DNA of 64,000 bases from Tubulanus polymorphus (lineage: Eukaryota; Animalia; Nemertea): NCBI RefSeq assembly GCF_964204645.1, contig NC_134031.1, positions 12,881,607-12,945,606 of the forward strand, given 5' to 3'. Under the pieces are notes generated by a model. It made no database searches and was not told where the DNA came from. It was given only the letters and a program-made list of their open reading frames with translations. The position numbers and the translations under genes were made by a program. Positions 1-64,000 of this stretch are shown piece by piece (the stretch's first letter is position 1; each line of letters opens with the position of its first letter).

Positions 1-147
1 CGACATTCGATATGCGGAAAAATTATGGGTGAAATCTGTTCAGTCTGCCGCGTATTCTTATGAAATAACCATACTCAGAGACAATTTCCCATTTCTCCCA
101 TTTCATAAGCTTCTCCACCTTCTACATCCATTTATATCTTATAAAAA

Positions 148-1438
148 TTAAAATTTAAAATATAATATTCCTACTATTACAATTCCTATACAAGTTATAG
201 CTAATTTAGTATTTCCATGTGACTTATTATCATTATTACTTTTAATTATATCATGTTGAATAATATCAGTTTTTATATTTTCTGTAGTATTGCAATCATT
301 TATTTTAGAATCATTATCCAATTTAATATTCTTAGTTTAATAGTCTATATTTAATAGTTTTAGTTTCTGTTGATTGAATATGTTTTTTAAGTTTTTCACC
401 TTCGATTAATTTTGGAGCGGTGATAGTCTTTTTATTTATATCATTTAATCCAAACTTATTATTTATTGTTGCAATTTTAATTATAATATTATAACCAACT
501 ATATTTCCCATTTTTAATATTAAATCATTTGAAATAATTAACAAATTAGGGCCTATACAATAATTTAATCTCACATGTGGTTTATCTAAATAATTTTGAT
601 ACCTTACAATGTTTTCTGGAATCGATCTATTTTTATCATTATGAATAGATCTTCAAATAAAAATTTAAATTGTTTTTGTGTATCAAATGATGTATTTAAA
701 TGTCCAATTATTGGAGATCTTGTTTCAACTTGAGCGCCTAGTATGCAAATCAAATAAGTTCTAATTTATTGATTTATTCTTTGTATACCAGCTTTTGTAA
801 AACCTTCACTATTTTCTAAAATAAAATAAACCCAACCATTATTGTTTTCTTGTTTTAAATTATCATAGAATTTCGGTAATTTATTAAAATTTAATGTTTC
901 TAAATCCTTAGTTTCTATTTTACCATAACCTAATTTATCATTATAGATATTGTAAAAACTATTAGATGGTATGGGAAGTGTGCAATATTGTAAAATAATT
1001 TCAGGACAAGGAAGTGATCGTATTGTTCCAAGTTTTGTTCTAAAATCAAAATTATTTATATCTATATTAAATTCATTACAAATTTTATAAAACTCTGATA
1101 AATTAATATTATTATCTAATTTTTTAAAATACCTAGATCCTGGTAAAGGGGTATTTAATTCATTTAATATTAATCTTATTTGAAAATAAGTATGAAATCT
1201 AAATAAACTTTGAATTAACTTATATTTTGAATTATTCAAATGATCATTCCAACTAATTCCACATTCTGCTGTTGCACAATAAACTGCAAAATTTAATTGG
1301 TTCTGCCAATACTTAATATTAGATTTTAATAACCATTGTTTTTCATCTTTCAATTTTTAAAAACTAATTAAATATACATGAAATATATTTTCCATCTTTG
1401 CATTAAAATTATTAGTTTCAGTAACATAAATATCTAAT
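148..1438 (-). pseudogene. Disrupted homolog of the conserved 462-codon Polinton gene at 37634-39022
   Basis: ORF pieces 766-1353 (WQNQLNFAVYCAT) and 332-574 (RLNYCIGPNLLIIS) are nearly identical to the full-element gene. It has stops and frameshifts, and the 5' end is deleted. Confidence 0.9.
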
Positions 1439-1542
1439 TATTACATGATTAATGTTAATTTCATTTCTTTCTCACGTTTAAAATCAAATCCAAAACATAT
1501 ACTCGGTCCAACAGTTATATTCATTTATATAATGAAAACAAA

Positions 1543-2263
1543 TATTCTTTACATCTTATAACTAATTCATAAATTACAGGAAAATTATTTAAATCAATTA
1601 AGTACCCATTATGATTTCTTATTTCTAACTTAAAATTATTAAATTTTGGAATACAAGGTTTGAAATCACACTCAGCTAAATTATTATTTATTTGTGTTCC
1701 AAATTGTTTAACATTTTTTAATGGTAAAATATTTGATATACTAGAATTACAAGTTGTATCTTTAGTTGCTTCGAATGTTTTTGTAGGTTCAATTAAATTG
1801 CAATAAATATAAAAATGTGTAAAAGGTATTATATTAGCTATACTATCAACATTTGAATAAAGTTTATTTGGTGTAATTCCTGAATTTTAGCTACTGGTTT
1901 TCTCACTATAAATTTATGCTGTTCTTCATTAGCTAACTTTATTCTTAATTTATTATTATTATCACTTTAAAAAAATTCAATTCCAAATCCAGCAGCTGCG
2001 CTCATTTTTGTTTTAGCTTTTCTATCAATTTCTTGCGCTAAAGTCTCTAAATTATATAATCTCCTTACATGAATCATAAAAGAATCATGATCAAGACTTT
2101 TATCCGATACAATATAAAAAGAATTACATAAACTTACATTTACTAATTTTAAATCTACACAATTTTTAAATTCTCTATCTAATTGTACTAGTTAATTATG
2201 AGATTTATAATATGTAAGTCTTCTTGAATCAACAAATATTCTATATTCTTTTAATTCTACCAT
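1543..2263 (-). pseudogene. Disrupted minor capsid (penton-like) gene
   Basis: Starts TAAATG-GTAGAATTAAAAGAATAT (MVELKEY), as at 35371, and ends FPVIYELVIRCKE. Frameshifted internally. Confidence 0.85.
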
Positions 2264-2277
2264 TTATTTTACATATT

Positions 2278-2608
2278 TTATTCAAAATCTATTTCGTGGT
2301 GCCCTTTTCCATTCTTACCTTTACATATGAAATAGAAATCACATGAACATAATTCTTCTAAATCTATCTGGTAAATATGTTCTGAATTTAAATCTATTTC
2401 CTTTTAATCCTTCATATTCTAAGTGGATAACTAATTTATCTCCATATTTGTTAGGAACTGTATCAATATTTGTAATTAGATATTTCTTATGAATTGTTAG
2501 TTCATTTAATTTTTTAAATTTATAATCTACTGATTTAGCATTTGTGATATCTTTAATTCTATCTAGAAATGATTTGTTGTTCTCACTGTTTGCTTGTTTA
2601 CTCTCCAT
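2278..2608 (-). pseudogene. Small protein homologous to the right-terminal gene 45717-46043 (possibly an OB-fold nucleic-acid-binding protein), frameshifted
   Basis: KKL..L...KYGDKL..L.Y...F..YLPDRF; after a frameshift it continues FICKGKNGKGHHEIDFE*, versus IYHGKNEDGHHDLEIVD* in the 45717 gene. The fold is inferred. Confidence 0.7.
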
Positions 2609-2644
2609 TTATTATACATATTTTTATTAAAATTGAATCAAAGC

Positions 2645-2860
2645 CGATTAACATGTTAGAATCCTTTTCATAATCTCATTCTCTTTTGTTTCTTCTCTTT
2701 TAAATTTTAAGTATTCATCTAAATTTCAACCATAAGCGACTCTATGAATTCCATCATCTAAAATATATCTTTTATCGTCAAATGGGTTTAGACTTATCTT
2801 CTCTATCTCTTCAATAAACATCTCGTGATCTTCAGATCTGAAACATTTCATCTTACGTTT
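2645..2860 (-). pseudogene. Second, diverged copy of the polB 3' end
   Basis: Direct-repeat similarity to ~3088-3300. Encodes KMKCFRSEDHEMFIEEIEKISLNPFDDKRYILDDGIH. Confidence 0.85.
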
Positions 2861-3079
2861 AGATATTGCTTGGTATATAGTTTAATACAAGTTTTGCAGC
2901 AATATTGTAATCTTACGCTTACTAAATTCTGTTATAGCTAATTTATCTAATTCACATTTAGAACATTTCTTGTAGTATATATTTATAACACCAGTGTTAT
3001 TTCTAATATTGATAGTTTGTGATTGTTCTGGCTCCATTTATTATACATATCTTTACTAAATTATATACTCATATTTTTA

Positions 3080-4417
3080 CTAAAATTTGATTAACACGCT
3101 AGAATCCTTTTTAAAATGCCATTCTCTTTTTTTTCTTTTAAATCTTAAGTATTCATCTAAATTGCAACCATACGCGACTGTATGAATTCCGTCATCTAAA
3201 ATATATCTTTTCTCGTCAAATGGGTTCAAACTAACCTTTTCTATCTCTTCAATAAACATTTCATGATCTTCAGAACTTAAAAATTTCATCTTATGTTTTC
3301 TAACTTCTTCATTGAATATACAATTGATGTAATCTTTGAAATGGATATTCTTTTCTACTACACTTTTAGTAATTCCTTTCAATTTCTTTGATTCATGAGT
3401 TTTGGTTTTATAACTATACATTTTAGATCGAATTCCAATGAACTCTATCATTTCTTCACCTCCTAATTCATCTTTGAATTTACCGGGCACCTTTTCATTA
3501 TCGTTGCTAAAAAATTCATGAGTTTTAGGATAATTACTGAAATCAAAATGATGTTTTAATGTTTTTAAATCATCTGTTATGTTATTAGTTTTTATCTTTA
3601 ATATGTAACTGTCAGTATCAAAATATAAGATTTCTATATGCTTTTCTCCAAAATGAGTTTGTAATACGTTATAGTAAAATTCATACATCAATAATTTTGA
3701 TATTTCTAAAACTGCAGCTCCAACATAGATTGGTTTATTAAACTTCATAGAAGTTCTTCTCATTTTAACTGCAGCTAAATTTTCATCAAATATTCTGTTA
3801 CCTTTAAACTTGGGATATGTTTGTAAATGTCTAATTCTTTTACCATTACTAACTAACTAATTATATCATTTCTATTTCTAATATTCTCACAAGTCTTACC
3901 ATAAAATGCATTGTTCATTAACTTGAAGAAATCTTTTTCGAAATCAGTTTTAGCTTTAGTTCTCTGTTTGGTGTTAAAATCTATATATTTTTCTAACCAT
4001 TTAGATTGTCTGAATGAAATATATCTGTGTACTTTTTTAGAAACATTCCTTGATTCAAATAAAACTTCAACATTCTATAATGTACTACATAATTATATCT
4101 ATTTTCCTGAGTTACCATTGACTTTTCAGTATCAATATGATTTGCGGGTTTAATTCTTTTTTGATAATTTGATAACTCTTCATGTGTTACAGTTTTATGT
4201 TCGGGACAGTATGCTAGATTTCTAGATTTAAATCTTTTTATCTTCAGGGTATTCTAAATCTACAACAAAGAAGTATCCAGTAACTGAATCATCCGCAATA
4301 TCTAGAATTATTTGCTTCCAATCAAATTTATCATTATTTTCATACTTCAGTTATTTCAAATACTCCATAAGGCTGAGGTTCCACCATTGCCCAACCATAT
4401 AGATTATATGCATCTAT
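3080..4417 (-). pseudogene. polB: Protein-primed PolB, C-terminal half, intein-free allele
   Basis: Motif A remnant at ~4385-4417, motif B KLMNNAFYGKT near 3890-3925, uninterrupted motif C YFDTDS (3608-3625), then PGKFKDE and KSVV...NPFD. Frameshifts and stops upstream of 3763. Confidence 0.93.
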
Positions 4418-7400
4418 CGAAAAACGACAATGTCGATGCGTAAAATCGCTCAAATCGTCAGGAAAAGCACTTTTCGACCCGAAAACGTCGTTCAGCGCTA
4501 GAAAAGACGTTTTCGTATCAAATATTCCCCCCTATGGGAAAAACGACAATGTCGATGCGTAAAAGCGCTCAAATCGTCAGGAAAAGCACTTTTCGACCCG
4601 AAAACGTCGTTCAGCGCGAGAAAAGACGTTTTCCTATCAAATATTTCCCCTATCGGAAAAACGACAATGTCGATGCGTAAAAGCGCTAAAATCATCAGGA
4701 AAAGAACTTTTCGACCCGAAAACGTCGTTCAGCGCGAGAATAGACGTTTTCTTATCAAATTTTCCCCCTGTCGGAAAAATGACAATATCGATGCGTAAAA
4801 GCGCTCAAATCGTCAGGAAAAGCACTTTTCGACCCGAAAACGTCGTTCAGCGCGAGAAAAGACGTTTTCGTATCAAATATTCCCCCTATGGGAAAAACGA
4901 CAATGTCGATGCGTAAAATCGCTCAAATCGTCAGGAAAAGCACTTTTCGACCCGAAAACGTCGTTCAGCGCTAGAAAAGACGTTTTCGTATCAAATATTC
5001 CCCCCTATGGGAAAAACGACAATGTCGATGCGTAAAAGCGCTCAAATCGTCAGGAAAAGCACTTTTCGACCCGAAAACGTCGTTCAGCGCGAGAAAAGAC
5101 GTTTTCGTATCAAATATTCCCCCTATCGGAAAAACGACAATGTCGATGCGTAAAAGCGCTAAAATCATCAGGAAAAGAACTTTTCGACCCGAAAACGTCG
5201 TTCAGCGCGAGAATAGACGTTTTCTTATCAAATTTTCCCCCTGTCGGAAAAATGACAATATCGATGCGTAAAAGCGCTCAAATCGTCAGGAAAAGCACTT
5301 TTCGACCCGAAAACGTCGTTCAGCGCGAGAAAAGACGTTTTCGTATCAAATATTCCCCCTATAGGAAAAACGACAATGTCGATGCGTAAAAGCGCTCAAA
5401 TCGTCAGCAAAAGCCCTTTTCGGCCCGAAAACGTCGTTCAGCGCGAGAAAAGATGTTTTCAGATCAAATATTCCCCCTATCGGAAAAACGACAATGTTGA
5501 TGCGTTAAAAGCGCTCAAATCGTCAGGAAAAGCACTTTTCGACGCGAAAACGTCGTTCAGCGCGAGAAAAGACGTTTTTGTATCAAATATTCCCTATATC
5601 GGAAAAACGACGATGTCGATGCGTAAAATCGCTCAAATCGTCAGGAAAAGCACTTTTCGACCCGAAAACGTCGTTCAGCGCTAGTAAAGACGTTTTCGTA
5701 TCAAATATTCCCCCTATCGGAAAAAACGACAATGTCGATGTGTAAAACCGCTCAAATCGTCAGGAAAAGCACTTTTCGATGCGAAAACGTCGTTCAGCGC
5801 TAGAAAAGACGTTTTCTTATCAAATATTCCCCCGTCGGAAAAATGATAATGTCGATGCGTAAAAGCGCTCAAATCGTCAGGAAAAGCACTTTTCGACCCG
5901 AAAACGTCGTTCAGCGCGAGAAAAGACGTTTTCCTATCAAATATTCCCCCTATCGGAAAAACGACTATGTCGATGCGTAAAAGCGTTCAAATCGTAAGGA
6001 AAGCACTTTTCGACCCGAAAACGTCGTTCAGCGCGAGAATAGACGTTTTCTTATCAAATTTTCCCCCTGTCGGAAAAATGACAATATCGATGCGTAAAAG
6101 CGGTCAAATCGTCAGGAAAAGCACTTTTCGACCCGAAAACGTCGTTCAGCGCGAGAAAAGACGTTTTCGTATCAAATATTCCCCCTATAGGAAAAACGAC
6201 AATGTCGATGCGTAAAAGCGCTCAAATCGTCAGCAAAAGCACTTTTCGGCCCGAAAACGTCGTTCAGCGCGAGAAAGATGTTTTCGGATCAAATATTCCC
6301 CCTATGGGAAAAACGACAATGTTGATGCGTAAAAGCGCTCAAATCGTCAGCAAAAGCACTTTTCGACGCGAAAACGTCGTTCAGCGCGAGAAAAGACGTT
6401 TTTGTATCAAATATTCCCTATATCGGAAAAACGACAATGTCGATGCGTAAAATCGCTCAAATCGTCAGGAAAAGCACTTATCGACCCGAAAACGTCGTTC
6501 AGCGCTAGAAAAGACGTTTTCGTATCAAATATTCCCCCTATCGGAAAAACGACAATGTCGATGTGTAAAAGCGCCAAATCGTCAGGAAAAGCACTTTTCG
6601 ATGCGAAAACGTCGTTCAGCGCTAGAAAAGACGTTTTCTTATCAAATATTCCACCGTCGGAAAAATGATAATGTCGATGCGTAAAAGCGCTCAAATCGTC
6701 AGGAAAAGCACTTTTCGACCCGTAAACGTCGTTCAGCGCGAGAAAAGACGTTTTCTTATCAAATTTTCCCCCGTCGAAAAATGACAATGTCGATGCGTAA
6801 AAGCGTTTAAATCGTCAGGAAAAGCACTTTTCGACCCGAAAACGTCGTTCAGCGCGAGAAAAGACGTTTTCTTATCAAATTTTTCCCCTGTCGGAAAAAC
6901 GACAATATCGATGCGTAAAAGCGCTCAAATCGTCAGGAAGAGCACTTTTCGACCCGAAAACGTCGTTCAACGCGAGAAAAGACGTTTTCGTATCAAATAT
7001 TCCCCCTATGGGAAAAACGAAAATGTCGATGCGTAAAAGCGCTCAAATCGTCAGGAAAAGCACTTTTCGACCCGAAAACGTCGTTCAGCGCGAGAAAAGA
7101 CGTTTTCGTATCAAATATTCCCCCTATAGGAAAAACGACAATGTTGATGCGTAAAAGCGCTCAAATCGTCAGGAAAAGCACTTTTCGACGCGAAAACGCC
7201 GTTCAGCGGGAGAAAATACGTTTTCGTATCAAATATTCCCCATATCGGAAAAACGACAATGTCGATGCGTAAAAGCGCTCAAATCGTCAGGAAGAGCACT
7301 TTTCGACGCGAAAACGTCGTTCAGCGCGAGAAAAGACGTTTTCGTATCAAATATTCCCCCTATCGGAAAAACGACAATGTCGATGCGTAAAAGCGCTAAA

Positions 7401-10400
7401 ATCATCAGGAAAAGAACTTTTCGACCCGAAAACGTCGTTCAGCGCAAGAAAAGACGTTTTCGTTTCAAATATTCCCCCTATCGGAAAAACGACAATGTCG
7501 ATGCGTAAAAGCGCTCAAATCGTCAGGAAAAGCACTTTTCGACGCGAAAACGACGTCGTTCAGCGCGAGAAAAGACGTTTTCGTATCAAATATTCCCCCT
7601 ATCGGAAAAACGACAATGTCGATGCGTAAAAGCGCTAAAATCATCAGGAAAAGAACTTTTCGACCCGAAAACGTCGTTCAGCGCGAGAATAGACGTTTTC
7701 TTATCAAATTTTCCCCCTGTCGGAAAAATGACAATATCGATGCGTAAAAGCGCTCAAATCGTCAGGAAAAGCACTTTTCGACCCGAAAACGTCGTTCAGC
7801 GCGAGAAAAGACGTTTTCGTATCAAATATTCCCCCTATAGGAAAAACGACAATGTCGATGCGTAAAAGCGCTCAAATCGTCAGGAAAAGCACTTTTCGAC
7901 CCGAAAACGTCGTTCAGCGCGAGAAAAGACGTTTTCGTATCAAATATTGCCCCTATGGGAAAAACGACAATGTCGATGCGTAAAAGCGCTCAAATCGTCA
8001 GGAAAAGCACTTTTCGACCCGTCAACGTCGTTCAGCGCGAGAAAAGACGTTTTCTTATCAAATTTTTCCCCTGTCGGAAAAATGATAATGTCGATGCGTA
8101 AAAGCGCTCAAATCGTCAGGAAAAGCACTTTTCGACCCGAAAACGTCGTTCAGCGCGAGAAAAGACGTTTTCGTATCAAATATTCCCCCTATAGGAAAAA
8201 CGACAATGTCGATGCGTAAAAGCGCTCAAATCGTCAGGAAAAGCACTTTTCGACCCAAAAACATCGTTCAGCGCGAGAAAAGACGTTTTCGTATCAAATA
8301 TTCCCCCTATAGGAAAAACGACAATGTTGATGCGTAAAAGCGCTCAAATCGTCAGGAAAAGCACTTTTCGACGCGAAAACGCCGTTCAGCGCGAGAAAAT
8401 ACGTTTTCGTATCAAATATTCCCCATATCGGAAAAACGACAATGTCGATGCGTAAAAGCGCTCAAATCGTCAGGAAGAGCACTTTTCGACGCGAAAACGT
8501 CGTTCAGCGCGAGAAAAGACGTTTTCGTATCAAATATTCCCCCTATCGGAAAAAACGACAATGTCGATGCGTAAAAGCGCTAAAATCATCAGGAAAAGAA
8601 CTTTTCGACCCGAAAACGTCGTTCAGCGCAAGAAAAGACGTTTTCGTTTCAAATATTCCCCCTATCGGAAAAACGACAATGTCGATGCGTAAAAGCGCTC
8701 AAATCGTCAGGAAAAGCACTTTTCGACGCAAAAACGACGTCGTTCAGCGCGAGAAAAGACGTTTTCGTATCAAATATTCCCCCTATCGGAAAAACGACAA
8801 TGTCGATGCGTAAAAGCGCTAAAATCATCAGGAAAAGAACTTTTCGACCCGAAAACGTCGTTCAGCGCGAGAATAGACGTTTTCTTATCAAATTTTCCCC
8901 CTGTCGGAAAAATGACAATATCGATGCGTAAAAGCGCTCAAATCGTCAGGAAAAGCACTTTTCGACCCGAAAACGTCGTTCAGCGCGAGAAAAGACGTTT
9001 TCGTATCAAATATTCCCCCTATCAGAAAAACGACAATGTCGATGCGTCAAAGAGCTCAAAGCGTCAGCAAAAGCACTTTTCGATGCGAAAACGTCGTTCA
9101 GCGCTAGAAAAGACGTTTTCGAATCAAATTTTCCCCCGTCGGAAAAATGACAATGTCGATGCGTAAAAGGGCTCAAATCGTCAGGAAAAGCACTTTTCGA
9201 CGCGAAAACGTCGTTCAGCGCTAGAAAAGACGATTTCGTATCAAATATTCCCCCTATGGGAAAAACGACAATGTCGATGCGTAAAGCGCTCAAATCGTCA
9301 GGAAAAGCACTATTCGACCCGAAAACGTCGTTCAGCGCGAGAAAAGACGTTTTCGTTTCAAATATTCCCCCTTTCGGAAAAACGACAATGTCGATGCGTA
9401 AAAGCGCTCAAATCGTCAGGAAAAGCACTTTTCGACGCGAAAACGTCGTTCATCGCGAGAAAAGACGTTTTCGTATCAAATATTCCCCTATGGGAAAAAC
9501 GACAATGTCGATGCGTAAAAGCGCTCAAATCGTCAGGAAAAGCACTTTTCGACCCGAAAACTTCGTTCAGCGCTAGAAAAGACGTTTTCGTTTCAAATAT
9601 TCCCCCTGTCGGAAAAACGACAATGTCGATGCGTAAAAGCGCTCAAATCGACAGGAAAAGCACTTTTCGACCCGAAAACGTCGTTCAGCGCTAGAAAAGA
9701 CGTTTTCGTTTCAAATATTCCCCCTCTCGGAAAAACGACAATGTCGATGCGTAAAAGCGCTCAAATCGTCAGGAAAAGCACTTTTCGACGCGAAAACGTC
9801 GTTCAGCGCGAGAAAAGACGTTTTCGTATCAAATATTCCCCCTATGGGAAAAACGACAATGTCGATGCGTAAAAGTGCTCAAATCGTCAGGAAAAGCACT
9901 TTTCGACCCGAAAACGTCGTTCAGCGCAAGAAAAGACGTTTTCGTATCAAATATTCCCCCCATTGGGAAAAACGACAAATTCGATGCGTAAAAGCGCTCA
10001 AATCGTCAGGAAAAGCACTTTTCAAACCGTAAACGTCGTTCAGCGCGAGAAAAGACGTTTTCTTATCAAATGTTCCCCTCGGAAAAATGATAATGTCGAT
10101 GCGTAAAAGCGCTCAAATTGTCAGGAAAAGCACTTTTCGACCCGAAAACGTCGTTCAGCGAGAGAAAAGACATTTTCTTATCAAATTTTTCCCCTGTCGG
10201 AAAAATGATAATGTCGATGCGTAAAAGCGCTCAAATTGTCAGGAAAAGCACTTTTCGACCCGTAAACGTCGTTCAGCGCGAGAAAAGACGTTTTCGGATC
10301 AAATATTCCCCCTATCGGAAAAACGACAATGTCGATGCGTCAAAGAGCTCAAAGCGTCAGCAAAAGCACTTTTCGATGCGAAAACGTCGTTCAGCGCTAG

Positions 10401-13400
10401 AAAAGACGTTTTCGAATCAAATTTTCCCCCGTCGGAAAAATGACAATGTCGATGCGTAAAAGGGCTCAAATCGTCAGGAAAAGCACTTTTCGAACCGAAA
10501 ACGTCGTTCAGCGCGAGAAAAGAAGTTTTCGTATTAAATATTCCCCCTATGGGAAAAACGACAATGTCGATGCGTAAAAGCGCTCAAATCGTCAGGAAAA
10601 GCACTTTTCGACCCGAAAACGTCGTTCAGCGCGAGAAAAGACGTTTTCCTATCAAATATTCCCCCTATCGGAAAAACGACAATGTCGATGCGTAAAAGCG
10701 CTCAAATCGTCAGGAAAAGCACTTTTCGACCCGTCAACGTCGTTCAGCGCGAGAAAAGACGTTTTCTTATCAAATTTTTCCCCTGTCGGAAAAATGATAA
10801 TGTCGAAGCGTAAAAGCGCTCAAATCGTCAGGAAAAGCACTTTTCGACCCGAAAACGTCGTTCAGCGCGAGAAAAGACGTTTTCGTATCAAATATTCCCC
10901 CTATAGGAAAAACGACAATGTCGATGCGTAAAAGCGCTCAAATCGTCAGCAAAAGCACTTTTCGGCCCGAAAACGTCGTTCAGCGCGAGAAAGATGTTTT
11001 CGGATCAAATATTCCCCCTATGGGAAAAACGACAATGTTGATGCGTAAAAGCGCTCAAATCGTCAGGAAAAGCACTTTTCGACGCGAAAACGTCGTTCAG
11101 CGCGAGAAAAGACGTTTTTGTATCAAATATTCCCTATATCGGAAAAACGACAATGTCGATGCGTAAAATCGCTCAAATCGTCAGGAAAAGCACTTATCGA
11201 CCCGAAAACGTCGTTCAGCGCTAGAAAAGACGTTTTCGTATCAAATATTCCCCCTATCGGAAAAACGACAATGTCGATGTGTAAAAGCGCCAAATCGTCA
11301 GGAAAAGCACTTTTCGATGCGAAAACGTCGTTCAGCGCTAGAAAAGACGTTTTCTTATCAAATATTCCCCCGTCGGAAAAATGATAATGTCGATGCGTAA
11401 AAGCGCTCAAATCGTCAGGAAAAGCACTTTTCGACCCGTAAACGTCGTTCAGCGCGAGAAAAGACGTTTTCTTATCAAATTTTCCCCCGTCGAAAAATGA
11501 CAATGTCGATGCGTAAAAGCGTTTAAATCGTCAGGAAAAGCACTTTTCGACCCGAAAACGTCGTTCAGCGCGAGAAAAGACGTTTTCTTATCAAATTTTT
11601 CCCCTGTCGGAAAAACGACAATATCGATGCGTAAAAGCGCTCAAATCGTCAGGAAGAGCACTTTTCGACCCGAAAACGTCGTTCAACGCGAGAAAAGACG
11701 TTTTCGTATCAAATATTCCCCCTATGGGAAAAACGAAAATGTCGATGCGTAAAAGCGCTCAAATCGTCAGGAAAAGCACTTTTCGACCCGAAAACGTCGT
11801 TCAGCGCGAGAAAAGACGTTTTCGTATCAAATATTCCCCCCATAGGAAAAACGACAATGTTGATGCGTAAAAGCGCTCAAATCGTCAGGAAAAGCACTTT
11901 TCGACGCGAAAACGCCGTTCAGCGGGAGAAAATACGTTTTCGTATCAAATATTCCCCATATCGGAAAAACGACAATGTCGATGCGTAAAAGCGCTAAAAT
12001 CATCAGGAAAAGAACTTTTCGACCCGAAAACGTCGTTCAGCGCAAGAAAAGACGTTTTCGTTTCAAATATATCCCCTATCGGAAAAACGACAATGTCGAT
12101 GCGTAAAAGCGCTCAAATCGTCAGGAAAAGTACTTTTCGACGCGAAAACGACGTCGTTCAGCGCGAGAAAAGACGTTTTCGTATCAAATATTCCCCCTAT
12201 CGGAAAAACGACAATGTCGATGCGTAAAAGCGCTAAAATCATCAGGAAAAGAACTTTTCGACCCGAAAACGTCGTTCAGCGCGAGAATAGACGTTTTCTT
12301 ATCAAATTTTCCCCCTGTCGGAAAAATGACAATATCGATGCGTAAAAGCGCTCAAATCGTCAGGAAAAGCACTTTTCGACCCGAAAACGTCGTTCAGCGC
12401 GAGAAAAGACGTTTTCGTATCAAATATTCCCCCTATAGGAAAAACGACAATGTCGATGCGTAAAAGCGCTCAAATCGTCAGGAAAAGCACTTTTCGACCC
12501 GAAAACGTCGTTCAGCGCGAGAAAAGACGTTTTCGTATCAAATATTGCCCCTATGGGAAAAACGACAATGTCGATGCGTAAAAGCGCTCAAATCGTCAGG
12601 AAAAGCACTTTTCGACCCGTCAACGTCGTTCAGCGCGAGAAAAGACGTTTTCTTATCAAATTTTTCCCCTGTCGGAAAAATGATAATGTCGATGCGTAAA
12701 AGCGCTCAAATCGTCAGGAAAAGCACTTTTCGACCCGAAAACGTCGTTCAGCGCGAGAAAAGACGTTTTCGTATCAAATATTCCCCCTATAGGAAAAACG
12801 ACAATGTCGATGCGTAAAAGCGCTCAAATCGTCAGGAAAAGCACTTTTCGACCCAAAAACGTCGTTCAGCGCGAGAAAAGACGTTTTCGTATCAAATATT
12901 CCCCCTATAGGAAAAACGACAATGTTGATGCGTAAAAGCGCTCAAATCGTCAGGAAAAGCACTTTTCGACGCGAAAACGCCGTTCAGCGCGAGAAAATAC
13001 GTTTTCGTATCAAATATTCCCCATATCGGAAAAACGACAATGTCGATGCGTAAAAGCGCTCAAATCGTCAGGAAGAGCACTTTTCGACGCGAAAACGTCG
13101 TTCAGCGCGAGAAAAGACGTTTTCGTATCAAATATTCCCCCTATCGGAAAAAACGACAATGTCGATGCGTAAAAGCGCTAAAATCATCAGGAAAAGAACT
13201 TTTCGACCCGAAAACGTCGTTCAGCGCAAGAAAAGACGTTTTCGTTTCAAATATTCCCCCTATCGGAAAAACGACAATGTCGATGCGTAAAAGCGCTCAA
13301 ATCGTCAGGAAAAGCACTTTTCGACGCAAAAACGACGTCGTTCAGCGCGAGAAAAGACGTTTTCGTATCAAATATTCCCCCTATCGGAAAAACGACAATG

Positions 13401-16400
13401 TCGATGCGTAAAAGCGCTAAAATCATCAGGAAAAGAACTTTTCGACCCGAAAACGTCGTTCAGAGCGAGAATAGACGTTTTCTTATCAAATTTTCCCCCT
13501 GTCGGAAAAATGACAATATCGATGCGTAAAAGCGCTCAAATCGTCAGGAAAAGCACTTTTCGACCCGAAAACGTCGTTCAGCGCGAGAAAAGACGTTTTC
13601 GTATCAAATATTCCCCCTATAGGAAAAACGACAATGTCGATGCGTAAAAGCGCTCAAATCGTCAGCAAAAGCCCTTTTCGGCCCGAAAACGTCGTTCAGC
13701 GCGAGAAAAGATGTTTTCAGATCAAATATTCCCCCTATCGGAAAAACGACAATGTTGATGCGTTAAAAGCGCTCAAATCGTCAGGAAAAGCACTTTTCGA
13801 CGCGAAAACGTCGTTCAGCGCGAGAAAAGACGTTTTTGTATCAAATATTCCCTATATCGGAAAAACGACGATGTCGATGCGTAAAATCGCTCAAATCGTC
13901 AGGAAAAGCACTTTTCGACCCGAAAACGTCGTTCAGCGCTAGTAAAGACGTTTTCGTATCAAATATTCCCCCTATCGGAAAAAACGACAATGTCGATGTG
14001 TAAAACCGCTCAAATCGTCAGGAAAAGCACTTTTCGATGCGAAAACGTCGTTCAGCGCTAGAAAAGACGTTTTCTTATCAAATATTCCCCCGTCGGAAAA
14101 ATGATAATGTCGATGCGTAAAAGCGCTCAAATCGTCAGGAAAAGCACTTTTCGACCCGAAAACGTCGTTCAGCGCGAGAAAAGACGTTTTCCCATCAAAT
14201 ATTCCCCCTATCGGAAAAACGACTATGTCGATGCGTAAAAGCGTTCAAATCGTAAGGAAAGCACTTTTCGACCCGAAAACGTCGTTCAGCGCGAGAATAG
14301 ACGTTTTCTTATCAAATTTTCCCCCTGTCGGAAAAATGACAATATCGATGCGTAAAAGCGCTCAAATCGTCAGGAAAAGCACTTTTCGACCCGAAAACGT
14401 CGTTCAGCGCGAGAAAAGACGTTTTCGTATCAAATATTCCCCCTATAGGAAAAACGACAATGTCGATGCGTAAAAGCGCTCAAATCGTCAGCAAAAGCAC
14501 TTTTCGGCCCGAAAACGTCGTTCAGCGCGAGAAAGATGTTTTCGGATCAAATATTCCCCCTATGGGAAAAACGACAATGTTGATGCGTAAAAGCGCTCAA
14601 ATCGTCAGGAAAAGCACTTTTCGACGCGAAAACGTCGTTCAGCGCGAGAAAAGACATTTTTGTATCAAATATTCCCTATATCGGAAAAACGACAATGTCG
14701 ATGCATAAAATCGCTCAAATCGTCAGGAAAAGCACTTATCGACCCGAAAACGTCGTTCAGCGCTAGAAAAGACGTTTTCGTATCAAATATTCCCCCTATC
14801 GGAAAAACGACAATGTCGATGTGTAAAAGCGCCAAATCGTCAGGAAAAGCACTTTTCGATGCGAAAACGTCGTTCAGCGCTAGAAAAGACGTTTTCTTAT
14901 CAAATATTCCCCCGTCGGAAAAATGATAATGTCGATGCGTAAAAGCGCTCAAATCGTCAGGAAAAGCACTTTTCGACCCGTAAACGTCGTTCAGCGCGAG
15001 AAAAGACGTTTTCTTATCAAATTTTCCCCCGTCGAAAAATGACAATGTCGATGCGTAAAAGCGTTTAAATCGTCAGGAAAAGCACTTTTCGACCCGAAAA
15101 CGTCGTTCAGCGCGAGAAAAAACGTTTTCTTATCAAATTTTTCCCCTGTCGGAAAAACGACAATATCGATGCGTAAAAGCGCTCAAATCGTCAGGAAGAG
15201 CACTTTTCGACCCGAAAACGTCGTTCAACGCGAGAAAAGACGTTTTCGTATCAAATATTCCCCCTATGGGAAAAACGAAAATGTCGATGCGTAAAAGCGC
15301 TCAAATCGTCAGGAAAAGCACTTTTCGACCCGAAAACGTCGTTCAGCGCGAGAAAAGACGTTTTCGTATCAAATATTCCCCCTATAGGAAAAACGACAAT
15401 GTTGATGCGTAAAAGCGCTCAAATCGTCAGGAAAAGCACTTTTCGACGCGAAAACGCCGTTCAGCGGGAGAAAATACGTTTTCGTATCAAATATTCCCCA
15501 TATCGGAAAAACGACTATGTCGATGCGTAAAAGCGCTCAAATCGTCAGGAAGAGCACTTTTCGACGCGAAAACGTCGTTCAGCGCGAGAAAAGACGTTTT
15601 CGTATCAAATATTCCCCCTATCGGAAAAACGACAATGTCGATGCGTAAAAGCGCTAAAATCATCAGGAAAAGAACTTTTCGACCCGAAAACGTCGTTCAG
15701 CGCAAGAAAAGACGTTTTCGTTTCAAATATTCCCCCTATCGGAAAAACGACAATGTCGATGCGTAAAAGCGCTCAAATCGTCAGGAAAAGCACTTTTCGA
15801 CGCGAAAACGACGTCGTTCAGCGCGAGAAAAGACGTTTTCGTATCAAATATTCCCCCTATCGGAAAAACGACAATGTCGATGCGTAAAAGCGCTAAAATC
15901 ATCAGGAAAAGAACTTTTCGACCCGAAAACGTCGTTCAGCGCGAGAATAGACGTTTTCTTATCAAATTTTCCCCCTGTCGGAAAAATGACAATATCGATG
16001 CGTAAAAGCGCTCAAATCGTCAGGAAAAGCACTTTTCGACCCGAAAACGTCGTTCAGCGCGAGAAAAGACGTTTTCGTATCAAATATTCCCCCTATAGGA
16101 AAAACGACAATGTCGATGCGTAAAAGCGCTCAAATCGTCAGGAAAAGCACTTTTCGACCCGAAAACGTCGTTCAGCGCGAGAAAAGACGTTTTCGTATCA
16201 AATATTGCCCCTATGGGAAAAACGACAATGTCGATGCGTAAAAGCGCTCAAATCGTCAGGAAAAGCACTTTTCGACCCGTCAACGTCGTTCAGCGCGAGA
16301 AAAGACGTTTTCTTATCAAATTTTTCCCCTGTCGGAAAAATGATAATGTCGATGCGTAAAAGCGCTCAAATCGTCAGGAAAAGCACTTTTCGACCCGAAA

Positions 16401-19400
16401 ACGTCGTTCAGCGCGAGAAAAGACGTTTTCGTATCAAATATTCCCCCTATAGGAAAAACGACAATGTCGATGCGTAAAAGCGCTCAAATCGTCAGGAAAA
16501 GCACTTTTCGACCCAAAAACGTCGTTCAGCGCGAGAAAAGACGTTTTCGTATCAAATATTCCCCCTATAGGAAAAACGACAATGTCGATGCGTAAAAGCG
16601 CTCAAATCGTCAGCAAAAGCCCTTTTCGGCCCGAAAACGTCGTTCAGCGCGAGAAAAGATGTTTTCAGATCAAATATTCCCCCTATCGGAAAAACGACAA
16701 TGTTGATGCGTAAAAGCGCTCAAATCGTCAGGAAAAGCACTTTTCGACGCGAAAACGTCGTTCAGCGCGAGAAAAGACGTTTTTGTATCAAATATTCCCT
16801 ATATCGGAAAAACGACGATGTCGATGCGTAAAATCGCTCAAATCGTCAGGAAAAGCACTTTTCGACCCGAAAACGTCGTTCAGCGCTAGAAAAGACGTTT
16901 TCGTATCAAATATTCCCCCTATCGGAAAAAACGACAATGTCGATGTGTAAAAGCGCTCAAATCGTCAGGAAAAGCACTTTTCGATGCGAAAACGTCGTTC
17001 AGCGCTAGAAAAGACGTTTTCTTATCAAATATTCCCCCGTCGGAAAAATGATAATGTCGATGCGTAAAAGCGCTCAAATCGTCAGGAAAAGCACTTTTCG
17101 ACCCGAAAACGTCGTTCAGCGCGAGAAAAGACGTTTTCCTATCAAATATTCCCCCTATCGGAAAAACGACTATGTCGATGCGTAAAAGCGTTCAAATCGT
17201 AAGGAAAGCACTTTTCGACCCGAAAACGTCGTTCAGCGCGAGAAAAGACATTTTCTTATCAAATTTTTCCCCTGTCGGAAAAATGATAATGTCGATGCGT
17301 AAAAGCGCTCAAATTGTCAGGAAAAGCACTTTTCAAACCGTAAACGTCGTTCAGCGCGAGAAAAGACGTTTTCTTATCAAATGTTCCCCCTGTCGGAAAA
17401 ATGACAATGTCGATGCGTAAAAGGGCTCAAATCGTCAGGAAAAGCACTTTTCGACCCGAAAACGTCGTTCAGCGCGAGAAAAGACGTTTTCGTATTAAAT
17501 ATTCCCCCTATGGGAAAAACGACAATGTCGATGCGTAAAAGCGCTCAAATCGTCAAGAAAAGCACTTTTCGACCCAAAAACGTCGTTCAGCGCGAGAAAA
17601 GACGTTTTCGTATCAAATATTCCCCCGTCGGAAAAATGATAATGTCGATGCGTAAAAGCGCTCAAATCGTCAGGAAAAGCACTTTTCGACCCGAAAACGT
17701 CGTTCAGCGCGAGAAAAGACGTTTTCTTATCAATTTTTTCCCCTGTCGGAAAATAATAATGTCGATGCGTAAAAGCGCTCAAATCATCAGGAAAAGCACT
17801 TTTCGACCCGTAAACGTCGTTCAGCGCGAGAAAAGACGTTTTCTTATCAAATTTTCCCCCTGTCGGAATAATGACAATGTCGATGCGTAAAAGCGTTCAA
17901 ATCGTAAGGAAAGCACTTTTCGACCCGAAAACGTCGTTCAGCGCGAGAAAAGACATTTTCTTATCAAATTTTTCCCCTTTCGGAAAAATGATAATGTCGA
18001 TGCGTAAAAGCGCTCAAATTGTCAGGAAAAGCACTTTTCAAACCGTAAACGTCGTTCAGCGCGAGAAAAGACGTTTTCTTATCAAATGTTCCCCCTGTCG
18101 GAAAAATGATAATGTCGATGCGTAAAAGCGCTCAAATTGTCAGGAAAAGCACTTTTCGACCCGTAAACGTCGTTCAGCGCGAGAAAAGACGTTTTCCTAT
18201 CAAATATCCCCCCTATCGGAAAAACGACAATTTCGATGCGTAAAAGCGCTAAAATCATCAGGAAAAGCACTTTTCGACCCGAAAACGTCGTTCAGCGCGA
18301 GAAAAGAAGTTTTCGTATCAAATAATTCCCCATATCGGAAAAACGACAATGTCGATGCGTAAAATCGCTCAAATCGTCGGGAAAAGCACTTTTCGACGCG
18401 AAAACGTCGTTCAGCGCGATGCGTAAAAGCGCTCAAATCGTCAGGAAAAGCACTTTTCGACCCGTCAACGTCGTTCAGCGCGAGAAAAGACGTTTTCTTA
18501 TCAAATTTTTCCCCTGTCGGAAAAATGATAATGTCGATGCGTAAAAGCGCTCAAATCGTCAGGAAAAGCACTTTTCGACCCGAAAACGTCGTTCAGCGCG
18601 AGAAAAGACGTTTTCGTATCAAATATGCCCCCTATGGGAAAAACGACAATGTCGATGCGTAAAAGCGCTAAAATCGTCAGGAAAAGCACTTTTCGACGCG
18701 AAAACGTCGTTCAGTGCGACAAAAGACATTTTCGTATCAAATATTCCCCCTATGGGAAAAACGACATTGTCGATGCGTAAAAGCGCTCAAATCGTCAGGA
18801 AAAGCACTTTTCGACGCGAAAACGTCGTTCAGCGCGACAAAAGACGTTTTCGTATCAAATATTCCCCCTATGGGAAAAACGACAATGTCGATGCGTAAAA
18901 GCGCTCAAATCGTCAGGAAAAGCACTATTCGACCCGAAAACGTCGTTCAGCGCGAGAAAAGACGTTTTCGTTTCAAATATTCCCCCTTTCGGAAAAACGA
19001 CAATGTCGATGCGTAAAAGCGCTCAAATCGTCAGGAAAAGCACTTTTCGACGCGAAAACGTCGTTCAGCGCGAGAAAAGACGTTTTCGTATCAAATATTC
19101 CCCCTATGGGAAAAAACGACAAATTCGATGCGTAAAAGCGCTCAAATCGTCAGGAAAATCACTTTTCGACCCGAAAACGTCGTTCAGCGCGAGAAAAGAC
19201 GTTTTCGAATCAAATATTCCCCCTATGGGAAAAACGACAATGTCGATGCGTAAAAGCGCTCAAATCGTCAGGAAAAGCACTTTTCGACGCGAAAACGTCG
19301 TTCAGCGCTAGAAAAGACGATTTCGTATCAAATATTCCCCCTATGGGAAAAACGACAATGTCGATGCGTAAAGCGCTCAAATCGTCAGGAAAAGCACTAT

Positions 19401-22400
19401 TCGACCCGAAAACGTCGTTCAGCGCGAGAAAAGACGTTTTCGTTTCAAATATTCCCCCTTTCGGAAAAACGACAATGTCGATGCGTAAAAGCGCTCAAAT
19501 CGTCAGGAAAAGCACTTTTCGACGCGAAAACGTCGTTCATCGCGAGAAAAGACGTTTTCGTATCAAATATTCCCCTATGGGAAAAACGACAATGTCGATG
19601 CGTAAAAGCGCTCAAATCGTCAGGAAAAGCACTTTTCGACCCGAAAACTTCGTTCAGCGCTAGAAAAGACGTTTTCGTTTCAAATATTCCCCCTGTCGGA
19701 AAAACGACAATGTCGATGCGTAAAAGCGCTCAAATCGACAGGAAAAGCACTTTTCGACCCGAAAACGTCGTTCAGCGCTAGAAAAGACGTTTTCTTATCA
19801 AATATTCCCCCTCTCGGAAAAACGACAATGTCGATGCGTAAAAGCGCTCAAATCGTCAGGAAAAGCACTTTTCGACGCGAAAACGTCGTTCAGCGCGAGA
19901 AAAGACGTTTTCGTATCAAATATTCCCCCTATGGGAAAAACGACAATGTCGATGCGTAAAAGTGCTCAAATCGTCAGGAAAAGCACTTTTCGACCCGAAA
20001 ACGTCGTTCAGCGAGAGAAAAGACATTTTCTTATCAAATTTTTCCCCTGTCGGAAAAATGATAATGTCGATGCGTAAAAGCGCTCAAATTGTCAGGAAAA
20101 GCACTTTTCGACCCGTAAACGTCGTTCAGCGCGAGAAAAGACGTTTTCGGATCAAATATTCCCCCTATCAGAAAAACGAAAATGTCGATGCGTCAAAGAG
20201 CTCAAAGCGTCAGCAAAAGCACTTTTCGATGCGAAAACGTCGTTCAGCGCTAGAAAAGACGTTTTCGAATCAAATTTTCCCCCGTCGGAAAAATGACAAT
20301 GTCGATGCGTAAAAGGGCTCAAATCGTCAGGAAAAGCACTTTTCGACGCGAAAACGTCGTTCAGCGCTAGAAAAGACGATTTCGTATCAAATATTCCCCC
20401 TATGGGAAAAACGACAATGTCGATGCGTAAAGCGCTCAAATCGTCAGGAAAAGCACTATTCGACCCGAAAACGTCGTTCAGCGCGAGAAAAGACGTTTTC
20501 GTTTCAAATATTCCCCCTTTCGGAAAAACGACAATGTCGATGCGTAAAAGCGCTCAAATCGTCAGGAAAAGCACTTTTCGACGCGAAAACGTCGTTCATC
20601 GCGAGAAAAGACGTTTTCGTATCAAATATTCCCCTATGGGAAAAACGACAATGTCGATGCGTAAAAGCGCTCAAATCGTCAGGAAAAGCACTTTTCGACC
20701 CGAAAACTTCGTTCAGCGCTAGAAAAGACGTTTTCGTTTCAAATATTCCCCCTGTCGGAAAAACGACAATGTCGATGCGTAAAAGCGCTCAAATCGACAG
20801 GAAAAGCACTTTTCGACCCGAAAACGTCGTTCAGCGCTAGAAAAGACGTTTTCGTTTCAAATATTCCCCCTCTCGGAAAAACGACAATGTCGATGCGTAA
20901 AAGCGCTCAAATCGTCAGGAAAAGCACTTTTCGACGCGAAAACGTCGTTCAGCGCGAGAAAAGACGTTTTCGTATCAAATATTCCCCCTATGGGAAAAAC
21001 GACAATGTCGATGCGTAAAAGTGCTCAAATCGTCAGGAAAAGCACTTTTCGACCCGAAAACGTCGTTCAGCGCAAGAAAAGACGTTTTCGTATCAAATAT
21101 TCCCCCCATTGGGAAAAACGACAAATTCGATGCGTAAAAGCGCTCAAATCGTCAGGAAAAGCACTTTTCAAACCGTAAACGTCGTTCAGCGCGAGAAAAG
21201 ACGTTTTCTTATCAAATGTTCCCCTCGGAAAAATGATAATGTCGATGCGTAAAAGCGCTCAAATTGTCAGGAAAAGCACTTTTCGACCCGAAAACGTCGT
21301 TCAGCGAGAGAAAAGACATTTTCTTATCAAATTTTTCCCCTGTCGGAAAAATGATAATGTCGATGCGTAAAAGCGCTCAAATTGTCAGGAAAAGCACTTT
21401 TCGACCCGTAAACGTCGTTCAGCGCGAGAAAAGACGTTTTCGGATCAAATATTCCCCCTATCGGAAAAACGACAATGTCGATGCGTCAAAGAGCTCAAAG
21501 CGTCAGCAAAAGCACTTTTCGATGCGAAAACGTCGTTCAGCGCTAGAAAAGACGTTTTCGAATCAAATTTTCCCCCGTCGGAAAAATGACAATGTCGATG
21601 CGTAAAAGGGCTCAAATCGTCAGGAAAAGCACTTTTCGAACCGAAAACGTCGTTCAGCGCGAGAAAAGAAGTTTTCGTATTAAATATTCCCCCTATGGGA
21701 AAAACGACAATGTCGATGCGTAAAAGCGCTCAAATCGTCAGGAAAAGCACTTTTCGACCCGAAAACGTCGTTCAGCGCGAGAAAAGACGTTTTCCTATCA
21801 AATATTCCCCCTATCGGAAAAACGACAATTTCGATGCGTAAAAGCGCTAAAATCATCAGGAAAAGCACTTTTCGACCCGAAAACGTCGTTCAGCGCGAGA
21901 AAAGAAGTTTTCGTATCAAATAATTCCCCATATCGGAAAAACGACAATGTCGATGCGTAAAATCGCTCAAATCGTCAGGAAAAGCACTTTTCGACGCGAA
22001 AACGTCGTTCAGCGCGACAAAAGACGTTTTCGTATCAAATATTCCCCCTATGGGAAAAACGACAATGTCGATGCGTAAAAGCGCTCAAATCGTCAGGAAA
22101 AGCACTTTTCGACCCGTCAACGTCGTTCAGCGCGAGAAAAGACGTTTTCTTATCAAATTTTTCCCCTGTCGGAAAAATGATAATGTCGAAGCGTAAAAGC
22201 GCTCAAATCGTCAGGAAAAGCACTTTTCGACCCGAAAACGTCGTTCAGCGCGAGAAAAGACGTTTTCGTATCAAATATGCCCCCTATGGGAAAAACGACA
22301 ATGTCGATGCGTAAAAGCGCTCAAATCGTCAGGAAAAGCACTTTTCGACCCGTCAACGTCGTTCAGCGCGAGAAAAGACGTTTTCTTATCAAATTTTTCC

Positions 22401-25400
22401 CCTGTCGGAAAAATGATAATGTCGAAGCGTAAAAGCGCTCAAATCGTCAGGAAAAGCACTTTTCGACCCGAAAACGTCGTTCAGCGCGAGAAAAGACGTT
22501 TTCGTATCAAATATGCCCCCTATGGGAAAAACGACAATGTCGATGCGTAAAAGCGCTCAAATCGTCAGGAAAAGCACTTTTCGACGCGAAAACGTCGTTC
22601 AGTGCGACAAAAGACATTTTCGTATCAAATATTCCCCCTATGGGAAAAACGACAATGTCGATGCGTAAAAGCGCTCAAATCGTCAGGAAAAGCACTTTTC
22701 GACGCGAAAACGTCGTTCAGCGCTAGAAAAGACGATTTCGTATCAAATATTCCCCCTATGGGAAAAACGACAATGTCGATGCGTAAAGCGCTCAAATCGT
22801 CAGGAAAAGCACTATTCGACCCGAAAACGTCGTTCAGCGCGAGAAAAGACGTTTTCGTTTCAAATATTCCCCCTTTCGGAAAAACGACAATGTCGATGCG
22901 TAAAAGCGCTCAAATCGTCAGGAAAAGCACTTTTCGACGCGAAAACGTCGTTCATCGCGAGAAAAGACGTTTTCGTATCAAATATTCCCCCTATGGGAAA
23001 AACGACAATGTCGATGCGTAAAAGCGCTCAAATCGTCAGGAAAAGCACTTTTCGACCCGAAAACTTCGTTCAGCGCTAGAAAAGACGTTTTCGTTTCAAA
23101 TATTCCCCCTGTCGGAAAAACGACAATGTCGATGCGTAAAAGCGCTCAAATCGACAGGAAAAGCACTTTTCGACCCGAAAACGTCGTTCAGCGCGAGAAA
23201 AGACGTTTTCGTATCAAATATTCCCCCTATGGGAAAAACGACAATGTCGAGAAAAGACGTTTTCGTATCAAATATTCCCCCTATGGGAAAAAACGACAAA
23301 TTCGATGCGTAAAAGCGCTCAAATCGTCAGGAAAATCACTTTTCGACCCGAAAACGTCGTTCAGCGCGAGAAAAGACGTTTTCGTATCAAATATTCCCCC
23401 TATGGGAAAAACGACATTGTCGATGCGTAAAAGCGCTCAAATCGTCAGGAAAAGCACTTTTCGACGCGAAAACGTCGTTCAGCGCTAGAAAAGACGATTT
23501 CGTATCAAATATTCCCCCTATGGGAAAAACGACAATGTCGATGCGTAAAGCGCTCAAATCGTCAGGAAAAGCACTTTTCGACCCGTCAACGTCGTTCAGC
23601 GCGAGAAAAGACGTTTTCTTATCAAATTTTTCCCCTGTCGGAAAAATGATAATGTCGATGAGTAAAAGCGCTCAAATCGTCAGGAAAAGCACTTTTCGAC
23701 CCGAAAACGTCGTTCAGCGCGAGAAAAGACGTTTTCGTATCAAATATGCCCCCTATGGGAAAAACGACAATGTCGATGCGTAAAAGCGCTCAAATCGTCA
23801 GGAAAAGCACTTTTCGACGCGAAATCGTCGTTCAGCGCGAGAAAAGACATTTTCTTATCAAATTTTTCCCCTGTCGGAAAAATGATAATGTCGATGCGTA
23901 AAAGCGCTCAAATCGTCAGGAAAAGCACTTTTCGACCCGAAAACGTCGTTCAGCGCGAGAAATGAAATTTTCTTATCAAATTTTTCCCCTGTCGGAAAAA
24001 TGATAATGTCGATGCGTAAAAGCGCTCAAATCGTCAGGAAAAGCACTTTTCGACCCGAAAACGTCGTTCAGCGCGAGAAAAGACGTTTTCGTATCAAATA
24101 TTCCCCCTATGGGAAAAACGACAATGTCGATGCGTAAAAGCGCTCAAATCGTCAGGAAAAGCACTTTTCGACGCGAAAACGTCGTTCAGCGCTAGAAAAG
24201 ACGATTTCGTATCAAATATTCCCCCTATGGGAAAAACGACAATGTCGATGCGTAAAGCGCTCAAATCGTCAGGAAAAGCACTTTTCGACCCGTCAACGTC
24301 GTTCAGCGCGAGAAAAGACGTTTTCTTATCAAATTTTTCCCCTGTCGGAAAAATGATAATGTCGATGCGTAAAAGCGCTCAAATCGTCAGGAAAAGCACT
24401 TTTCGACCCGAAAACGTCGTTCAGCGCGAGAAAAGACGTTTTCGTATCAAATATGCCCCCTATGGGAAAAACGACAATGTCGATGCGTAAAAGCGCTCAA
24501 ATCGTCAGGAAAAGCACTTTTCGACGCGAAAACGTCGTTCAGCGCGACAAAAGACATTTTCGTATCAAATATTCCCCCTATGGGAAAAACGACAATGTCG
24601 ATGCGTAAAAGCGCTCAAATCGTCAGGAAAAGCACTTTTCGACGCGAAAACGTCGTTCAGCGCGACAAAAGACGTTTTCGTATCAAATATTCCCCCTATG
24701 GGAAAAACGACAATGTCGATGCGTAAAAGCGCTCAAATCGTCAGGAAAAGCACTATTCGACCCGAAAACGTCGTTCAGCGCGAGAAAAGACGTTTTCGTT
24801 TCAAATATTCCCCCTTTCGGAAAAACGACAATGTCGATGCGTAAAAGCGCTCAAATCGTCAGGAAAAGCACTTTTCGACGCGAAAACGTCGTTCAGCGCG
24901 AGAAAAGACGTTTTCGTATCAAATATTCCCCCTATGGGAAAAAACGACAAATTCGATGCGTAAAAGCGCTCAAATCGTCAGGAAAATCACTTTTCGACCC
25001 GAAAACGTCGTTCAGCGCGAGAGAAGACGTTTTCTTATCAAATATTCCCCCTATGGGAAAAACGACAATGTCGATGCGTAAAAGCGCTCAAATCGTCAGG
25101 AAAAGCACTTTTCGACGCGAAAACGTCGTTCAGCGCTAGAAAAGACGATTTCGTATCAAATATTCCCCCTATGGGAAAAACGACAATGTCGATGCGTAAA
25201 GCGCTCAAATCGTCAGGAAAAGCACTATTCGACCCGAAAACGTCGTTCAGCGCGAGAAAAGACGTTTTCGTTTCAAATATTCCCCCTTTCGGAAAAACGA
25301 CAATGTCGATGCGTAAAAGCGCTCAAATCGTCAGGAAAAGCACTTTTCGACGCGAAAACGTCGTTCAGCGCGAGAAAAGACGTTTTCGTATCAAATATTC

Positions 25401-28400
25401 CCCTATGGGAAAAAACGACAAATTCGATGCGTAAAAGCGCTCAAATCGTCAGGAAAATCACTTTTCGACCCGAAAACGTCGTTCAGCGCGAGAAAAGACG
25501 TTTTCGTATCAAATATTCCCCCTATGGGAAAAACGACAATGTCGATGCGTAAAATCGCTCAAATCGTCAGGAAAAGCACTTTTCGACGCGAAAACGTCGT
25601 TCAGCGCGACAAAAGACGTTTTCGTATCAAATATTCCCCCTATGGGAAAAACGACAATGTCGATGCGTAAAAGCGCTCAAATCGTCAGGAAAAGCACTTT
25701 TCGACCCGTCAACGTCGTTCAGCGCGAGAAAAGACGTTTTCTTATCAAATTTTTCCCCTGTCGGAAAAATGATAATGTCGAAGCGTAAAAGCGCTCAAAT
25801 CGTCAGGAAAAGCACTTTTCGACCCGAAAACGTCGTTCAGCGCGAGAAAAGACGTTTTCGTATCAAATATGCCCCCTATGGGAAAAACGACAATGTCGAT
25901 GCGTAAAAGCGCTCAAATCGTCAGGAAAAGCACTTTTCGACGCGAAAACGTCGTTCAGTGCGACAAAAGACATTTTCGTATCAAATATTCCCCCTATGGG
26001 AAAAACGACAATGTCGATGCGTAAAAGCGCTCAAATCGTCAGGAAAAGCACTTTTCGACGCGAAAACGTCGTTCAGCGCGACAAAAGACGTTTTCGTATC
26101 AAATATTCCCCCTATGGGAAAAACGACAATGTCGATGCGTAAAAGCGCTCAAATCGTCAGGAAAAGCACTATTCGACCCGAAAACGTCGTTTAGCGCGAG
26201 AAAAGACGTTTTCGTTTCAAATATTCCCCCTTTCGGAAAAACGACAATGTCGATGCGTAAAAGCGCTCGAATCGTCAGGAAAAGCACTTTTCGACGCGAA
26301 AACGTCGTTCAGCGCGAGAAAAGACGTTTTCGTATCAAATATTCCCCCTATGGGAAAAAACGACAAATTCGATGCGTAAAAGCGCTCAAATCGTCAGGAA
26401 AATCACTTTTCGACCCGAAAACGTCGTTCAGCGCGAGAAAAGACGTTTTCGTATCAAATTTTCCCCCTATGGGAAAAACGACAATGTCGATGCGTAAAAG
26501 CGCTCAAATCGTCAGGAAAACCACTTTTCGACGCGAAAACGTCGTTCAGCGCTAGAAAAGACGATTTCGTATCAAATATTCCCCCTATGGGAAAAACGAC
26601 AATGTCGATGCGTAAAGCGCTCAAATCGTCAGGAAAAGCACTATTCGACCCGAAAACGTCGTTCAGCGCGAGAAAAGACGTTTTCGTTTCAAATATTCCC
26701 CCTTTCGGAAAAACGACAATGTCGATGCGTAAAAGCGCTCAAATCGTCAGGAAAAGCACTTTTCGACGCGAAAACGTCGTTCATCGCGAGAAAAGACGTT
26801 TTCGTATCAAATATTCCCCCTATGGGAAAAACGACAATGTCGATGCGTAAAAGCGCTCAAATCGTCAGGAAAAGCACTTTTCGACCCGAAAACTTCGTTC
26901 AGCGCTAGAAAAGACGTTTTCGTTTCAAATATTCCCCCTGTCGGAAAAACGACAATGTCGATGCGTAAAAGCGCTCAAATCGACAGGAAAAGCACTTTTC
27001 GACCCGAAAACGTCGTTCAGCGCTAGAAAAGACGTTTTCGTTTCAAATATTCCCCCTCTCGGAAAAACGACAATGTCGATGCGTAAAAGCGCTCAAATCG
27101 TCAGGAAAAGCACTTTTCGACGCGAAAACGTCGTTCAGCGCGAGAAAAGACGTTTTCGTATCAAATATTCCCCCTATGGGAAAAACGACAATGTCGATGC
27201 GTAAAAGCGCTCAAATCGTCAGGAAAAGCACTTTTCGACCCGAAAACGTCGTTCAGCGCGAGAAAAGACGTTTTCGTATCAAATATTCCCCCTATGGGAA
27301 AAACGACAAATTCGATGCCTAAAAGCGCTCAAATCGTCAGGAAAAGCACTTTTCGACCCGTAAACGTCGTTCAGCGCGAGAAAAGACGTTTTCTTATCAA
27401 ATTTTCCCCCTGTCGGAAAAACGGCAATGTCGATGCGTAAAAGCGCTCAAATCGTCAGGAAAAGCACTTTTCGACGCGAAAACGTCGTTCAGCGCGAGAA
27501 AAGACATTTTCTTATCAAATTTTTCCCCTGTCGGAAAAATGATAATGTCGATGCGTAAAAGCGCTCAAATCGTCAGGAAAAGCACTTTTCGACCCGAAAA
27601 CGTCGTTCAGCGCGAGAAATGAAATTTTCTTATCAAATTTTTCCCCTGTCGGAAAAATGATAATGTCGATGCGTAAAAGCGCTCAAATCGTCAGGAAAAG
27701 CACTTTTCGACCCGTAAACGTCGTTCAGCGCGAGAAAAGACGTTTTCGTTTCAAATATTCCCCATTTCGGAAAAACGACAAATTCGATGCGTAAAAGCGC
27801 TCAAATCGTCAGGAAAATCACTTTTCGACCCGAAAACGTCGTTCAGCGCGAGAAAAGACGTTTTCGTATCAAATATTCCCCCTATGGGAAAAACGACAAT
27901 GTCGATGCGTAAAAGCGCTCAAATCGTCAGGAAAAGCACTTTTCGACGCGAAAACGTCGTTCAGCGCTAGAAAAGACGATTTCGTATCAAATATTCCCCC
28001 TATGGGAAAAACGACAATGTCGATGCGTAAAGCGCTCAAATCGTCAGGAAAAGCACTATTCGACCCGAAAACGTCGTTCAGCGCGAGAAAAGACGTTTTC
28101 GTTTCAAATATTCCCCCTATGGGAAAAACGACAATGTCGATGCGTAAAAGCGCTCAAATCGTCAGGAAAAGCACTTTTCGACCCGAAAACGTCGTTCAGC
28201 GCTAGAAAAGACGTTTTCGTTTCAAATAATTCCCCTCTCGGAAAAACGACAATGTCGATGCGTAAAAGCGCTCAAATCGTCAGGAAAAGCACTTTTCGAC
28301 CCGAAAACGTCGTTCAGCGCGAGAAAAGACGTTTTCGTATCAAATATTCCCCCTATGGGAAAAACGACAATGTCGATGCGTAAAAGCGCTCAAATCGTCA

Positions 28401-28846
28401 GGAAAAGCACTTTTCGACCCGTAAACGTCGTTCAGCGCGAGAAAAGACGTTTTCGTATCAAATATTCCCCCTATGGGAAAAACGACAATGTCGATGCGTA
28501 AAAGCGCTCAAATCGTCAGGAAAAGCACTTTTCGACCCGTAAACGTCGTTCAGCGCGAGAAAAGACGTTTTCTTATCAAATTTTCCCCCTGTCGGAAAAA
28601 CGGCAATGTCGATGCGTAAAAGCGCTCAAATCGTCAGGAAAAGCACTTTTCGACGCGAAAACGTCGTTCAGCGCGAGAAAAGACATTTTCTTATCAAATT
28701 TTTCCCCTGTCGGAAAAATGATAATGTCGATGCGTAAAAGCGCTCAAATCGTCAGGAAAAGCACTTTTCGACCCGAAAACGTCGTTCAGCGCGAGAAATG
28801 AAATTTTCTTATCAAATTTTTCCCCTGTCGGAAAAATGATAATGTC
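4414..28846. repeat. 118-bp tandem satellite array, left arm (~207 monomers)
   Basis: Monomer ~GAAAAACGACAATGTCGATGCGTAAAAGCGCTCAAATCGTCAGGAAAAGCACTTTTCGACCCGAAAACGTCGTTCAGCGCGAGAAAAGACGTTTTCGTATCAAATATTCCCCCTAT(C/G)G. Period 118 (e.g. AATGTCGATG at 7851 and 7969), head-to-tail in one orientation. Confidence 0.99.
28841..28846 (+). repeat. Target-site duplication AATGTC (left copy)
   Basis: The same hexamer occurs at 46129-46134. Removing the element plus one copy restores an intact satellite monomer (GATAATGTCGATGCG). A 6-bp TSD is typical of Polintons. Confidence 0.97.
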
Positions 28847-28936
28847 AGTAATTGGAAAAGTGGGCTTTCATACCAGAGGTCGAGAGGTCGAGACACCACT
28901 CATCACCACAAGTAATTTTTTTTCCTTATAAATGGG
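28847..28936 (+). repeat. Left terminal inverted repeat (80 bp perfect; 90 bp with 1 mismatch)
   Basis: Reverse complement of 46039-46128. Includes the polB start codon and a tandem AGAGGTCG x2. Confidence 0.97.
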
Positions 28937-31900
28937 GGAGAATGAACACCAACTAGAAAACAATAATGTCAATAAAAATCAATATTATTGCACATATTGT
29001 AAAAAATACATCGATAAATCCCAAAAATCACGACATGAAAAATCTTCAAATCATATAAAAAATGTTATAGATTTTGAAACTCCAGAAAATTCCAATGAAA
29101 GAAAAGAACGATTAGAAAATATGAATGTGGATGAAATAAAATGTGAAGTTTGTAATGAATTTATAGTAAAAAGGAATTATAATAGACATCTCGAATCACA
29201 AAAACACCATCAAAATTTGAGTAATAATGTTTTAGGAAAAGATTATTTTGACGATAAACCTCAACAAGTAAAAGAATCAACTTCAAAAACTAAATCCATT
29301 TCAAATAAACCTTACATGGAAAATGTTAGAAATTATATTGATTCACTAGAAATAAAAGATACAATTGAAATCTTAGAAACATTACATAGTAAAATTGGTC
29401 CTGCAGCTATTATATTTAGATTTTTTAAAGGTACAACAATAGAAGATTATAGTAAATTTAATGAAATAATAGAAAAAATACTAGATTTGATAACAGATGT
29501 TGAATATCCAAAAATTAGTATCTCTGGGAAAGTAAGTTTTATAAAGTCAGAAGAAAAAATGAGTTATAATATTCAAACACTCTCTGAAGAAATAATTTCA
29601 AAAACACAAATAAAAGAGAAGTTAGAAAAAATATTAAATGAATTTAAACGTCATATTGAAGAAAGATATTTTGAGGGTTCTGGCTTAACATTGAATGAAA
29701 TTATATATTTAGATTTAAATGTTTATAATACAAAAAGGAATAAAACATCAAAAAGTAATAAAATGTTTAAAAATGATTCAAACTTTACAACAGAAAAGGA
29801 TATTAAAGCATCATCTTATATTAAATTACCATTTACAACAAAAGCAGTAATAAATGTTCAAAATGAAGATAATAAATGTTTTCTATGGTCAATTATTAGT
29901 TGTTTACACCAAACAGAAGATATGACGCATAGTTTTAGAATAACAAATTACCGGAAATATGAAACATTATATAAAATTGATCAATATCCAGTAACTATAA
30001 AAATGATTCCTAAAATAGAAAAAGTTAATAATTCAAAAATAAATGTATTTGAATTAATGCAATTACCAAAGACAAAAGGTGAAAATATTAAAGATTATAC
30101 ATTGGAAGCTTTATATTTAACAGAATATTATGATGATGAAAATGCTATAGATTTGTTATATTACAAAAAAGATGAAAATGAACATTATATGTGGTTAAAA
30201 CAAATTGATTTATTCTTTAGAACAGAAAGTGATCATCATCATAAAATTTATCTATGTAGAAAATGTTTATCTAAATTTATGACTGAGAATACATTACTAA
30301 AACATAAAGAATTATGTGATAATAAAGATTTTTGTAAATTAATAATGCCAACAGAAAAAGATTATAAATTGAAATTTACTAATCATAAATTTAAAAATAT
30401 TGTTCCATTTGTAATTTATGGGGATTTTGAATCGTTGAATAAAGAATTAACTAATCAAGATAGAAAAGAAATATATAACAAAAAGCAATTATTAAAATCA
30501 ATGGATAAAGGAAATGAATTAAATGAAGACACAATACAAGACCCACCAATTATAAACACAATTAAAAAAGTTCATCAAAGAGCTGCTGCTTGTGGAATTT
30601 ATATAAAATCAAATTATCCCGAATTATATGAAAGTCAATATATTTCTTTTAGAGGTGAAAATGTAGTTAATGATTTTTGTGATAAAATGATTGAATTAGA
30701 AAGTGATTTTGCAAAATTATTAAACAAAAATAAAAGAATAGTTATGACAAAAGAAGATGAAATTGATTTTAATTATGCAACTCATTGTTGTTACTGTGAA
30801 AAACGTTTTTATTCATTTGATAAAAAAGTTAGAGATCATAATCATTTGAATGGAAAGTTTAGAGGCGCTGCACATGAGAATTGTAATTTGCAAGCAAAGA
30901 AAATCAATTTTGTCCCCATTATATTTCACAATTTATCGGGGTATGACGCGCATTTATTTATCAAACAGTTATGCTATAAAATAGAAGAAATTAATAATGA
31001 AATAGAAAGATTAAATTCAAATAGATCAAAAGATAAAATACCAACTTATAAATTAAAAATACTAGCTAAAACATCTGAAAATTATATTTCATTTCAATTT
31101 GGTTACATTAGATTTTTAGATTCTTATATATTTCTAGCAAGTTCATTAGATAATTTATCAAAAAGTTTAGTTGATAATGATTTTGTTATAACTCGATATT
31201 ATTATCCAAATGACCAAGATTTTAAATTATTGAGATATAAAGGTGCAATTCCTTATTCATTTTATAAAACACATGATGATTTTAATGTAATAGAATTATT
31301 AAAAAATCAATTTTATGATCAATTAAAAGAGGAGTATGTGAAAGACGAAGTTTTTGATAGAACATTAAATATTTGGAACCATTTTAAGATGAAAAATCAT
31401 GGCGAATTAGTTGATTTATATTTAAAATCAGATGTTATGATATTGGCTGACATATTTGAAAAATTTAGAGAAGTTAATTTGAATCATTTTAATGTTGATC
31501 CTTGTTATTGTTATTCTAGCCCAGGATTAACCTGGCAATGTGGTTTAAAATATACAAATGTAGAATTAGATTAATTAAAAGAACCAGATATGGTTTTATT
31601 ATTTGAAAAATCAATTAGAGGTGGAATTAGTGGTGTTATGGGAGATAGGTATTTTAAAGCAAATGATGAATATAAATTATTATATATTGACGCCAATAAT
31701 TTATATGGTTGGGCAATGATGCAACCTCAACCATATAAAAATTTTATATTAACAGAAGTTGAAAATGGTGATAAAACTGATTGGGAAAACGCAATTGCGA
31801 GTTTAAAAGATGAAGCACCAATTGGTTATTTCTTTGTAGTTGATTTAGAATATCCTGAAAATATAAAGTTTAAAACAAGAAACTTACCTTATTGCCCAGA

Positions 31901-34004
31901 ACATTTAACTGTAGATGATAGTTATTTAAGTGAATACCAGAAGAAAATAAAACCGAAAGATCATGTTTTTACAGAAAAATTAATACTTACTCAAAATAAT
32001 AAATACAATTATATTGTTCATTATAGAATGTTAAAATTTTATCTAAAACAAGGAATGAAATTAAAGAAAGTACATAGATATATTGAATTTAATCAATCAA
32101 AGTGGTTAGAAAAATATATAGATTTCAATACTCAACAGAGAACCATATCAAAAACAGATTTTGAAAAAGATTTTTTCAAATTGATGAACAATAGTTTTTA
32201 TGGAAAAACATGTGAAAATATTAGAAATAGAAATGATATTGAATTAGTAAATAATTCTGAAAGATTAAGACATTTACAATCAAGTCCTAGACATTTAGGA
32301 AATAAAAGGTTTGAAGATTATTTAACAGCAGTTAAATTAAAAAGAACATCAATGAAATTTAATAAACCTATATTTATTGGTTCGACTGTTTTAGAAGTAT
32401 CAAAATTATTAATGTATGAATTCTATTGTAATGTTTTACAACCACTTTTTGGGGAAAAGCATATTGAAATATTATATTTTGATTCTGTAACAGCTGACAC
32501 CCCAATATTACTAAAATGTAATAATAAAATATTGGTAAGAAGAATTTCAGAAATAATTCCAAAACAAAATGAATGTTATATTTCATATGGAGAAAAAGAA
32601 TTAATACAAATAAATGGTTTAATGGATGTTTGGACAAGAAATGGATGGAAAAAATTAAAGAATATTATTAGACATAAAACAAATAAGAAAATCTATAGAG
32701 TTAGAACTAAATTAGGGTTCGTAGATGTTACAGAAGATCATAGTTTAATTAAACGAAATGGTGATGAAATAAAACCAACTGATATAAAAATTGGAGATGA
32801 ATTATTACATAAAAGATTTTTCCAAAGAATGAATCATATGTCATTTGATGAAATAATTGATAATATTTATAATATAGAACCCGAAACATTAGAAGAAAAA
32901 GAATATTTTATCAAAGGATTTTTCATGGGTGATGGTTCAGCAGGTGTGTATAATTATGTTAGTGGAACTAAATATTGTTGGTATTTATGCAATCAAGACT
33001 TAAAATTATTAGAAAGAATTAAGAAATTCTGTGAAGAAGTTTATCCAAATAAAACATTCAAAATCATAGATGTTATGAAATCATCGCAATGTTATAGAAT
33101 ACATGTGAATAATCCTAAAGATTTTGCTATAAAATATAATAACGAATTCTATATTCATGCAATAGTGAAAAGTAATACTTCAACTAAAGAAAAGATAGTT
33201 CCAGATTATGTATTGAATGCAAAAAATAATTTAAGAAAATGGTTCTTCATTGGATTCTACGCAGCCGATGGTACTAAAAGTTTCAAAAACCGCAAAACAA
33301 TATCTTTAGCTCAAAAAGGAAAAGTTGCTATATCAGGATTAAATATATTATGCAATTCATTAGGTTTTAATATGAATATTGGATTGATTAAATCTAAACC
33401 AAATTGTTTTAATTTAAGGCATGTAGAAAAAGAATTAACAGAAGAAGTTAAAGATTTATTTGAAATATATAACCCAACTGACTATGTTTATGATTTATCA
33501 ACAGATGATGGAACATTCAATTCTGGGTTCCCATTAATCCAAAAAAATACTGACGCCTACATACTAAAAATCAAGACAAATGACATAACAAAAGACTTAA
33601 AAACATTAAAACATCATTTTGATTTTAGCAATTATCCTAAAGATCATGAACTATTTAGCAATGATAATAAAAAGATTCCTGGTAAATTTAAAGATGAATT
33701 AGGAGGTGATGAAATGATTGAATTTGTTGGGATAAGAAGTAAAATGTATAGTTACAGAACAAAAGATCATGAAGCTAAAAAGTTAAAAGGAATAACTAAA
33801 CATGTGGTTGATAAACATATAGAATTTCAAGATTATATAAAGTGTTTATATAAATCAATTGTAATGAAACACAAAATGAATTGTTTAAGATCAGAAGATC
33901 ATGAGATGTACATTAATGAAGTTGAAAAAACTAGTTTAAATCCATTTGATGATAAAAGGCATATTTTAGATGATGGTATAAAAACATTACCTTATGGCCA
34001 TTAA
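28932..34004 (+). CDS. polB: Protein-primed family B DNA polymerase with an intein; one in-frame TAA at 31572-31574
   Basis: The 880-aa and 804-aa ORFs are in the same frame (VELD*LKEPDM). N-terminal C2H2 fingers; ExoI YGDFES, ExoII FHNLSGYD, ExoIII YLKSDV; EndoVII-like RDHNH..GKFRG..H..CN; IRGG; motif A YIDANNLYG; motif B KLMNNSFYGKT; motif C YFD|TD split by the intein. Confidence 0.96.
32484..33548 (+). mobile_element. Intein (355 aa) with LAGLIDADG homing endonuclease in PolB motif C
   Basis: Block A SVTADTPILL, block B VDVTEDHSL, block C FIKGFFMGDGS, block E FFIGFYAADGT, block F YVYDLST, block G IQKN|T. Precisely absent from the second copy (YFDTDS). Confidence 0.95.
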
Positions 34005-35302
34005 AACATAAAATCAATATCATCATACTCGAAATCACTATTGGCTTCTTCATTTTCATTTAATTGTTCAGGTTCTTCTTCCATTCCATTTTTCTCATTT
34101 AAATAAATTTCTATCTTGTTCCACATTTCATCTCGCTCTCTTTGTTTCTTTTTGTTTGTTAATTCATCAAATGGAATTATAATATCTAGGTTTAAATAAT
34201 TTACAATCTTATTTAAAAAGAATTCATAATTTATTGAATCTGTTATTCTATTTTCCAAATGATACATTAATATTTGTTTAAATATTTTTTTTATATTTTT
34301 CATATCTTCTTCTGTTAATTTAGGTTTTTCATAATAATCGTTAAATAATAAATATAAATACATTTTCTTTTGTTTTGTGTTAAATGTTGGTGGAATAATT
34401 GTTTTTATAATATCTTTTTTAGTTATTTCACCATTTTCATTTTCTATTATTTTCATTTTTTCAAGCCATTTCATATATTCTGGTGTATGATCTTCCATAG
34501 AAAATATTTTAAAAATTTCATCAAGATAATTTAATTTTGGATCTATGAGAAAATCTCTAGTTTTTTCTTCACCTAATAAATTCTTTTGCCATCCACAATC
34601 AACACAAAATAACACAGTACCTTCTTGTCTTAAGGTCGCATAACTACATTGTGGACATTTTCGTTTATAATTTATTGGTAATAGATCTTCATTAAGCTCT
34701 TGGTATTTTCTTACGTTTTCTTTATGTTTTATTGTTCTATTATGTAGATTTGAATTACTTGTTGTAATAACCAATTTACAATATTTACAATAATATGTTT
34801 TTCTTGTTAATTCATTATATTGTTTTTCTAACTTTTCAACTGTTTCTTCATTATCTGGTAACGTTTTCTCATATTTTATTTTTTCTAATAAATTATTTTT
34901 TCTTTCATTGAATTCAGTTTCAAATTTATTAGAAATTTAAACTATATGTACTTTACGAAATTGATGATTCTCCCAATCTTCTATATTTTCAGGGTTATAT
35001 TTTATTCGACAAGGCTCACAGAAATGATCTTTTATATTATCCTTATCATAGAATAAGAAAGGTCTTTTCCAAATAATTTCAGGTTCAACTTCAACAGAAT
35101 TACTATCAACATTAGCCGTTGCGCCATTAATTCTACACTTCTCTGAATGTTTTTTAACATAATTTCTTGAGAATAATTTATTACATTTTGGACAGTTTAT
35201 TTTAGGGGGTTTATAATTTTCATCATGTTTTTTCATATGTCGAGCCTTATTACTTTTTCTTAGAAGTTCACCACAAATTTCGCATGCTATCTTCTCATCC
35301 AT
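34001..35302 (-). CDS. Multi-zinc-finger protein with a C-terminal VLTF3-like (poxvirus late transcription factor 3) region; one in-frame TAA at 34937-34939
   Basis: The 121-aa and 257-aa ORFs are in frame and joined by 54 open codons. Several CxxC..H fingers, a CPQC...CVDCG ribbon, and C-terminal INYEFFLNKIVNYL...KKQRERDEMWNKI, which resembles the VLTF3 C-terminal motif by eye. Confidence 0.68.
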
Positions 35303-35370
35303 TTATTAAGGAAAAATTTTATTAAAATTAATTTTTAGTGATGAGCGGTAATTTTTTTATGTTATAAATA
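35303..35370. promoter_or_regulatory. Divergent promoter region between the VLTF3-like and penton genes
   Basis: A T-run/6-nt/TAAAT motif on both strands, plus GTGATGAGCGGT (35338-35349), which matches the TIR motif GTGATGAGTGGT. Confidence 0.6.
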
Positions 35371-36129
35371 ATGGTAGAATTAAAAGAATACAGAATATTT
35401 ATAGATTCTAGAAAACTTATAAATTATAAATCTCATAATTTATTAGTACAATTAGATAGAGAATTTAAGAATTGTGTAGATTTAAAATTAGTTAATATAA
35501 GTTTATGTAATTCTTTTTATAATATATCGGATAAAACTATTGAACATAGAGCTTTTTTAATTTTTTATAAAGGTAAAAATGAATGGTTCTCTATATTTTT
35601 AAAACCGGGGTCATATAATTTAGATACATTAGCACAAGAAATTAATAGAAAAGCTCGAGCTAAATTAGGAAGTGATTCCAGATTTAGTATTAGAATTTTA
35701 AAAAGTGATAGTTCTAATAAAATAAAGATTAGGTTAGATAATAACGAACAATTTAAATTTACAGTAAGAAAACCTTTAGCTAAACTGTTAGGAATTAACC
35801 CAGATATTGTTACAGCATACGCAGAAGGTAGATCAAACTTAATACCTTTTACACATTTTTATATTTATTGCAATTTAATTGACCCAACAAAAACATTTGA
35901 AGCAACTAAAGATACAATTTGTAATTCTGGTTTACTAAACATTTTACCATTGAAGAATGTTAAACAATTTGGAACGCAAATAAATTATAATTTAGCTGAA
36001 TGTGATTTCAAACCTTGTATTCCGCATTTCAATAATTTTAAATTACAAATAAGAAATCACAATGGTTATTTAATTGATTTGAATAACTTTCCTGTAATTT
36101 ATGAATTAGTTATAAGATGTAAAGAGTAA
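35371..36129 (+). CDS. Putative minor capsid protein (penton, single jelly-roll)
   Basis: 252 aa. IFIDSR, NSFYNI, PGSYNL, FYIYCNLI and LQIRNHNGYLIDLNN patterns are typical of Polinton/PLV pentons (recognised by eye). Confidence 0.75.
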   Translation: MVELKEYRIFIDSRKLINYKSHNLLVQLDREFKNCVDLKLVNISLCNSFYNISDKTIEHRAFLIFYKGKNEWFSIFLKPGSYNLDTLAQEINRKARAKLGSDSRFSIRILKSDSSNKIKIRLDNNEQFKFTVRKPLAKLLGINPDIVTAYAEGRSNLIPFTHFYIYCNLIDPTKTFEATKDTICNSGLLNILPLKNVKQFGTQINYNLAECDFKPCIPHFNNFKLQIRNHNGYLIDLNNFPVIYELVIRCKE

Positions 36130-36145
36130 TTTTTCACCTATATAA

Positions 36146-36490
36146 ATGAATATAACTGTTGGACCGAGTATATGTTTTGGATTTGATTTTAAACGTGAGA
36201 AAGAAATGAAATTTAACATGAATGATGTAATTACACATATCAAAAATATTGCATTTTCTAATGAAACAACATTTGAGTATGAAACAACAATTGATAAAGA
36301 AACTTTTAATGTAGAAAAGATTACCGAGTCTTTAAGATTTTATGAATTAGATGAAGATTTTATCATCGATGATATTAAAAAAATAATAATTGAAATATAT
36401 ACAAATGAAACTAGTAATAAAATAAATGTTGAATTAATAATCACTAAGATAACTAAATATTTTGATGATAGTAATTTTTTTGATAAATAA
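36146..36490 (+). CDS. Hypothetical acidic protein, 114 aa
   Basis: Intact ORF with a TAAATG start; the 5' end is conserved in the second copy (1440-1524). Confidence 0.75.
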   Translation: MNITVGPSICFGFDFKREKEMKFNMNDVITHIKNIAFSNETTFEYETTIDKETFNVEKITESLRFYELDEDFIIDDIKKIIIEIYTNETSNKINVELIITKITKYFDDSNFFDK

Positions 36491-36712
36491 ATGAGTGATA
36501 ATAAGTGGATAATAACTGGATTATATAATGGCGCATTACTATCAGTTGGAACGGTTGGTTATTCAATGGTATTAAAAAAAGTATTCAAAATGGGAAGTGT
36601 TAATGTTGATAGATTTGATATAAATGATATTTTAAAGTTAACATTAGCAGTTACTTTATCTAATTTAACAATTGATTATTTGGAAAAACAAAAATATATT
36701 CCTCCCATATAA
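36491..36712 (+). CDS. Small hydrophobic protein, 73 aa
   Basis: TAAATG start abutting the previous stop; two hydrophobic helices. Confidence 0.75.
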   Translation: MSDNKWIITGLYNGALLSVGTVGYSMVLKKVFKMGSVNVDRFDINDILKLTLAVTLSNLTIDYLEKQKYIPPI

Positions 36713-36737
36713 ATACATAATTTTTTTTGCTAAATAA

Positions 36738-37160
36738 ATGGCTTCTGCAATTATAACTATTATAGGATCGGCAATTGTTAACGCTTTAGCATTTACTGGT
36801 GGTGGTTATTTATTTAAACATATTGATAAAAATAGTTCATTAGGAGAACAAAGAAGACATAACTTAGCGTTAGAGAAATACAATAAAGCTGCAGAAGAAT
36901 ATAGAGAAAAGAGACAAAACTATATGGATTACATCAATAAAGAATTATATTATCAGAAGATTTCACATAGAGATTTTCAATCAGTTGATGATGCAATGAG
37001 TTTATATAACGCAGTAACAAATAAAGAAAAATTACATCTATACAAACCTAAATTATCAGATTATTATACCCCAAGTAAAGAACAACAGAAATATGAAATA
37101 ATATGGATTTTAGGTGGAACTGTTATTGTTATATTTGTTGCTTATAAGTTTACTAATTAG
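36738..37160 (+). CDS. Membrane-associated protein, 140 aa (N-terminal hydrophobic helix, coiled coil, C-terminal TM)
   Basis: MASAIITIIGSAIVNALAFTGGGYLF...EQRRHNLALEK...IIWILGGTVIVIFVAY; TAAATG start. Confidence 0.8.
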   Translation: MASAIITIIGSAIVNALAFTGGGYLFKHIDKNSSLGEQRRHNLALEKYNKAAEEYREKRQNYMDYINKELYYQKISHRDFQSVDDAMSLYNAVTNKEKLHLYKPKLSDYYTPSKEQQKYEIIWILGGTVIVIFVAYKFTN

Positions 37161-37181
37161 TAATTTTTTTTTGCTAAATAA

Positions 37182-37616
37182 ATGGAAGATAAAGTTGATA
37201 ATATTGATATTATTCCTCATGATATAAATAAAACTAAATTAAAAACATATTTAGAAAAACAAATATTAGAATTTGAAAGTGTCTTAAAGATAAAAAAGAA
37301 AAAATATTTAAAAAGTAAAATTATATATTATCTTATTATTAGTGGTTCGGTTACAATTAGTTCTGTAATAACATTTTTAGCAATATTCAGTCCATTAACA
37401 CCTTTAGCTATATCAATTGGTGTATTAGGATTAAGTTCAAGTGTTTTAACTGGTATAAGTTCAAAATTAAATATAAAAAGTAATAAAGAAAAAATAAAAT
37501 CTAATATAAAAGAAATTAATAAATTAAAGAACACACTAGATTATATAATAAGTTTAAATGGTCATATAACAGTTGAAGAACAAGATAAATTATTAAAAGA
37601 ATTAATAAATTATTAA
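37182..37616 (+). CDS. Two-TM membrane protein, 144 aa
   Basis: A central hydrophobic hairpin flanked by Lys-rich helices; TAAATG start. Confidence 0.8.
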   Translation: MEDKVDNIDIIPHDINKTKLKTYLEKQILEFESVLKIKKKKYLKSKIIYYLIISGSVTISSVITFLAIFSPLTPLAISIGVLGLSSSVLTGISSKLNIKSNKEKIKSNIKEINKLKNTLDYIISLNGHITVEEQDKLLKELINY

Positions 37617-37633
37617 TTTTTTTAATTATATAA

Positions 37634-39022
37634 ATGGTAGATAGTTTTCCAAAAGCTTTCCAATATAATAAATCAATTAAATATAATATTCCAGCAATAG
37701 ATTTTAATAAAGATATTACATATAGAAATGAAGTTTTAGATTCATTAACTAATTTAGAAATTTATGTTACTGAAACTAATAATTTTAATGCAAAGATGGA
37801 AAATATATTTCATATATATTTAATTAATTTTAAAAAATTGAAAGATGAAAAACAATGGTTATTAAAATCTAATATGAAGTATTGGCAGAATCAATTAAAT
37901 TTTGCTGTTTATTGTGCAACAACAGGATGTGGAATTAGTTGGAATGATCATTTAAATAATTCTAAATATAAACTAATTTAAAGTTTATTTAGATTTCATA
38001 CATACTTTCAAATCAGAATAATATTAAATGAATTAGAGTGCGCTTTACCAGGATCTAGGTATTTCAAAGAATTAGATAATAATATTAATTTATCTAAGTT
38101 TTATAAGATTTGCAATGAATTTAATATAGATATAAATAATTCTGATTTTAGAACAAAAATTGGAACAATAAGATCACTTCCATGCCCTAGAAAGATTGCA
38201 GAATATTGTGCACTTCCCATACCATCTAATAGTTTTTATAATATCTATAATAATAAATTAGGTTATGGTAAAATAGAAACAAAGGATTTAGAAACATTAA
38301 ATTTCAATAAATTACCAAAATTTTATGATAATTTAAAACAAGATAATAATAATGGTTGGGTATATTTTATTTTAGAAAATAGTGAAGGTTTTACAAAATC
38401 AGGTATAGAAAGAATAAATCAATCTATTAGAACTTATTTGATATGTATTTTAGGTGCGCAAGTTGAAACAAGATCACCGATAATTGGAAATTTGAATACA
38501 TCATTCGATACACAAAAACAATTTAAAGTTTTATTTGAAGATTCCATACATAATGATAAAAATAGATCAATTTCAGAAAACATTATAAGATATCAAAATT
38601 ATTTAGATAAATCTCATGTAAGACTTAATTATTGTATAGGCCCTAATCTATTAATTATTTCTAATGATTTAGTATTGAAGATGGGAAATATAATTGGTTA
38701 TAATAATCTAATTAAAACTGCGACAATAAATAAATCATTTGGGTTAAATGATATAAATAAAAAGATTATCACTGCTCCAAAATTAATGGAAGGTGAAAAA
38801 AATAAAAAACACATTCAATCAACAGAAACTAAAACTAAGAATATTAAATTAAATAATGATTCTAAAATAAAAGATTACAATACATCAGAAAATATAAAAA
38901 CTGATAAAATTCAACATGATATAATTAAACTAAATGATGATAATAAATCCCATGAAAATACTAAATTAGCTATAACTTGTATAGGAATTGTAATCGGAGG
39001 AATATTATATTTTAAATTTTAA
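37634..39022 (+). CDS. Conserved Polinton hypothetical protein (462 codons, C-terminal TM); in-frame TAA at 37979-37981
   Basis: The 115-aa and 194-aa ORFs are in frame and the interval between them is open. The second copy has CAA (KLIQSLF) at the stop position. Confidence 0.88.
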
Positions 39023-39038
39023 TTTTTTTATTATGTAA

Positions 39039-40483
39039 ATGGATGTAGAAGGTGGAGAAGATTATGAAATGGGAGAAATGGGAAATAATAATGAAGGATA
39101 TATTGATGATGATTATAATGATGCAGAAACTAATATTGATAATGATGATGAATCAGCATATAATTCTAATTTAACTACACCTCAATATATTGATAAAACA
39201 CGTTCAAAGATAAGTATTGAAAATGAAGTACCAGAAATAACAGAAAAAGAATTCAATTATAATGAAATTATTCATGAATTTAAACCAATATTAAAAAGAT
39301 CTGGTTTCAATATAACAAATAAAGGTATGAATTATTTAGTAAAAGATTTAAAATATTTAAATGGTGATTATTATTGGAAATTGAAAGGCGACTATTATTT
39401 TAAGATTTCAAATCTTAAAAGTAGCGATAAAATAATAACACAATCAACTTTTAATTTATTTAAACCAGATAGAATTAAGAAAATCATTGATGATGTTATA
39501 ACTGATGTTACACAAGAAGAAAGAGATTATAATATAAAAGAATTTAAACAAAGAAATGCTAATTTTTTTAAGATAATTAATGAAAATTTAAGACAAAAAA
39601 AATTCCTAAAGAAGTTATTAATTCCAAAACTAGTAAACCTAATTCAAGCGAAGTTCAAACTGAAAAACTTTTACCAAATGGATTACTTGATGCAACAGAT
39701 CAACAATTAGAAGATTTAAATATATTTTCTGATAAAGCAATTAGAGAAATTATTAGTATAAGACTTGCATCTAATAAAATTGCGCATGATAAAAGTATAA
39801 GAGATTTTAAAATTAGAACTTTAGAAAAAGAATTAACTGATAAAAATAAAGAAATAGAACAATTAAAGTCTGATTTAGATCATCAAGTAATTGATGAAAT
39901 AGAATATAAGCAAAAAGAATTACGTTTAGAAAAAGAAATAGATGATTTAAAATTTAACAAAGAATTACAAAAAGAAGAAAGAGATACATTGTTAAAATCA
40001 TATGATTATAATATTAATAGATTAAAAGTTATTTTTAAAGATTTGTTGATAAAACCAGATTCTGAAATATCATTAAAAGACAGGATGAAGTTATTATTTA
40101 AATTAGAAGGAATAACAATTCTTTCAATTCTAACAGCTGTAACTATGTTATTTACAACAATTGGTTTAGCTATATCAAATGCTTTAAAATATACTCCTCC
40201 TACTCCCAATAAACCAGATAAACCTCCAGGCAATAATTCTATACAAGATAAAGTTAAAGATGGTTTAAAGAAATTAGCAAAATATTTATGGGAATTATCT
40301 AAAAAATCTGCTGCAGCATTGCCAGGAGTTGTTGCATCAATTGTTGGTTTTATATTGAAATCTGCAGGTAATATTCTTAACTTTGCTGCTGAACATATAA
40401 TTTTATTTTTAATCACAGTTGTAAGTGCTATTATTTTTGGGTTAGTAAATATGATATCAAAAAGATATCAAGAAAAAAAATAA
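39039..40483 (+). CDS. Acidic N-terminus/coiled-coil/multi-TM protein (~480 aa); frameshift in an A8 run at 39595-39602
   Basis: The -1 frame is open from the A-run (KIPKEVINSK...ERDTLLKSY) into ORF 39989-40483, which carries hydrophobic and amphipathic helices. Confidence 0.8.
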
Positions 40484-40517
40484 TAAAAAATAAATAATTA
40501 ATTTTTTTGTTTAATAA

Positions 40518-41765
40518 ATGAGCGGGAGTTATATAAGTCCTTCTAAGATTTCTAGAATATCTAATGCTATTAAAGCAGAAAGATCACATCATATAATTAC
40601 TCATAACCCTTCAAATATTAATCCCGATGAAACTTTATATGTTAGAATTCCGAGATTAACACAAAATACTTTTTATGTTCCAAATAGTATTTATTTATCA
40701 GCTGATATAAAAGTAACTGGTCATGATAATAATTATGTTGACGATAATGTTGGGAGATATTTGATTAAAAAATTAATTATAAAGATTGGTCTAGAAACAC
40801 TTTTCTCATTAGATGATTATAATTTATTTATGCATTATAAAGATTTATGGTTAACTAAAGAAAATAGAAATAATATGATATTTCAAGGAATCCAATCAGA
40901 AAACCAAAATAAATTAAGATCTGAAGCCAATAACGCAGTAGTAAATAATGACGTAGATAATTTGATTAAAAAGATTTATGGAAGCAAATATAAAATTCCA
41001 TTAGATTTTGAATTGATAAATAATAATGCACCTTTATATAAATACGCAATTCAAGAAGATATTATATTTGAGATAACATTTGCTCCTGTAAATGAAATTG
41101 TATTATCTAGCGTTGTTAAAGATATGAGTTATAAATTATCGAATATATGTTTAGAATATAACACAATAACTAATGAAAATATTGCTAGCACAATTCAAAC
41201 TCAATACAATCAAGGATTTTCATTATTATATGATTATATTGATAAATTTAAAACTGTAACTATTAATGCAAATGATGAAATTATTAATGAGAATATTAAC
41301 TTTCCTAGAAGATCTATTAAAGGTATATTAATATTTTTTACCATTGGAACGTATACTAATGGCGCAATAAAGGTAGATAATTATTATAATCCTGAAATAA
41401 CAAAAGTAGAAATAACTATCGAAGGAATAGCAAATAAAATATTTTGTCAAGGAATGAGAATGATAGATCAATGGGTAGAAATTAAAAAACATTTTATGAA
41501 TGAAAAAATAAAATCATTTGAAAATTGTAATATTAATCAAATTGATTATTATACCGGCAATAAATATGCATTATGGTTAGATTTTAGAACAACAGAGGAT
41601 AATTCATTACATGGTTCTGGGAAAAAACTACAGAACACTAAAGATGGAATACAATTATTTATGAAAAAGAAAAAAGGAAGTTTAAATTTCAAAATGCACA
41701 TTTATATCATATCTGACGCACAATTAAATATTGTAAATTCACAATTAGATAGTATTCAATATTAG
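40518..41765 (+). CDS. Putative major capsid protein (double jelly-roll)
   Basis: Intact 415-aa beta-rich ORF. THNPSNINPDETLYVRIPRL, NICLEY, YNPEITKVEITIEG and ALWLDFRT..DNSLHGSG resemble MCPs of invertebrate Polintons; size and context fit. Confidence 0.78.
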   Translation: MSGSYISPSKISRISNAIKAERSHHIITHNPSNINPDETLYVRIPRLTQNTFYVPNSIYLSADIKVTGHDNNYVDDNVGRYLIKKLIIKIGLETLFSLDDYNLFMHYKDLWLTKENRNNMIFQGIQSENQNKLRSEANNAVVNNDVDNLIKKIYGSKYKIPLDFELINNNAPLYKYAIQEDIIFEITFAPVNEIVLSSVVKDMSYKLSNICLEYNTITNENIASTIQTQYNQGFSLLYDYIDKFKTVTINANDEIINENINFPRRSIKGILIFFTIGTYTNGAIKVDNYYNPEITKVEITIEGIANKIFCQGMRMIDQWVEIKKHFMNEKIKSFENCNINQIDYYTGNKYALWLDFRTTEDNSLHGSGKKLQNTKDGIQLFMKKKKGSLNFKMHIYIISDAQLNIVNSQLDSIQY

Positions 41766-41795
41766 AAATATAAAGTTAAAATTAAGGATATATAA

Positions 41796-42923
41796 ATGGG
41801 TGGTAAAAAAACTCCTAATACTAAAGAACAATATTTAAGAAATTTATGTTACAACCCTGAGAGTTCGGTTGCTTATTCTTTTACTAAAAATATATGGCGT
41901 AAAGTAAAACAAGATAAATTAGATAAGATAATCCCACAAAATTTAGTTAAATATAAAGATATAAATGAATTTATGTTAGAACAACCAACATATACAACAC
42001 ATAAAAAAATTGTTAGAAAATATAAAACTCGTAAAACTATGGTAAGTTATGTAGATCAACAGTGGCAAGGAGATTTAATTGATATGAAAAATGTTAAGAA
42101 AGATAATGATGATTATTGGTGGTTATTGAATATAATTGATATTTTTAGTCGTTATGTATGGAGCTTCCCACTTTATAGAAAAGATGCTGTACAAACATCA
42201 AATGTTTTAAGAAAATTTCTTTCGGATGATAAACTAAATCCAGAAAAAATACAATTTGATGATGGAAAAGAGTTTGATAATTCACTTGTTCATGAACTCT
42301 TAGATAATCATAATATTAAATATTTTTCAACAAAATCAGATAAAAAAGCAGCAGTTGTTGAACGATTTAATAGAACATTAAGAACAAGAATGTGGAAATA
42401 TTTTACAGCAAATAATACTTTTAAATGGATTGATGTTTTACCAAAATTGATAGAAGGATATAATAATTCTTATCATTCTTCTATTGGAATGAAACCTATT
42501 GATGCTAGAAAACCTGAAAATGCTGAAATTGTTTGGAATAATTTATATGGAGCATTTCTTATAGATGATTTTGGTGAACCTAAATTTAAAGTTGGTCAAA
42601 ATGTTAGAATTTCTAAGTATAAAAAGATATTTGACAAAGGATACGATCGAAATTTTACTAGAGAAATATATAAAATAAAAAAGGTAATAACAACAAAACC
42701 ATATGTCTATAAATTAGAAGATTTAGATGGTGAAGAAGTTGATGGCTACTTTTACGAAGAAGAATTAAGTTTAACTACTGAAAATCTAGAACAAGAATAT
42801 AAAATTGAAAAAGTATTAAAAACAAAAACTATTAAAAGAAAAAAATATTCTTTAGTAAAATGGGTTGGATGGCCAGATAAATTCAATAAATGGATATTAT
42901 CAAGTAAAATTAAAAATATATAA
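41796..42923 (+). CDS. int: Retroviral-like (RVE) DDE integrase with C-terminal chromodomain
   Basis: WQGDLID, IDIFSRY, QFDDGKEF, VERFNRTLR; SH3-like KFKVGQNVRI; chromodomain YKIEKVL...LVKWVGWPDKFNKWI. The ORF is intact. Confidence 0.95.
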   Translation: MGGKKTPNTKEQYLRNLCYNPESSVAYSFTKNIWRKVKQDKLDKIIPQNLVKYKDINEFMLEQPTYTTHKKIVRKYKTRKTMVSYVDQQWQGDLIDMKNVKKDNDDYWWLLNIIDIFSRYVWSFPLYRKDAVQTSNVLRKFLSDDKLNPEKIQFDDGKEFDNSLVHELLDNHNIKYFSTKSDKKAAVVERFNRTLRTRMWKYFTANNTFKWIDVLPKLIEGYNNSYHSSIGMKPIDARKPENAEIVWNNLYGAFLIDDFGEPKFKVGQNVRISKYKKIFDKGYDRNFTREIYKIKKVITTKPYVYKLEDLDGEEVDGYFYEEELSLTTENLEQEYKIEKVLKTKTIKRKKYSLVKWVGWPDKFNKWILSSKIKNI

Positions 42924-43532
42924 ATGAACAAGGAATTATTTATATTTGAGCCTCATAATATGTTAATTTCTGGTGTAACAAATTGTGGAAAAACTTATTT
43001 TTTATTAAATTTATTATAAACTGTTTATGAAAACTTTTTTCATAATATAGTATTATTTTGTCCAACATATGAATTTAATCAAACTTATGATAGAAACATT
43101 ACTAGAAATAATAAATTTATTATATTAGATCCTAAAACAGTAAAAGAAAATTTAGATAATTGTATTAAAATAGCAATTGATATTTATAAAGGATCAAATA
43201 CATTATTTATCATAGATGATTGTGCAAATTTACATGATTCAAAAGTTAGAGAAAGTGAGTTATGTTATTTGGCTTTCTCTGGAAGACATTTTGGGATAAC
43301 AACTTGGGTTTTAAATCAAAAATATAATTCAATTGTTAAAGACTTTAGAGAAAACATTAGATTTCTAGTTTTATTTTACAATAAAGATAGAAAATTGCTG
43401 AAAAATGCACTTGAGGAAAATGATATTATTCCACATGATTTACATAATGAATATATGGATAAGTTGAAAAATATTAAAAGATCAAAATTACTATTTAGAT
43501 TACAACACCAATTTAAATATGAATTTATTTAA
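42924..43532 (+). CDS. A32/FtsK-like DNA packaging ATPase; in-frame TAA at 43017-43019
   Basis: Manual translation from ATG 42924 gives Walker A GVTNCGKT, Walker B LFIIDD, the SGRH arginine motif and VLNQ, in frame with ORF 43269-43532. Confidence 0.92.
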
Positions 43533-43539
43533 ATTCAAT

Positions 43540-43790
43540 TAGTTTGTTAATCTAGTTGAATTCTAGTTATTGGTAGTTGTAACAAAAATCAAATAGATTT
43601 AACAATATCTTAACTAGCTTGTTAATCTATTTTAATTCTAGTTACATTCTAGTTGAATTCTAGTTGTTAGTAGTTGGAACAAAAATCAACTAGATTTAAC
43701 AAGAAATAAATAAAAACAACAATATTTCAACTAGCTTGTTAATCTAGTTGAATTCTAGTTACATTCTAGTTAAATTCTAGTTGCAACATC
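43540..43790. repeat. Intergenic palindrome-rich repeat (~96-bp unit x3, 11-bp TTCTAGTTxxA subunits)
   Basis: TCTAGTTGAATTCTAGTT has GAATTC cores at 43558, 43655 and 43750. TTGTTAATCTAGTTGA and TCAACTAGATTTAACAA form inverted arms. Confidence 0.8.
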
Positions 43791-43814
43791 ACAACTAATT
43801 TTTTTGTTATATAA

Positions 43815-44420
43815 ATGGTAGGTGAAAAGAAAATAAAATCTAAAAATGGTGATGTTTCAATTGAAAAAACTTTAGATGATTTAGGAATAACAGAAACAAA
43901 ATTAACTCCAGATGATGGTGCTTTAAATAATGTTACAACAAATAATAATTATGAATATTATCTTTACTGTAAACATCAATTAGAAATATTAATAGCATCT
44001 GGAAAATGTAAAAAATTTGTTGATAAAAATTTAACTTATAATGAATTAGATACAATGAAATCAGTTGAAATTATTAGATTATTTAAGATTTATGAAGCCG
44101 CGAGAACAGCTAGAATTAATGACGCGATATCAGAAAATGTAGTAAAAGGTTATAGTAAATTATGTAATTATATACTACCAATTGAAAATGAAAATAGATT
44201 ATATTCCGATTTAAAAAATGACTATTTAGTTATGACTGAATTAAATAAATGGATTGGATATTTATCATTTCAATTAGGTGGATTTATGACATTATTATCA
44301 ACCGGGGTTATAACATTTTCAAATATTGAAAGTAAAAATATTTCTATAATAAATGAGCGAGGTGAAAGAAGTGAAGGAATTAACTGTGAAGAAAAAACCG
44401 AGAACTCAGAAACAAATTGA
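43815..44420 (+). CDS. Hypothetical protein, 201 aa, hydrophobic near the C-terminus
   Basis: Intact ORF with a T-run/TAAATG start. Confidence 0.8.
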   Translation: MVGEKKIKSKNGDVSIEKTLDDLGITETKLTPDDGALNNVTTNNNYEYYLYCKHQLEILIASGKCKKFVDKNLTYNELDTMKSVEIIRLFKIYEAARTARINDAISENVVKGYSKLCNYILPIENENRLYSDLKNDYLVMTELNKWIGYLSFQLGGFMTLLSTGVITFSNIESKNISIINERGERSEGINCEEKTENSETN

Positions 44421-44709
44421 ATGGTCTCGACAATTAGGAATTAAATCACAAGAATATAAAAAAGCTGTAAAAGAAAAAATAAGTAATAAAAATGGTGAAA
44501 ATATTGTTATTTCTACTCCTTCTGATAGTAGAATATTTGATAAATATTTATATTTTACAGTTGGATTTGTAATTGTATTCATTTTGATTGGGTATGATTG
44601 GTATAAGAAATCAAATAAAATTCATGATATTAGTAATTCTGAACCAACTGCTATCAAAAATGAAAGTACTTCTGAAATTCCGAAATTGATAATAAAAAAA
44701 ATGGATTAA
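44353..44709 (+). CDS. Basic single-TM protein, 118 aa
   Basis: TAAATG start inside the previous gene; KKKPRTQKQIEWSRQLG; TM segment YLYFTVGFVIVFILIGY. Confidence 0.75.
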   Translation: MSEVKEVKELTVKKKPRTQKQIEWSRQLGIKSQEYKKAVKEKISNKNGENIVISTPSDSRIFDKYLYFTVGFVIVFILIGYDWYKKSNKIHDISNSEPTAIKNESTSEIPKLIIKKMD

Positions 44710-44822
44710 TATTTTAGAAAAAAAGCAAAAAAAATAATTGAATATCTCACTACTTTTGTCTATCACTGTGTGGGTGCCGTTTATGGCACCATCTATGCGG
44801 AGCAATTAAATTGTCCAGATAA

Positions 44823-45710
44823 GTCATTTCGGATTCTAGATATTCATTATTTTTATTAATTTATTTTGTTTTTATTTGAATATTTGAATTTGAATTTGTT
44901 AATCAATTAACATAGTAATTGATTACTAATTTGATTAAAAATTATATCATAATTAAGTTAAAAATACATAATTCATTTATCAGTTTTCATTCTTACATTC
45001 TTTTCATTCGGAATAATTTATAATTTCAAATTTCACATATTTTTTTAGCACCAACAACATTTACTTAGGTGTTTTAGCTAAGTATATAAGGTAATTCATT
45101 CAACCACTGGAGTAGCTCTGGCCAGCAGAGGCATTTTGAAAATGCACCTTCGTCCACTCTCCGGGTTTCTCCTTCGGTTTCGAATTTCGAGGTTGGTAGA
45201 AATTACATTAGGCGCCTTTAATATAATGTGATTTCTACCAATCATTGAAGGAGATCTCGGTTGACGTGGGTCGCCGGGGGTGTAAGTAGAAATGACGGGG
45301 GATAAGCGTCCCGTGGCGCCTTTCAATAATGGGATGCTTCTCCCCTGAAAACTCGTAGGTCGAGGATAGGGCAATTTTGCTAAAACTTACCGTAAAAACA
45401 TTGAAATATTCCTTTCAATCACGAGAGAATGATGACTATCCTCCTGTCGTCACGGCCGAGCTAATTTAAATAAACCTCGTTTTCAGCAACTAATGAAAAC
45501 GCAGTAATTCAATACCAGCTAACTGATTTGTGTGTGTTGTATGTACTACGTGCTTATTATAACAACAACGTTGTGCAACACCTGTTTGATTGATCAATAT
45601 TCAAATGAAGCACTCTCTTATAATAATATGTAACAGATGTACTGTATGATTGTAGTTGTTTATAAAACGACTAAGGTCATTTTGGATTCTAGATATTCAT
45701 TATTTCTATT
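44823..45710. repeat. 35-bp direct repeats (44823-44857 and 45676-45710) flanking ~820 bp of apparently non-coding DNA
   Basis: GTCATTT(C/T)GGATTCTAGATATTCATTATTT(T/C)TATT, 33/35 identical. Confidence 0.85.
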
Positions 45711-45716
45711 TCTTAT

Positions 45717-46043
45717 TTAATCAACAATTTCTAAATCATGATGACCGTCTTCATTTTTCCCATGATATATTATTTTAAATCCTACTAAGTCTTTCAATTC
45801 CTCCATACTCAATGAAACCCATTTATCGGGTAAAAACACTTTAAATTCTCGTGATGTACTAACATTACAGTAGCTTAAATTAGCTGATACTTTCTCTCCA
45901 TATTTAGTTTTTATCTTTTCTAATTTCAATATTTTATGTTCAATTTCTTTTGTAACATCAACTAACTTTTTTATTTAAAATTGTTTTTTTGCTGGTTTTA
46001 TTCTGTTATTTATTGTTGCTAAGAATGCTTTTCTATCTCCCAT
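45717..46043 (-). CDS. Small protein (108 codons, possibly OB-fold/SSB-like) starting inside the right TIR; in-frame TAA at 45975-45977
   Basis: MGDRKAFLATINNRIKPAKKQF*IKKLVDVTKEIEHKILKLEKIKTKYGEK..., in frame with ORF 45717-45929. A homolog lies at 2278-2608. Confidence 0.78.
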
Positions 46044-46128
46044 TTATTAGGAAAAAAAATTACTTGTGGTGATGAGTGGTGTCTCGACCTCTCGACCTCT
46101 GGTATGAAAGCCCACTTTTCCAATTACT
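46039..46128 (-). repeat. Right terminal inverted repeat
   Basis: Reverse complement of 28847-28936; ends ...CAATTACT. Confidence 0.97.
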
Positions 46129-46134
46129 AATGTC
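46129..46134 (+). repeat. Target-site duplication AATGTC (right copy)
   Basis: Matches 28841-28846. Confidence 0.97.
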
Positions 46135-49100
46135 GATGCGTAAAAGCGCTCAAATCGTCAGGAAAAGCACTTTTCGACCCGTAAACGTCGTTCAGCGCGA
46201 GAAAAGACGTTTTCTTATCAAATTTTCCCCCTGTCGGAAAAATGACAATGTCGATGCGTAAAAACGTTCAAATCGTCAGGTAAAGCACTTTTCGACCCGA
46301 AAACGTCGTTCAGCGCGAGAAAAGACATTTTCTAATCAAATTTTCCCCCGTCGGAAAAATGATAATGTCGATGCGTAAAAGCGCTGAAATCGTCAGGAAA
46401 AGCACTTTTCGACCCGTAAACGTCGATCAGCGCGAGAAAAGACGTTTTGGGATCAAATATTCCCCCTATCGGAAAAACGACAATGTCGATGCGTCAAAGA
46501 GCGTCAGGAAAAGCACTTTTCGATGCGAAAACGTCGTTCAGCGCTAGAAAAGACGATTTCGAATCAAATATTCCCCCTATCGGAAAAACAACAATGTCGA
46601 TGCGTAAAAGCGCTCAAATCGTCAGGAAAAGCACTTTTCGACCCGAAAACGTCGTTCAGCGCGAGAAAAGAAGTTTTCGTATTAAATATTCCCCCTATGG
46701 GAAAAACGACAATGTCGATGCGTAAAAGCGCTCAAATCGTCAGGAAAAGCACTTTTCGACCCAAAAACGTCGTTCAGCGCGAGAAAAGACGTTTTCGTAT
46801 CAAATATTCCCCATATAGGAAAAACGACAATGTCGATGCGTAAAAGCGCTCAAATCGTCAGGAAAAGCACTTTTCGACGCGAAAACGTCGTTCAGCGCGA
46901 GAAAAGAAGTTTTCGTATCAAATAATTCCCCATATCGGAAAAACGACAATGTCGATGCGTAAAATCGCTAAAATCGTCAGGAAAAGCACTTTTCGATGCG
47001 AAAACGTCGTTCAGCGCTAGAAAAGACGTTTTCGGATCAAGTATTCCCCCGTCGGAAAAATGATAATGTCGATGCGTAAAAGCGCTCAAATCGTCAGGAG
47101 AAGCACTTTTCGACCCGACAACGTCGTTCAGCGCGAGAAAAGACGTTTTCTTATCAAATTTTCCCCCTGTCGGAAAAACGGCAATGTCGATGCGTAAAAG
47201 CGCTCAAATCGTCAGGAAAAGCACTTTTCGACCCGAAAACGTCGTTCAGCGCGAGAAAAGACGTTTTCCTATCAAATATTTCCCCTATCGGAAAAACGAC
47301 AATGTCGATGCGTAAAAGCGCTCAAATCGTCAGGAAAAGCACTTTTCGACCCGAAAACGTCGTTCAGCGCGAGAATAGACGTTTTCTTATCAAATTTTCC
47401 CCCTGTCTGAAAAACGACAATGTCGATGCGTAAAAGCGCTCAAATCGTCAGGAAAAGCACTTTTCGACCCAAAAACGTCGTTCAGCGCGAGAAAAGACGT
47501 TTTCGTATCAAATATTCCCCCTATAGGAAAAAGACAATGTCGATGCGTAAAAGCGCTCAAATCGTCAGGAAAAGCACTTTTCGACCCAAAAACGTCGTTC
47601 AGCGCGAGAAAAGACGTTTTCGTATCAAATATTCCCCCTATAGGAAAAACGACAATGTTGATGCGTAAAAGCGCTCAAATCGTCAGGAAAAGCACTTTTC
47701 GACGCGAAAACGCCGTTCAGCGCGAGAAAATACGTTTTCGTATCAAATATTCCCCATATCGGAAAAACGACAATGTCGATGCGTAAAAGCGCTCAAATCG
47801 TCAGGAAGAGCACTTTTCGACGCGAAAACGTCGTTCAGCGCGAGAAAAGACGTTTTCGTATCAAATATTCCCCCTATCGGAAAAAACGACAATGTCGATG
47901 CGTAAAAGCGCTAAAATCATCAGGAAAAGAACTTTTCGACCCGAAAACGTCGTTCAGCGCAAGAAAAGACGTTTTCGTTTCAAATATTCCCCCTATCGGA
48001 AAAACGACAATGTCGATGCGTAAAATCGCTCAAATCGTCAGGAAAAGCACTTTTCGATGCGAAAACGTCGTTCAGCGCTAGAAAAGACGTTTTCGGATCA
48101 AATATTCCCCCGTCGGAAAAATGATAATATCGATGCGTAAAAGCACTCAAATCATCAGGAAAAGCACTATTCGACCCGTCAACGTCGTTCAGCGCGAGAA
48201 AAGACGTTTTCTTATCAAATTTTCCCCCTGTCGGAAAAACGGCAATGTCGATGCGTAAAAGCGCTCAAATCCTCAGGAAAAGCACTTTTCGACGCGAAAA
48301 CGTCGTTCAGCGCGAGAAAAGACATTTTCTTATCAAATTTTTCCCCTGTCGGAAAAATGATAATGTCGATGCGTAAAAGCGCTCAAATCGTCAGGAAAAG
48401 CACTTTCCGACCCGAGAACGTCGTTCAGCGCGAGAAATGAAATTTTCTTATCAAATTTTTCCCCTGTCGGAAAAATGATAATGTCGATGCGTAAAAGCGC
48501 TCAAATCGTCAGGAAAAGCACTTTTCGACCCGTAAACGTCGTTCAGCGCGAGAAAAGACGTCTTCTTATCAAATTTTCCCCCTGTCGGAAAAATGACAGT
48601 CTCGATGCGTAAAAACGTTTAAATCGTCAGGTAAAGCACTTTTCGACCCGAAAAGGTCGTTCAGCGCGAGAAAAGACATTTTCTAATCAAATTTTCCCCC
48701 GTCGGAAAAATGATAATGTCGATGCGTAAAAGCGCTGAAATCGTCAGGAAAAGCACTTTTCGACCCGTAAACGTCGATCAGCGCGAGAAAAGACGTTTTG
48801 GGATCAAATATTCCCCCTATCGGAAAAACGACAATGTCGATGCGTCAAAGAGCGTCAGGAAAAGCACTTTTCGATGCGAAAACGTCGTTCAGCGCTAGAA
48901 AAGACGATTTCGAATCAAATATTCCCCCTATCGGAAAAACAACAATGTCGATGCGTAAAAGCGCTCAAATCGTCAGGAAAAGCACTTTTCGACCCAAAAA
49001 CGTCGTTCAGCGCGAGAAAAGACGTTTTCGTATCAAATATTCCCCCTATAGGAAAAACGACAATGTTGATGCGTAAAAGCGCTCAAATCGTCAGGAAAAG

Positions 49101-52100
49101 CACTTTTCGACGCGAAAACGTCGTTCAGCGCGAGAAAAGACGTTTTCGTATCAAATAATTCCCCATATCGGAAAAACGACAATGTCGATGCGTAACATCG
49201 CTCAAATCGTCAGGAAAAGCACTTTTCGATGCGAAAACGTCGTTCAGCGCTAGAAAAGACGTTTTCGGATCAAATATTCCCCCGTCGGAAAAATGATAAT
49301 GTCGATGCGTAAAAGCGCTCAAATCGTCAGGAAAAGCACTTTTCGACCCGACAACGTCGTTCAGCGCGAGAAAAGACGTTTTCTTATTAAATTTTCCCCC
49401 TGTCGGAAAAACGGCAATGTCGATGCGTAAAAGCGCTCAAATCGTCAGGAAAAGCACTTTTCGACCCGAAAACGTCGTTCAGCGCGAGAAAAGACGTTTT
49501 CCTATCAAATATTTCCCCTATCGGAAAAACGACAATGTCGATGCGTAAAAGCGCTCAAATCATCAGGAAAAGCACTTTTCGACCCGAAAACGTCGTTCAG
49601 CGCGAGAATAGACGTTTTCTTATCAAATTTTCCCCCTGTCGGAAAAACGACAATGTCGATGCGTAAAAGCGCTCAAATCGTCAGGAAAAGCACTTTTCGA
49701 CCCAAAAACGTCGTTCAGCGCGAGAAAAGACGTTTTCGGATCAAATATTCCCCCTATAGGAAAAACGACAATGTCGATGCGTAAAAGCGCTCAAATCGTC
49801 AGGAAAAGCACTTTTCGACGCGAAAACGTCGTTCAGCGCGAGAAAAGAAGTTTTCGTATCAAATAATTCCCCATATCGGAAAAACGACAATGTCGATGCG
49901 TAAAATCGCTCAAATCGTCAGGAAAAGCACTTTTCGATGCGAAAACGTCGTTCAGCGCTAGAAAAGACGTTTTCGGATCAAATATTCCCCCGTCGGAAAA
50001 ATGATAATGTCGATGCGTAAAAGCACTCAAATCATCAGGAAAAGCACTTTTCGACCCGTCAACGTCGTTCAGCGCGAGAAAAGACGTTTTCTTATCAAAT
50101 TTTCCCCCTGTCGGAAAAACGGCAATGTCGATGCGTAAAAGCGCTCAAATCGTCAGGAAAAGCACTTTTCGACCCGAAAACGTCATTCAGCGCGAGAAAA
50201 GACGTTTTCCTATCAAATATTTCCCCTATCGGAAAAACGACAATGTCGATGCGTAAAAGCGCTCAAATCATCAGGAAAAGCACTTTTCGACCCGAAAACG
50301 TCGTTCAGCGCGAGAATAGACGTTTTCTTATCAAATTTTCCCCCTGTCGGAAAAACGACAATGTCGATGCGTAAAAGCGCTCAAATCGTCAGGAAAAGCA
50401 CTTTTCGACCCAAAAACGTCGTTCAGCGCGAGAAAAGACGTTTTCGTATCAAATATTTCCCCTATAGGAAAAACGACAATGTCGATGCGTAAAAGCGCTC
50501 AAATCGTCAGGAAAAGCACTTTTCGACCCAAAAACGTCGTTCAGCGCGAGAAAAGACGTTTTCGTATCAAATATTCCCCCTAGAGGAAAAACGACAATGT
50601 CGATGCGTTAAAGCGCTCAAATCGTCATGAAAAGCACTTTTCGACCCGAAAACGTCGTTCAGCGCGAGAAAAGACGTTTTCCTATAAAATATTCCCCCTA
50701 TCGGAAAAACGACAATGTCGATGCGTAAAAGCGCTCAAATCGTCAGGAAAAACACTTTTCGACGCGAAAACGTCGTTCAGCGCGAGAAAAGACGATTTCG
50801 TATCAAATATTTCCTCTATGGGAAAAACGACAATGTCGATGCGTAAAAGCGCTCAAATCGTCAGGAAAAGCACTTTTCGACGCGAAAACGTCGTTCAGCG
50901 CGAGAAATGACGTTTTTGTATCAAATATTCCCCCTATGGAAAAAACGACAATGTCGATGCGTAAAAGCGCTCAAATCGTCAGGAAAAGCACTTTTCGACC
51001 CGAAAACGTCGTTCAGCGCGAGAAAAGACGTTTTCGTTTCAAATATTCCCCCTGTCGGAAAAACGACAATGTCGATGCGTTAAAGCGCTCAAATCGACAG
51101 GAAAAGCACTTTTCGACCCGAAAACGTCGTTCAGCGCTAGAAAAGACGTTTTCGTTTCAAATATTCCCCCTCTCGGAAAAACGACAATGTCGATGCCTAA
51201 AAGCGCTCAAATCGTCAGGAAAAGCACTTTTCGACGCGAAAACGTCGTTCAGCGCGAGAAAAGACGTTTTCGTATCAAATATTCCCCCTATGGGAAAAAC
51301 GACAATGTCGATGCGTAAAAGCGCTCAAATCGTCAGGAAAAGCACTTTTCGACCCGAAAACGTCGTTCAGCGCGAGAAAAGACGTTTTCGTATCAAATAT
51401 TCCCCCTATGGAAAAAACGACAATGTCGATGCGTAAAAGCGCTCAAATCGTCAGGAAAAGCACTTTTCGGCCCGAAAACGTCGTTTAGCTCGAGAAAAGA
51501 CGTTTTCGTATCAAATATTCCCTCTATCGGAAAAACGACAATGTCGATGCGTAAAAGCGCTCAAATTGTCAGGAAAAGCACTTTTCGACGCGAAAACGTC
51601 GTTCAGCGCGAGAAAAGACGTTTTCGTATCAAATATTCCCCCTATGGTAAAAACGACAATGTCGATGCGTAAAATCGCTCAAATCGTCAGGAAAAGCACT
51701 TTTCGACGCGAAAACGTCGTTCAGCGCGAGAAAAGACGTTTTCGTATCAAATATTCCTCCTATGGTAAAAACGACAATGTTGATGCGTAAAATCGCTCAA
51801 ATCGTCAGGAAAAGCACTTTTCGACGCGAAAACGTCGTTCAGCGCGAGAAAAGACGTTTTCGTATCAAATATTCCCCCTATCGGAAAAACGACAATGTCG
51901 ATGCGTAAAAGCGCTCAAATCGTCATGAAAAGCACTTTTCGACGCGAAAACGTCGTTCTGCGCGAGAAAAGACGTTTTCGTATCAAATATTCCCCCTATG
52001 GGAAAAACGACAATGTCGATGCGTAAAAGCGCTAAAATCGTCAGGTAAAGCACTTTTCGACCCGAAAACATCGTTCAGCGCTAGAAAAGACGTTTTCGTT

Positions 52101-55100
52101 TCAAATATTCTCCCTATCGGAAAACGACAATGTCGATACGTAAAAGCGCTCAAATCGTCAGGAAAAACACTTTTCGACGCGAAAACGTCGTTCAGCGCGA
52201 GAAAAGACGTTTTCGTATCAAATATTCCCCATTTATGGGAAAAACGACAATGTCGATGTGTAAAAGCGCTTAAATCGTCAGCAAAAAGCACTTTTCGACC
52301 CGAAAACGTCGTTCAGCGCGAGAAAAGACGTTTTCGTTTCAAATATTCCCCTTGTCGGAAAAACGACAATGTCGATGCGTAAAAGCGCTCAAATCGTCAG
52401 GAAAAGCACTTTTCGACGCGAAAACGTCGTTCAGCGCGAGAAAAGACGTTTTCGTATCAAATATTCCCCCTATGGGAAAAACGACAATGTCGATGCGTAA
52501 AAGCGCTCAAATCGTCAGGAAAAGCACTTTTCGACGCGAAAACGTCGTTCAGCGCGAGAAAAGAAGTTTTCGTATCAAATATTCCCCCTATGGGAAAAAC
52601 GACAATGTCGATGCGTAAAAGGGCTCAAATCGTCAGGAAAAGAACTTTTCGACCCGAAAACGTCGTTCAGCGCGAGAAAAGATGTTTTCGTTTCAAATAT
52701 TCCCCCTATGGGAAAAACGACAATGTCGATGCGTAAAAGCGCTCAAATCGTCAGGAAAAGCACTTTTCGACGCGAAAACGTCGTTCAGCGCGAGAAAAGA
52801 CGTTTTCGTATCAAATATTCCCCCTATCGGAAAAACGACAATGTGGATGCGTAAAAGCGCTCAAATCGTCATGAAAAGCACTTTTCGACCCGAAAACGTC
52901 GTCCAGCGCTAGAAAAGACGTTTTCGTTTCAAATATTCCCCCTATCGGAAAACGACAATGTCGATGCGTAAAAGCGTTCAAATCGTCAGGAAAAGCACTT
53001 TTCGACCCGAAAACGTCGTTCAGCGCTAGAAAAGACGTTTTCGTTTCAAATATTCCCCCTATCGGAAAACGACAATGTCGATGCGTAAAAGCGCTCAAAT
53101 CGTCAGGAAAAGCACATTTCGACGCGAAAACGTCGTTCAGCGCGAGAAAAGACGTTTTCGTATCAAATATTTCCCCTATGGGAAAAACGACAATGTCGAT
53201 GCGTAAAAGCGCTCAAATCGGCAGGAAAAGCACTTTTCGACCCGAAAACGTCGTTCAGCGCGAGAAAAGACGTTTTCGTATCAAATATTCCCCCTATCGG
53301 AAAAACGACAATGTCGATGCGTAAAAGCGCTCAAATCGTCATGAAAAGCACTTTTCGACCCGAAAACGTCGTTCAGCGCTAGAAAAGACGTTTTCCTTTC
53401 AAATATTCCCCCTATCGGAAAAACGACAATGTCGATGCGTAAAAGCGCTCAAATCGTCAGGAAAAGCACATTTCGACGCGAAAACGTCGTTCAGCGCGAG
53501 AAAAGACGTTTTCTTATCAAATATTTCCCCTATGGGAAAAACGACAATGTCGATGCGTAAAAGCGCTCAAATCGTCAGGAAAAGCACTTTTCGACGCGAA
53601 AACGTCGTTCAGCGCGAGAAAAGACGTTTTCGTATCAAATATTCCCCCTATCGGAAAAACGACAATGTGGATGCGTAAAAGCGCTCAAATCGTCATGAAA
53701 AGCACTTTTCGACCCGAAAACGTCGTTCAGCGCTAGAAAAGACGTTTTCCTTTCAAATATTCCCCCTATCGGAAAACGACAATGTCGATGCGTAAAAGCG
53801 CTCAAATCGTCAGGAAAAGCAATTTTCGACCCGAAAACGTCGTTCAGCGCTAGAAAAGACGTTTTCGTTTCAAACAATCCCCCTATCGGAAAACGACAAT
53901 GTCGATGCGTAAAAGCGCTCAAATCGTCAGGAAAAGCACATTTCGACGCGAAAACGTCGTTCAGCGCGAGAAAAGACGTTTTCGTATCAAATATTTCCCC
54001 TATGGGAAAAACGACAATGTCGATGCGTAAAAGCGCTCAAATCGTCAGGAAAAGCACTTTTCGACCCGAAAACGTCGTTCAGCGCTAGAAAAGTCGTTTT
54101 CGTTTCAAATATTCCCCCTATCGGAAAACGACAATGTCGATGCGTAAAAGCGCTTAAATCGTCAGGAAAAGCACTTTTCGACCCGAAAACGTCGTTCAGC
54201 GCGAGAAAAGACGTTTTCGTATCAAATATTCCCCCTATGGGAAAAACGACAATGTCGATGCGTAAAAGCGCTCAAATCGTCATGAAAAGCACTTTTCGAC
54301 CCGAAAACGTCGTTCAGCGCTAGAAAAGTCGTTTTCGTTTCAAATATTCCCCCTATCGGAAAACGACAATGTCGAAGCGTAAAAGCGCTCAAATCGTCAG
54401 GTAAAGCACTTTTCGACGCGAAAACGTCGTTCAGCGCCAGAAAAGACGTTTTCGTATCAAATATTCCCCCTATGGGAAAAACGACAATGTCGATGCGTAA
54501 AAGCGCTCAAATCGTCAGGAAAAGCACTTTTCGACCCGAAAACGTCGTTCAGCGAGAGAAAAGACGTTTTCGTATCAAATATTCCCCCTATGGGAAAAAC
54601 GACAATGTCGATGCGTAAAATCGCTCAAATCGTCAGGAAAAGCACTTTTCGACCCGAAAACGTCGTTCAGCGCGAGAAAAGACGTTTTCGTATCAAATAT
54701 TCCCCCTATGGGAAAAACGACAATGTCGATGCGTAAAAGCGCTTAAATCGTCAGGAAAAGCACTTTTCGAAACGAAAACGTCGTTCAGCGCGAGAAAAGA
54801 CGTTTTCGTATCAAATATTCCCCCTATGGGAAAAACGACAATGTCGATGCGTAAAAGCGCTCAAATCGTCAGGAAAAGCACTTTTCGACCCGAAAACGTC
54901 GTTCAGCGCTAGAAAAGACGTTTTCGTATCAAATATTCCCCCTATGGGAAAAACGACAATGTCGATGCGTAAAAGCGCTCAAATCGTCTGGAAAAGCACT
55001 TTTCGACCCGAAAACGTCGTTCAGCGAGAGAAAAGACGTTTTCGTATCAAATATTTCCCCTATGGGAAAAACGACAATGTCGATGCGTAAAAGCGCTCAA

Positions 55101-58100
55101 ATCGTCAGGAAAAGCACTTTTCGACGCGAAAACGTCGTTCAGCGCGAGAAAAGACGTTTTCGTATCAAATATTCCCCCTATCGGAAAAACGACAATGTGG
55201 ATGCGTAAAAGCGCTCAAATCGTCATGAAAAGCACTTTTCGACCCGAAAACGTCGTTCAGCGCTAGAAAAGACGTTTTCCTTTCAAATATTCCCCCTATC
55301 GGAAAACGACAATGTCGATGCGTAAAAGCGCTCAAATCGTCAGGAAAAGCACTTTTCGACCCGAAAACGTCGTTCAGCGCTAGAAAAGACGTTTTCGTTT
55401 CAAATAATCCCCCTATCGGAAAACGACAATGTCGATGCGTAAAAGCGCTCAAATCGTCAGGAAAAGCACATTTCGACGCGAAAACGTCGTTCAGCGCGAG
55501 AAAAGACGTTTTCGTATCAAATATTTCCCCTATGGGAAAAACGACAATGTCGATGCGTAAAAGCGCTCAAATCGTCAGGAAAAGCACTTTTCGACCCGAA
55601 AACGTCGTTCAGCGCTAGAAAAGTCGTTTTCGTTTCAAATATTCCCCCTATCGGAAAACGACAATGTCGATGCGTAAAAGCGCTTAAATCGTCAGGAAAA
55701 GCACTTTTCGACCCGAAAACGTCGTTCAGCGCGAGAAAAGACGTTTTCGTATCAAATATTCCCCCTATGGGAAAAACGACAATGTCGATGCGTAAAAGCG
55801 CTCAAATCGTCATGAAAAGCACTTTTCGACCCGAAAACGTCGTTCAGCGCTAGAAAAGACGTTTTCCTTTCAAATATTCCCCCTATCGGAAAAACGACAA
55901 TGTCGATGCGTAAAAGCGCTCAAATCGTCAGGAAAAGCACATTTCGACGCGAAAACGTCGTTCAGCGCGAGAAAAGACGTTTTCCTTTCAAATATTCCCC
56001 CTATCGGAAAAACGACAATGTCGATGCGTAAAAGCGCTCAAATCGTCAGGAAAAGCATTTTTCGACGTGAAAACGTCGTTCAGCGCGAGAAAAGACGTTT
56101 TCGTAAAAATATTCCCCCTATGGGAAAAACGACAATGTCGATGCGTAAAAGCGCTCAAATCGTCAGGAAAAGCACTTTTCGACCCGAAAACGTCGTTCAG
56201 CGAGAGAAAAGACGTTTTCGTATCAAATATTCCCCCTATGGGAAAAACGACAATGTCGATGCGTAAAAGCGCTCAAATCGTCATGAAAAGCACTTTTCGA
56301 CCCGAAAACGTCGTTCAGCGCTAGAAAAGACGTTTTCCTTTCAAATATTCCCCCTATCGGAAAAACGACAATGTCGATGCGTAAAAGCGCTCAAATCGTC
56401 AGGAAAAGCACATTTCGACGCGAAAACGTCGTTCAGCGCGAGAAAAGACGTTTTCGTATCAAATATTTCCCCTATGGGAAAAACGACAATGTCGATGCGT
56501 AAAAGCGCTCAAATCGTCAGGAAAAGCACTTTTCGACCCGAAAACGTCGTTCAGCGAGAGAAAAGACATTTTCGCATCAAATATTCCCCTATGGGAAAAA
56601 CGACAATGTCGATGCGTAAAATCGCTCAAATCGTCAGGAAAAGCACTTTTCGACCCGAAAACGTCGTTCAGCGCGAGAAAAGACGTTTTCGTATCAAATA
56701 TTCCCCCTATGGGAAAAACGACAATTTCGATGCGTAAAAGCGCTTAAATGGTCAGGAAAAGCACTTTTCGAAACGAAAACGTCGTTCAGCGCGAGAAAAG
56801 TCGTTTTCGTATCAAATATTCCCCCTATGGGAAAAACGACAATGTCGATGCGTAAACCGCTTAAATCGTCAGGAAAAGCACTTTTCGACCCGAAAACGTC
56901 GTTCAGCGCGAGAAAAGACGTGTTCGTATCAAATATTCCCCCTATGGGAAAAACGACAATGTCGATGCGTAAAAGCGCTCAAATCGTCAGGAAAAGCACT
57001 TTTCGACGCGAAAACGTCGTTCAGCGCTAGAAAAGACGTTTTCGTATCAAATATTCCCCTTATGGGAAAAACGACAATGTCGATGCGTAAAAGCGCTCAA
57101 ATCGTCAGGAAAAGCACTTTTCGACGCGAAAACGTCGTTCAGCGCGAGAAAAGACGTTTTCGTATCAAATATTCCCCCTATGGGAAAAACGACAATGTCG
57201 ATGCGTAAAAGCGCTCAAATCGTCAGGAAAAGCACTTTTCGACCCGAAAACGTCGTTCAGCGAGAGAAAAGACGTTTTCGTATCAAATATTCCCCTTATG
57301 GGAAAAACGACAATGTCGATGCATAAAAGCGCTCAAATCGTCAGGAAAAGCACTTTTCGACGCGAAAACGTCGTTCAGCGCGAGAAAAGACGTTTTCGTA
57401 TCAAATATTCCCCCTATCGGAAAAACGACAATGTCGATGCGTAAAAGCGCTCAAATCGTCAGGAAAAGCACTTTTCGACGCGAAAACGTCGTTCAGCGCG
57501 AGAAAAGACGTTTTCGTATCAAATATTCCCCCTATGGGAAAAACGACAATGTCGATGCGTAAAAGCGCTCAAATCGTCAGGAAAAGCACTTTTCGACCCG
57601 AAAACGTCGTTCAGCGAGAGAAAAGACGTTTTCGTATCAAATATTCCCCCTATGGGAAAAACGACAATGTCGATGCGTAAAAGCGCTCAAATCGTCAGGA
57701 AAAGCACTTTTCGACCCGAAAACGTCGTTCAGCGAGAGAAAAGACGTTTTCGTATCAAATATTCCCCCTATGGGAAAAACGACAATGTCGATGCGTAAAA
57801 GCGCTCAAATCGTCATGAAAAGCACTTTTCGACCCGAAAACGTCGTTCAGCGCTAGAAAAGACGTTTTCCTTTCAAATATTCCCCCTATCGGAAAAACGA
57901 CAATGTCGATGCGTAAAAGCGCTCAAATCGTCAGGAAAAGCACATTTCGACGCGAAAACGTCGTTCAGCGCGAGAAAAGACGTTTTCGTATCAAATATTT
58001 CCCCTATGGGAAAAACGACAATGTCGATGCGTAAAAGCGCTCAAATCGTCAGGAAAAGCACTTTTCGACCCGAAAACGTCGTTCAGCGCTAGAAAAGACG

Positions 58101-61100
58101 TTTTCGTTTCAAATATTCCCCCTATCGGAAAACGACAATGTCGATGCGTAAAAGCGCTCAAATCGTCAGGAAAAGCACTTTTCGACGCGAAAACGTCGTT
58201 CAGCGCGAGAAAAGACGTTTTCGTATCAAATATTCCCCCTATGGGAAAAACGACAATGTCGATGCGTAAAAGCGCTTAAATCGTCAGGAAAAGCACTTTT
58301 CGACGCGAAAACGTCGTTCAGCGCGAGAAAAGACGTTTTCGTATCAAATATTCCCCCTATGGGAAAAACGACAATGTCGATGCGTAAAAGCGCTCAAATC
58401 GTCAGGAAAAGCACTTTTCGACCCGAAAACGTCGTTTAGCGAGAGAAAAGACGTTTTCGTATCAAATATTCCCCCTATGGGAAAAACGACAATGTCGATG
58501 CGTAAAAGCGCTCAAATCGTCAGGAAAAGCACTTTTCGACCCGAAAACGTCGTTCAGCGAGAGAAAAGACGTTTTCGTATCAAATATTCCCCCTATGGGA
58601 AAAACGACAATGTCGATGCGTAAAAGCGCTCAAATCGTCATGAAAAGCACTTTTCGACCCGAAAACGTCGTTCAGCGCTAGAAAAGACGTTTTCCTTTCA
58701 AATATTCCCCCTATCGGAAAAACGACAATGTCGATGCGTAAAAGCGCTCAAATCGTCAGGAAAAGCACATTTCGACGCGAAAACGTCGTTCAGCGCGAGA
58801 AAAGACGTTTTCGTATCAAATATTTCCCCTATGGGAAAAACGACAATGTCGATGCGTAAAAGCGCTCAAATCGTCAGGAAAAGCACTTTTCGACCCGAAA
58901 ACGTCGTTCAGCGCTAGAAAAGACGTTTTCGTTTCAAATATTCCCCCTATCGGAAAACGACAATGTCGATGCGTAAAAGCGCTCAAATCGTCAGGAAAAG
59001 CACTTTTCGACGCGAAAACGTCGTTCAGCGCGAGAAAAGACGTTTTCGTATCAAATATTCCCCCTATGGGAAAAACGACAATGTCGATGCGTAAAAGCGC
59101 TTAAATCGTCAGGAAAAGCACTTTTCGACACGAAAACGTCGTTCAGCGCGAGAAAAGACGTGTTCGAATCAAATATTCCCCCTATGGGAAAAACGACAAT
59201 GTCGATGCGTAAAAGCGCTCAAATCGTCAGGAAAAGCACTTTTCAACCCGAAAACGTCGTTCAGCGCTAGAAAAGACGTTTTCGTATCAAATATTCCCCT
59301 TATGGGAAAAACGACAATGTCGATGCGTAAAAGCGCTCAAATCGTCAGGAAAAGCACTTTTCGACGCGAAAACGTCCGTTCAGCGCTAGAAAAACGTTTT
59401 CCTTTCAAATATTCCCCCTATCGGAAAAACGACAATGTCGATGCGTAAAAGCGCTCAAATCGTCAGGAAAAGCACATTTCGACGCGAAAACGTCGTTCAG
59501 CGCGAGAAAAGACGTTTTCGTATCAAATATTTCCCCTATGGGAAAAACGACAATGTCGATGCGTAAAAGCGCTCATATCGTCAGGAAAAGCACTTTTCGA
59601 CCCGAAAACGTCGTTCAGCGCTAGAAAAGACGTTTTCGTTTCAAATATTCCCCCTATCGGAAAACGACAATGTCGATGCGTAAAAGCGCTCAAATCGTCA
59701 GGAAAAGCACTTTTCGACGCGAAAACGTCGTTCAGCGCGAGAAAAGACGTTTTCGTATCAAATATTCCCCCTATGGGAAAAACGACAATGTCGATGCGTA
59801 AAAGCGCTTAAATCGTCAGGAAAAGCACTTTTCGACACGAAAACGTCGTTCAGCGCGAGGAAAGACGTGTTCGAATCAAATATTCCCCCTATGGGAAAAA
59901 CGACAATGTCGATGCGTAAAAGCGCTCAAATCGTCAGGAAAAGCACTTTTCAACCCGAAAACGTCGTTCAGCGCTAGAAAAGACGTTTTCGTATCAAATA
60001 TTCCCCTTATGGGAAAAACGACAATGTCGATGCGTAAAAGCGCTCAAATCGTCAGGAAAAGCACTTTTCGACGCGAAAACGTCGTTCAGCGCGAGAAAAG
60101 ACGTTTTCGTATCAAATATTCCCCCTATGGGAAAAACGACAATGTCGATGCGTAAAAGCGCTAAAATCGTCAGGAAAAGCACTTTTCGACCCGAAAACGT
60201 CGTTCAGCGCTAGAAAAGACGTTTTCCTTTCAAATATTCCCCCTATCGGAAAAACGACAATGTCGATGCGTAAAAGCGCTCAAATCGTCAGGAAAAGCAC
60301 ATTTCGACGCGAAAACGTCGTTCAGCGCGAGAAAAGACGTTTTCGTATCAAATATTTCCCCTATGGGAAAAACGACAATGTCGATGCGTAAAAGCGCTCA
60401 AATCGTCAGGAAAAGCACTTTTCGACCCGAAAACGTCGTTCAGCGCTAGAAAAGACGTTTTCCTTTCAAATATTCCCCCTATCGGAAAAACGACTATGTC
60501 GATGCGTAAAAGCGCTCAAATCGTCAGGAAAAGCACATTTCGACGCGAAAACGTCGTTCAGCGCGAGAAAAGACGTTTTCGTATCAAATATTTCCCCTAT
60601 GGGAAAAACGACAATGTCGATGCGTAAAAGCGCTCAAATCGTCAGGAAAAGCACTTTTCGACCCGAAAACGTCGTTCAGCGCTAGAAAAGACGTTTTCGT
60701 TTCAAATATTCCCCCTATCGGAAAACGACAATGTCGATGCGTAAAAGCGCTCAAATCGTCAGGAAAAGCACTTTTCGACGCGAAAACGTCGTTCAGCGCG
60801 AGAAAAGACGTTTTCGTATCAAATATTCCCCCTATGGGAAAAACGACAATGTCGATGCGTAAAAGCGCTTAAATCGTCAGGAAAAGCACTTTTCGACACG
60901 AAAACGTCGTTCAGCGCGAGAAAAGACGTGTTCGAATCAAATATTCCCCCTATGGGAAAAACGACAATGTCGATGCGTAAAAGCGCTCAAATCGTCAGGA
61001 AAAGCACTTTTCAACCCGAAAACGTCGTTCAGCGCTAGAAAAGACGTTTTCGTATCAAATATTCCCCTTATGGGAAAAACGACAATGTCGATGCGTAAAA

Positions 61101-64000
61101 GCGCTCAAATCGTCAGGAAAAGCACTTTTCGACGCGAAAACGTCGTTCAGCGCTAGAAAAAACGTTTTCCTTTCAAATATTCCCCCTATCGGAAAAACGA
61201 CAATGTCGATGCGTAAAAGCGCTCAAATCGTCAGGAAAAGCACATTTCGACGCGAAAACGTCGTTCAGCGCGAGAAAAGACGTTTTCGTATCAAATATTT
61301 CCCCTATGGGAAAAACGACAATGTCGATGCGTAAAAGCGCTCACATCGTCAGGAAAAGCACTTTTCGACCCGAAAACGTCGTTCAGCGCTAGAAAAGACG
61401 TTTTCGTTTCAAATATTCCCCCTATCGGAAAACGACAATGTCGATGCGTAAAAGCGCTCAAATCGTCAGGAAAAGCACTTTTCGACGCGAAAACGTCGTT
61501 CAGCGCGAGAAAAGACGTTTTCGTATCAAATATTCCCCCTATGGGAAAAACGACAATGTCGATGCGTAAAAGCGCTCAAATCGTCAGGAAAAGCACTTTT
61601 CAACCCGAAAACGTCGTTCAGCGCTAGAAAAGACGTTTTCGTATCAAATATTCCCCTTATGGGAAAAACGACAATGTCGATGCGTAAAAGCGCTCAAATC
61701 GTCAGGAAAAGCACTTTTCGACGCGAAAACGTCGTTCAGCGCGAGAAAAGACGTTTTCGTATCAAATATTCCCCCTATGGGAAAAACGACAATGTCGATG
61801 CGTAAAAGCGCTAAAATCGTCAGGAAAAGCACTTTTCGACCCGAAAACGTCGTTCAGCGCTAGAAAAGACGTTTTCCTTTCAAATATTCCCCCTATCGGA
61901 AAAACGACAATGTCGATGCGTAAAAGCGCTCAAATCGTCAGGAAAAGCACATTTCGACGCGAAAACGTCGTTCAGCGCGAGAAAAGACGTTTTCGTATCA
62001 AATATTTCCCCTATGGGAAAAACGACAATGTCGATGCGTAAAAGCGCTCAAATCGTCAGGAAAAGCACTTTTCGACCCGAAAACGTCGTTCAGCGCTAGA
62101 AAAGACGTTTTCCTTTCAAATATTCCCCCTATCGGAAAAACGACTATGTCGATGCGTAAAAGCGCTCAAATCGTCAGGAAAAGCACATTTCGACGCGAAA
62201 ACGTCGTTCAGCGCGAGAAAAGACGTTTTCGTATCAAATATTTCCCCTATGGGAAAAACGACAATGTCGATGCGTAAAAGCGTTCAAATCGTCAGGAAAA
62301 GCACTTTTCGACCCGAAAACGTCGTTCAGCGCTAGAAAAGACGTTTTCGTTTCAAATATTCCCCCTATCGGAAAACGACAATGTCGATGCGTAAAAGCGC
62401 TCAAATCGTCAGGAAAAGCACATTTCGACGCGAAAACGTCGTTCAGCGCGAGAAAAGACGTTTTCGTATCAAATATTTCCCCTATGGGAAAAACGACAAT
62501 GTCGATGCGTAAAAGCGCTCAAATCGGCAGGAAAAGCACTTTTCGACCCGAAAACGTCGTTCAGCGCGAGAAAAGACGTTTTCGTATCAAATATTCCCCC
62601 TATCGGAAAAACGACAATGTCGATGCGTAAAAGCGCTCAAATCGTCATGAAAAGCACTTTTCGACCCGAAAACGTCGTTCAGCGCTAGAAAAGACGTTTT
62701 CCTTTCAAATATTCCCCCTATCGGAAAAACGACAATGTCGATGCGTAAAAGCGCTCAAATCGTCAGGAAAAGCACATTTCGACGCGAAAACGTCGTTCAG
62801 CGCGAGAAAAGACGTTTTCTTATCAAATATTTCCCCTATGGGAAAAACGACAATGTCGATGCGTAAAAGCGCTCAAATCGTCAGGAAAAGCACTTTTCGA
62901 CGCGAAAACGTCGTTCAGCGCGAGAAAAGACGTTTTCGTATCAAATATTCCCCCTATCGGAAAAACGACAATGTGGATGCGTAAAAGCGCTCAAATCGTC
63001 ATGAAAAGCACTTTTCGACCCGAAAACGTCGTTCAGCGCTAGAAAAGACGTTTTCCTTTCAAATATTCCCCCTATCGGAAAACGACAATGTCGATGCGTA
63101 AAAGCGCTCAAATCGTCAGGAAAAGCAATTTTCGACCCGAAAACGTCGTTCAGCGCTAGAAAAGACGTTTTCGTTTCAAACAATCCCCCTATCGGAAAAC
63201 GACAATGTCGATGCGTAAAAGCGCTCAAATCGTCAGGAAAAGCACATTTCGACGCGAAAACGTCGTTCAGCGCGAGAAAAGACGTTTTCGTATCAAATAT
63301 TTCCCCTATGGGAAAAACGACAATGTCGATGCGTAAAAGCGCTCAAATCGTCAGGAAAAGCACTTTTCGACCCGAAAACGTCGTTCAGCGCTAGAAAAGT
63401 CGTTTTCGTTTCAAATATTCCCCCTATCGGAAAACGACAATGTCGATGCGTAAAAGCGCTTAAATCGTCAGGAAAAGCACTTTTCGACCCGAAAACGTCG
63501 TTCAGCGCGAGAAAAGACGTTTTCGTATCAAATATTCCCCCTATGGGAAAAACGACAATGTCGATGCGTAAAAGCGCTCAAATCGTCATGAAAAGCACTT
63601 TTCGACCCGAAAACGTCGTTCAGCGCTAGAAAAGTCGTTTTCGTTTCAAATATTCCCCCTATCGGAAAACGACAATGTCGAAGCGTAAAAGCGCTCAAAT
63701 CGTCAGGTAAAGCACTTTTCGACGCGAAAACGTCGTTCAGCGCCAGAAAAGACGTTTTCGTATCAAATATTCCCCCTATGGGAAAAACGACAATGTCGAT
63801 GCGTAAAAGCGCTCAAATCGTCAGGAAAAGCACTTTTCGACCCGAAAACGTCGTTCAGCGAGAGAAAAGACGTTTTCGTATCAAATATTCCCCCTATGGG
63901 AAAAACGACAATGTCGATGCGTAAAATCGCTCAAATCGTCAGGAAAAGCACTTTTCGACCCGAAAACGTCGTTCAGCGCGAGAAAAGACGTTTTCGTATC
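46129..64000. repeat. 118-bp tandem satellite array, right arm (~151 monomers, runs off the window)
   Basis: Same monomer, orientation and phase as the left arm. Confidence 0.99.

Follow-up and report, generated by a model that had tools for sequence, protein, structure and literature searches.

A Pol-c intein clade with predicted homing activity, resident in the protein-primed DNA polymerases of Polintons

Known inteins are spread over prokaryotes, giant viruses, fungi, algae and protists. Pol-c inteins have been described from archaea and Nucleocytoviricota, and the pol-c site was defined in a study in which the Mimivirus PolB carries a 351-aa intein at YGD|TDS, position III (PMC549080, in the available part of that text). 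Inteins of eukaryotic nuclear genomes have been surveyed in fungi (Prp8 and VMA1), algae and protists, Anaeramoeba among them (PMC5784728; PMC10710043); the available portions of these surveys include no Polintons, place viral inteins in Nucleocytoviricota and unclassified viruses, and infer virus-mediated acquisition of the nuclear inteins, those of DNA polymerases included. Metazoan genomes are stated to be free of inteins in the accessible part of a further paper (PMC8529194).

Polinton polymerases have been reported to carry nucleases of other kinds: HNH and VSR inserts occur in nematode, oomycete and mollusc pPolB2, in a paper whose available text uses neither the term 'intein' nor the term 'LAGLIDADG' (PMC10748475). 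A single sentence elsewhere, citing that paper, speculates that endonuclease inserts of polinton pPolBs stem from intein invasions (PMC11161782, available part), and GIY-YIG and HNH genes of PLVs are described in the accessible text of PMC12220804. Within the open-licence literature of PubMed Central and bioRxiv, we found no Hint/LAGLIDADG intein in a Polinton or in a protein-primed polymerase, as far as the text provided by these sources extends. The term 'intein' is absent from the available portions of PMC8502044, PMC11131425, PMC13215967 and bioRxiv 10.64898/2026.06.19.733378, which together with PMC10748475 make up the set of adintovirus, coral-polintovirus, nematode-Polinton, pPolB-mining and PLV-framework papers.

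We analysed a stretch of 64,000 nucleotides (the window), in which a 355-residue insert without a single stop codon lies in frame within the PolB gene of a Polinton (positions 32484-33548, forward strand). The insert resembles Mimivirus-type Pol-c inteins in its site, its size (355 compared to 351 aa), Ser1, its terminal Asn, the +1 Thr, the block-B Thr and His, and its LAGLIDADG motifs, to judge from the available text of PMC549080. In contrast to the archaeal and Nucleocytoviricota Pol-c inteins, its host is a protein-primed PolB with flanks that are ~20-26% identical to theirs, and it is encoded by an integrated 17-kb Polinton of a eukaryotic chromosome, where theirs belong to archaea and large lytic viruses. 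Like the eukaryotic inteins of the two surveys, as far as their accessible text describes them, it is nuclear, but those reside in cellular genes of fungi, algae and protists, whereas the Polinton intein rides a multicopy virus-like transposon. With the HNH and VSR inserts of pPolB2 it shares the placement of nuclease domains within Polinton polymerases; however, no Hint domain, LAGLIDADG motif or motif-C position is described for these inserts in the available part of PMC10748475, whereas the window has a complete intein as well as empty alleles. We conclude that the insert is a genuine, canonical homing intein of the Pol-c type in new surroundings, one member of a clade resident in Polinton protein-primed polymerases that are integrated in eukaryotic chromosomes, and that this clade shows signs of still moving and probably came from giant viruses.

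The original prediction, made from the letters of the window, was of a 355-codon in-frame insert that splits motif C and has Ser1, a block-B TxxH, two LAGLIDADG motifs, block F, a terminal Asn and a +1 Thr, and each of these was found again on re-reading. Ser1 lies immediately 3' of YFD, and Lys354-Asn355 are the last residues, followed by Thr-Asp-Ala. Between these ends we read a Hint N-part, a dodecapeptide two-motif LAGLIDADG homing endonuclease and a Hint C-part, an order given by the translation, profiles and fold alike. Block B (TEDH; Thr83 and His86) is at 32730-32741, the first LAGLIDADG motif (GFFMGDG, with Asp150) at 32916-32936 and the second (GFYAADG, with Asp262) at 33252-33272; block F (VYDLST, with Asp337) occupies 33486-33503 and is followed by block G (Lys-Asn) and the +1 Thr of the C-extein, the three together spanning 33486-33551. 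The Thr and His of block B and the acidic catalytic Asp of each LAGLIDADG motif are retained in 12/12 full-length Polinton-type inteins, as are the splicing and endonuclease catalytic residues in general. A stop-free run of 355 codons has a chance of ~5e-17 given the base composition of the insert itself.

Profile searches and structure modelling agree with this reading. The insert scores above the cut-offs of TIGR01445 intein_Nterm (31.1 bits; cut-off 24.5) and Pfam LAGLIDADG_3 (30.7 bits; cut-off 22.5), and below that of Pfam Intein_splicing (27.2 bits; cut-off 35.8; E 3.9e-6), and in the PDB its sequence matches PI-PkoII and a split intein from a PolB. An AlphaFold2 model from 41 sequences reached a pLDDT of 92.5, and its nearest solved folds are TliVMA (7qsu; E 6e-17), PI-PkoII, PI-PfuI and PI-SceI, followed by I-DmoI; the top 13 PDB fold matches are all intein structures, so that the model has a Hint fold, and the two LAGLIDADG helices with their acidic residues take up an I-DmoI/PI-SceI-like fold of homing endonucleases. 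In viral proteins the model is closest in fold to PolB inteins of giant viruses, with PolBs from a phycodnavirus, Pandoravirus, Marseillevirus and Megavirus as the best matches and a top match that is unnamed. The insertion at YFD|TD, that is, at the YxD|TD of motif C, and a closer kinship to Pol-c inteins than to inteins elsewhere bear out the assignment to the Pol-c allele, which had also been predicted. The marks of class-1 inteins are present in the N-terminal Ser, the block-B TxxH, the block-F Asp, the C-terminal Asn and the +1 Thr, and the one mark that is absent is the penultimate His, which is usual but not universal. Sequence and model together identify 32484-33548 as a canonical class-1 intein of Pol-c type whose LAGLIDADG endonuclease looks intact. 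We are highly confident in predicting standard class-1 protein splicing, which would be obligatory because the insert splits motif C: by established PolB biochemistry, a polymerase left unspliced, with its catalytic motif divided, would be dead.

The penultimate residue, Lys in this copy, had been singled out as unusual, a view that did not survive comparison with relatives. Among the Polinton-type inteins this residue is His in 8/12, Lys in 3/12 and Ser in 1/12, while in the RNA-primed PolB relatives Lys (35/73) is found alongside His (28/73). Since Lys is frequent among family members, we ruled it out as a mark of oddity or inactivity.

Polintons are recognised by terminal inverted repeats (TIRs) with AG...CT ends, a 6-bp target duplication and a length of 15-25 kb. 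The element that holds the intein is complete on all of these counts, with a span of 17.3 kb (28847-46128; 24% GC; AGT...ACT ends), a left TIR of 93 bp that begins AGT (28847-28939), a right TIR on the opposite strand that is 98% complementary to it (46036-46128), and identical 6-bp target-site duplications at 28841-28846 and 46129-46134. It encodes, all on the forward strand, a protein-primed PolB, a retroviral-type integrase with a chromodomain (41796-42923; rve 40.4 bits, cut-off 32.6) and an A32-like packaging ATPase (42924-43532; Pox_A32 25.7 bits, cut-off 22.8), which bears out the prediction of a Polinton host gene. We take this gene set to resemble that of marine-invertebrate Polintons. 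A probable double-jelly-roll (DJR) major capsid protein (40518-41765, forward strand) is weakly supported by feature scores of 0.97-0.98 to DJR capsid clusters, with recognition below the reliable level; this candidate had no Pfam match and no relative in viral contigs, P0256 of a coral Polinton did not match it in BLASTP, and its single-sequence fold reached a pLDDT of only 31. Two simple motif patterns, applied to 28847-46128, found no adenain-like protease motif. We also observed two zinc-finger ORFs (34001-34936 and 34937-35302) that are oriented opposite to the rest of the element. The element shares with Polintons/Mavericks (adintoviruses), as the available text of PMC8502044 describes them, the pPolB, rve integrase, A32 ATPase, AG...CT TIRs and 6-bp duplication, and probably a DJR capsid.

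The element is embedded in a 118-bp satellite array (~43% GC; unit matches 92-94%) that extends over 4414-28846 on its left and resumes at 46129-64000; the satellite had no match in Rfam, and so belongs to no known RNA family. The satellite arrays and the integration marks place the element in a eukaryotic chromosome. The satellite holds two Polintons inside 25 kb, the second of which is described below, and may be a region, for instance a pericentromere, where Polinton insertions are favoured or tolerated.

The polymerase gene itself (28932-34004, forward strand), delimited by ORF reading and homology, has 1690 codons with one in-frame stop. A homology search returned 6314 pPolB-like matches among 7989 scored, of which the closest is 73% identical and has an empty intein site; the only named eukaryotic relative is from the coral Stylophora pistillata, at 35% identity. 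The window has no host gene; this coral relative and the similarity of the gene set to that of marine-invertebrate Polintons make an animal host plausible, and we rate it as more likely than not. PF03175 was not matched by the PolB of the window but was matched by relatives at 47-59% identity to it. The segment upstream of the intein had no sequence match in the PDB, and a profile search indicated that the polymerase also bears a weak EndoVII-like insert. In GC content the intein (25.3%) is matched to its host gene (23.3-25.4%).

We confirmed the in-frame stop of the polymerase (31572-31574) in the window sequence, and found that 259/266 reads at this position carry something else; the lesion is therefore confined to this decaying copy. 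The original prediction had remarked that the intein is stop-free although the host gene has a nonsense codon; both observations hold, but because the polymerase stop is private to this copy, the stop-free intein is no evidence of selection, and we rejected it as such for this copy. Further in-frame stops lie at 37979-37981, in an ORF that is continuous in the decayed second copy, and at 43017-43019, just past the Walker A motif of the ATPase, and there is a probable frameshift at 39584-39710. At least three stops thus coexist with TIRs that are 98% identical. This copy is decaying; it can make no polymerase of its own and is usable only as a donor template.

A second Polinton, decayed and rearranged and of a related subfamily, abuts the satellite at 84-4407 on the minus strand and is 76-89% identical to the first in matching stretches. 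Its polymerase has an empty site, YFD|TDS, between 3617 and 3616 (minus strand), and 26/30 bases that flank this site match those of the filled site. Thus, the intein boundaries are exact and in frame, and the intein is absent from homologous alleles.

We surveyed the species' further Polinton copies in a raw DNA run from the same species, of which ~12% was used and from which 7481 reads aligned at ≥85% identity. In 44 raw reads position 32483 is connected directly to Thr-Asp-Ser codons; these reads are empty alleles. They are probably from other subfamilies, since the codons after the site differ from this copy, and among the read joints listed there was no empty allele of exactly this subfamily. 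Read depth was 120-261 within the intein, every bin of which was covered, compared to 270-588 in the flanking gene. The identities of the aligned reads are spread widely (432 at ≥99%, 2535 at 95-99%, 2228 at 90-95% and 2286 at <90%), which argues for many diverged copies, a large share of them filled. Of the variant places inside the intein, 11/16 fall at third codon positions (P = 0.004), an indication of selection that rests on the best-supported 40 of 564 places, 16 of which are inside the intein. Separately, one marine metagenome contained a small share of this DNA, among it 197 bp of the intein that differ at one position, too thin a signal to indicate habitat.

Searches for relatives recovered both Polinton-type inteins and a larger set from RNA-primed polymerases. 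A search for proteins near the intein in length yielded 45 matches, with flanks inspected in 28 of them; wherever the top 21 (40-78% identical) retain flanks, these are of Polinton type. A search among longer proteins gave 294 matches; among the best 120, 8 are protein-primed and most others are RNA-primed PolBs with PF00136. When we instead ranked polymerases by the upstream extein, the best 120 comprised 110 with an empty site, 4 with a filled site and 6 that were uninformative; the automatic rule had scored 107 as empty, 2 as filled and 11 as other, and inspection by eye then moved 3 of these 11 to empty and 2 to filled. A single cluster at 90% identity (136 members) holds both a filled form of 1537 aa and empty forms of 1186-1193 aa, on contigs of up to 1 Mb, as seen among the 15 members listed out of 40 that were read. 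A search of 1.84 billion representatives gave 2115 matches; the 137 new top representatives have RNA-primed PolB flanks in 118 cases, topoisomerase flanks in 3, unassigned flanks in 16 and pPolB flanks in none. Likewise, 200 loci fetched from metagenome, viral and prokaryotic collections had RNA-primed flanks in 181 cases, pPolB flanks in 1 and neither in 18, although scans of these collections say little about Polinton hosts, and the totals of two of the scans are at least those listed. Many relatives of the intein are truncated or frameshifted. To the inteins of giant-virus MAGs the window intein is 41-45% identical.

Several members of the family lie elsewhere. Two archaeal MAG contigs carry Pol-c inteins of giant-virus type (L191:10001-10984 and L194:8531-9514) that are 35-36% identical to the Polinton one, pair together and nest among viral-type inteins; one of the MAGs is labelled Promethearchaeota, and the PolB is either archaeal or misbinned. 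A 342-aa intein of the same family sits at YGD|TDS in the catalytic subunit of Pol delta from the green alga Chloropicon primus (P0143, from NCBI). Type II topoisomerase-like proteins (P0053, P0139, P0145, P0166, P0374, P0466 and P0474) hold inteins of this family, some at a D|TD-like junction, and represent a second, non-allelic jump of the family, while in the glycosyltransferase-like protein P0039 a related intein at LLWMD|...|TD occupies a look-alike target outside polymerases. Among empty Polinton polymerases from ENA, many (P0236-P0307) carry Cys instead of Thr at +1 (YMD|CDS) or are otherwise altered right at the site, which possibly reflects escape from the endonuclease.

To place the Polinton-type inteins among their relatives we used two trees. 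The first was a quick tree of 85 motif-C inteins (290-450 aa), on which all 12 of the Polinton type fall on one side of a branch with SH-aLRT 100. In a careful tree of 44 hand-picked rows, which has a very distant outgroup and short deep nodes, the 8 Polinton-type inteins kept from these 12 form a clade (100/100) whose sister (95/84) comprises 15 rows, 10 from GVMAG giant-virus contigs and 5 unlabelled; one protein of the sister clade matches a GVMAG contig at 99.8% identity. The pPolB and sister clades are enclosed by a further starred node (96/94) among RNA-primed PolB inteins, and the inteins of green-algal Pol delta and the archaeal MAGs fall outside the starred clade of pPolB and GVMAG inteins. 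The giant-virus affinity that had been predicted is therefore upheld by this nesting, by the GVMAG-rich sister clade and by the viral fold matches, and the donor was probably a member of the Nucleocytoviricota. The intein may have passed over in a co-infected cell, as the original prediction supposed, or by way of intermediates.

The predicted transfer was supported, with one refinement: the trees point to a move into a protein-primed PolB, which was an old move into the lineage, not one into this element. Intein and extein diverge from relatives to similar extents (63.5 vs 61.4%, 52.4 vs 49.5% and 45.3 vs 47.3%), and we consider the capture to be old because these distances are alike within the main group and the GC content is matched; recent transfer into this element was rejected on the same grounds. 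The site matches the flanks of giant-virus PolBs at 10-13 of 18 bases only, which makes direct homing from a present-day giant virus unlikely. These comparisons suggest that there was likely a single old jump into the protein-primed PolB lineage, with the intein gained or lost many times since.

Comparisons between filled and empty polymerases show signs of homing. The filled P0049 and the empty P0180 share 98.2% identity outside an exact indel of 346 aa, and 9/22 of their differences lie within 15 residues of the site, compared to 0.55 expected (P = 4e-10), a tract that looks co-conversion-like, as homing would leave. P0185 and P0188 likewise differ by an exact intein-sized indel and by 5 residues in 746. 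On an extein tree of 14 filled and 40 empty hand-picked rows, built from the upstream extein only, filled and empty polymerases are interleaved, with 12 state changes of which 9 are forced by starred branches, and the filled state is no more clustered than shuffled labels. P0051 belongs to another polymerase class (PF03175, 110.9 bits; a very long branch; exteins 27-31% identical), but its intein is 49.7% identical to that of the window and nests beside it (95/82). These patterns make it probable, in our view, that empty Polinton copies have been cleaved and have undergone gene conversion in the recent evolutionary past.

We propose the following course of events. What we observed is that the intein interrupts YxD|TD precisely and in frame, and that filled and empty alleles occur together in this window and in this species. 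Motifs and fold predict that the intein would leave the precursor by an N-O shift at Ser1, transfer to the +1 Thr and cyclisation of the Asn. The endonuclease would cut the motif-C DNA of other, empty Polinton copies, whether these are integrated or linear and replicating; repaired on a filled template, such copies would gain the intein together with some flanking codons. A multicopy transposon family would provide a steady supply of empty alleles, a supply that ordinary single-copy genes lack. The trees suggest that the intein was captured in a single ancestral event from the RNA-primed PolB of a member of the Nucleocytoviricota, aided by the common motif-C sequence, and that cycles of gain and loss and at least one jump to a distant pPolB class may have followed. 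Taken as a whole, this reading of a self-splicing Pol-c intein that homes into empty Polinton copies after one old capture from giant viruses has our good, though not complete, confidence.

Other explanations differ mainly in how the intein was maintained and where it came from. Captured once, it might have descended vertically with the polymerase and been lost precisely and repeatedly, with no recent homing; the similar identities of intein and extein within the main pPolB group, the full match in GC to the host gene, the many degenerate relatives and the mere 4 filled sites among the best 120 polymerases would all fit such a passenger. It would leave unexplained, however, why differences cluster around the site in the 98%-identical pair P0049 and P0180, why the intein of the distant-class P0051 nests inside the clade, why both endonuclease Asp residues are kept in 12/12 inteins and why the extein tree has 9 forced state changes, and we consider purely vertical descent unlikely. 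A donor other than a giant virus, such as a cellular Pol delta or an archaeal PolB, a route via Polinton-like viruses of protists, or passage from Polintons to giant viruses is somewhat less probable again. The presence of the family in Pol delta of C. primus and on the archaeal contigs L191 and L194 could be read this way, as could the short deep nodes and distant root of the tree, but these cellular inteins fall outside the starred clade that joins the pPolB inteins with 10 GVMAG rows, and RNA-primed PolB inteins are far commoner and more diverse than protein-primed ones (181 of 200 loci compared to 1; 118 of 137 representatives compared to none).

That the insert is instead a permanently fused, non-splicing nuclease, comparable to the HNH and VSR inserts of nematode pPolB2, or an artefact of assembly or contamination, seems hardly credible. 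This copy does lack the penultimate His, its Intein_splicing score is under the Pfam cut-off, and Polinton polymerases with fused nucleases are known, according to the available text of PMC10748475. Against this, an unspliced polymerase would be dead with its catalytic motif split, all splicing nucleophiles are kept and Lys is frequent in the family, while the TIRs and the exact 6-bp duplication join the element to satellite DNA, and raw reads of the species cover the intein in every bin. We thus favour a splicing, homing intein of old giant-virus origin. The fullest version of this reading, of a self-splicing homing intein that is active in the nuclear genome of an animal, derives from a giant virus, may still be sweeping through Polinton subfamilies and polymerase classes, and is the first from protein-primed polymerases and from animal genomes, is about evenly balanced between true and false.

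The finding of a whole clade with filled and empty alleles extends the range of inteins to a new polymerase class and a new virus group, and suggests one way for a homing element to last in a chromosome, namely by drawing its targets from a mobile family with many copies. It is also evidence, at the sequence level, that Polintons and giant viruses have exchanged genes, and bears on the open question of a virophage-like life for Polintons, whose virions are rarely seen; conversion tracts around the intein are a direct test of whether integrated Polinton copies continue to encounter one another and recombine. Should the host be an animal, this would be the first intein of animal genomes, and a natural intein and meganuclease adapted to animal cells. 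If its giant-virus origin is true, the intein would be a record of ancestors of animal-type Polintons that shared cells with Nucleocytoviricota, and, if the proposed reading is right, it would be a parasite of a parasite, living off multicopy Polintons.
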